A DNA stretch of 36,654 nucleotides from a virus. Lineage: Duplodnaviria > Heunggongvirae > Uroviricota > Caudoviricetes. Both the position numbers and the translations under genes were made by a program. The notes under the pieces are model-generated. The model saw only the letters and a list, made by a program, of their open reading frames with translations. It was not told where the DNA came from and searched no databases. How positions within the stretch are numbered: position 1 is the first letter of the stretch; each line of letters starts with the position of its first letter. The DNA lies in IMG/VR virus record IMGVR_UViG_2778261064_000029, one strand, 5' to 3'. Positions 1 through 36,654 of the stretch are shown piece after piece.

Positions 1-26
1 AACCTCGGTTTACAGGAAACGGTAAA
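1..26. repeat. gix-like crossover site of the G segment, partial (cut by window edge); perfect inverted repeat of 3081..3106
   Basis: Window 1..26 aacctcggtttacaggaaacggtaaa is the exact reverse complement of 3081..3106; contains TTCCTGTAAACCGAGGTT core that I recall from Gin/Hin-type sites. Confidence 0.8.
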
Positions 27-963
27 TCAGGCTTCTGGCGCATTGCAGAAAAACAAGAACGGTGAAGATATTCCGAATAAAGATAAATTCATACAAAACA
101 CAGGGGCTTGTCGTGCATTTAGCGGTCAGACTGATATCGATGGTTCACAAGGTGAATGGTCGACAGTTGCATTTATCTCGTGGCTGGAGAATAACGGAGC
201 TTTCCGACATCCATACTGGATGTGTAAAGGGTCATGGTCCTATGCCAGAAACAGGGTTATTACGGATACCGGTTGTGGAAATATCTGCCTTGCCGGAGCC
301 GTGATTGAGGTTATGGGAACCCGCGGCGCAATGACCATACGCGTTACCACGCCGAGCACATCAAGCGGTGGCGGAATTACTAACGCTCAATTCACTTATA
401 TTAATCATGGTGATGCTTATGCTCCTGGCTGGCGACGAGACTACAATACGAAAAACCAGCAGCCTGCATTTGCTTTAGGGCAAACAGGAAGCAGGGTTGC
501 AAATGATAAAGCTGTTGGCTGGAACTGGAATAGCGGCGTTTATGATGCAGATATCAGTGGCGCATCGACATTAATCCTCCACTTCAATATGAATACGGGG
601 AGCTGCCCTGCTGTACAGTTCCGCGTGAATTACAGGAACGGCGGTATTTTTTATCGTTCAGCGCGTGATGGTTATGGATTTGAGGCTGACTGGTCAGAGT
701 TTTACACCACGACCCGCAAACCCTCTGCGGGAGATGTTGGTGCATACACGCAGGCAGAATGTAACTCAAGGTTTATTACAGGTATTCGCCTTGGCGGTCT
801 GTCATCTGTTCAGACATGGAATGGTCCCGGCTGGTCTGACAGGTCAGGTTATGTCGTTACGGGTTCAGTTAACGGAAACCGTGATGAATTAATTGATACA
901 ACTCAGGCAAGGCCAATTCAGTATTGCATTAATGGAACGTGGTATAACGCGGGGAGTATTTAA
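1..963 (+). CDS. Alternative tail-fibre variable cassette (S'v-like), start-less; open frame runs from window position 1 (inside gix) to stop at 961..963; would be fused to the constant S 5' part after G inversion
   Basis: Frame 1 open from position 1 (NLGLQETVN... encoded through the gix repeat); C-terminus ...INGTWYNAGSI parallels S C-terminus ...[11 protein letters not shown]; ORF track 43..963. Confidence 0.8.
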   Translation, partial: NLGLQETVNQASGALQKNKNGEDIPNKDKFIQNTGACRAFSGQTDIDGSQGEWSTVAFISWLENNGAFRHPYWMCKGSWSYARNRVITDTGCGNICLAGAVIEVMGTRGAMTIRVTTPSTSSGGGITNAQFTYINHGDAYAPGWRRDYNTKNQQPAFALGQTGSRVANDKAVGWNWNSGVYDADISGASTLILHFNMNTGSCPAVQFRVNYRNGGIFYRSARDGYGFEADWSEFYTTTRKPSAGDVGAYTQAECNSRFITGIRLGGLSSVQTWNGPGWSDRSGYVVTGSVNGNRDELIDTTQARPIQYCINGTWYNAGSI

Positions 964-965
964 TT

Positions 966-1499
966 ATGATGCACTTAAAAAATATTACTGCTGGCACCCC
1001 TAAAACAAAAGAGCAATACCAGCTAACGAAACAATTTAACATCAAATGGCTTTATACAGAGGATGGGAAAAACTGGTATGAGGAACAAAAGAATTTCCAG
1101 CCAGACACTTTGAAAATGGTCTATGACCATAACGGCGTTATTATTTGTATTGAAAAGGATGTTTCAGCAATTAATCCGGAAGGCGCAAGCGTCGTTGAAT
1201 TACCTGATATTACAGCAAATCGCCGGGCTGATATTTCGGGTAAATGGATGTTCAAAGATGGCGTAGTGATAAAGCGAACTTATACCGAGGAGGAACAGAG
1301 GCAGCAGGCAGAGAATGAAAAGCAAAGCCTGTTGCAACTTGTCAGGGATAAAACCCAGCTATGGGACTCACAGCTACGGCTGGGCATCATTTCCAACGAG
1401 AATAAACAAAAATTAACCGAGTGGATGCTCTATGCGCAGAAGGTCGAATCCACAGACACCTCCAGCCTGCCAGTAACGTTTCCAGAACAACCAGAATGA
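966..1499 (+). CDS. Tail fibre assembly protein, alternative copy (U'-like)
   Basis: 177 aa; strongly similar to minus-strand 1528..2055 product (MMHLKNI..., [29 protein letters not shown]); ATG 2 nt after S'v stop. Confidence 0.85.
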   Translation: MMHLKNITAGTPKTKEQYQLTKQFNIKWLYTEDGKNWYEEQKNFQPDTLKMVYDHNGVIICIEKDVSAINPEGASVVELPDITANRRADISGKWMFKDGVVIKRTYTEEEQRQQAENEKQSLLQLVRDKTQLWDSQLRLGIISNENKQKLTEWMLYAQKVESTDTSSLPVTFPEQPE

Positions 1500-1502
1500 A
1501 AC

Positions 1503-1530
1503 AAGGCCCGCTATCGGGCCTTAATTTTTA
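1503..1530. terminator. Bidirectional hairpin between convergent U' and U genes
   Basis: aaggcccg-ctat-cgggcctt stem-loop followed by taattttta; lies between the two convergent stop codons. Confidence 0.5.
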
Positions 1531-2055
1531 TTCAGGCTTTTGTGGCCATTCAGGATTTGCCGTATCCACACGGCTGACCAGAACACTGTAGCGTTCCCAT
1601 GCTTCCAGTCGTGTGCGTTCCTCGTCTGTTGCCATATTCAGCCTGACAGCGCGTTCCAGCGGCTGGATGACTGATTCAGCTTCGGAAAGCAATGCGGCCT
1701 TTTGTGATTCGGCTTGTTGTTGCTGTTCGTCTGCCGTATAAATCCGTTTAACCACAGCTCCATCCTTAAACATCCACTTTCCTGAATCATCAGCGCGGCG
1801 GTTGGCTGTAATATCTGGAACCTCAACGACGCTAAAACCTTCAGGGTTAAGCGTGGAGGCATCTTTGGTGATGGCGACAATAATATTATTTTCATCGTAA
1901 ACAATCTTTATTGTGTCTGGTTGAAAGTTTTTCACTTCCTCATACCAGTTTTTTTCGTCCTCAGAGTAAAGCCAGATGACTCCGTGTTTCTTTGTTAACT
2001 CATACTGTTCCAGTGTTTTAGCGTTAACCGCTTTTATGTTCTTTAAGTGCATCAT
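1528..2055 (-). CDS. U: Tail fibre assembly protein (Mu U-like)
   Basis: 175 aa, paralog of 966..1499; immediately downstream of the tail fibre gene. Confidence 0.85.
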
Positions 2056-2056
2056 A

Positions 2057-3610
2057 TTAAACGCTCGCTACATTATACCAGGTGCCATTTATATACTTTT
2101 GAACGGGTCTGTAATAAACGCCCGCTATATTATCGGCAGAGTTGGACCCTGTATCCTGAACATTAATACCAGACAATACATGACCTGACGGGCACTGGAA
2201 ATTCCATGTTTGCCAGTTGTTCACACCATAATATTGCTGTGAACCAAGTCGAACATCGTGCACGCCGATTTGTCTGAGGTAAGATGACAACCATCCTCCC
2301 CATGCAGTACCATTAATGTCACCATTCGATGCCAAAGTCGCTCCACCGGCAATTACCGGACCTGGCGAAAAAAATGATTTGTCGTTCGGGTTAAACTGCC
2401 ATAAGGCTCCATTGCCGTTATCGCCACACACATGAATACATGGTACCGGGAATCCCTGCTGTTCAGTCAGCAAATAGCCAAAACTGACGGCTCCCGGATA
2501 CCCCTGTCCATTGCGAATGGACAAGCCCTTAACTATCGGCACGTAATGACCACCAGGAGAGGGATTCCAGGCAAACTGCGTCTGAACAAAAGGCGCAGTG
2601 GCATTATTCAACTGGTCTGCAAATGCGCCACTTCCATCAGGAATTATTCCCTGATGAATATATGCAACCCGCTTATAAAAATCAGCAGATGCGGGTTGAA
2701 GCCCAAATGCCAGTTGTCCATTTGAATAGAATAAAAGGACACCGTCGCCGCCCTGTTTAATACCAGTGTCGTTATCTCCGAGAGTAATGGAATTACCGCC
2801 CAGTGCGTTATCTGTACCAAGCGCCAGCCCACCATCAATTTTGGCCCCGTGGCTGACAGATATAGCACCTGTTCTCAGATTTATAGCGAATGGCCTTAAT
2901 GGGCCGATATCACCGTTTTCGCCTTGTCCTTCAGCCGTCGGAATGAAATGAAGAAAATCTTCTGAACGACGGAAAATAAGACCGAAGGCATCATTGAAAA
3001 TTCGCAGCGCATTCATCGTGCCAATTTTCAGTTCTCCGGTCATTTTATCGCCGGAACGCTGAACGGCGTTACCAGCCCTGTTTACCGTTTCCTGTAAACC
3101 GAGGTTTTGGATAAACAGCGGCTTATTGGGAATATCTGCTCCGTTCCGGTCTTTTGCCAGACGGGCATTAGCATTATCCATCGCAATTTTCACCGCTTTT
3201 GCGGTGGCTGCCAGCGTTTCACTGGGGCTGTCAGTGGCACTGGTTAGCTGAACGAGTCCTTTTTTGTTCAGGCTGGCATCATAGATATCCAGATTTTCAC
3301 GTGCTGTACGCTGTGCTGATGCCCCGGCAGTTTTAATTTCGCTGAGGTTATTTTTTATCAGCAGCGCGTTATTGCTCATAATGGCTTTAATGGACAGTGC
3401 AAGCTGGTTTAATTTTGTTTTATCCGGTTGAATACCGGCTTCTTCCAGCGTGTTTAATAACTCCGCCTGCACAATATTAAACCAGTCCATGCCGGGCCAT
3501 GTGATAACATTATTCCCGTTACCTTCTGAAAACCAGCGAACGATAGCACTACGCTGGGCGGATACGGGCGGCATGACGGTTACGCCGCTGTCGTTATCAA
3601 TATAAAACAT
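2057..3610 (-). CDS. S: Tail fibre protein (Mu S-like), constant part 3115..3610 fused to variable part 2057..3088 in the captured G orientation
   Basis: 517 aa; gix site lies inside the coding sequence at 3081..3114 (encoding ...[14 protein letters not shown]...); Gly/Asn-rich C-terminal receptor-binding region. Confidence 0.9.
3081..3114. repeat. gix-like crossover site inside the S gene (Sc/Sv junction)
   Basis: Inverted repeat partner of window 1..26; ttcctgtaaaccgaggttttggataa at 3089..3114. Confidence 0.8.
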
Positions 3611-4152
3611 TAGTTATCTCCGTCATGGTAAACAAATTTATAAATCTGATGCGCGGGTTTATATTTCTCCAGTAAACATTCCAGCGCACCCGATTCATAA
3701 ACACGTAACGGCGTCAGAACATTATCCAGCACCGTTGCGTTGCGATAATTTTTAATACCGTAAATATTGACCTGCGTAACCCACTGGCCTTCTGTGGAAT
3801 CCGTCAGCCTGACGGTAAAACCGTACTGCGCAGCCAGCCATTCATAAAAGCGCCGACTCAGATTGCCGGTCATACGCATTTTATTTGCGGCAGCCCGCTG
3901 GCGTTCTGACAGGGTGCCGTTTTCGCTGGTACAGTCCGGCAACCCCAGAAATGATTCCCACTCACCCAGATACCAGCGGGATGTGGACGGGAAACGCTCC
4001 CGCAGCATTTGCCGCGCATCATCCGCCGCAGTGGCAATCACGTCGCTGATGGCCTGCGCCAGCGCAGATAATTTGCTGTCGGGGCTTTTATTCCAGGCAA
4101 GCCCTGACGGCAGTAATTGCAGAAAGGCCGTCTGATAGGGTGTTACAGCCAT
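3610..4152 (-). CDS. Baseplate/tail protein (Mu gp48-like, P2 gpI-like position)
   Basis: 180 aa; synteny immediately upstream of tail fibre gene; overlaps neighbours by 1 and 10 nt. Confidence 0.75.
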   Translation of the reverse strand: MAVTPYQTAFLQLLPSGLAWNKSPDSKLSALAQAISDVIATAADDARQMLRERFPSTSRWYLGEWESFLGLPDCTSENGTLSERQRAAANKMRMTGNLSRRFYEWLAAQYGFTVRLTDSTEGQWVTQVNIYGIKNYRNATVLDNVLTPLRVYESGALECLLEKYKPAHQIYKFVYHDGDN

Positions 4153-5225
4153 TCAATTGTCCCCGGTGTTAACAGTTCCGTATTCTCCGAACGCTGGATC
4201 TCTGTCGGGAAACGCACTTCAAAATCATCCAGACCGGTAACACCTGCCACCGCACGGATAATACGGGAGGGGGCAAGTGCGCCGCCCGGCGTCACCTCAT
4301 TAAAAAACATGGTATTAATGGCGTGAGTAATAGCCTGTTTCAGTTCGGCTGTCTTCGGTGATATATAAATCCGTGGATTTACCGGCTTTGCCTTTGGCGC
4401 AAATACAGTGACATTTACACCGTCAGGCTGTCCGACAATCAGACCAGTGATCGGGTCAGTATGACCGGCGATATAATCCGCCACGCGTTCCACATCTGCC
4501 GGTTGTGGAAAAATATTGCTCCGGTTATCCATAACAAACGTCACCCCGACTGTGCCACCGCCTTTCCATGTCGGAAAACACCAGGCACGGGTAACGCCGC
4601 TGACTTCACGTGCCCAGCGAACGTAATCAAACTGATTACCGCCGAACGGAGGGTACTGGACACAATATTCCAGCCGTGACAGCAGTTCCGCTGCACTCTC
4701 AATATCAGCTCCACCGGAAAACCCTTTTACAGTGATGGCATCGGAAACAACACAGGCAACCGGGGTGATCAACGTTAAAAGGGTATTCTCACCGGTATTT
4801 CCTGCTTCACCGGCAGCCAGTGCGGTAACGGTAATTTCCGTCGTTCCTGCACGGTCAATCACAATGGCATCAGCCAGGCTGTAAACCACACCATCAGCAC
4901 GCTGCCAGCGTGTACCGGCAGGAATGGTGGTCGCTGCCGATGTGGTGACAGTCAGCGGGCCGCTGGCGGCTGTCGCCTGTTTGCGGCGCACGCCCCAGAA
5001 CCGGCAGTGCTCCAGCAACTCATCTTCATCTGCTGTCGACGGGATAATCTGCCGTCCAACCCATGAAATATGCTCGTGACAACCGGCAGCAAGGCCCGCC
5101 TGAGCATAAGCAATGGCACTCAGCGTTTTTTCACGGGCCTGAGGCCAGCTACCCGGCAGGCGCTGTTCAATATTCTGTTCTGTACGGGCAATCAGCGATG
5201 ATAATGTCGGTGGTGAATAAGCCAT
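4143..5225 (-). CDS. Baseplate J-like protein (Mu gp47-like)
   Basis: 360 aa; position and size typical of baseplate wedge J family. Confidence 0.8.
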   Translation of the reverse strand: MAYSPPTLSSLIARTEQNIEQRLPGSWPQAREKTLSAIAYAQAGLAAGCHEHISWVGRQIIPSTADEDELLEHCRFWGVRRKQATAASGPLTVTTSAATTIPAGTRWQRADGVVYSLADAIVIDRAGTTEITVTALAAGEAGNTGENTLLTLITPVACVVSDAITVKGFSGGADIESAAELLSRLEYCVQYPPFGGNQFDYVRWAREVSGVTRAWCFPTWKGGGTVGVTFVMDNRSNIFPQPADVERVADYIAGHTDPITGLIVGQPDGVNVTVFAPKAKPVNPRIYISPKTAELKQAITHAINTMFFNEVTPGGALAPSRIIRAVAGVTGLDDFEVRFPTEIQRSENTELLTPGTIEWL

Positions 5226-5663
5226 TTAAACCCCGTTAAATGCTGCTTTAAACTCATAAGGAATAACGGAACCATCCGGTAATGTCAGTGCAATGTAGAG
5301 GTATAACCAGCCCTGATGTAACTGTTCCGCTCTGACGTTAATCGCACTTACCCGGCCCGCTGTTTTCAGCCATTCCAGCGCCTCTTCGGCATACCCTCTG
5401 GCGCGTTCCAGCGTATCCGGTGTGGCTTTTTCACGTGATAACAGCCACAACCGCGAACCGATGGGGCGGTCGCGGTAACTGTCACCCCACCATCCACGGC
5501 GATCATCTGAACCATCCGGCAGCGTGTCAGAATCCAGCGCGCGCCGGTCGGTAAACAGGGAGATTGTCACATCGGTTGTCAGGCTGTCGTCGGTCAGCAT
5601 ATCAATACCATCCTGCGCAATATCGCCGCGTCCGTTCGTCCAGATAATGGCTAAATCGGTCAT
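5226..5663 (-). CDS. Baseplate wedge protein (Mu gp46-like, GPW/gp25-like)
   Basis: 145 aa; ATGA overlap with upstream gene; synteny. Confidence 0.75.
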   Translation of the reverse strand: MTDLAIIWTNGRGDIAQDGIDMLTDDSLTTDVTISLFTDRRALDSDTLPDGSDDRRGWWGDSYRDRPIGSRLWLLSREKATPDTLERARGYAEEALEWLKTAGRVSAINVRAEQLHQGWLYLYIALTLPDGSVIPYEFKAAFNGV

Positions 5664-6253
5664 TGCATCGGCCCTGTGGTTCCGCCGCTGTCGCCACGGT
5701 GGATATGCTTATCCGTCGATTTGCCATTGATGATGGCATCCGGGGCAGTAATATTGCTGTCGAACTGGCTTTTACCTTTAACGCCCAGACCTTTCTGGAT
5801 CTCAACGTCGCCGGTAAACGTGGTTCTGGGTGTGTCAACGGTCATACTTTCATCAGCGTAAACCTCAACCGTTTTACAAGTAATGATGCAGCGCCCGTCC
5901 TTTGTCAGCCTGATACGATGCCCCTCGTGGTGGTAAATGCCTGCATCACCCGGTTCAAGATTTGTCGGGCGGTAGCGGCGGTCTTCCACCACAACGGCAA
6001 TCCCCTGATCACGTTGTGCGCCTACACAGGCAATCAGCGCCTCTGCGCCCGGCAGGGGAACGCTGAAATGCCCGTAATTTTGCAGGCGCTCCACTTCATC
6101 GGCTTCCTCATCATCCAGCAGACCGACCTGCAGGTTCTGAACCTTTCGCCCGTCGTTAATCACGTTAACAACGGCACGCGCAAGCATCAGACGCACACGA
6201 CGCATCAGCGGTGTCAGCAGGCGGTTCATGGCGGAATCATTTACTCTTTCCAC
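5660..6253 (-). CDS. Baseplate spike/assembly protein (Mu gp45-like, gpV-like); start either GTG 6253 or ATG 6229
   Basis: 197 aa ORF; synteny between hub protein and wedge genes. Confidence 0.75.
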   Translation of the reverse strand: MERVNDSAMNRLLTPLMRRVRLMLARAVVNVINDGRKVQNLQVGLLDDEEADEVERLQNYGHFSVPLPGAEALIACVGAQRDQGIAVVVEDRRYRPTNLEPGDAGIYHHEGHRIRLTKDGRCIITCKTVEVYADESMTVDTPRTTFTGDVEIQKGLGVKGKSQFDSNITAPDAIINGKSTDKHIHRGDSGGTTGPMQ

Positions 6254-7380
6254 GGCGGCGTTTTCTCCGGGTGTCTGCGATAATAATCTTCAACCAGCGC
6301 ATCAATACCGCCGTTACTGTCGCCGCCTTTCCTGTTTTTACGGTCGCTTTCAACCGGCACCAGAAAGCCTTCGCGTGGTGCAAGGCTGACGCGGGTTTTC
6401 AGCCCGTCCTGGTCATTCAGTATCAGGGTGACTTTGCTGACCAGTAATTCCGTGGTTTTGATGGCATATTTCGAGGCATCAATAGTGACCAGCAGGTTCG
6501 GCATCCAGAGTTGCCCGTCCTTGCGTGTCCATCCGTCAATTTCAGCCTCAAAGGTGATGGATTTTGCCAGTCTGCGGCGTTGCTCACGCAGGGCGCGGGC
6601 CTGTGCATCCTTCGCCGTAATTTTGCTGTCAGCAATGATGATCATCGGTCTGTAACGGGTCACATCACTGTCAGTGGCGGTCCCTTTCCGGGAGACGATA
6701 CTTTTCGCATCAATATCATCACCCTCAGCACCATTTGCGCGGGCATACCCCTTGACGGTGTATTCGCTGAACCGGTCGCGGAAGTCTTCCTCAAAATCCA
6801 GTGTCAGCAGATTTTCTCCGAGAACCAGCTCATCAGTGGCTGTGCTGGCAGCCCGGCTGAATACCAGCTCTCCGGCGGCATTGCTGGTCATCAGTACACC
6901 GCGTGCGCGGGAGGCACGCACCAGCGCCTCATAAACGGTTTCTGAATGGTCCAGCGTGAAGCCGGGAAAAGCTGCCGAACTTTCCTTATCGGAAAGCTCC
7001 CAGCGAACGGTAACGCCATAAGGGGTGCACAGGTCACGCGCAATCTGCTCCAGTGTGCGGTTTTTCCACTGTCCGCCACTGTAAACGGCAGCACAGTCAA
7101 TCAGGTCAGCCGTTTTGTCACGTCCGGCGATAGTGATTTTCATACTGTCAGCGGTCATCTGGCGTCGCCGTGAATCGATATAACCGGTGCAGACAATCTG
7201 CCCCCCGATTTCCAGCGTGAACGCCTTCCCCGGTGCCAGACCGGATAAATCCGTACCCGGTGGCACGTTCACCCCCAGCTCAAAATATCCGGCTACGGAT
7301 TCAATCGAGCGGGTGACAGAGACTGACGTCCAGCCGGTAAAAAGCCTGCCATCCGTTCGCAGCGTGACGGTATTACTCAT
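6241..7380 (-). CDS. P: Tail/baseplate hub protein (Mu P-like, P2 gpD-like)
   Basis: 379 aa; N-terminus [27 protein letters not shown]...; follows the DNA circularisation protein gene. Confidence 0.8.
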
Positions 7381-8860
7381 TAATCACCTCAATACTGACA
7401 CCACCGGGAACAAACAACGGGTTGCTGATACCGTTCCTGCGGGCCAGCCGTTGCCAGTTCCGGCTGTTTCCTGTGTAACGGTACAGGGCCACCATTGCAG
7501 GCATCGTCTCCGGCAGGCGGTGCGTTTCACTGCCCGCCAGTTGCAGCCCGCGTTTTTCCAGGTCGGCAACAACCAGCAGACGCAGTTGCGTAAGCTGAAC
7601 GCTGTCTGTCGAAAAGCCCTGCTCAGATGCCGTCAGAATGACGGTATCCAGTGCAGCCCCCAGCATGGCGGCTGTTTTTCCGATATCGGACACACTTTCA
7701 AATACCGGGGGCGTGGCTGTACCACTGTCTGAAAAGGATACCTGTGAAAAGCCGCCGTCCGGGGTTATGGCAGTTAACTGTAACTGTCCCTGTGTGACGG
7801 TAGCAGATGTGCTGCTGGCCCCGCTGGCTGTGCCGGTTGTGGTGGACGGGGCATCCAGTACAGGTGCACGGGCGGCATTATCCATCCGGCGACTGAAATC
7901 CAGTGCCGCAGTCAGTGCCTGGCTGGCAGCTTCTGCCCGGTATGTCTGCGCCGCTGCCAGCATGACGTAGTTCAGTGTGGCAATATTTTTTTCTGCAACC
8001 GGACTGTTGTACGAGGTTGTGATTGTCCCCTGTCTGCCTGCGGTGGCGGCATGGCGACGTTCTAATCGCTGCGCCAGACGGTTCCATGTGGAAAATGCTG
8101 TCCGGGTATCGCATAACGATGAAACGCCGGACAGCGCCCCCATCAGCGAGGAGGCCAGCATGGCAGGCTGGTTAATCAGGCTGGTCACAGAGCCTTTCAT
8201 CGCAGAAAGCGATCCCATCAGACCGCTGACAGTCTGCGTAACCCCCAGATTGTCCACCGCATCACTGATATCATCGATGACACCGGTTACAGCTTCCATC
8301 ACGGCGGTTGCCGCCGCAGTGCCATCTTTTACGGTCTGCCAGACAGAGGACAGCGTATCTCCCAGAGAACCGGTTACAGCAACAGCCTGTGCCGGTACGG
8401 CTGCACTGGTGTCTGTTTCTGCGTCCGGGGCAGTATCCTGCAACGACGGATAAACGGTAACGGTGAACGCGTAATAATTCAGTTCATCCGCTTTAGTGCG
8501 GCATTCCCATGAATCCACCATGACGTCCACAGTGCCGAAATCAGGATGTACCAGCTCACCGCTGCCCGGAGCATCAAGAGCATCCATCAGCGCACCCGCT
8601 TCATCTCTGGCTGTTTCTGCGTTGCTGTTCAGAATGCAGGCGCTGAATGTACGGGAGCGAAGCTTTTTCCCCAGGTCATTGACGCCGCCGGTATCACGTA
8701 ACGGGTACTCACGTTTAACCAGGCGACGTCCGCCAGCCTGTTTTTGCTCCTCGATGACGAGAAACGGCACGTTACGGAACGTGCCTTTGCCGGTTGTTTT
8801 CCTGCCTCCACCGGTTTTATCCCGGACAGCATTAACGGCATTTAAAGCATCTTCAAACAT
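7373..8860 (-). CDS. N: DNA circularisation protein (Mu N-like)
   Basis: 495 aa; immediately downstream of tape measure gene; Ser/Thr/Ala-rich C-terminal half. Confidence 0.8.
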
Positions 8861-8864
8861 GGTT

Positions 8865-10937
8865 TTACCAGCCCGTAATGTAGTTATCGCCCGCGTAAAT
8901 ATTCAGCCCCATACCGTCCTCGGTGACGCGGGAACTGGTCAGACGTAACCCCTCGCCAAGTTCGACGCGCAGCGAGGCTTCCGCATTCACTTTTTGCTCC
9001 TGCGGCTCCTTATCCGGGGCCGTCCATTTCTGATACAGGTCGGTTACAAAACCGCCCAGATACTCCCCGGCGACACTGCCCAGCGTGGCACCGGCAACCG
9101 TACCCAGCGGTCCGGCAAGGCTGCCAACGGCACCGCCGAGCCATGCACCGGCTGTACTGCCAATTGCGCCTGCTTTTTCATGGGTTGACGCCTGCTCATC
9201 CATCAGGACGGGGGCAAGCTGGAGTGCCCCCATTACCGGGCCACCCAGACGTGACAACGCACGACCGGCACCTTTCCCCATCCAGCCCAGCGCCCCGGCA
9301 CCTTTTGTCACAACCCGACCGATCGCACTGCCTGCAAGTTTGTTTCCGATACCGGAAAACCACCCGCCAACAGCACGCCCGGCATCAGCCAGCTTTCCGA
9401 CCGTTCCCGTAACCAGTTGCCCGGCAGCACTGCCTGCAAGCCTGCTCAGAAGACCGGATTTACCGGGTAAAGGTAATGGTGCAGGCCGTGCCGTTACCGG
9501 TACGCCGGGTGGGGGTAATGCCAGTACAGGGCGTGGTGCAGGTAATGCCAGCGGCTGTGGCCCGGACAGCAATAACGGCTGGCGGGGTAACAGCTGGGCC
9601 ATTCTTCCGCCGCTCCGTCCGCGACGACCGCCGCCACTCCCGTAGCCACCAAATCCACGGGGCCAGTTGATGACAAACACACGCTGAATGCCGATACCCT
9701 GCAACAGCGTCTCAGACGTCATGGCATCCGGGACCGGCAGACCTGCCTGCCCACGTTTGCGGTTTCGCATCCAGCGCCACATACGACGCCCGGTTTTAAA
9801 CGGATAACTGGCAACCTGCCATGAGGGTTTTGCCACGGCCCAGCCTGCTCTCAGGGCTTTATTGGCAAGCCAGACAGACACCAGAACAGCAGCCAGTTTT
9901 TTCAGGCTGACAATATTCTGGTCAACCCATGCCAGCGCATCTTTACCCGGTTTCAGCCAGCGCCATAATTCCTGCGCCGCGATTTTTACCGTTCTGAACG
10001 TGGTCAGAAATTTCTGACCAATGTTTTCTGCCAGTGCGTCAAGTTCCCCGGATTTATCCGCCATGTCGTGCCAGTTAAGCACCCGGCGCATCTCGTTCTT
10101 GATTTCTTCAAAGGGGCCGCTGTTTGCCACCTTTATGCGAAATTCAAGCAGGTTAGCTTCCATCTGGGCGAACATCCCGTCCCAGGAGTTCATCGCACTG
10201 GCCTGTGCACCTTTTGACTGTTCTGACAGCGTTCTGAATACCGTCAGAATGGATTTCATGCCCAGCTTGCCCTTTGTACCCAGATCACGGATTTTTTTAA
10301 CGTCCGTTCCCGTTGCATCCGCCAGCGCCTGATAAACGTTGATACCGTAACCGGTCAGCAGGTTGGCATCCGCCGCTGTGATTTGCTGGCGGGCAAACAT
10401 CTGTTTCAGTTGCAGTGAGGCACCCTGTGCAGTGGGTAAATCCCAGCCGTGCATGGCCCCCTGATCCTGCAACATGGTGATGAACTGTTTCGTCTGTTCA
10501 TCCGTCATGCCGAAGCCTTTCGACGAACGGATCTCATCAAGGACACCACTCAGCCCCCACGTGGTGTCCTTCGCGTTCTGCTTCGCCCAGGCCATCATGG
10601 CCTGCGCTCTGACCTTATCGCCGTGATACAGCGAGTTCATGGCGATGATCTGTTGCTCACGCTGGGCGGCTGCACCAATAAACAGTTTATTGGCGGTGTA
10701 ACCCACGCCAGCGATACCCAGCGCCCCGGCTGACAGCATTCGGAATGTACGGGTTGACAGTGAACCCATTCTGTCAATGGCACCAGAAACGCGCACAACC
10801 TCCATACGCAGGGCACGAAGGGAACTTTGCCCGCTACGGGACAGGGCGTTTATCTGGTTCGAATACTGGCGGGAACGCCGGGAAAGATTGCCATTAAGAT
10901 CAATAATGACAGACGCCTTTAAGCGTTTCCCGGTCAT
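8865..10937 (-). CDS. Tail tape measure protein
   Basis: 690 aa; long helical N-terminal half, Pro-rich linker and Gly/Ala-rich C-terminal repeats; position between tube/chaperone and baseplate genes. Confidence 0.85.
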
Positions 10938-11081
10938 AGAGATTTCCTGATTTAACGGTGATATTGAGAGAGGGTTTTAGCCTGCTGGCAGTGCCGGAAA
11001 AAGCGGGACAGCGGGAGAGACAAGGCCCATTCCGGGCCACTTTTCAGAATAACGCCAATCGCTGTCGCCGCTTTCTCAATA

Positions 11082-11516
11082 TCATTCCGGCACCGCAGCC
11101 ACTCGCCCCCGTTCTTGTGTCAGCGATGCCGCCACAGCCATGTCGTGCATCTCTGTAGCCAGCGACAGACGCTGGAAGTCATCAACAGACAGCTTGCGCA
11201 TCAGCGCCAGCGATAACGGGCCTTTGATGCAACCCACGCTGGCAATCTGTCGGCGCAGCATTTCCAGTCCCATCCGGGACGGGGAACTGACCAGCACCGG
11301 GCCTTCCTTGCTCATTACCAGCTTTTCAGCAGCCGCCTGGGCATCAATCAGATCGCCTGCGGTCAGTTCACGCAGTGTGACGTCATACTGCATTTCAGTC
11401 TCGTCACCGGTGCCGAACGGCAGGCCGTCTTTCAGTTTCAGACCACCGGACTGAAGCTCAGCCACAATGCTGCCACGCAGTTCCTGTGCTTCAGGACTTA
11501 AATTCATTTCGTCCAT
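11082..11516 (-). CDS. Tail assembly protein (Mu gp41-like), possible tape-measure chaperone
   Basis: 144 aa between tube gene and tape measure gene. Confidence 0.65.
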   Translation of the reverse strand: MDEMNLSPEAQELRGSIVAELQSGGLKLKDGLPFGTGDETEMQYDVTLRELTAGDLIDAQAAAEKLVMSKEGPVLVSSPSRMGLEMLRRQIASVGCIKGPLSLALMRKLSVDDFQRLSLATEMHDMAVAASLTQERGRVAAVPE

Positions 11517-11525
11517 TGTTTCCCC

Positions 11526-11882
11526 TTATGCAATGCGTTTGCTTTGTTTTGCCATCAGTACCAGCGAAATTTCGCCGCCGTCGTTTTTCGGTTCATCTGC
11601 CTGCCAGGCATTCGCCATCATCCAGGTTTCACCGGTGTCTGCCTGAAACTCTGCCGTGATGTTTTCCCAGCCGATGATTTCATCAAGACCGATATCACCA
11701 CCGCCCGGAATTTTGCATTCCAGCTTTGCGGCACGTGGTTTACCTTTCCAGCCATAAACCCGCGAGCCGGTCACTTCTTCACGGGTGATACCGGAAGGCG
11801 TGAAGGAGGAACCTTCCATCGTTTCAAGCTCCATGCCATTGACACGGATGAACGCCACCCCCTGACGCTGATTTCCAGCCAT
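11526..11882 (-). CDS. M: Tail tube protein (Mu M-like)
   Basis: 118 aa directly downstream of sheath gene; GGAG RBS. Confidence 0.8.
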   Translation of the reverse strand: MAGNQRQGVAFIRVNGMELETMEGSSFTPSGITREEVTGSRVYGWKGKPRAAKLECKIPGGGDIGLDEIIGWENITAEFQADTGETWMMANAWQADEPKNDGGEISLVLMAKQSKRIA

Positions 11883-11891
11883 AAATGCTCC

Positions 11892-13379
11892 TTACAGAAT
11901 GAACTGAACTTGTGCCGCGAAAATGCGGAACTGGTTAATCAGATTCGGGCCGCACAGCACATCAAGACGGTCTTTGTCGTCCTTGTTACGTGCCACATAC
12001 AGCTCCTCTTTGAACGTGTCGAAATCCTCGACCAGTCCGGCGTTTTCCCATTCTTCAAACAGTGCCAGCAGCTCCGTTTTGATCACGGATGGCGTCACCA
12101 CGGCCTGACCGGTGGCAAAGCGGGTGCCATCACTTGCCAGCTTGTAGTTCGGGAATTTCTGCGTGATGCGGGTTCGCAGCGAATAACGCAGATAACTCAG
12201 CGTGGCGATGGTATTCACGTTCAGATAAGACGGATCGCTGTCACCGTACTTGTTTGTGCGGTACATCGTGATCATGCGTTCAATCTGCATTTCACCACCA
12301 TCATTCACGTTAAACGTGGAGATGCCGTCAAACAGCAGCGCATTACGTTCTGACCAGGTGAAACGATCCCCCACCGCAGGCGGCATTCTTCCGGGCAACG
12401 TCAGCGTCTGGAGTGGACGCGCCGGGTCGATGGAAAGCGCCTGGCTGGCAACGGCACACAGTGTGGCGGCGTACAGATATGACGGTTCCGGTGCACCGGC
12501 AATCCCCATACAGGAAATCAGATGGTCATTACGGCTGACACCAAACGTGGAAATGTCCCCATACGTGCCGGACAGCACTGTCACGGCAAAGCCATCAGCC
12601 TGATTGACCGGTCCCCAGCGTTCCTGCAATTCAGTGCGTAACAGATTCAGGTTCGGTTCATCGGTATAGGGCATCACAATATATTTGTATTGCAGATCGC
12701 CCATTCCCGCGATACTTGCGCTGATATCCGGGTTGCCATTTTTCCCGGAGGCGGCTTTGAATGCTGTGATAATCCCGTAAGGGGTGGTTTCACCCGCATA
12801 ATAGTTCCAGCGCACGTCCACGGCAGATAATGCACCCGTAAATTTTGCACTCAGAACCACATCTGCATGGGTGTCATCATCCCCGCTGTCTGCGCGAACT
12901 TCTGCCGTCACCGGTAAATCCGGCTGGCCTTTGATTCGGGCAACCAGCAGGTCAGCCAGCGCCGCTCCCGTTGCACCTGCTGCGACAGATACCGCCAGTC
13001 GCTGACCGGCAATGTAAGTCACAAGCGAGCCGTTTTCGCCTGCCGTTCCTGACAGTGAAATTTCACCGACAGCAGCATTACCGGTGCCGTTCCCCTGCGG
13101 AATACACCACAGCTCCGCCACGCGGTTAGCGTTCAGGAATGCATCTGCCATCAGTGCCAGCATGGAACCCTGACCAAACGCCGCACTGGCCTGTGAGCCG
13201 GAACGGATACGGACAGGCACGTCTGGTGCCGCACTGGCTTGACTTCCGCTTTGCCCGAACATCAGCACACGCTGACGGGGTGCCGGTGTTCCACTGACGG
13301 CATTACTGTTATCAAATTCGATATACGTCAGAGGAACGCGAACATCTGACGGGATCGCGTTAAATGAAATATCGCTCAT
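11892..13379 (-). CDS. L: Contractile tail sheath protein (Mu L-like)
   Basis: 495 aa; size and position typical of myovirus sheath. Confidence 0.9.
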
Positions 13380-13582
13380 TTCGATTTACTCCGTTTTTTC
13401 GGCGCAGCGTCGGTATCATCCGCCGTGTTTTCGGTGCTCCCGACTTCAACCACATCACCGGCTGCAAGGCGACGTATCCAGAAACTGTTACGGGGCTTTT
13501 CTTCTCCCTCCGGAGCCAGTAATTTCATCGTGAGCGGGTCACGGATGGCTTTTCCCGCTGCGGGTTTAATTTTCAGCATCAT
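13376..13582 (-). CDS. Small neck/tail-completion region protein (Mu gp38-like)
   Basis: 68 aa; ATGA overlap with sheath gene. Confidence 0.55.
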
Positions 13583-14114
13583 GATCCTTTTCCTGATTCA
13601 CATTGATATGTGCGGCAAATTCCGGGGTTTCATCCGGGAATTTCCAGGTCTGCCAGTGACGCTCGTAATCATCCAGCGAATCCATGTCCACCACGGATGG
13701 CAGCGGGGTAGTGCCACTGAACAGAACGCCGTAAAGCACCACACCGGCATTGATACGGTTGTCGTCACAAAGATTTCTGACCTGCGTCAGTCTCATCCCG
13801 GTGGTCGGGCCAAACGTCTGACCGTTAACACCGGCAATCAGTCGCTCCACAATCTGATAAATACCGGGCCGGTTTACCGGTTCCCCGTTCAGCAACTCCG
13901 CCACGACAAAAAATGCCCAGCGACTTTCAACTTCCCGACGCGTACGCCCCTCACCACAGCCCATCCATGCCAGAAATACCGATGGCGGGGCCAGAAAGAG
14001 ACGGTGCACATCCTCGTTAGTCCATGTGCCGGTAAGGGGTTCCACCTGCCGCAGGGTTGCCCCAAACAACTCACGAACGCGCGCCAGCAGTGCGGCTTCG
14101 GTTTCTTCCAGCAT
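13566..14114 (-). CDS. Neck/head-tail joining protein (Mu gp37-like)
   Basis: 182 aa; synteny. Confidence 0.65.
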   Translation of the reverse strand: MLEETEAALLARVRELFGATLRQVEPLTGTWTNEDVHRLFLAPPSVFLAWMGCGEGRTRREVESRWAFFVVAELLNGEPVNRPGIYQIVERLIAGVNGQTFGPTTGMRLTQVRNLCDDNRINAGVVLYGVLFSGTTPLPSVVDMDSLDDYERHWQTWKFPDETPEFAAHINVNQEKDHDAEN

Positions 14115-14539
14115 CAGATAAACCCCTTCTGTTTTCGTGAGAAGACCGGCGCGTCAGACTGCACCTGCACAAGGTTTTCACCATCCGGCGAGGCTGCCGT
14201 CCTGCTTTCCACGCCGGGATCTGTTTTGCCATCGCGCACCTGTTCCAGCCAGCGCACTGTGTCCCTGTAGGCAGCGGTGATCTGCTCGGTGGGTTGTGAT
14301 TCATTCAGATAAAACCAGGCCACTACGCAACACTGCCGTTTCAGCAGTGAGGGGACGACGGTAAGCGGCAGAACAAAACGCGCGGCGAGATAGCCATCAA
14401 TAAAGGCCGAAGCATCTGCCAGTGCCTGTTCTGCCACGGCATCATCCGGCTGCCCGTCCGCTGTTTTAGGGCGGGTGAGAATATCCAGCCGCGTACGCGT
14501 ATAGCGGGCGCACAGGTCATTTACCGTCGCGTAATTCAT
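14114..14539 (-). CDS. Head-tail connector region protein (Mu gp36-like)
   Basis: 141 aa; synteny, 1-nt overlap with flanking genes. Confidence 0.65.
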   Translation of the reverse strand: MNYATVNDLCARYTRTRLDILTRPKTADGQPDDAVAEQALADASAFIDGYLAARFVLPLTVVPSLLKRQCCVVAWFYLNESQPTEQITAAYRDTVRWLEQVRDGKTDPGVESRTAASPDGENLVQVQSDAPVFSRKQKGFI

Positions 14540-14946
14540 GCATCTGCCTCAGCCAGCGCCGCTTTGATTTGCGCACTGCTCACCGATTCCCCCAGCGCCG
14601 CACTGACGGCTTTCACTTTGGGTTCTCCCCCTGCGGTAAAGTGCTCCGGGTTTGCCTTATCCAGACCGGCAATGGTCGCACGGATACGGGCGTTCAGATC
14701 GCCCACACCCAGAACGTCCAGCCCCCCAGCCTCAGCGAGCGTTTCTGCTGACGATGCAGATACCACAGACAGCACGCTGTCGGCACGAATGATCGCCAGT
14801 TGTTCTTCGGTGACTTCCACGGTGTTTTCGCCACGAATAAAGGCGATTCCGGCGCGGCGGTAGACCGGACGAAGGCATTTAATAATCGCCGTGCAAATGA
14901 TGCGAGAAGTGTCCAGCCGTTGTGAATTAAACGAAGTGCCTGACAT
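14536..14946 (-). CDS. Head completion/decoration region protein (Mu gp35-like)
   Basis: 136 aa; AGGAGG upstream of ATG. Confidence 0.6.
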   Translation of the reverse strand: MSGTSFNSQRLDTSRIICTAIIKCLRPVYRRAGIAFIRGENTVEVTEEQLAIIRADSVLSVVSASSAETLAEAGGLDVLGVGDLNARIRATIAGLDKANPEHFTAGGEPKVKAVSAALGESVSSAQIKAALAEADA

Positions 14947-14980
14947 AACACATGCTCCTCCTTTTCCTTTAAATCAGGTT

Positions 14981-15004
14981 AAAAGGCGGTCTGAACCGCC
15001 TTTT
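14981..15004 (-). terminator. Hairpin followed by U-tract directly after the major capsid gene (attenuator/terminator candidate)
   Basis: aaaaggcgg-tctgaa-ccgcctttt; minus-strand RNA gives stem then UUUUAACCUGAUUU. Confidence 0.4.
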
Positions 15005-15012
15005 AATGACGG

Positions 15013-15930
15013 TTACAGGTAGTCAGCGACAACCAGTTGCAGCTTGCCCTTCATCTCGTTGGAGACGGTGGTATTGCCATCCGCGAACAGCTCACGGTTA
15101 AGCAGTTGCTCTGCGGCTTTTTCCAGCCCGACCGGTACAACGATATGCGTCGGCTTCAGGCCCAGCTTCTTACCGCCATCACCTTCAAAAGATCGCATCA
15201 GTTGCCAGCCCTTCCAGAGGTTATCCAGCGTCAGATCGCCTTTTACCGCGACAGCCATCTGCCAGAAGCCGTAACCGGCAGCACGGCGGGCGCTGGCACC
15301 AAACAGGAACTCGTTATCCATAAAAACGTGGTCGTCATCGATACGGGTACGTGCGACCAGTTCCGGTTTGCGGCGCTCCTGGAAAATCAGCGGTTTGACT
15401 GCGCGGGAGCAGTCCAGCAGATAGAATGGCAGACCGCTGAAGCTGTCCTGTTCAACGATGTTGGAGGTATTCGTTGCGTCGCCCGTGCCGTCCACATTCG
15501 GATATACCGGATGCTCCTTGTCGAAGAAGTTCTGACCGTCATAGCAGGGCTGGGTAAAGCCATCTTTCAGAAGTTTAAAAATCAGCTCATCCGGCTGAAC
15601 TGCCGCAGAACGCCCCATCTCCTGAAAAATCGGCGCATAAATACCCAGATTGTCATCCTCGAAGTCATCACGGGAAATACCCACGGTGCCTTCAAACGTT
15701 TTATTGGCGATGGAGTAGCCATGCGCTTCCATTTGCTGAATGGTTCGCTTACCCACCCATTCTTTCATGGCAGGGAATTTACCCAGCCAGCCATAGGTAT
15801 TACTGCGGGTGGAAGAGTTCACCACCATTGCAATTTTGCTGTACTGCGACGGGGCGTCTTCAAGACCGCCCTGAAAATCCTTACGCCAGGAGGTCATCAG
15901 GGCTTTAATGGATGCCGGGGTGACAATCAT
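15013..15930 (-). CDS. T: Major capsid protein (Mu T-like)
   Basis: 305 aa; ATGA overlap with protease/scaffold gene; followed by hairpin. Confidence 0.9.
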   Translation of the reverse strand: MIVTPASIKALMTSWRKDFQGGLEDAPSQYSKIAMVVNSSTRSNTYGWLGKFPAMKEWVGKRTIQQMEAHGYSIANKTFEGTVGISRDDFEDDNLGIYAPIFQEMGRSAAVQPDELIFKLLKDGFTQPCYDGQNFFDKEHPVYPNVDGTGDATNTSNIVEQDSFSGLPFYLLDCSRAVKPLIFQERRKPELVARTRIDDDHVFMDNEFLFGASARRAAGYGFWQMAVAVKGDLTLDNLWKGWQLMRSFEGDGGKKLGLKPTHIVVPVGLEKAAEQLLNRELFADGNTTVSNEMKGKLQLVVADYL

Positions 15931-17012
15931 TTTTCTTGTTCCTGTTTCATTTTCAGATACTCAGCCTCTGTAATGCCGAGCGCCTTCACTGCTGCCTGTT
16001 CATCAGCAGACAGCACCGCCACAGCCGTTTTTTCCTGCGACGGGATTTTCGCTGTGGTGGTCTGCATGGCAGATAACGCAGCGATGGGCTGTTTTTTCTC
16101 AAGCTGTGCCGACAGTGCCGCCACGCCAATCTGACCGCCAAGCTGTTCCAGATAGGCACGTTCGCTTTTGAAAATGCGGCCTTCCTGTTCCGCCTTGTCC
16201 AGAACGGCGCTCAGGCTGGCTGTGGCGCTTAGTGCAGTCGCCTGTGCCAGTTCATCACGCAGGGCGTTGTAGCTTTCCACCGGGACGTATTTCGTCAGGT
16301 CAACGGCGGCTTTCTGTGCCTTTTCCAGTTCGGCGGATAACGACGCCACTTTTCCGGCATCTGTTTCGAGCGCATCAAGCGCACTCAGGGCCGCGCTGGC
16401 CTGTTCATCGGTGATGTCTGCATTTTCGGGGACAGTCACCCCAAGACGCGCAAGCAGCTTGCGCAGCGTTTCATTCATGGGTTTGTTCTCCTGTTGAAGG
16501 ATGTCGGGAAGGTCTGCCGCCAGTGCGGTCAGCTTTTTCATGCCGGTGGCACCGGGGTCATTGGTCAGCGCAGCAAGGCGGATTTGCAGCACCGCACCGG
16601 TGGCGGTGTCATACGGAAAAACCGCAGAGAGATAACCAAATTCGCCGTCATCGATGCGCTGCTGGGCCGCCGCCGTCCAGCGTGGGTGGATAAATAACCC
16701 TTCACCTTCACGCCACTGCATTTCATCGGCGTTAAACCAGCCAGCCGCGACGAGTTGTTCCGGGGGTAATCCTTTGTCCTTACGTAGCTGGTTATGCTCG
16801 TAATCAATCAGCACGTCCTGGTTGAGCGCGCGAACGCCTTCAACCAGACGCCCGGCAATCTCACCGTCGATGAACCACCCCTGACCACCTGTCACATCAA
16901 ACGGGCGACCATCACGGGCACTGAAATGACCGGCAGGCAATAGCTGGCACCAGCCGTTATCGTCAATGGACAGCGCATTCAGTGCGGCAATGCCAATCGC
17001 GTGTTTTTTCAT
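15927..17012 (-). CDS. I: Prohead protease fused to scaffold (Mu I-like); C-terminal Ala/Glu/Leu/Lys-rich coiled-coil region
   Basis: 361 aa; N-terminal globular domain plus C-terminal low-complexity helical region (…EKAQKAAVDL…SAQLEKKQ…). Confidence 0.85.
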   Translation of the reverse strand: MKKHAIGIAALNALSIDDNGWCQLLPAGHFSARDGRPFDVTGGQGWFIDGEIAGRLVEGVRALNQDVLIDYEHNQLRKDKGLPPEQLVAAGWFNADEMQWREGEGLFIHPRWTAAAQQRIDDGEFGYLSAVFPYDTATGAVLQIRLAALTNDPGATGMKKLTALAADLPDILQQENKPMNETLRKLLARLGVTVPENADITDEQASAALSALDALETDAGKVASLSAELEKAQKAAVDLTKYVPVESYNALRDELAQATALSATASLSAVLDKAEQEGRIFKSERAYLEQLGGQIGVAALSAQLEKKQPIAALSAMQTTTAKIPSQEKTAVAVLSADEQAAVKALGITEAEYLKMKQEQEK

Positions 17013-17208
17013 GTCCTGCTGCTCATCATGGTTTGTGAGCAGTCAGTTTGCGGGAGGTGCGGGAAAATCTGGGGTTATGCTATTTGAGTAATGGAGAAAG
17101 AAAGTGAAAGGAAGATAAAACGGGATTCATACACCGTTAAATACCGGTTTAAAAATCCCGTGGCGCGTTTTAAAAAATCTGTGCGGCTGATTTCATGTCT
17201 GATTCCGT
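17013..17208 (-). promoter_or_regulatory. G-I intergenic region: expected late promoter (P_I, C-dependent) and candidate central strong gyrase site
   Basis: 196-bp non-coding gap in an otherwise overlapping operon, about 18.3-18.5 kb from the left terminus (prophage centre). Confidence 0.4.
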
Positions 17209-17679
17209 TTATTGCCTCAGAGCGGCGCTGACGCGTTTTCTGATGGCATCAAAAATTTCCTGTTCCCCGGTCTTATCCAGCCCCATATAAGGACGCGCAG
17301 GAACGCCTGCCGGGCGGGGTGCCATATCGGGTGTACCGCCCCACTGATGAATGGCAGCATAAATTTTTGGCGAACCAATCAGGGCATAATCCTGTCCATA
17401 ATCGGTGGTAATGCTGCGTGCCAGATCGCCATGCAGGGTAAGAATACTGCCCGGAACAAAACCATGATCCTGACGCCATGCCTGCCACGAATCGCTCCAC
17501 GCTTCCCAGCCTTTCCCTGTATCCGGGTCTGCCTGCCGTTCAAATGCCTGTTCCGTGGATGACAGCAGCGCCGCAGCCATCACACGGGGAATGGCGCGGT
17601 CACGTGTAACGGTTCCCAGTTCATCCAGTGCAAGCTGAATACGTCGCACATCCACGGCAACGTTCATATCAAGACTCAC
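17209..17679 (-). CDS. Virion morphogenesis protein (Mu G-like)
   Basis: 156 aa; GTG start at 17679 preceded by GGAGGTG; overlaps stop of upstream gene. Confidence 0.75.
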   Translation of the reverse strand: MSLDMNVAVDVRRIQLALDELGTVTRDRAIPRVMAAALLSSTEQAFERQADPDTGKGWEAWSDSWQAWRQDHGFVPGSILTLHGDLARSITTDYGQDYALIGSPKIYAAIHQWGGTPDMAPRPAGVPARPYMGLDKTGEQEIFDAIRKRVSAALRQ

Positions 17680-18995
17680 TTATTCACCTCCACATGCCCC
17701 TCCAGTACGTCAATTATCCCGTCAGCAATCGCGGCTTCAAGCGACTGTGCAGATACGCGGCTGATACTGACCAGCACATCCGCACGGTCATTCTGTCTGC
17801 CGACTGTCTGTGATGTTCTGACCACAATCCGGGCCATGCCGTCACGGGTTGCCACAACATACAGCAACTGGTGGTTCTCCCTGTCCCACAATACCGCCTG
17901 TGGTTTTGCCATCAGCGACGGCAGACGCTGTAAATCCTCCGGTTTCAGGGCGGCATCAGAAGTGGTCGCCAGACTTTTCCCGTTCATCACAAGCAGACGG
18001 GCTGGCATATTCCCGGTGCGCTGATATACGGCCTCCGCCACGGATCCCGTCATAAAACCCAGCGCACGGACCTCATGTCCTGCCCGGCGTGATTTCGCCA
18101 GACGTTTAAGCCAGAGGGAAAAAGCAAGCTGACGCTCCCGGCTGTTATTCAGCGTCTGAACAACCTGCTCACGCAGCTGCGCGTCACGAACTTCCACCAG
18201 TTTTCGAATCAGTGCCTGATCCGTACCAAATGCCGCCGAACCGGGGTTATATGACCAGCCCACATCTGGCGTCATTTTTACCCGACCGTTGTCAAACGTG
18301 GTTGACGATGTGCGGAAAATCTCTCCGGTGCTTTCATCCGTACCGGCATCCACTTCGCGGGTATTCATGAATGACGCACCATAACTGACCTGTAGCCCCA
18401 GTTCTTTCATGCGGGCCGCAGACAGCGCCCGGACGCGACAGCGGCAGTTCCAGCCATTGGGCGGGTAATGCGTCTGCCAGAAAATGTCGTCATACCGGAA
18501 AACCATATTGTGCAGCCGCGCATGTTCCGGGCGTGTTCTGCCATCCATAACGGCAACGTACTGCCAGTACGGGTACAAATCGGCGGTATTCATCATCTGC
18601 GCATAACGTCCTGCCCCATACGCCGTACGGGTATTGACGTTATAAATGGTTGCCAGACGACGCGGACTGCCCAGTTCGATTTCCTTCGCGTTTCCCTCTG
18701 CATCCACGATGATTTGTTTTCCCCACCATCCGAGTTTTTGCAGCCGGGGGGCCAGTGTGCGGGTAAATTCCTCACGGGTGATGCCTTCACTGACAGCCCG
18801 CTCCACTTCCTCACGGATTGTGGTCAGGACATCCATCCGGGTGGCTTTGGCAACGGTAAAGGCGCGGGCGTGCGCGTCTGCCAGTTGTTCGTACCAGTTC
18901 CAGGTGATGTTGTAGCCTTTGGCGCGGAAATACGCGACAGCCTCCTTTGGCGGGAGGCGTGCGGCATACGCCAGATCAATGGTCTGCTGCGGCAT
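17676..18995 (-). CDS. Head morphogenesis protein (Mu F-like); ORF track extends to GTG 19031, ATG at 18995 preferred
   Basis: 439-451 aa immediately downstream of portal gene. Confidence 0.8.
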   Translation of the reverse strand: MPQQTIDLAYAARLPPKEAVAYFRAKGYNITWNWYEQLADAHARAFTVAKATRMDVLTTIREEVERAVSEGITREEFTRTLAPRLQKLGWWGKQIIVDAEGNAKEIELGSPRRLATIYNVNTRTAYGAGRYAQMMNTADLYPYWQYVAVMDGRTRPEHARLHNMVFRYDDIFWQTHYPPNGWNCRCRVRALSAARMKELGLQVSYGASFMNTREVDAGTDESTGEIFRTSSTTFDNGRVKMTPDVGWSYNPGSAAFGTDQALIRKLVEVRDAQLREQVVQTLNNSRERQLAFSLWLKRLAKSRRAGHEVRALGFMTGSVAEAVYQRTGNMPARLLVMNGKSLATTSDAALKPEDLQRLPSLMAKPQAVLWDRENHQLLYVVATRDGMARIVVRTSQTVGRQNDRADVLVSISRVSAQSLEAAIADGIIDVLEGHVEVNK

Positions 18996-20514
18996 CCAGA
19001 CGCCCCCATATATCGGCAACAAAAATGGCACGGGTCAGCATGTCGATAAGTTCTGCATCATCCATCTGCGGATATAATGAAGCGGCTTTGTTCATGGCGG
19101 CTTCCGGGCCATCTTTCAGCACAGAAAAAATGACGGGTTTCAGCAGGGGGTCAACCGAACGCTGCCAGTCTTCCGGTGAGACGCCCATCCGGTCGATATC
19201 ATCCTCCTGCGGGATATCTTCAGCGGATAATGCGGCCTCTTTCTGCGAACCGTTATCCGGGACAACCGGTTGTATAGTAAACACGGCTTCATCACCGACC
19301 GGCTGTGGAATATGAAGTTTTTCCTGTATCCAGGAGACCGGAATACGCATTCCCGCCGCCAGTTTCGGAATGGCGTCAGACAGTGCCGTAATATCACCCG
19401 CTTCACTGGTATCAAATACAATGCCCGGCAGGCGGTTAATATCAATGGTGCTGTCACTGTTCAGTGCCAGCAGGGGATAAATCAGGTCACGGTTAATACT
19501 GCGGGCAAGCTGGCCCACATCCGCATTACGGATTTCCCGGCGAACCTCATCATGCACTTCACCCAGCGACCGCGCACCTTTATCGCCAGCCTCTGTGGTC
19601 AGGGTGCCGCCCAGAATGGCTTTTGAAATCGCTTTTTCTGCCCAGCCAATCATCGCCATAAAAGGGTCTGACTGACCATCTGCGGCGCTCTGAAAATCCA
19701 GCGTCATCCCCATCGGAATAATGCCACCGGCACGTCGCCCGATATCCATCACGGCCTGCATCAGCGTGGCTTTCTCGCGGTTCGTTGAGCCGGTCGGATA
19801 TTTACCGACGCGCATGGGGAGTCCGTAAATTTCCAGAAACTCTGCAAAATCACGCACGGAATAGTTTTTAAAAATAAAAGGCCAGATAAGCGTGCGCACA
19901 AGGCCATTGGTGCCGACATACCCGGTGCGGGATTTGGCCCGGTGCATAAACCAGCCGAACGGTTGCAGCTCCAGCCCGTGATAAGACGCATCACGCAGGC
20001 GTAATTCGTTCAGATTGTCGGGGTTCGCGCAGAACAGCGCCGGATCGCGATGATGCAGCGCCACCGGCACGCGCATTTTCCCCAGCCAGCCCCATTCAAT
20101 CTCCTGCATGGAATAGCCCTTGAGAATGGCATCACCGGCATCAAACAGGGCATCTTCAAACCACGCCGCATCATGCAGATATTCATTCAGCATGTCAGCG
20201 TCTTTTTTCTCCTGTGCGCTGGCATCACGTGCCGGAGCGATGCGCCATTCCAGCGCCTGAATGGCAAGGCGGCGTTTGCTCAGTTCGGAAAAAAGGTGGG
20301 TGTCCTTTTCTTCCATATCAAAGGCCAGGTCAGCCTGTGCTGTCAGATCACCGCGTTCGGCATCACGCAGCATCTGCGCGGCCCGGTTCGGCGTCACACC
20401 ACTGGAAGGATGCTCCTGCGTACGCTTCATGACCATTGCCAGCTCATCGCTGCGGGTCTGCATTTCATCGTCAAAATCAAACGGCTGCCCGGAAATATCC
20501 AGAATACGGCCCAT
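18976..20514 (-). CDS. H: Portal protein (Mu H/gp29-like)
   Basis: 512 aa; follows large terminase with 1-nt stop/start overlap. Confidence 0.85.
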   Translation of the reverse strand: MGRILDISGQPFDFDDEMQTRSDELAMVMKRTQEHPSSGVTPNRAAQMLRDAERGDLTAQADLAFDMEEKDTHLFSELSKRRLAIQALEWRIAPARDASAQEKKDADMLNEYLHDAAWFEDALFDAGDAILKGYSMQEIEWGWLGKMRVPVALHHRDPALFCANPDNLNELRLRDASYHGLELQPFGWFMHRAKSRTGYVGTNGLVRTLIWPFIFKNYSVRDFAEFLEIYGLPMRVGKYPTGSTNREKATLMQAVMDIGRRAGGIIPMGMTLDFQSAADGQSDPFMAMIGWAEKAISKAILGGTLTTEAGDKGARSLGEVHDEVRREIRNADVGQLARSINRDLIYPLLALNSDSTIDINRLPGIVFDTSEAGDITALSDAIPKLAAGMRIPVSWIQEKLHIPQPVGDEAVFTIQPVVPDNGSQKEAALSAEDIPQEDDIDRMGVSPEDWQRSVDPLLKPVIFSVLKDGPEAAMNKAASLYPQMDDAELIDMLTRAIFVADIWGRLDAAADH

Positions 20515-22169
20515 TACCAGCCCCCTCGTTCAAACTGGTGATAATCATCAAAATCATCGTTATCAACACCATCACCACGGTGGCGTGGTGGCAGCGCCTG
20601 TATGCTGTCCTCGTCGATAACAAAACCATTCATATAAGACGCCCTGACAGCCATACAGAGCGCCACGGCAAAGTCGCCATGTCGTCGGCCTTTACCGCCT
20701 TCGTCTTTTGTGCGCCCCTTATCAATCTGCGGAATACCTTTGTCCACCTTGATGTGGAGCAGGTCATCAAGTGTGGTCTGGTGCCGGGCAATCGTGATGT
20801 TCTGCGCTTCAAACTCGCCTTTCAGTTTCGGCATCCACTCCTGATACCAGGATGCGGTCAGATTCACACAGTCGATCATCTCCGGGCCATAAATCAGACG
20901 GGCGGCTTCTGCCAGATAACCGCCGTTACCGGTGGCATCAAATGCAGCGCCGGTAAAACGGGGCAAACGGGACAGAATGAATAAAAGGATTTGTCGCTGC
21001 TGGTCATAGGTCACATTACGCAGCTCCACGCGGAAACATTCGTGTTTGCGTAAGTCAGGAGTGATGGCAAGCGGCACAAACACCGTCAGGTCGCCACGGC
21101 GTGCAAAGTCTTCGCCCAGTACGTGTTTATTGAGCGGCGACAGCGCATCGAGCAACGGGAGCAGCTCCTGTTCACACCAGTCCTGAACGATGCCGTGGCG
21201 CATTTGTGGTGTCAGCGATTCAAAATCGTCCGGGGCTTCAAAACGCAGAATCGGGATATCCCGCGCTGGCGTCATGGCGGCTTCAATCAGCACGCGTGAC
21301 AGATAAGCGCCCCCGGATTTTTTAGGAATGCAGCCGTATTCCTCGTCGGCACTCTCTTTATTCGGCGCATTACGGTACAGGCCATCACGCCAGGCTTTTT
21401 CCGCTTCCGGCGACCACGACTGATTCGTGACGTAACAGATACGCCGGTACAGTCCGTCAGCGATGGCATCATCCAGCGTGATGCGGTGAACGCTGTAATC
21501 CTTGCGCCCCTCGCGCGCATCCTGAATGTACTGGTTAAACAGGTTATCGACGCCGTTATGTGTCGATATGATGCGCACGCTGGCACCCCACATGTTTAGT
21601 GCAAAGGCCGCTTTCAGCAGTTCGTCCAGGGCTTCATGGAATGCCGCCTCATCAATCACCACGTCCCCCTGCAAACCACGCAGGTTAGACGGGCGGCTTG
21701 ACAGCGCCTGTATCTTAAATCCGCTGTTCGGAAAGCGGATCATGTAGGTGAGGATTTCTTCTTTTTTGTCGCTGTCCCAGAAGGTCTGCTCCCAGACGTC
21801 AGCCTTTGCCAGCTGGTTAAAGGCGCGGGCAAACAGGGCACAGGCGGCGATGTATTCCAGCGCCATTTCCTGACGGGAACCCACATAAAAGACGTTGCGA
21901 CCACCGCGACGCTTCGGCTTTGCTGCCGTCATGACATTGCGGCCCGCTTCAGCCCATGTCAGACCGGTACGACGGGATTTTTCAGCGATGCAAATCTGGC
22001 TTTCATCCTCAAACCAGCGCCGCTGATAGCCCAGAAAAACCGGTTCATTGCGGGGCTGTGCTTCCCCGATATCGGTCACGATATTCACGCCGAGCAGTCC
22101 GGCTTCCTCACGCAGGTTGATTTTGCGGGGGGCATGAAGGGCTTTAAGGTTGTTTTCTCTGGTGTTCAT
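20514..22169 (-). CDS. Terminase large subunit; ORF track extends to 22256 but ATG at 22169 is the likely start
   Basis: About 551 aa from MNTRENNLKALHAP...; ATPase-like N-terminal half and nuclease-like C-terminal half. Confidence 0.85.
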   Translation of the reverse strand: MNTRENNLKALHAPRKINLREEAGLLGVNIVTDIGEAQPRNEPVFLGYQRRWFEDESQICIAEKSRRTGLTWAEAGRNVMTAAKPKRRGGRNVFYVGSRQEMALEYIAACALFARAFNQLAKADVWEQTFWDSDKKEEILTYMIRFPNSGFKIQALSSRPSNLRGLQGDVVIDEAAFHEALDELLKAAFALNMWGASVRIISTHNGVDNLFNQYIQDAREGRKDYSVHRITLDDAIADGLYRRICYVTNQSWSPEAEKAWRDGLYRNAPNKESADEEYGCIPKKSGGAYLSRVLIEAAMTPARDIPILRFEAPDDFESLTPQMRHGIVQDWCEQELLPLLDALSPLNKHVLGEDFARRGDLTVFVPLAITPDLRKHECFRVELRNVTYDQQRQILLFILSRLPRFTGAAFDATGNGGYLAEAARLIYGPEMIDCVNLTASWYQEWMPKLKGEFEAQNITIARHQTTLDDLLHIKVDKGIPQIDKGRTKDEGGKGRRHGDFAVALCMAVRASYMNGFVIDEDSIQALPPRHRGDGVDNDDFDDYHQFERGGW

Positions 22170-22176
22170 AACCCTC

Positions 22177-22767
22177 TCATGCCTTACCCAGCAGTACATC
22201 ACGGATACGCTGCTCCAGCTCTTCGCTGATGCCATCCTGCCCGCGCAGTTCTTCACTCACGGCGTTTGCCGCTTCTTCTGCGAATGCCTGGCGGATTTCT
22301 TTCTCGCGCCGGTGGCTGGACATTGCCGTGGATTCCAGACGCTGTGCCGCCAGCATGGCATTTTTCAGCAGGTCAATATCCACGTCAGATTCCGGGGTTT
22401 CGATTTGCCGCATCATGGCCTTAAAAAGCTGGCTGCGGGCCATTTCCAGAATCAGCTTTGTGGTTTCTCCCATTGGCTTGTCGCCAAGTTCTGCGGTCAG
22501 TGCTGACGTCATTTCACGCATCTGTCGCAGGTTATGGCCTACCTGCTCGACGTTCGTCGCGTAACGGTTCAGACCGGAACGGGAGAGTTTCATCTCATCC
22601 GGCAGGCCAGCGTCTTCAATCAGTACGTTAATTTCTTCCAGAATGCGGGCCTGTGGGATCGCTTTATCACGCAGCATTTCATGCAGCGTTTTACGTACGT
22701 TTTCCGGCAGTAAATCCACTTTTGAAGCCCGGCCCCGTGTTTTCCTGTCCATCACGCCTCCTGTCAT
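22177..22767 (-). CDS. Putative terminase small subunit / DNA-binding packaging protein (Mu gp27-like)
   Basis: 196 aa; basic N-terminus with HTH-like segment, acidic helical C-terminus; precedes large terminase. Confidence 0.65.
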   Translation of the reverse strand: MTGGVMDRKTRGRASKVDLLPENVRKTLHEMLRDKAIPQARILEEINVLIEDAGLPDEMKLSRSGLNRYATNVEQVGHNLRQMREMTSALTAELGDKPMGETTKLILEMARSQLFKAMMRQIETPESDVDIDLLKNAMLAAQRLESTAMSSHRREKEIRQAFAEEAANAVSEELRGQDGISEELEQRIRDVLLGKA

Positions 22768-23054
22768 GCACGGGGACGAGGACGCTTGACACCGGCAACG
22801 CGGGCACGACCTTCTGCCACATCCTGACCTCGGGAGGTCAGCGTTACGACATAAAAGCCGCGCAGGTTTTCCACGGTGACCAGTTGCTGCTCTGCCAGCC
22901 AGTCAATCTGGCCGCGAACCACATCGCGGGAAACGTTGTGTCCGTATGCATCCAGACAGTCCTGAAGGATGGATTCGTTTGCTTCGTTATTGCAGTCCAT
23001 CAGGGAACGCAGGATGACCAGACGACGGTCTTCGGTCAGAATATCGTTAATCAT
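22764..23054 (-). CDS. Hypothetical protein (Mu gp26-like)
   Basis: 96 aa; ATGA overlaps on both sides. Confidence 0.55.
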   Translation of the reverse strand: MINDILTEDRRLVILRSLMDCNNEANESILQDCLDAYGHNVSRDVVRGQIDWLAEQQLVTVENLRGFYVVTLTSRGQDVAEGRARVAGVKRPRPRA

Positions 23055-23350
23055 GAATTACTCCGGTTTACTGCGTTTTCAAGCAGCAGCTCCAGTTGAT
23101 GGGAAAATGACTGCACCCGCTGGGACAGCACCCGGATATCGCCGGACAGCTCTGCAATTCGCAGGCGCATTTCGTGTACATCTTCTGTGCCAGGGATGCT
23201 GGCGTAGCGGGTTTCCATTTCGGTCATCCGGTTTTCAAGACGCTCCACACGCTCAGTGCTGGCAAAACTACGACGCATTGCCCAGACGGCCCCACCGGCC
23301 ACAACAGGCAACAGGTAAGGCCATAACGCTAAAACTGAAATCAAATCCAT
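23051..23350 (-). CDS. Membrane protein with N-terminal TM helix and coiled coil (Mu gp25-like, lysis-associated candidate); ATG at 23350 preferred over GTG 23368
   Basis: MDLISVLALWPYLLPVVAGGAVWAM hydrophobic segment then heptad-like region; GGAG RBS. Confidence 0.55.
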   Translation of the reverse strand: MDLISVLALWPYLLPVVAGGAVWAMRRSFASTERVERLENRMTEMETRYASIPGTEDVHEMRLRIAELSGDIRVLSQRVQSFSHQLELLLENAVNRSNS

Positions 23351-23544
23351 TATTCTGCTCCACGGCACCAGTGGCAGTAGTTCGCCATCGGCTGCTGTCT
23401 CAGCACATCAGGCCGCAGCTCACGACCGCAACCGGCACACAATACAGGCGGGTCATACGCCGCCGGGCGGGGAATATCACGGGTATCCCCCTGCCAGAGT
23501 TCAGCGAGCAGCAGCGCCACCGCCCGGTTCTGGTCTTCGTTCAT
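23350..23544 (-). CDS. Small Cys-motif protein (CAGC ... CHWC), putative zinc ribbon (Mu gp24-like)
   Basis: 64 aa; AAGGAA RBS 7 nt upstream of ATG. Confidence 0.55.
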   Translation of the reverse strand: MNEDQNRAVALLLAELWQGDTRDIPRPAAYDPPVLCAGCGRELRPDVLRQQPMANYCHWCRGAE

Positions 23545-23843
23545 AAATTTCTTTCCTTCGGGTCTCCTGTTCCCGGACTGATGCCTTGTCGCGGTTGCAC
23601 TGCCCGAGCGCCATCAACAGGTCAGCATTCCAGAGAAGGGATGCTCCCCACGTCAGGGGCTGTGGCATGGGCGGAACGGGCGTTGCTTCCGTCAGTTCTG
23701 CATCAGTTTCGGGCAGGATCACCACCGATGGCACGGGTGCGTTTTTCGAGTTCCCGCAACCTGTCAGCAGCAACGGCAGGCACAGGACGAGTGCTGCAAT
23801 TGTCACCGGTAATGGCGGTTGTAATTTTTTGTTTTGCATCATG
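23501..23843 (-). CDS. Outer-membrane spanin candidate (lipoprotein), start embedded in i-spanin gene and extending beyond it
   Basis: MMQNKKLQPPLPVTIAALVLCLPLLLTGCG lipobox-type signal, Pro-rich mature part; different frame overlapping 23703..24089. Confidence 0.5.
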
Positions 23844-24089
23844 ATGTTCTGTCTCATCTGCCAGCCGCGCGGCACGATTTGCGGCACGGATAGCGGAAAA
23901 TACCTGCATCGTCTGTTCCTGACCGTGTAACAACCATTCAGCCGTGTTGCGGGCCTGTTGCTCCGTCTGTAATTCACGGCGCAGCGTCTGGTTATCGTGG
24001 CGGGTGCTGTCCAGCCTGTGCCACAACACCCCGGACAGAACGGCGGCAAACACGGCTGCCAGCAGTAAACTTTTACTGGCGAAGGTCAT
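23703..24089 (-). CDS. Inner-membrane spanin candidate (Rz-like)
   Basis: 128 aa; N-terminal TM helix (LLLAAVFAAVLSGVLW) followed by charged helical periplasmic domain; directly after endolysin. Confidence 0.7.
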   Translation of the reverse strand: MTFASKSLLLAAVFAAVLSGVLWHRLDSTRHDNQTLRRELQTEQQARNTAEWLLHGQEQTMQVFSAIRAANRAARLADETEHHDAKQKITTAITGDNCSTRPVPAVAADRLRELEKRTRAIGGDPARN

Positions 24090-24591
24090 CCGCCCCCCTG
24101 ATATTCCAGATAGCCATTTCCACTTCGCGACGGTTCATCAGTCCTTTCCATTTATGGCCTGCGGCAAACACCCAGCGGGCCATCTGGTCACGCGCTCCGG
24201 CGTAATCACCGGCATTGAGTTTTTTCAGCAGCGTTGATTTACTGAATGCGGTAACACCGGTGTTGAAAATAAACGTTGCCAGCGCCGTTTTCTGATATGG
24301 CGTCAGCGGCACCCTGACAAGACGATCGATTGCCGCATAAACCGGTTTTAAATCACTGTCGAGGAGAGCCATACACTCCGCATGGCTGTAACGGCGCATT
24401 TCGATATCCGGCCCGGTATGCCCCACACAGACCGAAAGCACACCGCCAATATCGCGGTAAGGCATATAAGCGATATTTTCCAGGTGGATCAGAGACTGAC
24501 GGGTCATTTCCTGATAACCACCCACACCGCCACCGGCAATCGTTACAGCCAGCAGTGTGGCTTTCAGTTTTTTTGGTATCCCCGCCATCAT
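24073..24591 (-). CDS. lys: Endolysin, lysozyme-like with N-terminal signal-anchor-release type hydrophobic segment (Mu Lys-like)
   Basis: 172 aa; N-terminus MMAGIPKKLKATLLAVTIAGGGVGGYQE then lysozyme-like core; first gene after C. Confidence 0.85.
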   Translation of the reverse strand: MMAGIPKKLKATLLAVTIAGGGVGGYQEMTRQSLIHLENIAYMPYRDIGGVLSVCVGHTGPDIEMRRYSHAECMALLDSDLKPVYAAIDRLVRVPLTPYQKTALATFIFNTGVTAFSKSTLLKKLNAGDYAGARDQMARWVFAAGHKWKGLMNRREVEMAIWNIRGADDLRQ

Positions 24592-24661
24592 GCTTCCCTG
24601 AAAAAATGCTCTGATGGCAGTCTAAAAAATCAGGTGGCAGGTGCGGGATTATGGTGACAGG

Positions 24662-24688
24662 AAATAACCGGCAGGATGCCGGTTATTT
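24662..24688 (-). terminator. Perfect 12-bp-arm hairpin overlapping the C stop codon (middle-transcript terminator or P_lys-associated structure)
   Basis: aaataaccggca-gga-tgccggttattt. Confidence 0.35.
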
Positions 24689-25105
24689 TGGGCTTTCAGG
24701 TGAGAACAGATCAGGCTGATGACGTCGTGTATGCAGCTTTCTCTGGCGGGCAATAATCTGGTAGATCTGCGGCTGGGACAGGCGGTACTGGCGACGCAGT
24801 TCTTCCATGTTACGACCATTAAACTGGCAGTAAAGCAAATCGTCGCGTAACGCGGTCAGGATCGTATCGCCGCAGGGGATGTAAAACTGCCGTCCACCCA
24901 GAAAACAGGACAGGGCAACGGCCTGTTTACGGGCAAGTTCACGGGGATTGCTGACGTTCTGGCGTTTCAGTTCGTTTTCCAGAACATCAATCAGATCAAC
25001 CACCGAACGGGGCCAGCGTGATTCCAGTTCCGGGGCCGGGATGTTATCAATATGTCCGATTAACTGGCGAATTGCCGGATCGTGTTCAAATAAATCATGC
25101 TGCAT
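24683..25105 (-). CDS. C: Late transcription activator C (Mor/C family)
   Basis: 140 aa; paralogous to Mor in the window (LGGRQFYIPCGD vs LGGGQVYIPRGQ; FNGRNMEEL vs FNGRNVHEL). Confidence 0.9.
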   Translation of the reverse strand: MQHDLFEHDPAIRQLIGHIDNIPAPELESRWPRSVVDLIDVLENELKRQNVSNPRELARKQAVALSCFLGGRQFYIPCGDTILTALRDDLLYCQFNGRNMEELRRQYRLSQPQIYQIIARQRKLHTRRHQPDLFSPESPK

Positions 25106-25117
25106 ATTTTCCCCCGG

Positions 25118-25237
25118 TTAACAGACAGAAAGATACACCACGGCACTGATGGTTATCAGAACCACAAGGGCAATCACTTTTATCGCACTCATCAGCGTGG
25201 ACGGCCCGAAACATTCATCACTGAATTTTCTGTACAT
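25118..25237 (-). CDS. Candidate small membrane protein (39 aa), below the ORF-track cutoff
   Basis: MYRKFSDECFGPSTLMSAIKVIALVVLITISAVVYLSVC; single predicted TM helix; weak RBS; fills the gap upstream of C. Confidence 0.35.
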   Translation of the reverse strand: MYRKFSDECFGPSTLMSAIKVIALVVLITISAVVYLSVC

Positions 25238-25448
25238 GGTATTTTTCTCTGTAACGCCGGCAATGGTGGATAATTTCTGGCATATCAACGGACTGCCAGC
25301 CTTTCATGTAATAACTTCCGTGGGTGCCATCGTGCCCTGTGTAATCCATTGGCTTTGGTGGTGGGCCTCCGGCCTCCCGATGTAATACCTCCTGTCGTAA
25401 ACGTTCACGCCTGCCGAACTGAAAGGACGCATCCCACCCTTTACCCAT
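25218..25448 (-). CDS. Hypothetical protein, 76 aa (ATG 25448 preferred over track start 25502)
   Basis: ATG begins 3 nt after the stop of the upstream GH108-like gene (coupling). Confidence 0.5.
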   Translation of the reverse strand: MGKGWDASFQFGRRERLRQEVLHREAGGPPPKPMDYTGHDGTHGSYYMKGWQSVDMPEIIHHCRRYREKYHVQKIQ

Positions 25449-26001
25449 GCAGAACCTCCCGACAGGCGCTGGCGAGCAGATCCAGACGGTTAAACCAGCC
25501 ATTCAGATATTTCCCCTGCGAGGCACTGGATTTGATAATCCCTGCGTAATAGCGGGAACGACGCAGGAAGCACTGCAACAGCAGCCAGTCAGTATCGGCA
25601 CGCAGAACGGCTGCGCGTGTGTTTTTACCGACGATGCCATCATCATCAACACCTGCTGCCGCCTGGAGGATCTGAATCGCGCGTTTAACACCGTGCTGAA
25701 CGGCAGCATCAAAAACGAATAAGGAAACGCCATCAGGCCATTCGTTACACTTTGCCGCCAGCCAGTAATCACGCCAGTAGATCTGCGCCGCCTGCTCGCG
25801 GGTTAAATCCTTAATGCGGGTATCAGGTTTTCCGTCACCGTTAACATCGGTTTTGCCATCAATAACGCCGTCGCGACGGTCAGAAATACCGTATTTCGTT
25901 TCGCCGCCACGGTCGGCAGGATCATTAACATAGCCACCTTCAACATCAGGGCGTATAACGAAATTCAGCGAATGAAGGAATGCAGGGGAAAACTCAGGCA
26001 T
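25441..26001 (-). CDS. Peptidoglycan hydrolase candidate, GH108-type N-terminal motif plus peptidoglycan-binding-like C-terminal region
   Basis: EGGYVNDPADRGGETKYGIS motif near the N-terminus, then IYWRDYW; AGGAGG RBS 6 nt upstream; first gene after the early terminator. Confidence 0.75.
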   Translation of the reverse strand: MPEFSPAFLHSLNFVIRPDVEGGYVNDPADRGGETKYGISDRRDGVIDGKTDVNGDGKPDTRIKDLTREQAAQIYWRDYWLAAKCNEWPDGVSLFVFDAAVQHGVKRAIQILQAAAGVDDDGIVGKNTRAAVLRADTDWLLLQCFLRRSRYYAGIIKSSASQGKYLNGWFNRLDLLASACREVLHG

Positions 26002-26053
26002 GTTGCCCTCCTGTCATGAACGTTTTATCGTCACAACAGAATATTGAGGGCGT

Positions 26054-26075
26054 AAAAAAAGCCGGATTAACCGGC
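26054..26075 (-). terminator. Intrinsic terminator 8 nt after mor stop (early-operon terminator)
   Basis: Minus-strand RNA: GCCGG-UUAAU-CCGGC followed by UUUUUUU. Confidence 0.65.
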
Positions 26076-26083
26076 TTTACTGT

Positions 26084-26473
26084 TTAAAACAAAGGGGGGG
26101 AATACTGACGATACTTTATACGCCGCATTCGTCGGATGGCTTTATAGACTGTGTTAAATGTCACACCATGACGGATTGCCAGTTCGTGAACATTGCGACC
26201 GTTGAAATCATTCCAGATACGCAAATCCCGAATAAGCGAATCCAGAACCTGACCGCGTGGAATGTAGACCTGACCGCCGCCCAGATGCTTACAGATAGCC
26301 ACAACAATCTCCAGTGAATGGGCCGGGTCAACACCTAACCGGGACAATTCCCCGCGCAGTAAATCGTTCAGCTCCGCCAGCAGTGCCGGAAAGCGTGACG
26401 TATCCTCTGCGGGATTGTCAAGATGTGCCAGGATGGTGTCATCCTGCAAATCACCAAATAAATCTTCCGTCAT
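26084..26473 (-). CDS. mor: Middle operon regulator Mor (Mor/C family activator)
   Basis: 129 aa; paralog of C; ATGA overlap with gemA. Confidence 0.9.
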   Translation of the reverse strand: MTEDLFGDLQDDTILAHLDNPAEDTSRFPALLAELNDLLRGELSRLGVDPAHSLEIVVAICKHLGGGQVYIPRGQVLDSLIRDLRIWNDFNGRNVHELAIRHGVTFNTVYKAIRRMRRIKYRQYSPPLF

Positions 26474-27021
26474 TGTGCCATCCTCCGTGTCTTTCTGGCA
26501 CGGGCATAAGCCGCCGTCATGGCATCATAGCCGCGCAGTTCACGCCCGGACGGACTGACTGGCAACGGAAGCCCGTGACGGGAAAAGGCTTCACGAATAC
26601 AGCGGATATGCCACTGCTTGAGAGTTTCGAGAACAATCAACAGGGTGTCGCCATGACACCACGCCAGCGTGGAAACACCCTGTCTGCCATTACGTTTCGC
26701 CGTCAGGCGCTGAACATATTTATCCAGCGCCACATCACCGTCATCGGTAATAAAACCGTCTTCTGCCATCTGCTGCCAGACTTTGTATACCTTCTCGCGG
26801 GGCGTGACATGCCCCTTAAAGCGGCGACGTGGATGTTTATTCAGCTTCTTAAAGCCGCGTTCTTTCATGGCATCGAGCACCTGTTCCAGTTGCGTAACCG
26901 TCAGCTCGCGGCAACTGATTTTGCCCGTTTTCTGCATCAGAAAAGCGCGGTAAGTGTCGTCGTCGAGTTGTAGCTCCCGACGGGCGACATGGATTAATTT
27001 AATCAGGGATGTGCGATTCAT
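26470..27021 (-). CDS. gemA: GemA-like early protein
   Basis: 183 aa; position immediately upstream of mor; GGAGG RBS. Confidence 0.8.
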   Translation of the reverse strand: MNRTSLIKLIHVARRELQLDDDTYRAFLMQKTGKISCRELTVTQLEQVLDAMKERGFKKLNKHPRRRFKGHVTPREKVYKVWQQMAEDGFITDDGDVALDKYVQRLTAKRNGRQGVSTLAWCHGDTLLIVLETLKQWHIRCIREAFSRHGLPLPVSPSGRELRGYDAMTAAYARARKTRRMAQ

Positions 27022-27090
27022 GATCGTACCTCCGGAAAGAGGCGGTGCTGCAACACCGCCTGAATTTACACATCAATCAGAGAGGATTTT

Positions 27091-27357
27091 ATGGAAAATA
27101 ATGTACAACCTTATGATGTTGCAGGTTATGCGATTGCATCAGCACTGGTGCGCCTTCTGGTGAAGAAGGCGATCATCACCGCAGAAGAGGGCCAGGCCAT
27201 TTTCAGCTCTTCAGCAGAGATTTTAAAAGATGCGCCTGCAATAAGAACAAGCCGCCGCGAAAACATGCAACTGTCAAAGATCATGGAAGACATTATCAGT
27301 TCGTTATACCCAGATGCTGACGGATCTCAAAAGCCTCAAACACATGAGCGTCAGTAA
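27091..27357 (+). CDS. Candidate reverse-oriented ORF (88 aa) in the gap between the last accessory early gene and gemA
   Basis: ATG with AGAGAGGA 5 nt upstream; no minus-strand ORF fills 27022..27295; 3' end overlaps convergent gene 27296..27598 by 62 nt. Confidence 0.3.
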   Translation: MENNVQPYDVAGYAIASALVRLLVKKAIITAEEGQAIFSSSAEILKDAPAIRTSRRENMQLSKIMEDIISSLYPDADGSQKPQTHERQ

Positions 27358-27598
27358 CAATATCCTGGTCTGATAACCCCAGCCTGCGGCGGATGTACTC
27401 CTCGCGGGCTGTTTCATTTTGCAGTGCCACTACTGTTTCCAGACGATTCATTTCGCGGTTGATAATGTCACGGACTTCTCTGGCGGTGAGATTATGCTTA
27501 ATACCATATTCAACGATAGCGCGAACACGTTCCAGCATCCCTTTTTCAGCCATGACGTTATCAATATTAAGGGGAGTAAATTTATCTTCATTTTTCAT
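27296..27598 (-). CDS. Early accessory protein, unknown function (Mu gp15 position)
   Basis: 100 aa; ATGA overlap with upstream gene. Confidence 0.65.
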   Translation of the reverse strand: MKNEDKFTPLNIDNVMAEKGMLERVRAIVEYGIKHNLTAREVRDIINREMNRLETVVALQNETAREEYIRRRLGLSDQDIVTDAHVFEAFEIRQHLGITN

Positions 27599-27903
27599 TT
27601 TGCGGCCCTCAGAATAAATTCAGGATAAAATTTCAGACTCATTTGCCGTAACACATCCAGTGCAGCAACGGCTGCTGATTTATCGTTGCCATCAGCAATA
27701 GCGCGGAGATTTTCAATAATCCAGTGAGGACTCAGTGACTCAGCAATAATGCCAAACCGGTACGCCATGACCTCATCAATAGCTTTTTCATGAGACGGCT
27801 CATATACAAAATTCACAAAGTCATGCACTTCTTTTTTCGGCAAACCACCGGCAATCAGCAGGGCGGCAAGCTCTTCTGATTTTGAAAATACACCATTATT
27901 CAT
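27595..27903 (-). CDS. Early accessory protein, unknown function (ATG 27903 preferred over GTG 27918)
   Basis: About 102 aa; AAGGTGAG upstream. Confidence 0.6.
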   Translation of the reverse strand: MNNGVFSKSEELAALLIAGGLPKKEVHDFVNFVYEPSHEKAIDEVMAYRFGIIAESLSPHWIIENLRAIADGNDKSAAVAALDVLRQMSLKFYPEFILRAAK

Positions 27904-27904
27904 G

Positions 27905-28087
27905 TCACTCACCTTCACAATTCATGCACGCCGTGTCATCGCCCATATCGCAGTGGTTACATTTCTGCCCGCCACAATGAGGGCACTCTTTCAGATATTC
28001 AGGGGATTCATTACCGCAGGTCGGGCATTCCTGTTTCACCGTGGTAAATTTCCCCAGCCACGAATACGATGTTTCATTGTTTTCCAT
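27905..28087 (-). CDS. Small Cys-rich zinc-ribbon-like protein (8 Cys, 2 His in 60 aa)
   Basis: CPTCG...CPHCGG..CNHC...CMNC; GGAGG RBS 6 nt upstream. Confidence 0.6.
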   Translation of the reverse strand: MENNETSYSWLGKFTTVKQECPTCGNESPEYLKECPHCGGQKCNHCDMGDDTACMNCEGE

Positions 28088-28604
28088 TGTTTACCTCCGC
28101 CTGTTTTTGCGCCCGGATAAATTCGTCAGAAAGGATTTCAGTCATGCGGCCCTGTGCGGGAGTCATCCCTGTCATGACGTAAATCACATCACCAACACGG
28201 AACCACCGGAGCGGGCCGAATATTGTTGCGCTGAAATCCAGTCCCAGTGCGGGTAAGAGAGCGTCAGTACGGGCATAAGTGACCGGAATATTCTCCTGCC
28301 ATATTTTCGCCAGCTCTTTTGACTGCTCCCGCAGATGTGCAGGAATGCGCGATGTTCTTGGCCTGCAACTGTTACCTGATGCGGAGCGTTGTACAGTCCA
28401 CAACTCCGGCGAGAAAGGTCGCTCATTCCCCGGAAAATTCACGCCATGAAAATGACGCCCACCAATACCTGTGCTGAATACTGACCGGCAACCACAACCC
28501 AGAACCTTATCAAGATGGCGGGCTTCTTCGCGTAGTTTCAGGCAGTCCGCCATAAACTGGTCCCATGCCAGCAGTGCTGCGGGATTTGACGTTTTAAAAA
28601 ACAT
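28074..28604 (-). CDS. Early accessory protein, unknown function (ATG 28604 preferred; track start 28643)
   Basis: About 176 aa; 1-nt stop/start overlap with upstream gene. Confidence 0.6.
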   Translation of the reverse strand: MFFKTSNPAALLAWDQFMADCLKLREEARHLDKVLGCGCRSVFSTGIGGRHFHGVNFPGNERPFSPELWTVQRSASGNSCRPRTSRIPAHLREQSKELAKIWQENIPVTYARTDALLPALGLDFSATIFGPLRWFRVGDVIYVMTGMTPAQGRMTEILSDEFIRAQKQAEVNNGKQ

Positions 28605-29134
28605 CACGCCACCTCCTGCATCGTTGCGGGAGCCGGAGAACAATCAAGAATGAGATAACGCAGTACATGGTCGGTGATATTCCAGGCGCTTGAACTGCAA
28701 ATAAAACGCCCCAGCCGGATATCGATATAAGCCATCACAAAACGGGGCATTCCCTGTTCGCACATTTCGTCATCCACTTCCGCAACGATGTAAACCGACT
28801 CGCAGGTCAGTACGCCTGTTGCAAATTCTTTTGCCAGTGCCGGAATGGCATTGCCTTCCAGCCAGGGCAATGAGCGGCGGAAGGAACACCACGCGGCATC
28901 ATCAACAGCAGGCTGCTCAGTTGCGTTTCGTCTTACAGGCGGCGTCGGACGCGGGCGCGGAACGTCATAAAATCCGTTGCATTCGGTGAGCACTCCGGCA
29001 TCAACCGCATCACGCAGGAAATACACCATTGACGAGGGCAGCATATTCATTTTTTCAGCCAGAACTCCGCAGGTCAGGCGTCCGTAAGCCCGTAATAATG
29101 TGCTGACACCATTCAGAATTTTTGCATCAACCAT
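28604..29134 (-). CDS. Early accessory protein, unknown function; N-terminal region resembles a winged-helix fold
   Basis: 176 aa; GAGGAA RBS. Confidence 0.6.
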   Translation of the reverse strand: MVDAKILNGVSTLLRAYGRLTCGVLAEKMNMLPSSMVYFLRDAVDAGVLTECNGFYDVPRPRPTPPVRRNATEQPAVDDAAWCSFRRSLPWLEGNAIPALAKEFATGVLTCESVYIVAEVDDEMCEQGMPRFVMAYIDIRLGRFICSSSAWNITDHVLRYLILDCSPAPATMQEVA

Positions 29135-29232
29135 GTTTTATTCCTCAGTAATCTGTTTCAGGCGCGAGCAATCCCCTGACGCATCGCGCCATAATTAAAA
29201 GAATGTGAATTAATTAAATATTAATGGTGGTA

Positions 29233-29757
29233 TTAAATACCGGCTTCCTGTTCAAATGGAATAATGGAAAAATCTTCAATTCCCGATTTAACCGTAATTC
29301 CGGCAACACCTGCGACGGCTTTTGGTTCCAGTAAAATCGCCTCCTTGTTGATTTCCTGCTTCGTGCGAATAAAGCGTTGCAGGCCAAGACGCTCCAGCGT
29401 TTCCATCACTGCATCCATACCACGAATACTTACTGATGGTGGACGGACCCGCCACGATACATCACCGGTGACAAGATTTGCCGTCTTCACTTTGCCGCCG
29501 TTCGTCAGTTCGTCGCGGTTCGCTTCACACCATCCCTGAACGCCTTTTGAAAGGGTTTCAATATCGGTTTTAATCGGTGCAATCCGGGCCGCAAATTTCT
29601 CCGTAATTTCCGCGATGGCATCATTCATTTCCGTTTCCAGACGTGATGCTTCGCGCTGTAAATCCCCGATGCGTTTAATATCGGTAATCACCGCATCGCG
29701 GTTTTGTGGCACATAAGCCGCTGCGGCACTTTTGATACGTTTTGCTGGTTTAGCCAT
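29233..29757 (-). CDS. gam: Gam, DNA-end-binding host nuclease inhibitor (Ku-like)
   Basis: 174 aa; MAKPAKRIKSAAAAYVPQNRDAVITDIKRIGDLQREASRLETE...; AGGAG RBS. Confidence 0.85.
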   Translation of the reverse strand: MAKPAKRIKSAAAAYVPQNRDAVITDIKRIGDLQREASRLETEMNDAIAEITEKFAARIAPIKTDIETLSKGVQGWCEANRDELTNGGKVKTANLVTGDVSWRVRPPSVSIRGMDAVMETLERLGLQRFIRTKQEINKEAILLEPKAVAGVAGITVKSGIEDFSIIPFEQEAGI

Positions 29758-29776
29758 AAATTAAAGCTCCTGTTAA

Positions 29777-30076
29777 TTAATATCCGCTGTATACAATGCT
29801 GGATACATCTCGATTGCTTAATTCCATCTTTCGGGCAATGACATGAATATCCAGTCCTTCTTTATAAAGTTCACGACATAAATATTTGTCGTGTTCACTG
29901 ATTCGGTATACACACAATGATATTCCGTGCCTTCTGGCATGTGCCCGGAGGGCGGTTGTGGCGACTTTCAGTTTTTCCGCCATTTCTTCAATGGTCATTT
30001 TCCCGACGTTGGCTTCGATAAATTCCCGGTCTTCGCGTGACCAGCGCTTACGATTACACTTCATGTCAGTCACCAT
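29777..30076 (-). CDS. Small putative DNA-binding protein with HTH-like segment
   Basis: 99 aa; MTIEEMAEKLKVATTALRAHARRHG. Confidence 0.55.
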   Translation of the reverse strand: MVTDMKCNRKRWSREDREFIEANVGKMTIEEMAEKLKVATTALRAHARRHGISLCVYRISEHDKYLCRELYKEGLDIHVIARKMELSNRDVSSIVYSGY

Positions 30077-30496
30077 TCAGTACAGCAGAGGCTCGCGCAG
30101 TGATGCCGGAATATGCCGCAGCGATAACTGAACCGCTTTCAGGGCAAGCGAGGAATAACAGCAGCGCGCCCAGCCTTTTGCCATTAACCGGTAATCGCGC
30201 CAGATACGCTGCCACATTTCACGGGCTTCAGGGTCTGATGCGCAGATGTATTCCCGGTCCATGACGTACTCCCATAAATCCACGTTGAACGCACCGCCAA
30301 ATGCAATGGCGCGGGATATGCTTTCGCCGCAATAACGCGCACAGATGCTGTAATGGTCGAAAGCAATCAGGTAAGTCTTTTCACCACAATCATCAACTTT
30401 CCGGGCGCAAATAAACTCGCGTAATTCACCACCGTTGTTATTGCGTTCCTGAATTCGGATTAATGCCTGAATTTCATTTCGGATTTTGACATTCAT
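30077..30496 (-). CDS. Early accessory protein, unknown function (ATG 30496 with AAGGAA RBS preferred over track start 30520)
   Basis: About 139 aa. Confidence 0.55.
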   Translation of the reverse strand: MNVKIRNEIQALIRIQERNNNGGELREFICARKVDDCGEKTYLIAFDHYSICARYCGESISRAIAFGGAFNVDLWEYVMDREYICASDPEAREMWQRIWRDYRLMAKGWARCCYSSLALKAVQLSLRHIPASLREPLLY

Positions 30497-30510
30497 TGTC
30501 AGCGTTCCTT

Positions 30511-30774
30511 TTAGTGACATGTTTTTTCAACAGCCATTTCAGTGACACTGCCACCTGTGATGACACCATCGTTTTTCAAAATCTCAATGGCTTCATGAGC
30601 TGACTCATTAATTATTTTCTGGCTTTTGTTAAGCACCAATAACGCCACCAGACCTGCAAGTGTAGCCTCATCCCCTTCCATTTCCACACTACCACCTACC
30701 GCAATACTGGTGCGCAAATGCCGTCCTTTAGTTCCAGATACTGTATTTTTAATTTCAATAATTACCTTTGCCAT
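30511..30774 (-). CDS. Early accessory protein, unknown function
   Basis: 87 aa; AAGGAG RBS. Confidence 0.6.
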   Translation of the reverse strand: MAKVIIEIKNTVSGTKGRHLRTSIAVGGSVEMEGDEATLAGLVALLVLNKSQKIINESAHEAIEILKNDGVITGGSVTEMAVEKTCH

Positions 30775-30785
30775 TTTGTTTCTCC

Positions 30786-31016
30786 TTATTGATTCTGAAT
30801 AACTGCGCTGGCTTTTACCTTTGCGCCTTTTACCTGCTTAAAGAAAACCACGCTGCACCACGGACAACATGCAAAGGAGTCCCATACTTCATTTTCTGGT
30901 GAGCATTGCGTCATAATTTGCTCTTTGCATTTGGGGCAATTAAATGCAGTCAGAGGCACATTGTTATTCTGTACCCGTTTAACCCATTCAATATATTTTT
31001 CAGCTTTAGTACACAT
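30786..31016 (-). CDS. Small Cys-motif protein (CPKC ... CCPWC), zinc-ribbon-like (ATG 31016 preferred over track start 31040)
   Basis: About 76 aa; GGAG RBS; starts 2 nt after kil-position gene stop. Confidence 0.55.
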   Translation of the reverse strand: MCTKAEKYIEWVKRVQNNNVPLTAFNCPKCKEQIMTQCSPENEVWDSFACCPWCSVVFFKQVKGAKVKASAVIQNQ

Positions 31017-31018
31017 CG

Positions 31019-31246
31019 TTATCTCCAGATAATCTGGCAACCATTAAGACGGGCCGTCCATACAGAACGGGCCACCCCGGACTTATGCTCCATAATTCTG
31101 ACCGCGCTTTTTACCAGTTCCACCGGTGGGTAAGTGATTTCAAGAATCGGACGCGCCACGCCGAGATATGATTCATTTACATGACTCCCGCGCGCCTGTA
31201 ACCAGTTCTGCGCATCCGTTGCCATTTTTATATTTCGGGCCATCAT
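31019..31246 (-). CDS. kil: Kil-position early protein (first gene downstream of B)
   Basis: 75 aa; AAGGAG RBS; assignment by position and size only. Confidence 0.55.
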
Positions 31247-31261
31247 AATTTCTTCTCCTTC

Positions 31262-32200
31262 TTAATTACGCAGCAGCGTTGAAATATCAACGTCCAGGTC
31301 TAATTCACGGAAAGCCTGACGCAGATAATCTTCGTTAACACGCTCACCTTTACCGTGAGCCGTCATGGCGGCAAGGCGAAGTGAATGATTCAGAATGCGA
31401 AGCGCACCTGGTTTCTGCGCAATCTGCTGTAATAACTCCAGTTCTTTTTCGCCGTTAATCTGCCAGGCATCCGCAATAGCTTTTACATCGGCTTTTTTGG
31501 TTTTATTAATTGCAGTACGCTTTGCAATACGGGAAAACAGACGGGCAAATTCAACCGTTCTGTTACCCCCCGTCATATTTGAATAAACCCGGTGATTTCC
31601 CATCAGTACAAGGCCAATACGGGTTGATTCCTGTAACAGGCGGAGTTCTTCCAGAACTTCGGCACCAAGATGATCAGCTTCGTCGATGATAACCAGCCCC
31701 TGTGTACCTTCAAGGCGACGTCGCAGGGCGCGGGAGAGCGGCCCTTTACGGCGTGGTGCGTCATTCATTCCCAGCTCAAACGCCAGTTCAGTAAGACATT
31801 CCAAAACGCTGGCACAGGATGGCGTAATGGTGATCATCCAGACATTGTTATTGGTGCGGCGATATTCACGGGCCGCTTCGGTTTTGCCCACACCAGGATT
31901 GCCACATACAACAGCAATACTTTCAGTCAGGCTGGCAAAACGCATACTTGTCCAGATTTGTTTTACCGTCTGCGTTTCCACAAAGCGGGGCGGTTCAGGT
32001 AGTTCTGCAACTGCATGATATTTTTCCAGCCAGCGTTGCAGCATTTGTGAAACACGCTCGTTATCCCCGTTGTACTTATCATTGATAAAACTACTGATAG
32101 TTCCGGTAGAAAGTCCGCTCTCAAGAGCAATTTGTTTAAAGGTGGTTTCTTCATTTTCTACAAGCGTGCGCAGTCCTGCGCGAATATCGGAAATATTCAT
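31262..32200 (-). CDS. B: Transposition target-DNA activator MuB, AAA+ ATPase
   Basis: 312 aa; N-terminal HTH-like region, Walker A GNPGVGKT, Walker B-like LVIIDEAD. Confidence 0.9.
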   Translation of the reverse strand: MNISDIRAGLRTLVENEETTFKQIALESGLSTGTISSFINDKYNGDNERVSQMLQRWLEKYHAVAELPEPPRFVETQTVKQIWTSMRFASLTESIAVVCGNPGVGKTEAAREYRRTNNNVWMITITPSCASVLECLTELAFELGMNDAPRRKGPLSRALRRRLEGTQGLVIIDEADHLGAEVLEELRLLQESTRIGLVLMGNHRVYSNMTGGNRTVEFARLFSRIAKRTAINKTKKADVKAIADAWQINGEKELELLQQIAQKPGALRILNHSLRLAAMTAHGKGERVNEDYLRQAFRELDLDVDISTLLRN

Positions 32201-32238
32201 CTGAATAACCTCGTAATTAAATTTTGTTAAAACGTTAA

Positions 32239-34245
32239 TTAAATGACTTTTTTACGTCTGTTCTGTTCCAGAATATCCAGTGAATGATTCAGATATTCAT
32301 CACGATCAGTTTCATATTCATCATCGGCTTCCTGGTATTTCACCTGCACCGTGTTACCGGAAGGCCGGAAAATACCAACAACCCTTGATTCTGGTGCTGC
32401 TGGTTCGGCTATCTGCGGCAGCAGTTCAGCAACTTCCAGCGCGTCCATTTGTTTCTGCGCCTTAATGGCTGCTTTAGTTGCAGATTTCAGTTGTTTCTGG
32501 CGGCGGCGATATTCACGGCCTGCCGCTGCATCATTAAATGCAACAGGTGCCAGACATTCCGCTTCACAGATAAACCGACCGTCCAGGGTGTAACAATAAA
32601 CCGTGCTGTGTAGCTGCTGCGGATCAAACCTGACCACAACTTTTTTCACGCCGGCATTCATTAATGCCATGTTGTAATAAACGTTTTTTGCGCCTTTAAG
32701 GGAGCCGCCAACTTTAAGCGTAAACTCGCCTTTGCGTGAAACGTTCACCGCCTCGGCAGGCAGTAACAGCATCCGTTTTTGTTCTTCGGTTGGCTTACGC
32801 ACAATCGTTCTGGCGTATTCACGCTCGAAAACATCATCAAACGAGAGTTTGCCCCCGCACATTTCTGTTTCACGGCCTGTTCTGGCATTGAACATCGCCA
32901 CACCTTCGGCAAGGGTTTTCAGAAACAGCTCTGCATCAACAGCGCGGTCGCCATAGTTATCAGGTTTTGCCTGCGGATTTGGCCCCGTATATGCGCCAGC
33001 CAGTGCCGGATGCTTATCAACGTATTCCTCAAGCCCACCAACACCGAAAGCACGTTCAACAGGTTTTGCCTGGCCCCAGCCTTTACCGGCAACAACGCTT
33101 GTCCAGTGCATTTTCGCGCCCATCAGTAAAAACAGTCCCTTTGGATCGTCCTCTTTTACCTTAAAGCGGTAACGATTGGGCGCGCCCCCCGTCAGCCATT
33201 TATTCGCTGCACCACGGGTGTTATCAATGGTGATGTGAAAATCCTCCGGGATGCCGTAGCGTGTCACCACATCCATAAACGAGAGGCGAATTGAGTCGAT
33301 GTTCTCGCTTACATCGCAACGCCAGCCCAGAATTTTTCGGGTTTTCACATCCTGCCAGAACCATGTTTTCGGGCGGATCACATCACCGTTAAACCAGCGT
33401 ACAAAGACGTTATGCAGATAACCGTCGCCGTTGATCCACTGCATGGCGTCCAGGTGTTCCACAGTTCGCTGCTGTGCCGGTATCAGATGCATCAGTGCAT
33501 GTTCACCTTCACGACAGGCAACAACCATTGCCTCGTCCAGTTGCTGAATCCGGCGAAAGGCCGTGGCACGGGAGGGAATACTCCAGCCATGCTCGCGGGC
33601 TGCCAGTTCCAGACGCTCATAACATTTGCGGAAGGCGGGCTTTTCCGGTCGCAGATAATCTGCAATCAGAAACTGCCAGGCATCCTCGTCAAATTCACTT
33701 TTGTGAACGTTGCGACGGGATGCACCACGTCCATCAACAAGCGCAGCCGCCCAGTCAGGCTTCGCAAACTTCTGTACCTGGTAATACTTGTCCCGCAAAG
33801 TGGATGCGCTGACCTGGTAATGCCCTGCAACGGTCGCAAAAGCCGTTTTTGTTGAAATCCCCTGGTTCAGCATTTCGTCTGCGGCCTGAACCGCAGGCAA
33901 CCATTTTTCAGCAAGTCTGCGCTGGGAATCGCTGGCGTTATCCCATTTGCTCCACAGTGCCTCACGATCATAATCATGGGCTTCCAGCGTGGGGCGGGCG
34001 ATTTCAAAACGGCCCTGGCTTGTTTCGATCTCTCCTTGTCTAAGCAACAACGCAGCTTGCGTTTCCTTTGGTAAAGATGAGATATGAAACTCATAGGCTA
34101 CTCCTCTTACCCCGTGTATCTGTCGAAACACCCACTGTTCTAACCTTGCTTTACGAGAGATCGCGCTAGAGGATTTTGGAAGACCTATCAGCCCTTCTAA
34201 TTTCTTTGCAGAAAACCAATCATTACATTGTGGTTGCATTTTCAA
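32239..34245 (-). CDS. A: DDE transposase MuA
   Basis: 668 aa; N-terminal domain paralogous to c repressor N-terminus; ATGA overlap with ner. Confidence 0.95.
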
Positions 34246-34460
34246 TACCTCGAAGGCCAGATGTCTCGTGGCTCAACTCCCAATGCATCGGCAATGATTC
34301 TTTCCCCCCGAGGGTAAGGTTTATCCAAGGCATTTTTTACCGTAGAGATAGAGAGACCGTTCTCACGACCAAGAGCTGCTAGGCTTTTTCCTCTTTTGCG
34401 CAGATCAGCAACAATGTCGTATCTACTTTTGTCTTCACATTTACTTTTCTTTATCGCCAT
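34242..34460 (-). CDS. ner: Ner-like DNA-binding early regulator (ATG 34460; track start 34469 is TTG)
   Basis: 72 aa from [72 protein letters not shown]; resembles Ner C-terminal ...IIANAL...IWPSRY. Confidence 0.85.
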
Positions 34461-34660
34461 AAAATGCAATCCTCACAAGCTACGCCATCAGCTACGCCGC
34501 AAGGTAGCTGATAAGGTATGCAGCAATGCTAGTGTGAATACATTGTCAATGCAATAGTGTATTCAAATGTTTTGTTTGAAATTCATCTATCTCGATGATT
34601 TTAAAGTGAATATATTTTTCATTTCTTTGAATACATCGTGTATTTAAAGCGAGGTTTGTG
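34461..34660. promoter_or_regulatory. Divergent early/repressor promoter-operator region (Pe leftward for ner-A-B, Pc rightward for c), expected to overlap the transposition enhancer
   Basis: 200-bp AT-rich interval between divergent ner and c; AGCTAC repeats at 34478..34510 and TGAATACA / GTGTATTC repeats at 34534..34567 and 34626..34645. Confidence 0.7.
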
Positions 34661-35176
34661 ATGACACAAGAATGGTTTTCAGCTAAAGAGCTACAAGGGG
34701 TTGCTGGTCTTCCGTCTTCAGCAAGTAGTATTAGCCGCAAAGCAACTAATGAGGGATGGAAAAAGAGACAGATCAAAGGAGTAAAGGGTGTTGCTTATGA
34801 ATACCATATCAGCTCATTACCTGATGCCACTCAGGCAGAATTAGGAGGGGCGCAGTTATTAGATAACGATAAGTCAGCTTATAAGTTAGCTTCTGTGTTA
34901 ATGGCTTTGGTTGCAGAGTTAGAACCAGAGGAAATCCAGAGGGCATTAAAGCTACTTAGTAAAGGTGGACTTAGTGCACTAATGCCAAGTATCTTTGATC
35001 AGACTCAAATCCAATCTCTGCACGGCGTATCGCGTGAGTGCATACAACTCGCCCAAATGCTAGAAACTTTACCAGCAGAAGAGCGCAAAGAGATTTTGTC
35101 AGAGCATGGTATTCATGAACAGGAAGGTCTTGTAGCTCCTTCGCAAGAACCACAAGATGTAAAAAAAGCCGTATAA
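34661..35176 (+). CDS. c: Repressor c (immunity repressor)
   Basis: 171 aa from ATG 34661 (GAGG 5 nt upstream); N-terminal domain paralogous to MuA N-terminus; C-terminus ...[27 protein letters not shown]. Confidence 0.85.
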
Positions 35177-35339
35177 CAACCATGAACCAGCTAAAACATA
35201 CTTCACCTCACATAATCACACATGTAACATACCTAAACGGCATGAGCTGATTTGTGATATGAGTCATTTGGTTACAGCCTGGTTGTTATCGGTTTTGAAC
35301 GTTTTTTGAAGCTGTTATTGAAATGATTTGCAGTGTTTT

Positions 35340-35514
35340 TGTTTTTCGTATTTTCAATGAAACAAAAGCAATTTTTTACTATCTTTCGCGTTTCATTGAT
35401 TAACGACTAAAATTTGCGCTACAGGCTTGCAAGCCCCACCAAATCTAATCCCATCAGATCCCGAATAATCCAATGTCCTCCCGGTTTTTTTCGTACTTCA
35501 AGTGAATCAATACA
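35340..35514 (-). repeat. Left-end attachment region with three MuA end-binding repeat units (L1-L3-like) and terminal 5'-TG
   Basis: Repeats around 35340..35368, 35386..35414 and 35487..35510 share the YGTTTCAYT...CGAAA pattern on the minus strand; last prophage base 35514. Confidence 0.85.
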
Positions 35515-35749
35515 ATAAAATATTCCATCTATCGTTTGTTAAAAGCGTAGATAACCACTTATTTAACAACTTGAAAATAAGGTATTTTACCTGGGTTGTT
35601 ACAAAAGGATTGCATTGCGTAAACGCTTTTTATTTACAAAAAAATGGGGAAGTGTTACAGCGATTGCGAAAAGTCTGAAGCAATTGAATTAAGATAATAT
35701 AGAAAATCAGATACAGCAAAAATGGCAGATTGATGAGGTGAAGATAAAT

Positions 35750-35823
35750 TGGAGCGGGCGAAGGGAATCGAACCCTCGTATAGAGCTTGGGAAGCTCTCG
35801 TTCTACCATTGAACTACGCCCGC
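35750..35823 (-). tRNA. glyU: tRNA-Gly (anticodon CCC)
   Basis: Reverse complement gives GCGGGCGTAGTTCAATGGTAGAACGAGAGCTTCCCAAGCTCTATACGAGGGTTCGATTCCCTTCGCCCGCTCCA, 74 nt, 7-bp acceptor stem, CCA end. Confidence 0.95.
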
Positions 35824-35840
35824 TTCGAGATGCGTAAGGC

Positions 35841-35868
35841 ATTATAAACCTTACGCTCTCCTTAGCAA
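35841..35868 (-). promoter_or_regulatory. Candidate sigma70 promoter of the tRNA-Gly gene
   Basis: Minus strand TTGCTA (-35), 16-nt spacer, TATAAT (-10), GC-rich discriminator; about 15 nt upstream of mature tRNA 5' end. Confidence 0.5.
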
Positions 35869-35901
35869 GTGCCGCGCTGCTGACTGCTGATTAATTCGCC
35901 A

Positions 35902-36654
35902 TCAGCATTTTGGCTTGCTGCCCTGAGGCGGCAAGTAACGTAGCGGATCAATTGCCGTTGCACGGTAACGAATCTGGAAATGCAGGCGAACCGATGCCGC
36001 ATCAGTGCTCCCCATAGTGGCGATTTTTTGCCCAGCCTTCACGCTTTGCCCATTATTTACCAGCATCGTGTCATTATGGGCGTAAGCCGTAATGTAATCT
36101 TCACTGTGTTTAATCATGATGAGATTACCGTAGCCACGCAGCTGGTTGCCCACATACACCACCTTTCCTGCACCCGCGGCGTAAATAGGTGTACCCCGTG
36201 GAGCTGAGATATCAATCCCTTTATTGCCGCCATCAGCTGTCGAATACGGCATGATAACTTTCCCTGTCGTTGGCCATAACCAACAACGTTGCCCTACTGG
36301 CGGCCAGGAAGATTTTGGTACTGCTGATGACGGTGTAACCGATGCGGTTTTGGTCGTTGATTTGGCGGTTGATTTACGTGTACTGCTACTTTTCGCCCCA
36401 CCCAGTTTTAGTTTCTGACCAACTTCAATGGTGTAAGGGGGGGAAATGCCGTTCAGCCGCGCCAGCTCTTTTACGCTGGTTCCCGTGGTGCGCGAAATAC
36501 GATATAGCGTATCCCCCCGTTTCACGGTGTAAACGGAGCCGGAATACGTTCCTGTATCGGATGATTTGCTACCCGAACAGCCCGCCAAAAGCAGTCCAAC
36601 CGATAACAACATCACGATACCCAGAGATTTTTTATTCAGGCGTCCCGCACTCAA
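35902..36654 (-). CDS. ygeR: Host lipoprotein with LysM domain and M23 peptidase domain (YgeR/NlpD-like); reaches the window edge, so the 5' end may be incomplete (track start is TTG)
   Basis: Lipobox LLLAGCSG; LysM YTVKRGDTLYRISRTTGTSVKELARLNGI; M23-like C-terminal half. Confidence 0.8.
   Translation of the reverse strand: MSAGRLNKKSLGIVMLLSVGLLLAGCSGSKSSDTGTYSGSVYTVKRGDTLYRISRTTGTSVKELARLNGISPPYTIEVGQKLKLGGAKSSSTRKSTAKSTTKTASVTPSSAVPKSSWPPVGQRCWLWPTTGKVIMPYSTADGGNKGIDISAPRGTPIYAAGAGKVVYVGNQLRGYGNLIMIKHSEDYITAYAHNDTMLVNNGQSVKAGQKIATMGSTDAASVRLHFQIRYRATAIDPLRYLPPQGSKPKC

Follow-up and report, generated by a model that had tools for sequence, protein, structure and literature searches.

A Mu-type G segment with a hybrid tail-fibre tip in a prophage attributed to Escherichia coli

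The G segment of phage Mu, which flips and thereby exchanges the tail-fibre tip and hence the host range, belongs to the founding examples of programmed DNA inversion. The C segment of P1 and P7 (Cin/cix) and the Pin and Hin systems follow the same principle and are homologous switches, and the Min system of plasmid p15B is a shufflon-like, multi-site example. In the P2 record that we examined, H and G make up one cassette only, without a neighbour in the opposite orientation, and P2 is not known to have an invertible segment. The Gin/gix/Fis mechanism has been described (PMC3575834), as have the dependence of Mu on Fis, with a recombinational enhancer in the 5' part of the invertase gene (PMC3575834, PMC10434027), and the switch between S/U and S'/U' (PMC10434027). 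Yersinia phage vB_YpM_3 (Muvirus) is likewise Mu-like and has an invertible segment with an adjacent invertase (PMC10434027), but it differs from the locus described here in fibre tip and chaperone.

We analysed a window of 36,654 nt (IMG/VR record IMGVR_UViG_2778261064_000029), which is a nearly complete Mu-like prophage in reverse reading direction. Collinearity with Mu runs from position 35514, where the Mu left-end sequence is located, down to position 1, with 94-98% identity over most of the length and 98.4% identity over 22 kb in the late genes. The genes, transposase A/B among them, follow the order of Mu, and the ends are of the Mu type with a 5-bp target duplication, as is characteristic of a Muvirus; the duplication, TTTAT, flanks the left end in the window and the right end in a sibling genome. 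In contrast to Mu, the immunity region is of another type. Base 1 of the window falls within the gin-proximal crossover site. We put the probability that the whole region described below represents the G segment in a Mu-like (Muvirus) E. coli prophage at about 0.93. Apart from its hybrid fibre tip, the switch is an ordinary, textbook one, and the system is already known. The gene order, the convergent cassettes, and the 26-bp gix on the side of the constant fibre part (Sc) are the same as in the Mu G segment, with the gix identical, but the segment is 38 bp longer from centre to centre (3,096 versus 3,058 bp) and the fibre has 517 aa rather than 504 aa. Positions 37-2101, which hold Sv', U', and U, are 92-94% identical to the C-segment cassettes of P1, P7, and D6. 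However, P1 and P7 have another backbone, that of a P1-like plasmid prophage, and another constant part, whereas the backbone of the window is that of Mu.

The segment is bordered by a perfect 26-bp inverted repeat, in which positions 1-26 (the left, gin-proximal arm) are the exact reverse complement of 3081-3106, as the sequence-only reading had reported. About 1.5e-7 such perfect 26-nt pairs would be expected by chance in 36.6 kb. The match breaks from base 27, and a weaker match reaches 48 nt at 79%. The right, Sc-proximal arm spans 3081-3114 and contains a 26-bp gix at 3089-3114, with the central GA at 3101-3102. This is the only exact occurrence in the window of the Mu gix (TTCCTGTAAACCGAGGTTTTGGATAA), and 100 shuffles gave no match with three or fewer mismatches. 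The left arm retains the inner half-site and the central TC (5-6) but just 4 nt of the outer half-site, the rest being lost at the end of the window and contig. The prediction that the repeat runs past the window edge was borne out by two further matching bases in the source contig and by the full 34-nt arm in a sibling genome, where the two copies differ by one mismatch (TTAGATAA versus TTGGATAA). The complete gin-proximal site in sibling L003 is TTATCTAAAACCTCGGTTTACAGGAA, which differs from the Mu gix by one base in the outer half-site. The segment is thus bounded by two inverted gix-type sites of 26 bp, each with two 12-bp half-sites around a central dinucleotide, of which the left one is cut by the edge.

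By analogy with the gix of Mu, strand exchange should take place at the central dinucleotides (window positions 5-6 and 3101-3102) and not at the inner ends of the repeats. The sequence-only reading had correctly placed an invertible segment between the repeats and the constant part outside it, but its boundaries require adjustment, since exchange at these dinucleotides would move DNA from about 7 to 3100 instead of 27 to 3080 and would extend the constant part down to about 3103 instead of 3115. The inversion products are not affected by this correction because the arms are identical.

Two convergent cassettes lie between the sites, Sv' and U' on the plus strand and Sv and U on the minus strand. 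Sv' (1-963, plus strand; 320 codons, stop at 961-963) is the silent, start-less variable C-terminal part of fibre S'. Its frame is open from base 1 and in frame with Sc across the repeat, and its residues 1-320 match residues 169-488 of the Mu S' structure 8ju3 (E=1e-199). The 306-aa open reading frame at 43-963 with a TTG start is a gene-caller artefact; for annotation, a "phage tail protein" called from this TTG should be regarded as a silent fragment and not as a gene. The chaperone of the silent cassette, U' (966-1499, plus strand; 177 aa), has a Caudo_TAP domain (Pfam, E=1e-36) and is 97.7% identical to Mu U'. The chaperone of the expressed cassette, U (1528-2055, minus strand; 175 aa), has the same domain (E=1e-37) and shares 91.4% identity with each of Mu U and P2 G and 77% with U of vB_YpM_3. 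U and U' are 55% identical to each other. The cassettes are thus convergent, and in each of them a separate fibre assembly chaperone comes after the variable part, in agreement with what had been read from the open reading frames. Between them is a GC-rich hairpin (1502-1523) that has an intrinsic-terminator score on both strands in a consensus scan, with an 8-9-bp stem that includes six GC pairs and with a T-run on either strand, and it may act as a terminator.

The currently assembled fibre gene, S (2057-3610, minus strand), consists of Sc and Sv and is a contiguous open reading frame of 517 aa with a Phage_fiber_2 repeat. Only Sv is joined to Sc, which upholds the proposal that this minus-strand fusion is the expressed fibre. 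Sc (3103-3610, minus strand) is the constant N-terminal part outside the segment, is common to S and S', and has a frame continuous with both cassettes; the region at 3060-3700 is 99% identical to Mu at the nucleotide level. A sigma-70 promoter scan of 1-3800 gave 5 matches compared to 7.3 in shuffles and thus no promoter evidence inside the segment, which agrees with expression driven from outside.

When the inversion was simulated, Sc was joined in frame to the cassette at 1-963, giving an open S' fusion of 488 aa. The constant 5' part is therefore in frame with alternative 3' parts in both orientations. This is the outcome that the sequence-only reading had foreseen for the start-less cassette, except that the constant part reaches down to about 3103 and not 3115. 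The simulated S' shares 92.6% identity with Mu S' and 98.2% with a fibre of E. coli 2020C08-115 that is annotated, full-length, and contiguously encoded. Eleven complete E. coli genomes carry the simulated Sc-Sv' junction as contiguous sequence. Both orientations also occur at the same locus in close relatives. Two assemblies of E. coli W (NC_017635.1 and NC_017664.1) have one prophage in common, in which a 100% identical G segment of 3,084 bp lies in opposite orientations with collinear flanks, and the G segments of elppa5 and 2020C08-115 are likewise in opposite orientations.

The gin gene lies outside the window. A recombinase gene had been predicted just upstream, and in the complete chromosome AP025754.1, which has 1 mismatch to the window in 9,610 nt, gin lies upstream at a distance of 63 nt from window base 1. 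Its Gin, a 197-aa protein with a Resolvase and an HTH_7 domain, shares 99% identity with Mu Gin, and gin, com, and mom adjoin the segment in this chromosome. In AP025754.1, a small serine recombinase thus adjoins the segment from outside. Over the first 200 nt of the sibling gin, the stretch that holds the enhancer in Mu, 5 positions differ from Mu, which is a measure of conservation only. An 84-nt exact query that began 7 nt before the end of the outer gix half-site and ran across the gix-gin spacer into the start of gin had no matches in one-genome-per-species contigs.

The arrangement suggests a mechanism of the Mu type, in which a stretch of about 3.1 kb lies between a pair of inverted gix sites and each convergent cassette carries a fibre tip and its chaperone. 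Late transcription and translation would begin outside the segment, in Sc, and then enter whichever cassette faces Sc. In the captured state, Sv and U face Sc, which corresponds to the G(+) arrangement of Mu. Gin, predicted to be encoded just past the window edge, would pair both gix sites, cut both at the central dinucleotide, and rotate the strands by 180 degrees, with assistance from host Fis at an enhancer that lies within gin. Religation would join Sv' and U' to Sc, and progeny phage with a different fibre tip would adsorb to different hosts. The cleavage position and the dependence on Fis and the enhancer are those expected from Mu, and the present copy probably flips as the Mu segment does.

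The locus might instead have kept the architecture of a G segment in a copy that no longer inverts, with gin lost or inactive or with the variant outer half-site unrecognised, so that only the Sv fibre is made. The position of gin beyond the window and the single change from Mu in the gin-proximal site would fit such a loss, as would the shared orientation of the known carriers of the exact window fibre (n = 2, AP025754.1 and a draft contig). The exact simulated S' was also absent from about 15 billion catalogued proteins in an exact look-up, and there is therefore no direct record of the present element in the other orientation. However, the sibling gin is intact, and the silent cassette is fully open with 92.6-98% identity to expressed versions. 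The variant half-site in TTAGATAA is also present in elppa5 and 2020C08-115 and is compatible with flipping, because the segments of these two are oppositely oriented. Two assemblies in one state say little, since inversion is reported to be infrequent (PMC10434027). We consider the loss of inversion improbable and retain a Mu-type switch as the preferred reading.

The same preference holds against two explanations to which we give next to no weight. A misjoin or collapsed repeat in the short-read draft could have created the repeat and the contig end, which coincides exactly with the last base of the perfect repeat, but the arrangement is common to Mu, D108, and many complete genomes, and such an artefact is rejected because the complete chromosome AP025754.1 has the same structure, again with 1 mismatch in 9,610 nt. 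A multi-site, shufflon-like system, in which crossover sites and fibre variants would each number more than two, is suggested by a degenerate second copy of the crossover-region peptide motif NGxDIPNK..FIQN in Sv', at about 49-110. However, the best internal gix-like match has 10 mismatches in 26 positions, and only one gix match with three or fewer mismatches is present in the whole window; this system is rejected because the segment contains no additional gix-like site.

The variable part of the expressed fibre, Sv (2057-3100, minus strand), is a hybrid module and is not the Sv of Mu, with which it has no nucleotide match across about 2120-3059. Positions 2343-3106 are 95% identical at the nucleotide level to vB_YpM_3 and many E. 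coli prophages, whereas positions 2057-2263 are 98% identical to P2 H. At the protein level, S is 95.9% identical to Mu S over residues 1-194 and 98.5% identical to P2 H over its last 68 residues (450-517); over its full length it shares 85% identity with S of vB_YpM_3. Judged from these similarities, the expressed Sv combines a body of the vB_YpM_3 type with a tip of the P2 H type. A megablast search with 1-3700 gave no complete E. coli genome record that covered more than 82%, which is explained by the hybrid Sv and not by an unknown element. The hybrid is an example of the joint movement of fibre tips and their chaperones among phages of the Mu, P1, and P2 types, and this exchange of tip and chaperone bears on host-range prediction or engineering.

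We suggest, tentatively and as somewhat less probable than its opposite, that this natural hybrid fibre together with a Mu/P2-type chaperone gives a G(+) receptor specificity unlike that of Mu or vB_YpM_3, and also that the contig break reflects a culture containing both orientations. Switches of this kind tend to interrupt draft assemblies. The end sequence expected of the source-assembly contig that adjoins gin, com, and mom is TTATCTAAAACC.

The beginning of the window carries an invertible G segment, as the sequence-only reading had proposed, and this interpretation is supported by the crossover sites, an open fusion frame, a gin recombinase gene in a near-identical chromosome, and flipped segments in relatives. 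The convergent cassettes bracketed by a repeat were found as described. The reverse complement of 3081-3106 is identical to bases 1-26 (AACCTCGGTTTACAGGAAACGGTAAA), and the ORF list gave an open frame without an upstream start (1-963, plus strand), two chaperone genes (966-1499, plus, and 1528-2055, minus), and a 517-aa fiber gene (2057-3610, minus); the domain search assigned Caudo_TAP to both chaperones and a Phage_fiber_2 repeat to the fiber. In a sequence of this length, chance alone would give about 1.5e-7 perfect inverted pairs of 26 nt. The identity stops at base 27, with a weak extension to 48 nt at 79%. In a comparison with annotated phages, the fiber (S and S') and chaperone (U and U') genes of Mu and D108 matched this region, and the C segments of P1, P7, and D6 matched the cassettes. 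The system is already known as the Mu G segment with Gin, and apart from its hybrid variable fiber part (Sv) the window's copy is ordinary.

The 26-bp gix crossover site, TTCCTGTAAACCGAGGTTTTGGATAA, lies at 3089-3114 within the right arm and was the sole match in the window at ≤3 mismatches (0 in 100 shuffles); phage Mu carries it twice, inverted, at the annotated G-segment boundaries. The segment described from the sequence alone stands, with its boundaries slightly corrected: exchange is expected at the central dinucleotides, 5-6 (left) and 3101-3102 (right), which puts the end of the constant fiber part (Sc) near 3103 and the start of the window just four bases outside the left crossover point. 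The left gix is complete in AP025754.1, where it reads TTATCTAAAACCTCGGTTTACAGGAA and differs from that of Mu by 1 base in the outer half-site. A multi-site shufflon was ruled out, as no extra crossover sites were found within the segment and the best internal match has 10/26 mismatches; the G segment is a two-state switch. The silent variable part, Sv', holds at 49-110 a second, degenerate copy of the Sc peptide motif from 3107-3154, just before the crossover site (KNKNGEDIPNKDKFIQNTG). This copy is visible as an 81% inverted repeat (49-80 and 3123-3154) and forms no usable gix site.

The expressed S frame has a minus-strand codon starting at 3106, the base paired with plus-strand base 1. Inversion had been predicted to join Sc to cassette 1-963, and the simulated product (3610 down to 3107 followed by 1-963) is indeed an in-frame, open 488-aa protein. 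Over its entire length it shares 98.2% identity with an annotated fiber of E. coli 2020C08-115, in which Sc and Sv' are contiguous, and it is 92.6% identical to S' of both Mu and E. coli W. Among solved structures, Mu S' (8ju3) aligns with the silent cassette over the cassette's entire length (E=1e-199), and Mu S (5yvq) aligns with residues 1-197 of the window's S. A separate 306-aa "phage tail protein" starting with the TTG at 43 (43-963, plus strand) is annotated by gene callers, for example, in AP025754.1 and elppa5; rather than a gene in its own right, it is the silent C-terminal cassette, whose frame is open from base 1.

The window corresponds to contig PTRP01000020.1 (assembly GCA_002965585.1) from contig base 3, and so the draft contig itself stops inside the crossover site. 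Bases 1-28 of the contig start AAAACCTCGG..., exactly at the last base common to both gix copies, and one base farther out the flanks of this 28-nt perfect repeat diverge, with T next to the gin-side copy and C next to the Sc-side copy. The assembler halted at the end of the repeat; a short k-mer or a culture of mixed orientation would each yield the same break. The complete chromosome AP025754.1 encodes an identical 517-aa fiber and differs from the window by 1 base over 9,610 comparable bases. The gin gene expected just upstream is present there, as a 197-aa gene whose start lies 63 nt past the point corresponding to window base 1. The encoded protein combines a Resolvase domain with an HTH_7 domain and shares 99% identity with Mu Gin. 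Beyond gin follow com, mom, the Mu right end, and host DNA.

In Mu, each gix is occupied by a dimer of Gin, the dimers on the two sites join as a tetramer, and Gin is activated by Fis; both sites are cut with Gin covalently attached, half of the complex turns 180 degrees, and the ends are rejoined, so that inversion of the 3-kb segment alters the tail fiber proteins made (PMC3575834). Host range is set by expression of S with U or of S' with U' (PMC10434027). Every cis component able to lie within the window is present, and the trans component, gin, is present in AP025754.1; the first 200 nt of this gene, compared only as a conservation check on the enhancer inside it, show 5 differences from Mu. 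A promoter scan found no excess of sigma-70-like promoters inside the segment, which fits expression from outside via Sc. U' and U converge on a GC-rich hairpin (1502-1523) with an intrinsic-terminator score on either strand; it would end the late transcript whichever way the segment lies. No feature of this kind is annotated at the corresponding position of the Mu record.

Both orientations occur among related prophages. Eleven complete E. coli genomes contain the 800-nt simulated Sc-Sv' junction as one uninterrupted stretch, and many others show the window-like arrangement. The clearest case of a flip is the pair of E. coli W assemblies NC_017635.1 and NC_017664.1, in which the 3,084 bp between the gix outer ends are 100% identical but reverse-complemented, while the gin and gp48 coordinates are identical and the flanks are collinear at 99.9 to 100%. 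As a result, the annotated fiber length is 488 aa for one assembly but 504 aa for the other. A flip also separates the closely related prophages of elppa5 and 2020C08-115, whose flanks are 99.9% identical. Both have the variant half-site TTAGATAA, indicating that this variant is compatible with inversion, and both keep it next to gin, which is where it should stay if strands are exchanged at the center of the site. Both known copies of the window's own element have the same orientation, and the exact simulated S' is absent from the protein catalog; flipping of this copy is thus inferred. Because inversion is reportedly infrequent (PMC10434027), this lack of the other orientation is weak evidence.

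The expressed Sv is not that of Mu, as 2120-3059 has no nucleotide match there. The fiber of the Muvirus Yersinia phage vB_YpM_3 is 85% identical to the window's S over the full length of the protein, and the Sv body module (2343-3106) is 95% identical at the nucleotide level to vB_YpM_3 and many E. coli prophages. In the final 207 nt of S, identity to P2 gene H is 98% (98.5% over the last 68 residues), and about 80 nt between body and tip (2264-2342) gave no megablast match. The window's U shares 91.4% identity with Mu U and likewise with P2 G, against only 77% with the chaperone of vB_YpM_3. Judged from these similarities, the expressed variable part (2057-3106, minus strand) is a hybrid, with a chaperone of the Mu/P2 type rather than the vB_YpM_3 type; tip and chaperone were apparently passed on as a pair and attached to another fiber body. 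This is familiar fiber gene mosaicism and involves no new principle. The body module is common in E. coli. In the ST131 strain JJ1887 (NZ_CP014316.1, 1487220-1489600), a prophage near trpA has a similar convergent cassette pair, in which this module is the silent copy. A truncated recombinase gene adjoins the pair, and the switch there is probably frozen in one state.

The whole window is collinear with Mu, reversed. The late genes (3060-25240, 22 kb) are 98.4% identical to Mu, and the early region is 94 to 96% identical over most of its length. The Mu left-end sequence TGTATTGATTCACTTGAAGTACG ends at 35514, and 35515-36654 is E. coli chromosome (99 to 100% identity) with actS, tRNA-Gly(ccc), and a glycoside hydrolase 15 gene. 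The insertion adjoins the tRNA gene (35750-35823) and splits or abuts the hydrolase gene. TTTAT lies just outside both the left end (35514-35519) and the right end (11298-11303 of the AP025754.1 locus). Mu transposition generates a 5-bp target duplication, and the TTTAT pair is this duplication. The repressor/ner region (34050-35100) matches Escherichia phage PhiR68_1 at 97.5% identity and lacks any nucleotide match to Mu, indicating an immunity type other than that of Mu; the 172-aa repressor (34658-35176, plus strand) has a Mu DNA-binding domain. Between mor and C, the place of the small genes 18-20 in Mu is taken in the window by a gene for a 186-aa protein (25441-26001, minus strand) that has Glyco_hydro_108 and PG_binding_3 domains. 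The Mu-type endolysin position (24073-24591) is filled as well, and the 186-aa protein may be a second cell wall hydrolase.

What the first reader, a model, noticed from the sequence alone, without database searches (positions are those of the whole stretch)
17013..17208. Central non-coding gap between G and I: candidate strong gyrase site plus late promoter
Almost all late genes overlap or abut, but here there is a 196-bp non-coding interval about 18.3-18.5 kb from the left end, near the prophage centre. In Mu a strong gyrase site needed for efficient replicative transposition maps to the genome centre between G and I, and the C-dependent promoter P_I is also there.
Basis: partly seen in the sequence, partly recalled or inferred. 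Interest (0 to 1): 0.45.

Follow-up and report, generated by a model that had tools for sequence, protein, structure and literature searches.

The report
Phage Mu gyrase site and promoter

Summary
Window 17013-17208 (genes on the minus strand) is a 196-bp gap between G (PF05069) and I (PF10123). It is the largest gap in the late region and lies 18,307-18,502 bp from the prophage left end at 35514.

The gap is colinear with phage Mu 17860-18055 and 192/196 identical. The Mu GenBank record annotates three features there:
- gyrase cut site, window 17189^17188
- predicted terminator, window 17160-17115
- C-dependent late promoter P_I, window 17091-17025

Three substitutions lie 6, 10 and 18 bp left of the cut. 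Two recur in phage D108; all three occur in Yersinia phage vB_YpM_5 and an E. coli prophage, so they are natural alleles. The SGS right arm, which the literature calls essential, is identical to Mu. The fourth substitution is at -53 of P_I, just outside the region required in Plys.

Three diverged Mu-like prophages have a 175-201 bp gap in the same place. Each keeps three phased TTTRA tracts (spacing 20-21 and 11-12) and an ATAAxCCC box 20 nt upstream of a -10 hexamer.

Activator C is encoded in the window (139/140 aa). No small gene or Rfam RNA is supported.

Verdict: already known; low interest. Function is inferred from identity and was not measured here.

The parts
17209..17679 (-). Gene G (Mup31, virion morphogenesis / neck protein). 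Its last ~40 bp also form the SGS left arm.
   Evidence: 156-aa ORF. PF05069 E 1.6e-42. 1 aa difference from Mu G.
17102..17251 (.). Strong gyrase site (SGS), whole ~150-bp footprint, inferred by coordinate transfer from Mu. Left arm about 17212-17251 (-65..-26), gate segment about 17162-17211 (-25..+25), right arm about 17102-17161 (+26..+85).
   Evidence: Anatomy from PMC6463007, mapped with Mu position = 35068 - window position. 147/150 identical to Mu. The right arm is 60/60 identical.
17185..17188 (-). Gyrase cleavage tetrad AGCC. The top-strand cut is between window 17189 and 17188. The bottom-strand cut, inferred from the 4-bp stagger, is between 17185 and 17184.
   Evidence: 'gyrase cut site' 17879^17880 in AF083977 and NC_000929. 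The sequence AAATC^AGCC^GCACAG is identical in the window.
17194..17206 (.). Three substitutions relative to Mu (17206 A>G, 17198 G>A, 17194 A>G on the phage strand), in the left half of the gate segment.
   Evidence: The 17198 and 17194 alleles are shared with D108, Mu_3F6 and E. coli 2014C-3075. All three are shared with vB_YpM_5 and E. coli 22KM0354.
17137..17174 (-). Three phased A/T tracts (TTTRA at 35, 56 and 68 nt after the G stop; spacing 21 and 12 bp). These are the bending signals of the SGS core and right arm.
   Evidence: Only match to the composite pattern in the 36.6-kb window, both strands. 0.01 expected in Markov simulations, but the pattern was defined after seeing the sequences. 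The same triplet sits at the same offset in SE11, L016 and L017. 48-bp A/T periodicity ranks 43 of 36,607.
17112..17161 (-). Terminator-like RNA hairpin (9-bp outer stem plus 4-bp inner stem) followed by UUUUAUCUU. Probable end of the lys-to-G late transcript. It overlaps the SGS right arm.
   Evidence: RNA MFE -19.8 kcal/mol, z -2.76; z -3.25 in a longer context. TransTermHP terminator in AF083977 at 17908-17953. Missed by the simple scanner because of its large loop.
17025..17091 (-). Late promoter P_I (-53 to +14). 16-bp C-binding element about 17074-17089, conserved ATAACCCC at 17071-17078, -10 hexamer CAAACT at 17045-17050, inferred transcription start near 17038.
   Evidence: 66/67 identical to annotated Mu P_I. 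In register with Plys, PP and Pmom. Box-20 nt-(-10) spacing is conserved in 4 lineages. No sigma-70 consensus promoter found, consistent with a missing -35. Literature: PMC2582627, PMC4461284.
17013..17024 (-). Ribosome-binding site and spacer in front of the I start codon.
   Evidence: RBS annotated at Mu 18044-18046. Invariant in all 12 Mu-type sequences.
15927..17012 (-). Gene I (head maturation protease, with the internal scaffold gene Z), first gene of the P_I transcript.
   Evidence: 361-aa ORF. PF10123 E 8e-97. 9 aa differences from Mu I.
24683..25105 (-). Gene C, the trans-acting activator required by P_I.
   Evidence: 140 aa, 139/140 identical to Mu C. Annotation.

Best explanation
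The interval is the central regulatory spacer of a Mu-family (Muvirus) prophage of E. coli. It carries three overlapping or adjacent elements.

(1) The strong gyrase site. Host DNA gyrase binds here. It cleaves at ATC^AGCC^G, and the phased A/T tracts of the right arm wrap around a GyrA C-terminal domain. Gyrase then supercoils processively from the middle of the prophage, forming a plectonemic loop that brings the two Mu ends together for transposase synapsis. This gives fast replicative transposition after induction.

(2) A hairpin terminator that probably ends the Plys (lys-to-G) late transcript.

(3) The promoter P_I. It has a -10 hexamer and no -35. A dimer of the phage activator C binds it around -43.5 and promotes open-complex formation by sigma-70 RNA polymerase. 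P_I starts the head-gene transcript at I.

Shown here: position, sequence identity to Mu, conservation of the architecture in relatives, and presence of gene C. Inferred from published work on Mu: gyrase binding and cleavage, the role in replication, C dependence, and the transcription start.
For: - The gap is 192/196 identical and colinear with Mu 17860-18055.
- The Mu records annotate a gyrase cut site, a terminator and late promoter P_I within it.
- The flanking genes are G (PF05069) and I (PF10123).
- The gap is 18.3-18.5 kb from attL in a prophage of about 37 kb.
- The SGS right arm is identical to Mu. The literature calls its first ~40 nt essential and the left arm dispensable (PMC6463007, PMC13284261).
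- Two of the three gate-segment substitutions recur in phage D108, and all three in vB_YpM_5.
- Among 12 Mu-type sequences, diversity is concentrated in the 20 bp between the G stop and the cut (pi 0.089). It is about 0.01 across the cut-to-right-arm stretch, against 0.036 at I third codon positions.
- Three diverged lineages keep a 175-201 bp gap in the same place: E. coli SE11 (gap region about 79% DNA identity), an Enterobacteriaceae MAG (G 69% aa) and Citrobacter braakii (G 55% aa). Each has TTTRA tracts at 33-37, 54-57 and 65-68 nt after the G stop, and an ATAAxCCC-like box 20 nt upstream of a -10 hexamer.
- P_I aligns in register with Plys, PP and Pmom.
- C is 139/140 identical to Mu C.
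- Published function: SGS deletion delays replication and abolishes the Mu domain (PMC10052514, PMC3820752). P_I needs C in vitro, and C acts at isomerisation (PMC4461284).
Against: - No experiment on this allele exists.
- Three substitutions fall in the gate segment (-8, -12, -20 from the cleavage dyad), which the literature calls critical.
- My sequence-only proxies for gyrase preference place the site high but not first in the window. Correlation with the S/W pattern of the published consensus ranks 86 of about 36,500, and A/T periodicity ranks 43 of 36,607. The real Topo-Seq matrix was not available.
- The diversity contrast rests on only 12 related sequences.
- The TTTRA pattern was defined after looking at the sequences.
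- The prophage right end is outside the window, so central placement depends partly on Mu's right-end length.
Confidence: 0.93

Rival explanations
1. The gap is only a terminator-plus-promoter spacer in this prophage. The three substitutions in the gate segment have weakened or abolished strong gyrase binding, so the site no longer works as an SGS.
For: All three differences from Mu near the cut fall in the -25..+25 gate segment that PMC6463007 calls critical. Crude motif proxies do not rank the site first.
Against: The cleavage tetrad, the right half of the gate and the whole right arm are identical to Mu. The -12 and -8 alleles are those of D108, and all three occur in the isolated phage vB_YpM_5 and in another E. 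coli prophage, so they segregate in elements that appear functional. Diverged lineages change far more of the gate yet keep the phased tracts.
Confidence: 0.04
2. The gap encodes a small protein. One candidate is the 42-codon 'gene 31.5' annotated in D108 on the phage strand. The other is the 46-aa antisense ORF (window 17091-17231, plus strand) annotated as hypothetical in Mu_3F6.
For: Both are annotated in public records. The antisense ORF has an ATG in the window.
Against: Neither has a Pfam match. The D108 ORF begins at ATC, not a standard start codon. The antisense ATG depends on the polymorphic base 17091; it reads CTG in Mu, D108, YpM_3, PhiR68_1, A20 and A21, and Mu has no ORF of 25 aa or more in that frame. 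Antisense ORFs in SE11, L016 and L017 differ in position, length and sequence, with local alignment scores of 32 or less.
Confidence: 0.02
3. The conserved hairpin and flanks are a structured non-coding RNA with a regulatory role, rather than a DNA-level site.
For: The hairpin is more stable than shuffles (z -2.8 to -3.3).
Against: No Rfam family matches at E of 1 or less. The hairpin is followed by a U-rich tail at the end of an operon, which is what a terminator looks like. Its position and sequence are not conserved in SE11, L016 or L017, whereas the DNA tract phasing is.
Confidence: 0.01

Closest known systems
[quoted passage not shown]
   Same: Same locus, same flanking genes and same 196-bp spacer. 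147/150 identical over the footprint. Identical cleavage tetrad and right arm. Same near-central position.
   Different: Three substitutions at -8, -12 and -20 in the left half of the gate segment. The prophage has a different immunity region and some different early genes, so absolute distances differ by about 450 bp.
Mu late promoter P_I (Margolin, Rao & Howe 1989), one of four C-dependent promoters (Plys, PI, PP, Pmom)
   Same: 66/67 identical from -53 to +14. Same ATAACCCC box, same -10 (CAAACT), same RBS and same distance to the I start codon. Activator C is 139/140 identical.
   Different: T instead of G at -53. T is also the state in SfMu, Mu_3F6, vB_YpM_5 and the three diverged lineages, so reference Mu's G is a within-Muvirus variant (6 of the 12 Mu-type sequences) that none of the diverged lineages shares.
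Phage D108 G-I region
   Same: Shares the window's A and G alleles at Mu 17870 and 17874. Same length and architecture.
   Different: D108 has T at Mu 17862, C at 17961 and 18004, and G at 17977. Its record annotates a doubtful ORF 31.5 in the gap.
Plasmid strong gyrase sites (pSC101 par, pBR322) and the Topo-Seq gyrase motif
   Same: Same principle: a cleavage core flanked by arms with roughly 10.5-bp phased A/T versus G/C content that wrap the GyrA C-terminal domains.
   Different: No sequence homology. The plasmid sites are not central in a transposable element, and according to the literature they do not fully substitute for the Mu SGS.

Membership tests
Mu-type strong gyrase site (SGS) | Sequence homology to the experimentally mapped Mu SGS, including the cleavage site | tested here: met
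   192/196 identical in the gap and 147/150 over -65..+85. AAATC^AGCC^GCACAG is identical.
Mu-type strong gyrase site (SGS) | Lies in the intergenic region between G and I | tested here: met
   G = PF05069 and I = PF10123 flank the gap.
Mu-type strong gyrase site (SGS) | Central position between the two prophage ends | tested here: met
   The cut is 18,326 bp from attL at 35514 and 17,188 bp from the window end, which is Mu 35029. That is 49.3% of an estimated 37.2 kb, and 51.6% if the window end were the prophage end. The right end itself was not seen.
Mu-type strong gyrase site (SGS) | Right arm with phased, anisotropically bendable A/T tracts (first ~40 nt essential) | tested here: met
   Right arm 60/60 identical to Mu. 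TTTRA tracts at spacing 21 and 12, unique in the window and conserved in 3 diverged lineages. Periodicity rank 43 of 36,607. Requirement taken from PMC6463007 and PMC13284261.
Mu-type strong gyrase site (SGS) | Top score in the phage genome with the Topo-Seq gyrase position-weight matrix | tested here: inconclusive
   The matrix (Sutormin 2019, sheet DS10) is cut off in the held supplement. A proxy built from the published consensus ranks the site 86 of about 36,500, not first.
Mu-type strong gyrase site (SGS) | Strong single-site gyrase binding and quinolone-induced cleavage; processive supercoiling | not testable with these tools
   Needs biochemistry or Topo-Seq.
Mu-type strong gyrase site (SGS) | Deletion delays replicative transposition and disrupts end synapsis (the Mu domain) | not testable with these tools
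   Known for Mu (PMC10052514, PMC3820752). Not measured for this prophage.
C-dependent Mu late promoter | Recognisable -10 hexamer and no typical -35 hexamer | tested here: met
   CAAACT at 17045-17050, in register with TAGACT, TATCCT and TAAGAT of Plys, PP and Pmom. No sigma-70 consensus promoter found in 16700-17500. Criterion from PMC2582627.
C-dependent Mu late promoter | C-binding element centred near -43.5 with the conserved ATAAyCCC half-site | tested here: met
   ACTCAAATAGCATAAC with ATAACCCC is identical to Mu P_I and aligned with the other three late promoters. The box-20 nt-(-10) spacing is kept in SE11, L016 and L017. The left half-site is a poor match to TTAT, as in Mu itself.
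C-dependent Mu late promoter | Cognate activator C encoded by the same element | tested here: met
   Window 24683-25105 (-), 139/140 aa identical to Mu C.
C-dependent Mu late promoter | Transcription depends on C and starts about 7 nt after the -10 hexamer | not testable with these tools
   Shown for Mu P_I in vitro (PMC4461284). The start near window 17038 is inferred by register only.
Intrinsic (rho-independent) terminator | G+C-rich hairpin immediately followed by a U tract at the end of an operon | tested here: inconclusive
   Hairpin -19.8 kcal/mol, z -2.76, followed by UUUUAUCUU. Predicted by TransTermHP in the Mu record. The stem is only moderately G+C rich, the loop is large, and the simple scanner finds nothing. 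Hairpins exist in SE11 and L017 but at other positions, and not convincingly in L016.

The most novel reading that the evidence does not exclude
The natural substitutions in the left half of the gate segment (Mu-type G/A versus D108-type A/G at -12/-8, and A/G/T at -20) could form an allelic series that tunes gyrase affinity or processivity, as the laboratory nuB mutations do. That would adapt SGS strength to the supercoiling set-point of different hosts (E. coli, Shigella, Yersinia).

Separately, the fixed-offset TTTRA triplet (about 35, 56 and 67 nt after the G stop) could serve as a simple signature for finding SGSs in distant Mu-like prophages.
Probability: 0.1. Interest if true: 0.3.

Novelty: already known. 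Interest (0 to 1): 0.08.

Why it matters
It matters mainly as a correct annotation. The prophage has the cis-acting site it needs for efficient replicative transposition, in the right place, together with an intact late promoter and its activator. This fits an inducible, functional Mu relative rather than a decayed one.

The comparison across four lineages also shows which features of the SGS are under constraint: tract phasing and distance from G, rather than the sequence between the tracts. That agrees with the published indirect-readout model but adds nothing new in principle.

Tried and rejected
- The primary papers (Pato 1990 PMC55030, Oram & Pato 2004 PMC438558, Oram 2006 PMC1347280) are not held. 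SGS anatomy was therefore taken from later open-access papers that cite them.
- The Topo-Seq gyrase matrix (sheet DS10) is cut off in the stored supplement.
- I built a proxy from the S/W pattern of the published 133-bp consensus. The raw match score is dominated by G+C content and ranks the SGS about 1000th. The composition-corrected correlation ranks it 86th, and 64- and 80-bp periodicity windows rank it 317th and 1088th. I treat these as weakly supportive only.
- The built-in promoter/terminator scanner found nothing in 16700-17500. That is expected for an activator-dependent promoter and a large-loop hairpin.
- The Rfam search found nothing.
- A search for the source genome through the attL-host junction found no complete E. 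coli genome with this insertion, so the right end could not be recovered.
- The genome-contig scan with G returned only two loci.
- My first guess at the Mu right-end sequence gave no hit. The right end proved to be outside the window.
- The small-ORF readings were examined and rejected.

Full report
**What the window is.** The late genes run on the minus strand. The window is 98.4% identical to phage Mu without gaps over Mu 9828-32005. It is 96-99% identical over most of its length to D108, SfMu, PhiR68_1 and several Yersinia-plated Muviruses.

The Mu left end sequence is at window 35514. Bases 35515-36654 are E. coli chromosome, 100% identical to a sequenced strain, carrying tRNA-Gly(CCC) and actS. 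Window position 1 corresponds to Mu 35029, just past the right boundary of the invertible G segment. So gin, com, mom and the right end are missing. In the late region the coordinate map is Mu position = 35068 minus window position.

**Checking the observation.** G (156 aa, PF05069) is at 17209-17679 and I (361 aa, PF10123) is at 15927-17012. The non-coding interval between them is exactly 17013-17208, 196 bp. All Mu late genes map onto the window as intact ORFs. The intergenic distances are:
- G-I: 196 bp
- C-lys: 94 bp (this gap holds Plys)
- T-gp35: 66 bp
- all others: 14 bp or less, or overlapping

**What the interval is.** It aligns base for base with Mu 17860-18055 and differs at four positions: window 17206, 17198, 17194 and 17091. 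GenBank AF083977 annotates these features in that stretch:

| Feature | Mu coordinates | Window coordinates |
|---|---|---|
| Gyrase cut site | 17879^17880 | 17189^17188 |
| TransTermHP terminator | 17908-17953 | 17160-17115 |
| Late promoter (PMID 2522923) | 17977-18043 | 17091-17025 |
| RBS | 18044-18046 | 17024-17022 |
| I start codon | 18056 | 17012 |

RefSeq NC_000929 also carries the cut site.

**The gyrase site.** Published anatomy (PMC6463007) describes three parts:
- a left arm at -65 to -26, which is dispensable
- a gate segment at -25 to +25
- a right arm at +26 to +85, whose first ~40 nt are essential

[quoted passage not shown] PMC11626157 shows the right arm wrapped on a GyrA C-terminal domain, with A/T minor grooves facing the protein.

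Transferred to the window, the footprint is about 17102-17251, so the left arm lies inside the 3' end of G. The cleavage tetrad, the right half of the gate and all 60 bp of the right arm are identical to Mu. The three nearby substitutions sit 6, 10 and 18 bp left of the top-strand cut.

These substitutions are not private to this prophage. The A and G at Mu 17870 and 17874 are the D108, Mu_3F6 and E. coli 2014C-3075 alleles. All three occur in Yersinia phage vB_YpM_5 and E. coli 22KM0354. I infer that they are tolerated natural variants.

Among 12 Mu-type sequences, nucleotide diversity varies as follows:
- 0.089 in the 20 bp between the G stop and the cut
- about 0.01 from the cut through the right arm
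- 0.036 at third codon positions of I

The sample is small and the sequences are related, so this is only suggestive.

**Diverged relatives.** Forty-four of 5,426 complete E. coli genomes carry this region. Three of them are only about 79% identical; I fetched two, SE11 and TUM9757. A scan of one genome per species with the G protein added two more: an Enterobacteriaceae MAG (G 69% aa identity) and Citrobacter braakii (55%).

All of them have a gap of 175-201 bp after G. Most of the gap sequence has diverged. Each lineage nevertheless has TTTRA tracts starting 33-37, 54-57 and 65-68 nt after the G stop, with spacings of 20-21 and 11-12 bp. That composite pattern occurs once in the whole window on either strand, against 0.01 expected in Markov simulations. 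I defined the pattern after seeing the sequences, so this number overstates the significance. In SE11 and the MAG, the motif ATC|ACGC also sits where Mu is cut.

This agrees with the published view that gyrase reads phased bendability rather than base identity.

**Proxies for gyrase preference.** The Topo-Seq matrix is not in the held supplement. I used the S/W pattern of the published consensus and A/T periodicity instead. The SGS falls in the top 0.1-0.3% of window positions but is not first. I count this as inconclusive.

**The promoter.** The four annotated Mu late promoters align in register, with a shared ATAAyCCC box and a -10 hexamer of the form xAxxxT. By the Pmom landmarks in PMC2582627, the 67-mers run from -53 to +14.

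The window's P_I is 66/67 identical to Mu's. The one change, G to T, is at -53, one base outside the -52 to -34 region shown to be needed in Plys. T is also the base in SfMu, Mu_3F6, vB_YpM_5 and all three diverged lineages. The box-20 nt-(-10) spacing is kept in all four lineages. The window's Plys and PP are 66/67 and 67/67 identical to Mu's, and gene C is 139/140 identical.

PMC4461284 shows that Mu P_I gives no transcript without C in vitro, and that C acts at open-complex formation. PMC12867686 adds that C works with the sliding clamp. The transcription start near window 17038 is inferred by register only.

**The hairpin.** RNA from 17161-17120 folds into a 9+4 bp hairpin (-19.8 kcal/mol, z -2.8 to -3.3) followed by UUUUAUCUU. 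This matches the terminator predicted in the Mu record. It overlaps the second and third A/T tracts of the SGS. Hairpins occur in SE11 and C. braakii but at other positions, and not clearly in the MAG. I read it as a probable terminator for the lys-to-G transcript, with moderate confidence.

**Rivals.** There is no Rfam match. D108's 'gene 31.5' starts at ATC and has no family match. The antisense 46-aa ORF (17091-17231) owes its ATG to the polymorphic base at 17091, is absent from Mu itself, and has no conserved counterpart in the diverged lineages. The idea that the three gate substitutions have killed the site is unlikely, because they occur in isolated phages.

**Verdict.** The element is the Mu SGS plus P_I, which are among the best-studied features of this phage. 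It is already known and of low interest. All functional statements are inferences from near-identity to Mu and from conserved architecture. Nothing was measured on this allele.

Noticed in passing
window 1-5 (corresponds to Mu 35029-35025): The window stops 4 bp past the annotated right boundary of the invertible G segment. gin, com, mom and attR are therefore missing. This looks like an assembly or contig break at the G-segment inverted repeat.
   Followed up: partly
window 34077-35057: The immunity region (c repressor and ner side) has no megablast match to Mu. However, 34700-35514 is 99.9% identical to prophages in E. coli 2014C-3075 and MIN10. This is a Mu relative that probably has a different immunity specificity.
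   Followed up: partly
window 25240-26036 and 27601-27894: A segment of about 800 bp replaces Mu 9218-9828 (gp18-gp20). About 290 bp are extra relative to Mu near 7660. These are mosaic differences in the semi-essential early/middle region.
   Followed up: no
window 2119-3063 and 1-2119: The C-terminal, host-range part of tail fibre S has no match to Mu. The rest of the G segment is only 89.8% identical, against 98.4% for the other late genes.
   Followed up: no
window 17091 (P_I position -53): T in the window, SfMu, Mu_3F6, vB_YpM_5 and three diverged lineages, all of which read TTAsT 13 nt upstream of the ATAAxCCC box. Reference Mu has G. This may mark a conserved upstream element of P_I at -53 to -49.
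   Followed up: partly
window 17187 (Mu 17881): The 133-bp 'Mu SGS' fragment used by Sutormin et al. 2019 (Table S2) differs from GenBank Mu by one base inside the cleavage tetrad. It is presumably the nuB allele carried by plasmid pMP1000. The window has the reference base.
   Followed up: partly
window 35515-35823: The Mu left end abuts the first bases of a glycoside hydrolase family 15 gene, next to tRNA-Gly(CCC) at 35750-35823 and actS at 35902-36654. No complete E. coli genome in the collection has a Mu at this junction.
   Followed up: yes
window 16341-16397 (I residues 206-224): Seven of the nine amino-acid differences between this I protein and Mu I cluster in residues 206-224, shortly after the internal start of scaffold protein Z.
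   Followed up: no
L017 2045-2080 (Citrobacter braakii): This lineage has a fourth phased TTTGAA tract followed directly by a strong 11-bp hairpin (z -3.3). Here the terminator-like hairpin lies beside the tracts rather than around them as in Mu.
   Followed up: partly

Follow-up and report, generated by a model that had tools for sequence, protein, structure and literature searches.

The founding member of the GH108 family is coliphage N4 gp61, a phage endolysin with an EGGY motif and an essential Glu. For Brucella SagA, the catalytic triad E17/D26/T31 is described as T4-lysozyme-like (PMC8334348). In phage Mu, lysis was shown experimentally to be holin-less and to use the SAR endolysin gp22 with the releasin gp25, the lysis system also including the spanin gp23/23.1 (PMC9239132). 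Inactivating Mu genes 19 and 20 did not alter lysis significantly, holin-like lethality is absent for gp19, gp20 and gp25, and DUF2730 proteins are often paired with cytoplasmic endolysins among Mu-like phages (PMC9239132). At the Mu middle promoter Pm, the Mor site is a 16-bp dyad centered at −43.5 (PMC4390567). Our literature search for GH108 in connection with Mu-like phages returned only papers on phage WO, and the paper on Yersinia Mu-like phages neither mentions the GH108 gene nor reports burst or latency data.

The locus described here lies in a Mu-like prophage sequence of 36,654 nucleotides (IMG/VR record IMGVR_UViG_2778261064_000029); this whole stretch of DNA is called the window. 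The features discussed are the following:

23054-23350, minus strand: gp25 homolog, DUF2730, the "releasin" of Mu (tblastn, 100% to the elppa5 DUF2730 protein)
23703-24089, minus strand: gp23 spanin homolog (97.7% nt identity to Mu gene 23, annotated as Rz-like spanin)
24073-24588, minus strand: Lys, GH24 SAR endolysin, ortholog of Mu gp22 (Pfam Phage_lysozyme, E=3.8e-36)
24592-24684, minus strand: hairpin over the C stop (AACCGGCA-TCC-TGCCGGTT, 24666-24684) and region equivalent to Mu Plys (Mu alignment)
24683-25105, minus strand: C, late-gene activator at the end of the middle operon (Pfam Mor family, E=9.4e-34)
25118-25237, minus strand: gp20 homolog, 39 aa, single TM segment (95% aa identity to Mu gp20; phrog_19823)
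25218-25448, minus strand: homolog of Mu gp18 (E18), 76 aa (phrog_2121 at 1.6e-37)
25441-26001, minus strand: predicted GH108 muramidase with C-terminal PG_binding_3 domain, 186 aa (ORF with ATG start, Pfam, PHROGs)
25822-25881, minus strand: acidic DG-rich insert DRRDGVIDGKTDVNGDGKPD with a DxNxDGxxD-like loop, GH108 codons 41-60 (alignments)
26002-26053, minus strand: putative Pm core and leader (homology to Mu/SfMu Pm)
26054-26078, minus strand: terminator-like hairpin of the early transcript, AAAGCCGG-TTAAT-CCGGCTTT with U-run, within the Pm-homologous region (RNA fold)
26084-26473, minus strand: mor, middle operon activator and last early gene (Pfam Mor, E=5.9e-30)

A sequence-only reading of this DNA had proposed a GH108-type peptidoglycan hydrolase for the 186-aa ORF, and the proposal is confirmed, as DVEGGYVNDPADRGGETKYGI occurs at aa 19-39 and YWRDYW at aa 75-80, and the HMM search suggested there placed two domains above their cut-offs, namely Glyco_hydro_108 (Pfam PF05838; E=9.3e-25, 87.4 bits, cut-off 21.2, aa 20-104) and PG_binding_3 (E=6.8e-14, 52.3 bits, cut-off 24.6, aa 107-173). 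A PHROGs search assigned the protein to phrog_315 "endolysin" (1.4e-51), and the Pfam and PHROGs scores are far beyond chance. The strand of the gene had not been given in that reading. In RefSeq, the protein is already named as a GH108 protein.

The catalytic Glu of the EGGY motif is kept, with E21 aligned to E17 of SagA; E21-G-G-Y24, D30 and T35 together align with the SagA triad, and E21/D30/T35 are invariant among 47 GH108 homologs compared. The gene product is a predicted N-acetylmuramidase. YWRDYW had been assigned to the C-terminal region; the motif is present, but forms part of the substrate-binding helix within the N-terminal catalytic domain (SagA Tyr65/Tyr69). An AF2 model (pLDDT 83.3, pTM 0.83) has a predicted two-domain helical fold like SagA, NMB1012 and TtsA, and Foldseek searches against the PDB returned 7DNP as best match (TM 0.73/0.77), followed by 2IKB (0.62/0.70) and 6V3Z (0.59/0.61). 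The acidic insert has low pLDDT in this model. According to the alignments, it is not present in the Vibrio/Shewanella homologs, NMB1012 or SagA, and its residues D41, R43, D44, G45, D48, G49, D52, G55, D56 and P59 are invariant among 47 enterobacterial homologs. A hydrophobic stretch is absent from the N-terminus (MPEFSPAFLHSLNFVIRPDVEGGY), where the AF2 helix 6-15 forms the first helix of the catalytic domain, and neither sequence nor model contains a signal peptide, SAR domain or TM segment. The protein is predicted to be soluble, which matches one property of canonical holin-dependent phage endolysins.

The gene had further been described as the first ORF after the early terminator, and indeed it directly follows mor, separated by an 82-nt gap with hairpin and U-run. 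The nucleotide identity of mor is 88.7% with its Mu counterpart; with that of the elppa5 prophage of E. coli it reaches 98.2%. Located 5 nt past the mor stop, the hairpin has an 8-bp stem (−12.6 kcal/mol, z=−2.4 in RNA folding) and is the same in Mu and SfMu (alignment); in the one single-activator element inspected, the E. coli PSS-15 prophage, it is kept as AAGCCGGTAAATCCGGCTTTTTTTA upstream of GH108. A consensus terminator scan omitted this hairpin, the stem extension probably consuming the T-run, and folding was used instead. Beyond the hairpin follow a −10-like TATTCT (26038-26043), the 5′ UTR and a Shine-Dalgarno sequence AGGAGG (26007-26012), 5 nt ahead of the GH108 ATG. The leader is 87.5% identical to that of Mu and 100% identical to that of elppa5. 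We infer these Pm elements, since they were assigned by position and homology to Mu/SfMu; a 2025 preprint on Mor/C structures did not help in mapping Pm, and the Mor box and the −10 region are therefore placed by homology only. GH108 shares its strand with Pm and C and is located between them, the region of the Mor site is conserved, and the position of GH108 as first gene of the middle (Pm) operon is supported at the sequence level. By analogy with the timing in Mu, it would be transcribed from Pm once Mor is present. As proposed, GH108 stands apart from the lysis cassette, with the Phage_lysozyme-family Lys downstream of C. The layout does not suggest co-expression with late or lysis genes, since GH108 lies upstream and Plys downstream of C.

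The gp18 homolog begins within the end of GH108, the shared stretch being 8 nt (ATGGGTAA); a GGGAGG is located 6 nt ahead of its start, still in GH108, and the two genes are probably translationally coupled. At the amino acid level, the gp18 homolog shares 83% identity with Mu E18 and 69% with the product of the gene after GH108 in the Klebsiella phage Kp4866-3; identity with the counterparts in Vibrio/Shewanella Mu-like phages is 37-40%. Precomputed data assign gp18 homologs to Pfam PF26867; matches in the local Pfam and NCBIfam copies were zero, and a confident three-helix model gave no significant fold in the PDB (best E=0.9, RNA polymerase omega subunit). Further downstream, the intergenic region between C and lys, which holds Plys in Mu, is identical to Mu at 105 of 106 positions. 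Lys matches Mu gp22 in 168 of 171 residues (98%), the changes being A11T, A47G and T52S; the last concerns the third triad position, and this allele was found only in GH108-bearing phages. A homolog of the E19 protein or of Hol200, a ~200-aa candidate holin of related elements, was not detected by tblastn anywhere in the window, so a holin partner for GH108 is not apparent.

The sequence-only reading had pointed to an equivalent gene in Mu. There is none, the corresponding slot in Mu being occupied by E18-E19-gp20. GH108 is likewise absent from D108, SfMu and the Yersinia phages vB_YpM_3 and vB_YpM_23, and is thus dispensable for plaque formation. When aligned with SfMu, it appears as a clean indel of ~590 bp right after the Pm −10 region. 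The gene occurs in 8 of 44 E. coli Muvirus prophages (~18%), and carriers that have it beside the Mu lysis system are vB_YpM_5, vB_YpM_6 and the prophages of E. coli WS1933D, elppa5 and SE11. Two lysozymes are consequently a minority state, which is found repeatedly, in two divergent lineages. All eight E. coli genomes and all ten IMG/VR loci of this type have the ORF at full length. The Mor-Pm-GH108-E18 segment forms a distinct haplotype block, with 78% nt identity to Mu for E18 vs. 99.8% for C. The second lysozyme of the SE11-type prophage, a GH24 homolog, has Ala at the position of the catalytic Glu, and its C-terminus is divergent and shortened, so that no intact lysozyme other than GH108 was detected there. 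The idea of a deletion scar in Mu was considered, as its leader GGGGAAAATCATC is similar to CTGGAAATCATC at the 3′ end of GH108 in PSS-15, and was rejected because the match is too short to trust.

In a second group of Mu-like elements, which have a single activator, GH108 stands in a different setting. We retrieved 80 IMG/VR loci via the gp18 homolog. GH108 precedes this gene in 67 of them, and all 13 loci lacking GH108 carry C and a GH24 Lys. The order GemA-Mor-GH108-E18-E19-Hol200-zf-DUF2730, with neither C nor a second lysozyme, was found in 56 of the 80. All 23 close GH108 homologs from species-representative genomes belong to Mu-like elements with Mor directly upstream, and these 23 loci contain neither a further Mor/C-family gene nor a GH24 lysozyme of the Mu type. 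As C and a second lysozyme are missing, GH108 is the only lysozyme detected in the single-activator elements. The same module order is present in genomes of Klebsiella, Raoultella, Brenneria, Serratia, Erwinia and Yersinia as well as Shewanella, Vibrio, Enterovibrio and Rheinheimera, and in cultured phages. Hol200 is considered a candidate holin due to weak but repeated matches to GTA_holin_3TM; the RcGTA paper leaves the domain family to which rcc00555 belongs unstated. For E19, homology between Mu and the SE11 protein is clear (40% identity, 3e-22), and similarity is marginal for the Klebsiella/PSS-15 proteins (E of about 0.02 against a very small database), so that the label "E19" is partly positional. 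Since phrog_2121 covers both gp18 and Hol200, natural fusions of the two were sought in 160 loci and none was found; the same search returned a single ORF, from a Serratia MAG, in which gp18 and E19 are apparently fused.

GH108 is under strong purifying selection. Using alleles that all stem from C-containing prophages, we counted 2 non-synonymous and 23 synonymous changes between the window and SE11 (dN/dS 0.024), 0 and 13 between the window and elppa5, and 2 and 19 between SE11 and elppa5. Thus, dN/dS is 0-0.05 in three comparisons; a fourth, near-identical pair gave 0.18 from 8 substitutions.

What is shown is the identity of GH108, the intactness of its active site, synteny, distribution and purifying selection; we consider it probable that the gene has been retained and still encodes a functional cytoplasmic endolysin, produced from the middle promoter and auxiliary in role. 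Given Mor next to GH108 in 23 of 23 loci, the gene order of 56 of 80 IMG/VR loci and the Mor dyad and terminator of PSS-15, the layout with two lysozymes is best read as a mosaic. An ancestral Mor-driven lysis module would have comprised Mor, GH108, the gp18 homolog, a small membrane protein, the ~200-aa candidate holin, a zinc finger protein and DUF2730. In the Muvirus lineage, a module of gp20, C, Lys (SAR) and spanin stands in place of the candidate holin, which would have left GH108 and gp18 upstream of C under Pm. Later, Mu, D108 and SfMu would have lost GH108, orphaning gp18, while the window prophage retains it. That the gene was retained rather than re-acquired by recombination is suggested by parsimony; the distinct haplotype block of the Mor-Pm-GH108-E18 segment counts against this reading.

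As an auxiliary endolysin, GH108 would be translated from its strong Shine-Dalgarno sequence, coupled to gp18, and, without an export signal, would build up in the cytoplasm without doing harm. Access to the murein would come only with the breach of the inner membrane in lysis driven by Lys, gp25 and spanin, and GH108 could then act as a peptidoglycan-binding muramidase which completes or backs up wall degradation. However, as the window has neither Hol200 nor E19 and Mu-type lysis is holin-less, a path of GH108 to the wall before envelope failure is not evident, and an enzyme acting solely after rupture might have little apparent value. The low dN/dS (0.02-0.05) is hard to square with this unless the auxiliary activity matters or some export route exists. 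In addition, both enzymes are predicted muramidases with one and the same target bond, and they do not obviously complement each other in specificity.

Best among the alternatives, though unlikely, is that GH108 is a functionless relic of the old cassette, persisting on account of its location between Pm and the essential C and contributing nothing. Such a passenger would fit the viability of Mu, D108, SfMu and the two Yersinia phages without the gene, the missing candidate holin, and the inactivation of genes 19 and 20 of the same operon in Mu without significant effect on lysis (PMC9239132). Nevertheless, a relic is difficult to reconcile with 13-23 synonymous and only 0-2 non-synonymous changes per pair, with ORFs of full length throughout the E. 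coli and IMG/VR loci, with the intact catalytic triad and strong Shine-Dalgarno sequence, and with the SE11-type prophage, in which no other lysozyme has an intact catalytic Glu.

Conversely, GH108 could be the main wall-degrading enzyme, reaching the periplasm via a non-holin route (gp18 homolog, gp20 or gp25) with Lys mainly as trigger or back-up, which we regard as quite unlikely. Many Mu-like phages pair DUF2730 with cytoplasmic endolysins (PMC9239132), gp18 homologs follow GH108 almost universally and are probably coupled to it here, the SE11-type prophage combines GH108 with a GH24 homolog devoid of the catalytic Glu, and T52S in the window Lys is limited to GH108-bearing phages. On the other hand, Lys is 98% identical to the functional Mu gp22, Thr to Ser is conservative, and the T52S allele comes from one closely related lineage, so its association with GH108 does not count as independent evidence. 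A defect may be all there is to the SE11-type prophage, Mu gp19, gp20 and gp25 lack holin-like lethality, and the gp18 homolog model has no significant fold match. Just as doubtful is a more general proposal, that the signal-less enzyme reaches the wall in this holin-less lineage by an undescribed route depending on a neighbor (gp18 homolog, gp20 or DUF2730). If true, the long-unexplained genes 18-20 of the Mu middle operon would serve as helpers in a second endolysin pathway that needs no holin.

The sequence-only reading had argued from two muralytic genes under different control to a role other than lysis. Such a role could be local peptidoglycan remodeling in the middle phase, as for TtsA in toxin secretion and SagA in assembly of the type IV secretion system, or an effect on superinfection. 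The GH108 promoter does differ from, and presumably acts earlier than, that of Lys, the family includes the non-lytic SagA and TtsA (PMC8334348, PMC13284979), TtsA also lacks a signal sequence and an identified holin, and selection on GH108 is strong despite a complete Lys system. However, nearly all relatives have GH108 in the position of a lysis gene and as their sole detected lysozyme. GH108 has no signal, SAR or TM segment, and the C-terminal TM anchor of SagA is missing. Cargo or secretion genes are absent nearby (the neighbors are mor, the gp18 homolog, gp20 and C), TtsA-type proteins are only distantly similar (6V3Z, E=7.5e-6; NF040573, 71.2 bits vs. a cut-off of 240), and PADLOC gave no matches for GH108, the gp18 homolog or gp20. 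A non-lytic role is not supported and appears improbable. A second muralytic activity for entry is common among phages, but a lysin packaged in virions finds no support in the results and is very improbable here, as GH108 lies outside the structural region, carries no fused tail or head protein, sits with lysis genes in relatives, and is absent from Mu-type phages which infect normally.

The GH108 enzyme itself is ordinary; the interest lies in its context. Since gp18, and possibly gp19, are conserved partners of GH108 across Mu-like elements more widely, the Mu middle operon resembles the front part of an older lysis cassette driven by Mor, and insertion of a C and SAR-endolysin module into this cassette would provide an evolutionary account of the orphan middle-operon genes of Mu. 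The phages vB_YpM_5 and vB_YpM_6 and the prophages of WS1933D, elppa5 and SE11 are natural variants with a cytoplasmic endolysin beside the holin-less Mu lysis system, and bear on the question raised by Chamblee et al. (2022), i.e., the role of DUF2730 when paired with non-SAR endolysins. Annotation of "Mu-like" prophages calls for caution, as the lysozyme responsible for lysis varies among them.

Compared with known systems, the best structural match is Brucella abortus SagA (7DNP), with the same two-domain clamp and Glu/Asp/Thr triad (PMC8334348). SagA continues into a linker and a C-terminal transmembrane anchor and serves assembly of a type IV secretion system, whereas the window protein ends after the binding domain and includes an acidic insert of 14 aa that SagA lacks. 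Salmonella Typhi TtsA and Sen1395 (6V40, 6V3Z), of type 10 secretion, share the fold family and the lack of a signal sequence and of an identified holin; TtsA is, however, distant in sequence, PhoP-regulated and linked to toxin cargo, whereas the window GH108 has no cargo genes nearby. The GH108 proteins of Kp4866-3, the PSS-15 prophage, the Vibrio 1.028.O group and Shewanella vB_SspM_MuM16-2 have the same domain pair without export signal (72-74% identity to the window in enterics, about 43% in Vibrio/Shewanella). In these single-activator phages, GH108 follows Mor directly or shortly after and precedes the gp18 homolog, as in the window, and is the only detected lysozyme, accompanied by a membrane protein in the E19 position (enterics) and the ~200-aa candidate holin. 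They lack C, GH24 Lys and gp20, whereas the window has the full Mu-type set of C, Lys and spanin and no candidate holin. Phage Mu, in which E19 is present and GH108 absent, the reverse of the window, shares with it Pm, the gp18 homolog, gp20, C, Plys, Lys, spanin and DUF2730 at 78-99.8% nt identity.

The Muvirus prophage in the window runs in reverse orientation and is ~97% identical to Mu across conserved genes. Its relevant features are:

35487-35514, minus strand: Mu left end (TGTATTGATTCACTTGAAGTACG...)
26470-27021, minus strand: gemA
26084-26473, minus strand: mor, separated from GH108 by 82 nt
25441-26001, minus strand: GH108, 186-aa ORF
25218-25448, minus strand: gp18 homologue, 76-aa ORF
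25118-25237, minus strand: gp20 homologue, 39-aa ORF
24683-25105, minus strand: C
24073-24588, minus strand: lys
23703-24089, minus strand: spanin gene
23353-23544, minus strand: zinc-finger gene
23054-23350, minus strand: DUF2730 gene

Past the Mu left end lies a non-Mu flank (35515-36654), presumably chromosomal DNA of the host where the prophage inserted; the window begins within the tail-fibre region and, hence, does not include the prophage right end. Coordinates, length and motifs of the GH108 ORF had been given exactly in the sequence-only reading, with only the strand unstated, and the lysozyme gene placed there downstream of C is lys.

Both proposed Pfam domains were detected in the GH108 protein, Glyco_hydro_108 (9.3e-25, aa 20-104) and PG_binding_3 (6.8e-14, aa 107-173), as was the PHROGs ‘endolysin’ family (1.4e-51). 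The closest solved structures are Neisseria NMB1012 (1e-20), Brucella SagA 7DNP (2e-17) and Salmonella TtsA-type proteins. Likewise, the predicted fold (AlphaFold, pLDDT 83.3, pTM 0.83) is most similar to SagA (TM 0.73/0.77), followed by NMB1012 and Sen1395/TtsA. The residues that carry out catalysis in SagA, Glu17, Asp26 and Thr31 (PMC8334348), correspond in a HMMER alignment to E21, D30 and T35, which show no variation across 47 aligned homologues; the predicted catalytic glutamate is intact. However, the YWRDYW motif, previously assigned to the C-terminal region, sits in the catalytic domain. Hydrophobic N-terminus, SAR domain and TM segment are all absent from the protein. A 14-aa acidic insert inside DRRDGVIDGKTDVNGDGKPD (aa 41-60, window 25822-25881, minus strand) resembles the DxNxDGxxD calcium loops of dockerin/EF-hand proteins. 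It is nearly invariant across the 47 enterobacterial homologues, absent from the Vibrio and Shewanella homologues, NMB1012 and SagA, and modeled with low confidence.

Starting 5 bases past the mor stop codon, an 8-bp hairpin (AAAGCCGG/CCGGCUUU) that leads into a U-run and has the same sequence in Mu and SfMu bears out the description of GH108 as the first ORF after the early terminator. In Mu, this stretch constitutes the middle promoter Pm, which has no -35 element and requires a Mor dimer on a dyad of 16 bp with its centre at -43.5 (PMC4390567). The homologous region is retained in the window (87.5% identity to Mu), where a -10-like TATTCT precedes a leader carrying AGGAGG 5 nt ahead of the GH108 ATG. 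The C-lys intergenic region, site of Plys in Mu, is identical to Mu at 105/106 positions. Judged by these two homologies, the suggestion that GH108 belongs to the middle operon and is controlled separately from Lys is well founded. The GH108 stop and the start of the gp18 homologue overlap over 8 nt (ATGGGTAA), and GGGAGG lies 6 nt upstream, an arrangement that suggests translational coupling. A hairpin overlapping the C stop codon (AACCGGCA-TCC-TGCCGGTT, 24666-24684, minus strand), followed by ATTT and identical in Mu, may mark where the middle transcript ends.

An equivalent Mu gene, to which the sequence-only reading had referred, was found neither by alignment of the mor-to-C interval nor in annotations: the Mu layout is Pm-E18-E19-gp20-C and that of SfMu Pm-E18-gp20-C, whereas the window and the Yersinia phages vB_YpM_5 and vB_YpM_6 (99.9% identical) have Pm-GH108-E18-gp20-C. 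Compared to SfMu, GH108 forms a clean indel of ~590 bp. A Muvirus mor-C region is present in 44 of 5426 complete E. coli genomes: 18 SfMu-type, 18 Mu-type, five with the window layout (one, elppa5, retaining E19 too) and three SE11-type, in which C is divergent and the lysozyme homologue is a different one.

The closest phage homologues all occur in Mu-like phages, namely Klebsiella Kp4866-3 (72%), a Vibrio group (43%) and Shewanella MuM16-2 (43%). Here, GH108 is located 8-10 kb in from the left end, in the order GemA-Mor-(one gene)-GH108-gp18 homologue-(membrane protein)-~200-aa protein-DksA/TraR zinc finger-DUF2730-winged helix-terminase, and these phages have no second Mor-family gene or GH24 lysozyme. 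An E. coli PSS-15-type prophage shares this order and has the same dyad/terminator immediately upstream of GH108. IMG/VR was scanned with a gp18-homologue alignment, and gene order at 80 loci was classed by BLASTP against seed proteins. The single-activator order (GemA-Mor-GH108-E18-E19-~200-aa candidate holin-zinc finger-DUF2730, without C or second lysozyme) accounts for 56 loci, the window order for eight (one with E19 as well) and the SE11-type for two; one truncated locus (GemA-Mor-GH108-E18-E19) could not be classed. GH108 is absent from 13, all of which carry C and GH24 Lys. A GH108-alignment scan of one genome per species yielded 23 close loci (Klebsiella, Raoultella, Brenneria, Serratia, Trabulsiella, Erwinia, Leminorella, Yersinia, Vibrio, Enterovibrio, Rheinheimera), all in Mor-GH108 context and none with C or GH24 Lys. 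The ~200-aa protein of single-activator elements is a candidate holin, with repeated sub-threshold GTA_holin_3TM matches (E 8e-4 to 5e-3).

This wider family explains the window's layout. A parsimonious history would start from Mor-GH108-gp18-...-holin-...-DUF2730; in Muvirus, a gp20-C-Lys-spanin module would have taken the holin's place, and GH108 and E19 would later have been lost independently in some lineages. Identity to Mu is 78-89% for mor, Pm and the gp18 homologue (E18 78%, Mor 89%), but 98-99.8% for gp20, C, lys and gene 23 (C 99.8%, Lys 98.8%). Thus, the locus is mosaic, and Mor-Pm-GH108-E18 is, by these identities, a distinct haplotype whose split is old relative to the remainder of the genome. 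The mosaic boundary is sharp at the gp18/gp20 overlap (window 25118-26473 against Mu and elppa5).

Some support exists for GH108 as the primary endolysin: in the SE11-type prophage, Ala replaces the catalytic Glu of the GH24 homologue, whose C-terminus is divergent and shortened, leaving GH108 as the sole lysozyme with an intact catalytic Glu there. However, this prophage may be defective. Its lysozyme homologue (L007, the SE11 prophage, 6763-7191), downstream of a C-like gene, has Ala in place of Mu gp22 Glu37, retains an N-terminal hydrophobic segment and has a shortened C-terminus, unrelated beyond ~residue 114; spanin and zinc-finger genes are absent. Window Lys differs from Mu gp22 by A11T, A47G and T52S (residues 52 and 47 at 24433-24435 and 24448-24450, minus strand), T52 being residue three of the catalytic motif E-X8-D-X5-T. 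Alleles with G47/S52 were seen only in GH108-bearing genomes (window, vB_YpM_5 and compared loci L094-L096; 0/14 without GH108), all carriers forming one close lineage.

A non-lytic role like that of TtsA or SagA is possible in principle, as TtsA likewise has neither signal nor known holin (PMC13284979). On the other hand, GH108 has no membrane anchor, no cargo gene and no defence-system match, and resembles this type only distantly.

That GH108 is a functionless relic is contradicted by selection data. Nei-Gojobori counts on alleles from prophages also carrying C gave 2 non-synonymous and 23 synonymous substitutions for window versus SE11 (dN/dS 0.024), 0 and 13 for window versus elppa5, and 2 and 19 for SE11 versus elppa5, showing strong constraint; the near-identical IMG/VR locus L092 (3 and 5, dN/dS 0.18) offers too few substitutions to inform. 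All copies are full length, and clustering at 90% identity groups 96 members from 80 contigs, with next relatives at 73-74%.

In the most economical model, GH108 is an auxiliary muramidase: made from Pm, soluble and without export signal, it would pool in the cytoplasm, gain access to murein when the inner membrane fails in Lys-driven lysis, and then bind the wall. The window contains no homologue of the ~200-aa candidate holin or of E19, and Mu was shown to be without holin (PMC9239132). The model's weak point is that strong selection is not obviously expected for so late-acting an enzyme, which leaves room for an export route outside those described.

In Mu-like elements of Enterobacterales, Vibrio and Shewanella, the conserved gene immediately following the GH108 endolysin gene is a gp18 homologue (67 of the 80 IMG/VR loci). 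Mu gp18 (L001, 2103-2321) corresponds to window 25218-25448 (minus strand). Pfam PF26867 is precomputed on gp18 homologues; AF2 predicts a three-helix protein, without a significant fold match in PDB. Along the 284 positions of phrog_2121, gp18 homologues match 3-75 and the ~200-aa candidate holin 88-273 (compared locus L006, 4570-4788 and 5176-5781), implying that some phages encode both as a single protein; 160 sampled loci contained no such fusion.

Both the GH108 family and its role as a phage endolysin are already known, and the gene is labelled GH108 in RefSeq. Not found in the searchable literature are its position as first middle gene in some true Muvirus genomes and gp18 of Mu as a conserved partner downstream of GH108 endolysins across Mu-like phages. 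Many Mu-like phages combine a DUF2730 protein with a non-SAR endolysin (Chamblee et al., 2022; PMC9239132), and the GH108-bearing phage type provides a natural test system for the role of DUF2730 beside such endolysins.

What the first reader, a model, noticed from the sequence alone, without database searches (positions are those of the whole stretch)
27022..27357. Reverse-oriented 88-codon ORF and hairpin in the only long gap of the early operon
Between gene 27296..27598 and gemA (start 27021) the minus strand has 274 bp with no plausible ORF (all three frames checked; the best is a 54-codon frame with no RBS). The plus strand carries an 88-aa ORF (27091..27357) with an AGAGAGGA RBS 5 nt before ATG and helix-like composition. 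An 8-bp-stem hairpin (27041..27062, aggcggtg-ctgcaa-caccgcct) sits between the gemA RBS and this ORF. A gene antisense to the early transcript would be atypical for Mu-like phages and could be a moron such as an exclusion, anti-defence or antisense-regulatory element. I found no convincing sigma70 promoter.
Basis: inference. Interest (0 to 1): 0.55.

Follow-up and report, generated by a model that had tools for sequence, protein, structure and literature searches.

The report
Phage Mu gp15, a reverse-oriented gene
The plus-strand 88-codon ORF is the already catalogued but uncharacterised gene 15 of phage Mu, a real, dispensable small gene that points against the early operon and has its own terminator, while the nearby hairpin belongs to the neighbouring gene gemA.

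Summary
The ORF is at 27091..27357 (+) and its AGAGAGGA ribosome-binding site is at 27079-27086. The gap is 274 bp. The GC-rich hairpin is real but sits at 27040-27061, one base off.

The window is a Muvirus genome, and the ORF is Mu gp15 (RefSeq Mup15, SfMu gp16, PHROG 8747), so it is not new.

Five divergent alleles occupy the same slot in the same orientation in E. coli, Shigella and Salmonella Mu-like phages. All keep an open plus-strand frame, a ribosome-binding site and a downstream plus-strand terminator hairpin with a T tail (window 27380-27421, inside gene 14).

The competing minus-strand 55-codon ORF is annotated as Mu_54 in the revised Mu GenBank record. It shares third codon positions with gp15 and is broken in three alleles, so I read it as a shadow frame.

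The first hairpin has compensatory changes and persists in phages that lack gp15. It therefore belongs to the gemA leader, where the Mu record annotates a semi-early promoter.

gp15 is missing from viable phages through a clean 223-bp deletion. The protein is a small acidic helical bundle with no informative homologue. I found no promoter. Its function is inferred only.

The parts
27091..27357 (+). gp15 ORF (88 aa, 9.7 kDa, pI 5.3). Codons 1-68 are the conserved helical part. Codons 69-88 are a variable tail overlapping the 3' end of gene 14.
   Evidence: ORF list. Equals Mup15/NP_050619 and SfMu gp16. PHROG 8747, full length, E 2e-59. Intact in three clades at 45-50% aa identity. Codon-position differences 24/18/39 and dN/dS 0.2-0.36. 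AlphaFold gives helices 8-25, 31-45, 49-53 and 61-72, mean pLDDT 68.
27079..27086 (+). Shine-Dalgarno sequence of gp15 (AGAGAGGA), 4 nt before the ATG
   Evidence: An SD-like purine run lies 4-9 nt before the ATG in all five alleles: GAGGA, GAAGG, AAGGA, AAGGAG.
27380..27421 (+). Predicted intrinsic terminator of the gp15 transcript. Stem-loop 27380-27411 plus tail TTTCATTTTG 27412-27421, embedded antisense in the coding sequence of gene 14.
   Evidence: dG -21.3 kcal/mol, z -3.1 on the plus strand. There is no T tail on the minus strand. A hairpin with a T tail is present downstream of the ORF in all five alleles. 98% of cells pair, 3 pairs change on both sides, and G-U pairs exist only in the plus-strand RNA. 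It coincides with a TransTermHP feature in AF083977.
27040..27061 (-). Conserved GC-rich stem-loop in the gemA leader (core GGCGGTG-N6-CACCGCC), 6 nt upstream of the gemA Shine-Dalgarno and followed by a short T-rich run on the minus strand. It is not specific to gp15.
   Evidence: Present in all alleles, including five loci that lack gp15 (L007, L019, L038, L039, L040). 3 of 8 pairs show compensatory double changes and 4 never vary. It lies inside the stretch annotated as the semi-early promoter in Mu.
27037..27102 (-). Window equivalent of the 'semi-early promoter' annotated for the gemA-mor (gem) operon in Mu (AF083977 8151-8217). It overlaps the hairpin and the gp15 start.
   Evidence: Coordinates transferred from the annotation, whose source is PMID 9454718 (I could not read it). 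Only weak -10-like matches here, for example TAAATT at 27064-27069. No consensus promoter.
27126..27293 (-). 55-codon minus-strand ORF (= Mu_54 of the revised Mu record). I judge it to be the shadow frame of gp15.
   Evidence: Its third codon positions coincide with those of gp15 (derived from the coordinates). Length is 55 vs 62 codons in clades 1 and 2. It has no ATG and an internal stop in the Salmonella clade, and stops in the D108 and L041 alleles. BLOSUM scores are lower than for the plus frame in every inter-clade comparison.
27076..27298 (.). 223-bp segment cleanly absent from natural relatives, flanked by the 4-nt direct repeat ATCA. Its loss removes gp15 codons 1-69, the Shine-Dalgarno sequence and a few leader bases, but keeps the hairpin, the gene 14 stop codon and the terminator.
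   Evidence: Yersinia phage vB_YpM_3 = L007; E. coli prophage L019.
27296..27598 (-). Gene 14 homologue (100 aa) of the early operon. Its last 62 nt overlap gp15, and its codons for ...NETAREEYIRRRLG... carry the gp15 terminator.
   Evidence: (PHROG 6075).
26470..27021 (-). gemA (183 aa), divergent neighbour of gp15. Its Shine-Dalgarno GGAGG is at 27033-27029.
   Evidence: Pfam GemA E 3e-30.

Best explanation
The plus-strand ORF is gene 15 of Mu-type phages. It is a genuine, non-essential protein-coding cassette inserted in reverse orientation between early gene 14 and gemA.

Shown by comparison:
- The cassette consists of a ribosome-binding site, an 86-119 codon ORF and its own plus-strand intrinsic terminator hidden inside the end of gene 14.
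- It exists as at least five divergent alleles and is cleanly missing from some viable phages.
- The product is a small, acidic, soluble protein whose best-modelled part is an N-terminal helical hairpin.
- The hairpin at 27040-27061 is a separate, conserved element of the gemA leader.

Inferred:
- There is no room for a promoter between that hairpin and the gp15 ribosome-binding site. The gp15 transcript must therefore start at or inside the 5' end of gemA and read through the hairpin, so its leader is antisense to the gemA leader.
- Transcription from the strong early promoter runs head-on into the cassette. gp15 is therefore most likely made when the early promoter is repressed, that is, in the lysogen, in the same direction as the repressor gene.
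- There it would act as an accessory protein that binds a host or phage partner. Its transcription could additionally dampen leaky read-through into gemA-mor.
For: Identity:
- The window is 99.8% identical to Yersinia phage vB_YpM_5, 99.3% to SfMu and 96% to Mu.
- The ORF is annotated as a reverse-strand CDS in NC_000929 (Mup15), SfMu, vB_YpM_5 and by PGAP in E. coli. It matches PHROG 8747 at E 2e-59.

Coding on the plus strand:
- Three clades (Mu type; E. coli STEC388 type; Salmonella type) keep 86-88 codons with no indel at about 60% nucleotide identity.
- Third-position differences are in excess (24/18/39, 28/21/36, 19/20/42) and dN/dS is 0.20-0.36.
- BLOSUM scores are 157-178 for the plus frame against 104-138 for the shadow frame.
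- The shadow frame has stops or lacks a start in three alleles.
- D108 and the E. coli locus L041 carry a different plus-strand ORF in the same slot (119 and 89 aa, homologous to each other). That ORF and gp15 hit the same region of PHROG 32893 (E 5e-7, 1e-7, 2e-4).

Own terminator:
-. Pairing is kept through double changes and G-U pairs that work only in plus-strand RNA, and the T tail is on the plus strand only.

Dispensable:
- A 223-bp deletion in plaque-forming vB_YpM_3 and in an E. coli prophage, plus other gp15-less arrangements.

Hairpin independent of gp15:
-.

Protein:
- (helices; residues 11-40 at pLDDT 83-92).
- (pI 5.3, no transmembrane-grade hydrophobic stretch).
Against: - No promoter for the plus strand was found by the consensus scan or by my position-weight scan. 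The best candidates inside gemA are weak and not shared by all alleles.
- Synonymous variation at the 5' end of gemA is only slightly low (0.20 against 0.22-0.50 elsewhere).
- There are no expression data of any kind.
- dN/dS alone cannot separate the plus frame from its shadow, because their third positions coincide. One pair gives 0.202 against 0.199.
- Curators of the revised Mu record chose the minus-strand ORF instead.
- The family is tiny and confined to Enterobacteriaceae Mu-type prophages, so the evolutionary sample is small.
- GC content equals that of the neighbouring early genes, so there is no compositional sign of foreign origin.
- The lysogen-expression and partner-binding steps are pure inference.
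Confidence: 0.72

Rival explanations
1. The real gene is the sense-strand 55-codon ORF (Mu_54, 27126..27293), translationally coupled to gene 14. The 88-codon plus-strand ORF is its antisense shadow.
For: It is annotated this way in the revised AF083977 record. It lies on the same strand as the whole early operon, so it needs no extra promoter. Its ATG sits 2 nt after the gene 14 stop in clade 1 and overlaps that stop (TGATG) in clade 2. Its dN/dS is also below 1 (0.20-0.50).
Against: The frame has no ATG and an internal stop in the Salmonella clade, and stops in the D108 and L041 alleles, whereas the plus frame is open in all. Its length is not conserved (55 vs 62 codons). Its aligned-residue scores are lower than those of the plus frame in all inter-clade pairs. 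It has no PHROG or Pfam match. It would not explain the conserved plus-strand ribosome-binding site and terminator.
Confidence: 0.07
2. The segment is mainly regulatory, not protein-coding in function. A plus-strand transcript that starts in gemA and stops at 27412-27421 acts as an antisense RNA or a transcriptional roadblock. It limits early-promoter read-through and translation of gemA-mor, as a safety lock on the lytic cascade. The encoded peptide is secondary.
For: The geometry forces the plus-strand leader to be complementary to the gemA leader hairpin, and probably to its Shine-Dalgarno sequence. The terminator is conserved as RNA structure. The cassette sits immediately upstream of gemA-mor, and mor overlaps the end of gemA. 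The Mu record places a gemA promoter face to face with it. Face-to-face promoters interfering with each other are established in coliphage 186 (my own knowledge, not checked here).
Against: The ORF shows purifying selection at the protein level and a conserved length, start and ribosome-binding site in alleles whose nucleotide sequences have drifted to about 60% identity. A pure antisense RNA would not need these. The D108-type alleles have unrelated nucleotide sequence in the body yet keep a homologous protein. Phages lacking the ORF body are viable.
Confidence: 0.15
3. Nothing functional is encoded. The gap is just spacer plus the gemA promoter and leader, and both ORFs are chance open frames kept by linkage.
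For: There is no promoter for the plus strand, no functional homologue, and the segment is dispensable in nature.
Against: Third-position excess of substitutions and no indels over 204 nt at about 60% identity. Five alleles all have an open plus frame, a ribosome-binding site and a terminator. Remote homology links alleles through PHROG 32893.
Confidence: 0.04

Closest known systems
Phage Mu gene 15 (Mup15, NP_050619; SfMu gp16 YP_009152202; PHROG 8747)
   Same: Same gene: 94-99% amino-acid identity, same 88 codons, and the same position and reverse orientation between gene 14 and gemA.
   Different: The window copy has Tyr73 where every other copy has Asp. No function has been published that I could find. 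The revised Mu GenBank record no longer lists the gene.
Morons of temperate phages (for example the HK97 gp15 superinfection-exclusion moron; concept known to me from the literature, cited in PMC9936078's reference list)
   Same: A small accessory ORF with its own terminator, variably present among close relatives and not required for plaque formation.
   Different: No promoter was identified. Base composition is not distinct from the neighbours. There is no transmembrane segment such as many exclusion proteins have. Expression from the prophage is untested.
Repressor-strand genes that overlap early genes on the opposite strand in the transposable Pseudomonas phage Fc02 (PMC9936078)
   Same: A transposable phage with small genes on the repressor strand that overlap an early-operon gene on the other strand. 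In Fc02 they are transcribed in the lysogen and one mediates exclusion (abstract).
   Different: The Fc02 genes lie next to the repressor at the genome end and share no sequence similarity with gp15. gp15 lies about 7 kb away from the repressor gene, in front of gemA, and its expression and function are unknown.
Face-to-face promoter pairs with transcriptional interference (coliphage 186 pR/pL; my own knowledge, not checked here)
   Same: If the annotated gemA semi-early promoter and a gp15 promoter inside gemA both exist, they would fire toward each other across about 60-100 bp containing a shared hairpin.
   Different: Neither promoter is defined in this sequence. Interference is not demonstrated.

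Membership tests
Mu gp15 family (PHROG 8747) | Full-length sequence similarity to the family profile | tested here: met
   E 2.2e-59, residues 1-88 on profile 1-88. 94-98% identity to the Mu, SfMu and E. coli copies.
Mu gp15 family (PHROG 8747) | Synteny: between the gene 14 homologue and gemA, on the strand opposite to the early operon, overlapping the gene 14 3' end | tested here: met
Moron (autonomous accessory transcription unit in a prophage) | Present in some and absent from other closely related phages | tested here: met
   Deleted in vB_YpM_3, L019, L038, L039 and L040. Replaced by other alleles in D108 and L041.
Moron (autonomous accessory transcription unit in a prophage) | Own transcription terminator | tested here: met
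   Plus-strand hairpin with a T tail 23 nt after the stop, conserved with compensatory changes in five alleles. This is a prediction, not an assay.
Moron (autonomous accessory transcription unit in a prophage) | Own promoter | tested here: inconclusive
   No sigma-70 consensus match. Only weak, non-universal candidates inside gemA. Synonymous-site conservation there is not clearly elevated.
Moron (autonomous accessory transcription unit in a prophage) | Expressed from the repressed prophage | not testable with these tools
   Needs strand-specific RNA or protein data from a lysogen.
Moron (autonomous accessory transcription unit in a prophage) | Base composition different from the flanking phage genes | tested here: not met
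   45.9% GC against 44.9% and 43.5% for the adjacent early genes.
Rho-independent terminator (element at 27380-27421, plus strand) | GC-rich stem-loop immediately followed by a U-rich tail on the transcribed strand | tested here: met
   13-bp stem, dG -21.3, tail UUUCAUUUUG. Same architecture in all alleles.
Rho-independent terminator (hairpin at 27040-27061) | GC-rich stem-loop immediately followed by a U-rich tail | tested here: inconclusive
   The stem is strong (dG -16). The minus-strand tail has only 3-5 U interrupted by C (CTCTTTCC; other alleles CCCCCTTTT, CTCTTTTTC, TTTTTAAA). It was not picked up by the terminator scan. mor lies downstream and must be expressed, so at most it is a partial terminator or a leader or stability element.
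Type I toxin-antitoxin or small hydrophobic toxin with antisense RNA | Short hydrophobic, membrane-inserting peptide | tested here: not met
   GRAVY -0.35 and a maximum 19-residue Kyte-Doolittle mean of 1.45, interrupted by charged residues.
Known anti-phage defence proteins (PADLOC) | Match to a defence-system profile | tested here: not met
   0 families for four alleles at E <= 0.1.

The most novel reading that the evidence does not exclude
The gp15 unit is a dual-function element. Its mRNA must begin inside or at the start of gemA, so it carries a leader complementary to the gemA leader hairpin and ribosome-binding region. In the lysogen it therefore acts both as an antisense or head-on transcriptional lock on gemA-mor, the gateway to the middle and late lytic cascade, and as the messenger for a small helical effector protein. 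Induction of the early promoter overruns and silences it.
Probability: 0.15. Interest if true: 0.6.

Novelty: already known. Interest (0 to 1): 0.3.

Why it matters
Mu is a paradigm phage, yet its two reference annotations disagree about this locus. RefSeq lists gp15 on the reverse strand. The revised GenBank record lists a sense-strand ORF (Mu_54) instead.

The comparison made here favours gp15 and adds three points:
- gp15 has a conserved private terminator written into the coding sequence of gene 14.
- D108 carries an unannotated divergent allele.
- The adjacent hairpin is a covarying element of the gemA leader.

If gp15 proves to be expressed in lysogens, it would be a second repressor-strand gene in Mu. 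It sits directly in front of the gemA-mor regulatory genes, which is relevant to how leaky lytic expression is prevented and to what Mu prophages contribute to their hosts. As it stands, it is a small annotation-level clarification of a known hypothetical gene, not a discovery of a new kind of element.

Tried and rejected
Function by homology gave nothing useful:
- Pfam, NCBIfam and PADLOC gave no hits.
- A profile search against PDB sequences gave only non-significant hits. The best was the T4 MotA N-terminal domain at E 0.29.
- Foldseek against viral and PDB libraries gave only Mu's own old ORF 'F-134'.

Wider family searches found little:
- phmmer over 1.84 billion representatives gave 5 real relatives and one repetitive false positive, P0007.
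- A profile search gave 11 clusters, all E. coli or Salmonella 'hypothetical protein'.
- A first scan of one-genome-per-species contigs found none.
- Distant GemA loci in other genera have no gap, hairpin or reverse ORF.

RNA families: no credible Rfam match in 26800-27700.

Promoters: two consensus scans, my own weight-matrix scan and a synonymous-site test in gemA gave no convincing plus-strand promoter.

Literature:
- The paper behind the 'semi-early promoter' annotation (PMID 9454718) is not held.
- The SfMu and Mu-lysis papers do not discuss this gene.
- A search for Mup15 returned only mouse genes.

Ideas rejected:
- Type I toxin or membrane exclusion protein, because there is no hydrophobic segment.
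- The hairpin as part of the gp15 cassette or as its promoter-proximal terminator, because it persists without gp15.
- A special nucleotide-level constraint on the 20-nt block 27106-27125, which is identical between clades 1 and 2 but not conserved in the Salmonella clade.

Full report
**What is there.** The window is a complete Mu-type phage genome in reverse orientation. Transposase A and B, gam, gemA and mor are on the minus strand, and the repressor-like ORF is on the plus strand near 34.7 kb. The 1.6 kb around the finding is 99.8% identical to Yersinia phage vB_YpM_5, 99.3% to Shigella phage SfMu and 96% to Mu.
- gemA starts at 27021 and the upstream early gene (Mu gene 14 homologue) ends at 27296, so the gap is 274 bp.
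- The plus strand carries an 88-codon ORF at 27091..27357, preceded by AGAGAGGA at 27079-27086.
- The hairpin is at 27040-27061, one base off. It is strong: dG about -16 kcal/mol, z about -4.3, with none of 200 shuffles as stable.

**It is a known annotated gene.** The ORF is gene 15 of Mu.
- RefSeq NC_000929 lists it as Mup15/gp15 on the reverse strand. SfMu lists it as gp16, vB_YpM_5 as a hypothetical protein, and PGAP calls it in E. coli prophages.
- It matches PHROG 8747 over its full length (E 2e-59).
- The revised GenBank record of Mu (AF083977) dropped it. In its place that record annotates a 55-codon ORF on the early-operon strand (Mu_54, equal to window 27126..27293).
- The same record annotates a 'semi-early promoter' (PMID 9454718) directly upstream of the gemA ribosome-binding site. 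This corresponds to window 27037-27102 and covers the hairpin and the gp15 start. I could not obtain that paper. Other papers cite a gem operon that is expressed constitutively in lysogens (reference lists seen).
- The gap is therefore not functionally empty on the minus strand, and two reference annotations conflict about which strand codes.

**Which strand codes.** Relatives at useful distances exist.
- A second E. coli clade (STEC388 type, 27 complete genomes) is 71% identical over the 411-nt region.
- A Salmonella clade is found in more divergent Mu-like prophages with a different lysozyme.
- All three clades keep an 86-88 codon plus-strand ORF with no indel, at 45-50% amino-acid identity.
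- Over codons 1-68, the part that does not overlap gene 14, nucleotide identity is only about 60%. Differences pile up at plus-frame third positions (24/18/39, 28/21/36, 19/20/42), with dN/dS of 0.20-0.36.

The third positions of the minus-strand 55-codon frame coincide with those of gp15. This is the classic shadow-frame relationship, so dN/dS alone cannot separate the two frames. Other evidence does:
- The shadow frame changes length (55 vs 62 codons).
- It has no ATG and an internal stop in the Salmonella clade, and it is interrupted in the D108 and L041 alleles.
- Aligned-residue BLOSUM scores are consistently higher for the plus frame, 157-178 against 104-138.
- The plus frame is intact in all 35 fetched loci that carry one of the three gp15-type clades; some of these duplicate the same contigs.

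**More alleles in the same slot.**
- Phage D108, whose record leaves 376 bp unannotated here, carries a 119-codon plus-strand ORF (locus L003 2190..2549). It starts 30 nt after the same hairpin, has an AAGGA ribosome-binding site, and overlaps the end of its gene 14.
- An E. coli prophage (L041) carries an 89-codon relative of it.
- The D108 ORF is PHROG 38610. The D108 ORF and both tested gp15 clades match the same part of PHROG 32893 (E 5e-7, 1e-7, 2e-4). The shared motif is G-(Y/F)-x-(I/L/V)-x-(S/G)-x-L-x(2)-L-(V/I)-x(2)-(G/A)-x-I.
- The slot therefore holds at least five divergent alleles of one small protein family, always in reverse orientation.
- The family is confined to Mu-type prophages of E. 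coli, Shigella and Salmonella. Distant GemA-encoding prophages have no such gap.

**A private terminator.** Twenty-three nucleotides after the gp15 stop, the plus strand folds into a 13-bp stem-loop (27380-27411, dG -21.3, z -3.1) followed by TTTCATTTTG. The minus strand has no T tail.
- The same architecture follows the ORF in all five alleles, although it lies inside the coding sequence of gene 14, whose protein sequence differs greatly between alleles.
- On a five-allele alignment, 98% of cells pair and three pairs change on both sides. Several pairs are G-U, which would be A-C mismatches in minus-strand RNA.
- This is the strongest indirect evidence that the plus strand is transcribed across gp15 and terminated there. 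It coincides with a TransTermHP feature in the Mu record.

**The first hairpin is not part of the cassette.**
- Its core, GGCGGTG-N6-CACCGCC, is present 6 nt upstream of the gemA Shine-Dalgarno in every allele. That includes five loci without gp15: vB_YpM_3, L019, L038, L039 and L040.
- Three of its eight pairs show compensatory double changes and the loop varies freely.
- On the minus strand it is followed by a short, C-interrupted T run. This is too weak for the terminator scan, and mor lies downstream and must be expressed.
- I read it as a gemA-leader element. It could be a partial terminator or attenuator at the end of the semi-essential early region, or a 5' stem-loop of the semi-early transcript. 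The tools cannot decide between these.

**Dispensability.**
- vB_YpM_3, a plaque-forming phage, and an E. coli prophage lack exactly window 27076-27298. This 223-bp segment lies between ATCA repeats. Its loss removes the gp15 Shine-Dalgarno sequence and codons 1-69, but keeps the hairpin, the gene 14 stop and the terminator.
- Other prophages have larger deletions or other genes abutting gemA.

**The protein.** It is 9.7 kDa with pI 5.3 and no transmembrane-grade segment.
- AlphaFold, using a ten-sequence alignment, gives a helical hairpin at residues 8-45. Residues 11-40 have pLDDT 83-92. Two weaker helices and a disordered tail follow, and mean pLDDT is 68.
- No library gave a functional hint. 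The searches and their outcomes are listed under "tried and rejected".

**Mechanism.**
- Shown by comparison: a ribosome-binding site, ORF and terminator cassette under purifying selection, optional, in reverse orientation.
- Inferred from geometry: only about 17 nt separate the hairpin from the gp15 ribosome-binding site. The promoter must therefore lie upstream of the hairpin, in or at the start of gemA. The gp15 leader then contains the hairpin and is antisense to the gemA leader.
- Not found: no convincing promoter appeared there.
- Inferred from knowledge of Mu regulation: early-promoter transcription runs head-on through the cassette. gp15 is therefore most plausibly made when the early promoter is repressed, that is, in the lysogen. 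Like other optional prophage genes, it would act by binding some host or phage partner.
- Possible extra role: its transcription may also dampen read-through into gemA-mor.
- These last steps are hypotheses.

**Verdict.** The added value is modest:
- evidence that gp15, rather than Mu_54, is the coding frame;
- a conserved embedded terminator;
- an unannotated D108 allele;
- reassignment of the hairpin to gemA.

Interest is low to moderate.

Noticed in passing
window 27126-27293 (minus) vs 27091-27357 (plus); AF083977 7960-8127 vs NC_000929 7896-8162: The two reference annotations of phage Mu disagree. RefSeq keeps reverse-strand gp15, while the revised GenBank record replaces it with sense-strand Mu_54. 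Comparative evidence here favours gp15.
   Followed up: yes
L003 2190-2549 (= GQ357916.1 complement 7853-8212): Phage D108 has an unannotated 119-codon reverse-strand ORF (PHROG 38610) in the 376-bp gap between its gene 14 and gemA. It is a remote relative of Mu gp15 and has its own downstream terminator-like hairpin.
   Followed up: yes
window 25441-26001 (minus): A 186-aa GH108-type muramidase gene sits directly downstream of mor. It lies ahead of the gp19-like ORF (25218-25448) and the C gene (24683-25105, 99% identical to SfMu C). Mu and SfMu have the middle promoter and gp18 at this position. E. coli prophage L039 shares the arrangement at 98% identity.
   Followed up: partly
window 27595-27918 (minus): A 107-aa early gene (PHROG 1988) is present here, in SfMu and in vB_YpM_5, but absent from Mu. 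This is another presence/absence difference in the semi-essential early region and accounts for the 82% query coverage of Mu.
   Followed up: partly
window 28074-28643 (minus): A 189-codon ORF with a TTG start fills a stretch that appears to match one left unannotated in the SfMu RefSeq record (about 500 bp between its gp12 and gp13). I did not map this precisely and did not examine whether it is a real gene.
   Followed up: no
window 27311 (codon 73 of gp15): The window copy has TAC (Tyr) where all other clade-1 and clade-2 copies have GAC (Asp). The same base change is a conservative Ile/Leu difference in the overlapping gene 14 frame.
   Followed up: partly
L038 1353-1460 (E. coli MB06231 prophage): An independent deletion joins gp15 codon 5 to sequence further up the early region and removes gene 14 as well. 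The gemA hairpin is kept.
   Followed up: partly
L044 about 1470-1500 (Desulfovibrio sp. Mu-like prophage): A short GC-rich inverted repeat (GGCGGACTCGCCGCC) followed by GTTTCATAGGAGG lies just upstream of a distant gemA homologue. It loosely resembles the enterobacterial gemA-leader hairpin but may be coincidence.
   Followed up: no

What the first reader, a model, noticed from the sequence alone, without database searches (positions are those of the whole stretch)
35340..35520. Exact prophage-host junction of a Mu-type transposable phage, 235 bp from a tRNA-Gly gene
The Mu-type terminus (MuA-binding repeats, terminal TG) ends at 35514 and unrelated host sequence begins at 35515. There is no integrase or att core, so this is a transposition insertion rather than site-specific integration at the tRNA. 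The element looks intact (no frameshifted or truncated genes seen), so it is plausibly inducible and mutagenic. The 5 bp 35515..35519 (ataaa) should be the target-site duplication.
Basis: partly seen in the sequence, partly recalled or inferred. Interest (0 to 1): 0.45.

Follow-up and report, generated by a model that had tools for sequence, protein, structure and literature searches.

The report
Left end of a Mu-type prophage
This is the exact point where a complete Mu-family transposable phage joins the E. coli chromosome, with the expected 5-base duplication on its far side in a near-identical genome; it is a correct but textbook-ordinary observation.

Summary
Read on the minus strand, window 35275-35514 matches bases 1-240 of phage Mu with 2 mismatches. 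Mu base 1 (5'-TG) is window 35514. Similarity to E. coli chromosomes begins exactly at 35515, and the tRNA-Gly(CCC) gene lies 235 bases further on.

An unoccupied site reads ...ccctttc|ATAAA|atattcc..., with no base shared between the phage end and the site.

The window's own contig (GCA_002965585.1) stops 2 bases before the window start, inside an inverted repeat of the G segment. The right end could therefore not be read there. A chromosome that differs by 3 SNPs in about 26.7 kb (AP025754.1) carries the same insertion: 37,202 bp long, right end 1,688 bp beyond the window start, ATAAA on both sides.

MuA (DDE transposase) and MuB are present. No integrase or att core is present. Every Mu gene in the window except gp19 has a full-length, single-frame counterpart.

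Inducibility is untested. The repressor is a third immunity type: 96% identical to PhiR68_1, 46% to Mu, 40% to D108.

This is known biology and of low interest.

The parts
35340..35514 (-). attL: the left end of the Mu-type prophage, carrying the MuA-binding sites L1, L2 and L3
   Evidence: Matches Mu nt 1-175 with one mismatch, at nt 97 in the L1-L2 spacer. The L1-L3 architecture is described in PMC3145075.
35488..35506 (-). Core of MuA-binding site L1 (phage nt 9-27)
   Evidence: 0 mismatches to the recalled MuA-site consensus.
35383..35404 (-). MuA-binding site L2 (about phage nt 111-132), assigned by identity to Mu
   Evidence: The sequence TAATCAATGAAACGCGAAAG is identical to Mu at these positions. 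It is one base shorter than the consensus, so the ungapped scan did not find it. The coordinates of L2 come from memory of Craigie et al. 1984.
35343..35361 (-). Core of MuA-binding site L3 (phage nt 154-172)
   Evidence: 0 mismatches to the consensus.
35513..35514 (-). Terminal dinucleotide: CA on the + strand, 5'-TG on the phage strand. This is where MuA cleaves and joins.
   Evidence: The role in cleavage is established knowledge of Mu transposition.
35515..35519 (.). ATAAA: the left-end copy of the 5-bp target-site duplication
   Evidence: Present once in the empty site. Present at both ends of the element in AP025754.1, at record positions 3487380-84 and 3524587-91.
1..35514 (-). Body of the prophage, from the left end to inside the G segment. 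About 1,688 bp (rest of the G boundary, gin, com, mom, attR) lie beyond the window start.
   Evidence: Colinear with Mu at 94-98% identity over most of its length. Element length 37,202 bp in AP025754.1.
34661..35176 (+). c repressor, 171 aa, PhiR68_1-type immunity
   Evidence: Pfam HTH_Tnp_Mu_1 only. Identity 95.9% to PhiR68_1, 45.9% to Mu, 39.5% to D108.
34242..34469 (-). ner
   Evidence: Pfam HTH_35. 50% identical to Mu Ner.
32239..34245 (-). MuA transposase (the mechanical ORF is 668 aa; it is called as 666 aa in AP025754.1)
   Evidence: Pfam DDE_2 with E = 2e-136, plus HTH_Tnp_Mu_1, HTH_Tnp_Mu_2 and Mu-transpos_C. 93.5% identical to Mu A.
31262..32200 (-). MuB, the target-capture ATPase
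   Evidence: 100% identical to Mu B. Pfam AAA_22 and Phage-MuB_C.
35520..35749 (.). Host spacer between the duplication and the tRNA, AT-rich (31% GC over 35515-35749). It was formerly the 5' region of the GH15 (ygeQ-like) gene, which now lies on the far side of the prophage.
35750..35823 (-). tRNA-Gly(CCC) (glyU), intact
   Evidence: ARAGORN. 35515-35900 is 100% identical to three unoccupied genomes.
35902..36654 (-). Host gene actS/ygeR (LysM + M23 amidase activator)
   Evidence: Pfam LysM and Peptidase_M23. Annotated as actS in L001.

Best explanation
Window 35340-35514 is attL, the left end of a complete 37.2-kb prophage of the phage Mu family (genus Muvirus). The prophage lies in reverse orientation in an E. 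coli chromosome.

It arrived by MuA-catalysed DDE transposition. MuA bound to L1-L3 and R1-R3 pairs the two ends and joins their 3'-OH CA termini to the two target strands 5 bp apart. Repair of the gaps then duplicates the 5 bp ATAAA. The target lies in an AT-rich spacer 235 bp beyond the 3' end of glyU, at the ATG of a GH15 (ygeQ-like) gene.

Shown here: the identity and exact position of the end, the transposition genes, the empty site, and both junctions with the duplication in a near-identical genome.

Inferred from established Mu biology: the chemistry of insertion. A single copy acquired by infection, rather than by movement within the cell, is a further inference from the data here. That the prophage is still active is also inferred.
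For: - End identical to Mu nt 1-240 apart from 2 mismatches; E-value 0 against the Mu records.
- Host similarity begins at 35515 in all 30 listed hits of a search that matched 5,413 of 5,426 genomes.
- The empty site holds ATAAA once and shares no bases with the phage end.
- AP025754.1 has ...ccctttc ATAAA TGAAGCGGCGCACG... at the right end and ...AATCAATACA ATAAA atattcc... at the left end. The element is 37,202 bp. The site rebuilt by removing the element and one ATAAA matches L001 at 395 of 400 positions.
- MuA and MuB domain architecture is as expected.
- 50 of 51 Mu genes are full length and in a single frame.
- 18 independent insertions elsewhere (9 left ends, 9 right ends) end at exactly the same bases next to unrelated flanks.
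- Of 19 junction pentamers (those 18 plus this one), 15 fit N-Y-S-R-N against 12.5% expected by chance (P about 7e-11). This matches the published CYSRG preference of MuA (PMC7350765).
- The junction occurs in at least two independent assemblies.
Against: - The duplication was not seen in the window's own assembly, because the contig ends in the G segment.
- ATAAA departs from the N-Y-S-R-N preference at its central base. That consensus is described as degenerate.
- Activity was not tested. Missense or regulatory defects cannot be excluded by sequence.
Confidence: 0.95

Rival explanations
1. The prophage integrated by site-specific recombination at the tRNA-Gly gene, through an integrase and an att core, as most tRNA-linked prophages do.
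For: Only its nearness to a tRNA gene, 235 bp away.
Against: - No integrase-family domain appears in the gene calls of the element, and the body is colinear with Mu.
- The empty site and the phage end share no bases.
- The tRNA is intact and its 3' end is not duplicated.
- The same ends sit at many unrelated loci.
- The duplication is 5 bp.
Confidence: 0.01
2. The end is real, but the prophage is a fixed, inactive remnant inherited vertically within a clone. On this view it is neither inducible nor mutagenic.
For: - The same insertion occurs in several assemblies that differ by only 0-3 SNPs. This shows stable vertical inheritance.
- The repressor has no self-cleavage domain.
- No induction data exist.
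Against: - Both ends, MuA, MuB and all checked structural genes are full length.
- Contigs break at both G-segment inverted repeats in different assemblies, which suggests that Gin still inverts the segment.
- The relatives PhiR68_1 and SfMu are deposited or described as phages in their own right (PMC4406740).
Confidence: 0.2
3. The junction is an assembly chimera that joins a Mu-like contig to the glyU region.
For: The source is a draft assembly whose contig ends inside the prophage.
Against: - The same junction is present in a complete chromosome, AP025754.1, together with the reciprocal right junction and a matching duplication.
- The source contig is recorded in 4 samples.
Confidence: 0.01

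Closest known systems
Escherichia phage Mu (NC_000929 / AF083977), genus Muvirus
   Same: - Left end identical apart from 2 of 240 bases, and the same TG terminus.
- In AP025754.1 the last 45 bases of the right end, to ...GCCGCTTCA, are identical to Mu.
- Gene order is colinear, with 94-98% nucleotide identity over most of the genome.
- MuB, Gam and several other proteins are 100% identical.
- Invertible G segment, and a 5-bp duplication.
   Different: - The immunity region differs: c is 46% and Ner 50% identical, and the N-terminus of A differs.
- gp19 is replaced by a GH108 + PG_binding_3 gene.
- About 290 bp (phage nt 7622-7913) have no nucleotide match in Mu.
- The variable part of the S tail fibre is different.
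- The element is 37,202 bp against 36,717 bp.
Escherichia phage PhiR68_1 (PV340575)
   Same: - Same immunity type: c is 95.9% identical, and the first 4.7 kb are 97.3% identical.
- Same left end.
- Its record also shows a 5-bp duplication, TTCAA, at both ends.
   Different: - PhiR68_1 has an extra 'D108-specific protein' gene between mom and attR, and a variant R1 region. The element here has the Mu-type right end.
- PhiR68_1 also lacks the GH108 cassette.
Phages D108 and SfMu (heteroimmune relatives of Mu)
   Same: The same family principle applies: a Mu-like body and ends combined with a swapped c/ner immunity module (PMC4406740).
   Different: The repressor here is only 39.5% identical to D108's and 40.5% to SfMu's. 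It is therefore not the D108 immunity type.

Membership tests
Mu-type transposable phage (Muvirus): prophage end attL | The element ends in 5'-TG...CA-3', at the same base in every copy | tested here: met
   The left end is in the window and the right end is in AP025754.1. The position is invariant across 18 other independent insertions and the Mu reference.
Mu-type transposable phage (Muvirus): prophage end attL | [quoted passage not shown] | tested here: met
   L1 and L3 match the consensus with 0 mismatches and are the only such matches in the window. L2 is assigned by identity to Mu. Binding itself was not assayed.
Mu-type transposable phage (Muvirus): prophage end attL | A MuA DDE transposase and a MuB AAA+ target-capture protein encoded next to the left end, after c and ner | tested here: met
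   Pfam DDE_2 at 2e-136 with the Mu HTH domains and Mu-transpos_C; MuB has AAA_22 and Phage-MuB_C.
Mu-type transposable phage (Muvirus): prophage end attL | A 5-bp target-site duplication flanking the element | tested here: met
   ATAAA flanks both ends in AP025754.1, which has the same insertion and 3 SNPs relative to the window, and occurs once in the empty site. It could not be tested in the window's own contig.
Mu-type transposable phage (Muvirus): prophage end attL | Insertion at many unrelated sites, with only a degenerate N-Y-S-R-N / CYSRG preference | tested here: met
   The flanks are all different. There are 52 places in 44 genomes, and the 12 listed lie under different host features. 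15 of 19 pentamers fit N-Y-S-R-N; this one does not, because its central base is A/T. This is a preference, not a requirement (PMC7350765).
Mu-type transposable phage (Muvirus): prophage end attL | Replicative transposition on induction, and virions that carry variable host DNA at both ends | not testable with these tools
   This needs induction and sequencing of virion DNA or of junction reads.
Integrase-type prophage inserted at a tRNA gene | A tyrosine or serine integrase next to one end | tested here: not met
   No integrase-family domain appears in the gene calls of the element. The only recombinase is the Gin invertase, which lies outside the window.
Integrase-type prophage inserted at a tRNA gene | An att core shared by phage and host, usually overlapping the 3' end of the tRNA | tested here: not met
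   No bases are shared at the breakpoint. The junction lies 235 bp from the intact tRNA.

The most novel reading that the evidence does not exclude
The insertion may do more than sit passively in the chromosome. It lies exactly at the ATG of a GH15 (ygeQ-like) lipoprotein gene beside the ETT2 secretion island. It cuts that gene off from its own promoter and ribosome-binding site, and places it directly downstream of mom and in the same orientation. The gene could therefore be silenced in lysogens, or expressed only when late phage transcription reads through. Separately, the prophage combines a non-Mu, non-D108 immunity module with an extra GH108 muramidase-like gene, which might give it induction or lysis behaviour unlike Mu's.
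Probability: 0.08. Interest if true: 0.3.

Novelty: already known. Interest (0 to 1): 0.12.

Why it matters
It matters little beyond correct annotation. It shows that this clone of E. coli carries a complete Mu-family prophage at a defined site, with its boundaries known to the base. That helps in interpreting the draft assembly, whose contigs break at the invertible G segment, and in strain typing. It also warns that the strain may release a mutator phage. It adds one natural example of a Mu insertion at an off-consensus, AT-rich target, and of a third immunity type on a Mu backbone. None of this challenges what is known about Mu.

Tried and rejected
- Exact-pattern scans for the predicted right junction (CCCTTTCATAAATGAAGCGGCGCAC) and the observed left junction found nothing in viral contigs, genome contigs or metagenome contigs. 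The relevant assemblies are simply not in those collections. The exact-protein index found them instead.
- I first assumed that the immunity region was D108-type, because PhiR68_1 carries a 'D108-specific protein'. tblastn showed only 39.5% identity to D108 c, so I dropped that label.
- I could not retrieve the right-end contig of the window's own assembly. A homology search to get round this seemed unlikely to surface that particular short-flank contig, so I did not spend it.
- An ungapped consensus scan did not find L2, which is one base shorter than the consensus.
- The review I tried to read by PMC id (PMC4486318) is not held.
- A terminator scan of 35100-35950 gave nothing informative for glyU.

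Full report
**What is there**

The last 1.3 kb of the window reads, on the minus strand from 35514, TGTATTGATTCACTTGAAGTACGAAAAAAACC.... Aligned with phage Mu (NC_000929), window 35275-35514 matches Mu nt 1-240 without gaps. The only two mismatches are at nt 97 and nt 236, and Mu nt 1 is window 35514. Megablast of the left-end region finds Mu, two Mu-like Yersinia phages and Escherichia phage PhiR68_1 with E = 0.

A MuA-site consensus recalled from Craigie et al. 1984 matches the whole window only twice at up to 2 mismatches, both with 0 mismatches: at 35488-35506 (L1) and 35343-35361 (L3). Shuffled sequence gives 0.28 matches on average. L2 is one base shorter than the consensus and was placed by identity to Mu. 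The architecture of three MuA sites at each end is described in PMC3145075.

**The boundary**

Megablast of 35200-35900 against 5,426 complete E. coli genomes matches 5,413 of them. In all 30 listed hits the match starts at query position 316, which is window 35515, and no genome holds the junction.

An unoccupied site in strain 2013C-4282 (L001) reads ...agatttccctttc|ATAAA|atattcc... Nothing to the left of the breakpoint resembles the phage end, so the boundary at 35514/35515 is unambiguous. tRNA-Gly(CCC) is at 35750-35823 on the minus strand. Exactly 235 bases therefore separate the phage end from the 3' end of the tRNA. The next gene, 35902-36654, is actS/ygeR.

**The right end and the duplication**

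The window cannot show the right end. Its source contig, GCA_002965585.1 PTRP01000020.1, is identical to the window over 15,225 bases. It begins 2 nt before window position 1, inside one arm of the inverted repeat that bounds the G segment.

From the empty site and the Mu right end I predicted the right junction CCCTTTC-ATAAA-TGAAGCGGCGCAC. Pattern scans of three collections found nothing. An exact-protein look-up with the window's U' gene then returned AP025754.1 (GCA_030295215.1), where mom-com-gin abut a GH15 gene.

The sequence there is ...cagatttccctttc|ATAAA|tgaagcggcgcacgaaaaacgc.... A second look-up with MuB showed that the same chromosome carries the window's left junction. In record coordinates:
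- the element runs from 3487385 to 3524586, which is 37,202 bp;
- ATAAA lies at 3487380-84 and at 3524587-91;
- removing the element and one ATAAA rebuilds the empty site, with 5 mismatches in 400 bp to L001.

AP025754.1 differs from the window by 3 SNPs in about 26.7 kb of overlap. One of them is R188C in gp47.

**Transposition, not integration**

The genes next to the end are:
- c (HTH_Tnp_Mu_1 only);
- ner (HTH_35);
- MuA (HTH_Tnp_Mu_1, HTH_Tnp_Mu_2, DDE_2 at 2e-136, Mu-transpos_C);
- MuB (AAA_22, Phage-MuB_C).

No integrase-family domain appears in the gene calls of the element; the only recombinase is Gin.

Eighteen independent insertions elsewhere (9 left ends, 9 right ends) end at exactly TGTATTG... 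or ...GCTTCA next to unrelated flanks. Of 19 junction pentamers, counting this one, 15 fit N-Y-S-R-N (P about 7e-11). This agrees with the degenerate CYSRG preference attributed to MuA (PMC7350765).

This site, ATAAA/TTTAT, keeps Y2 and R4 but has A/T at the centre. It lies in AT-rich DNA, 30-33% GC within 25-50 bp on either side against 44% for the whole locus.

Mu-type left ends occur in 44 of 5,426 complete E. coli genomes, at 52 places. The 12 listed lie under different host features.

**Intactness and kinship**

Of 51 Mu genes tested, from c to S', 50 have full-length single-frame counterparts in the window. Only gp19 has none. Most of the body is 94-98% identical to Mu.

The first 4.7 kb, which include the c/ner immunity region, match PhiR68_1 at 97.3%. 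The repressor is 95.9% identical to PhiR68_1's, 45.9% to Mu's, 40.5% to SfMu's and 39.5% to D108's. This is a further heteroimmune type, not D108's.

The right end is Mu-type and lacks PhiR68_1's extra gene.

Whether the prophage can be induced is untested. The repressor has no S24 domain. SfMu, a relative, was reported to be UV-inducible (PMC4406740).

**Verdict**

The observation and the interpretation are both correct. The feature is a textbook Mu-family attL/host junction. It is of low interest and its kind is already known.

Noticed in passing
window 1-48 and about 3059-3114 (L004 9028-9083 / 12094-12149): Draft contigs of this prophage break at the two inverted repeats that bound the invertible G segment. 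The window's source contig starts 2 nt before window position 1, and two other assemblies (L025, L027) start at window 3110. This suggests that both G orientations were present in the sequenced cultures, meaning Gin is active in the lysogen. L005 and L008 carry G in the opposite orientation.
   Followed up: partly
window 35515-35749; L004 5731-7347: The insertion point is at the ATG of a GH15 (ygeQ-like) lipoprotein gene next to ETT2 type III secretion genes. The ATG survives within or beside the duplication, but the native 5' region is now 37 kb away. The gene sits directly downstream of mom in the same orientation.
   Followed up: partly
window 25441-26001 (-): An extra gene with GH108 and PG_binding_3 domains lies between mor and C, where Mu has gp19. 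It has no nucleotide match in Mu or PhiR68_1. The normal Mu endolysin is also present at 24073-24591.
   Followed up: partly
window about 27602-27893; ORF 27595-27918 (-): A stretch of about 290 bp in the semi-essential early region has no match in Mu (and lies within a larger block with no match in PhiR68_1). It encodes a 107-aa ORF with no Pfam match.
   Followed up: no
window about 2120-3059 (within S, 2057-3610): The variable C-terminal part of the S tail fibre has no nucleotide match to Mu or PhiR68_1. Only residues 1-194 of Mu S align. This suggests a different receptor specificity in the G(+) orientation.
   Followed up: no
L019, L020, L021 (CP151071.1): One E. coli chromosome carries three Mu-like prophages at different sites. 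Their repressors are 174, 171 and 196 aa long, consistent with polylysogeny by heteroimmune phages of the Mu family.
   Followed up: no
L005 13714-14900; L010 about 7280-7463: Mu-like right ends are found next to F-type traS/traT/traI genes (an insertion in a conjugative plasmid region) and inside a lambdoid prophage.
   Followed up: no
window 34551: One of the three SNPs relative to AP025754.1 lies in the c-ner intergenic region, which holds the operators and the enhancer. The other two are at 4664 (gp47 R188C) and 11484 (in gp41).
   Followed up: no
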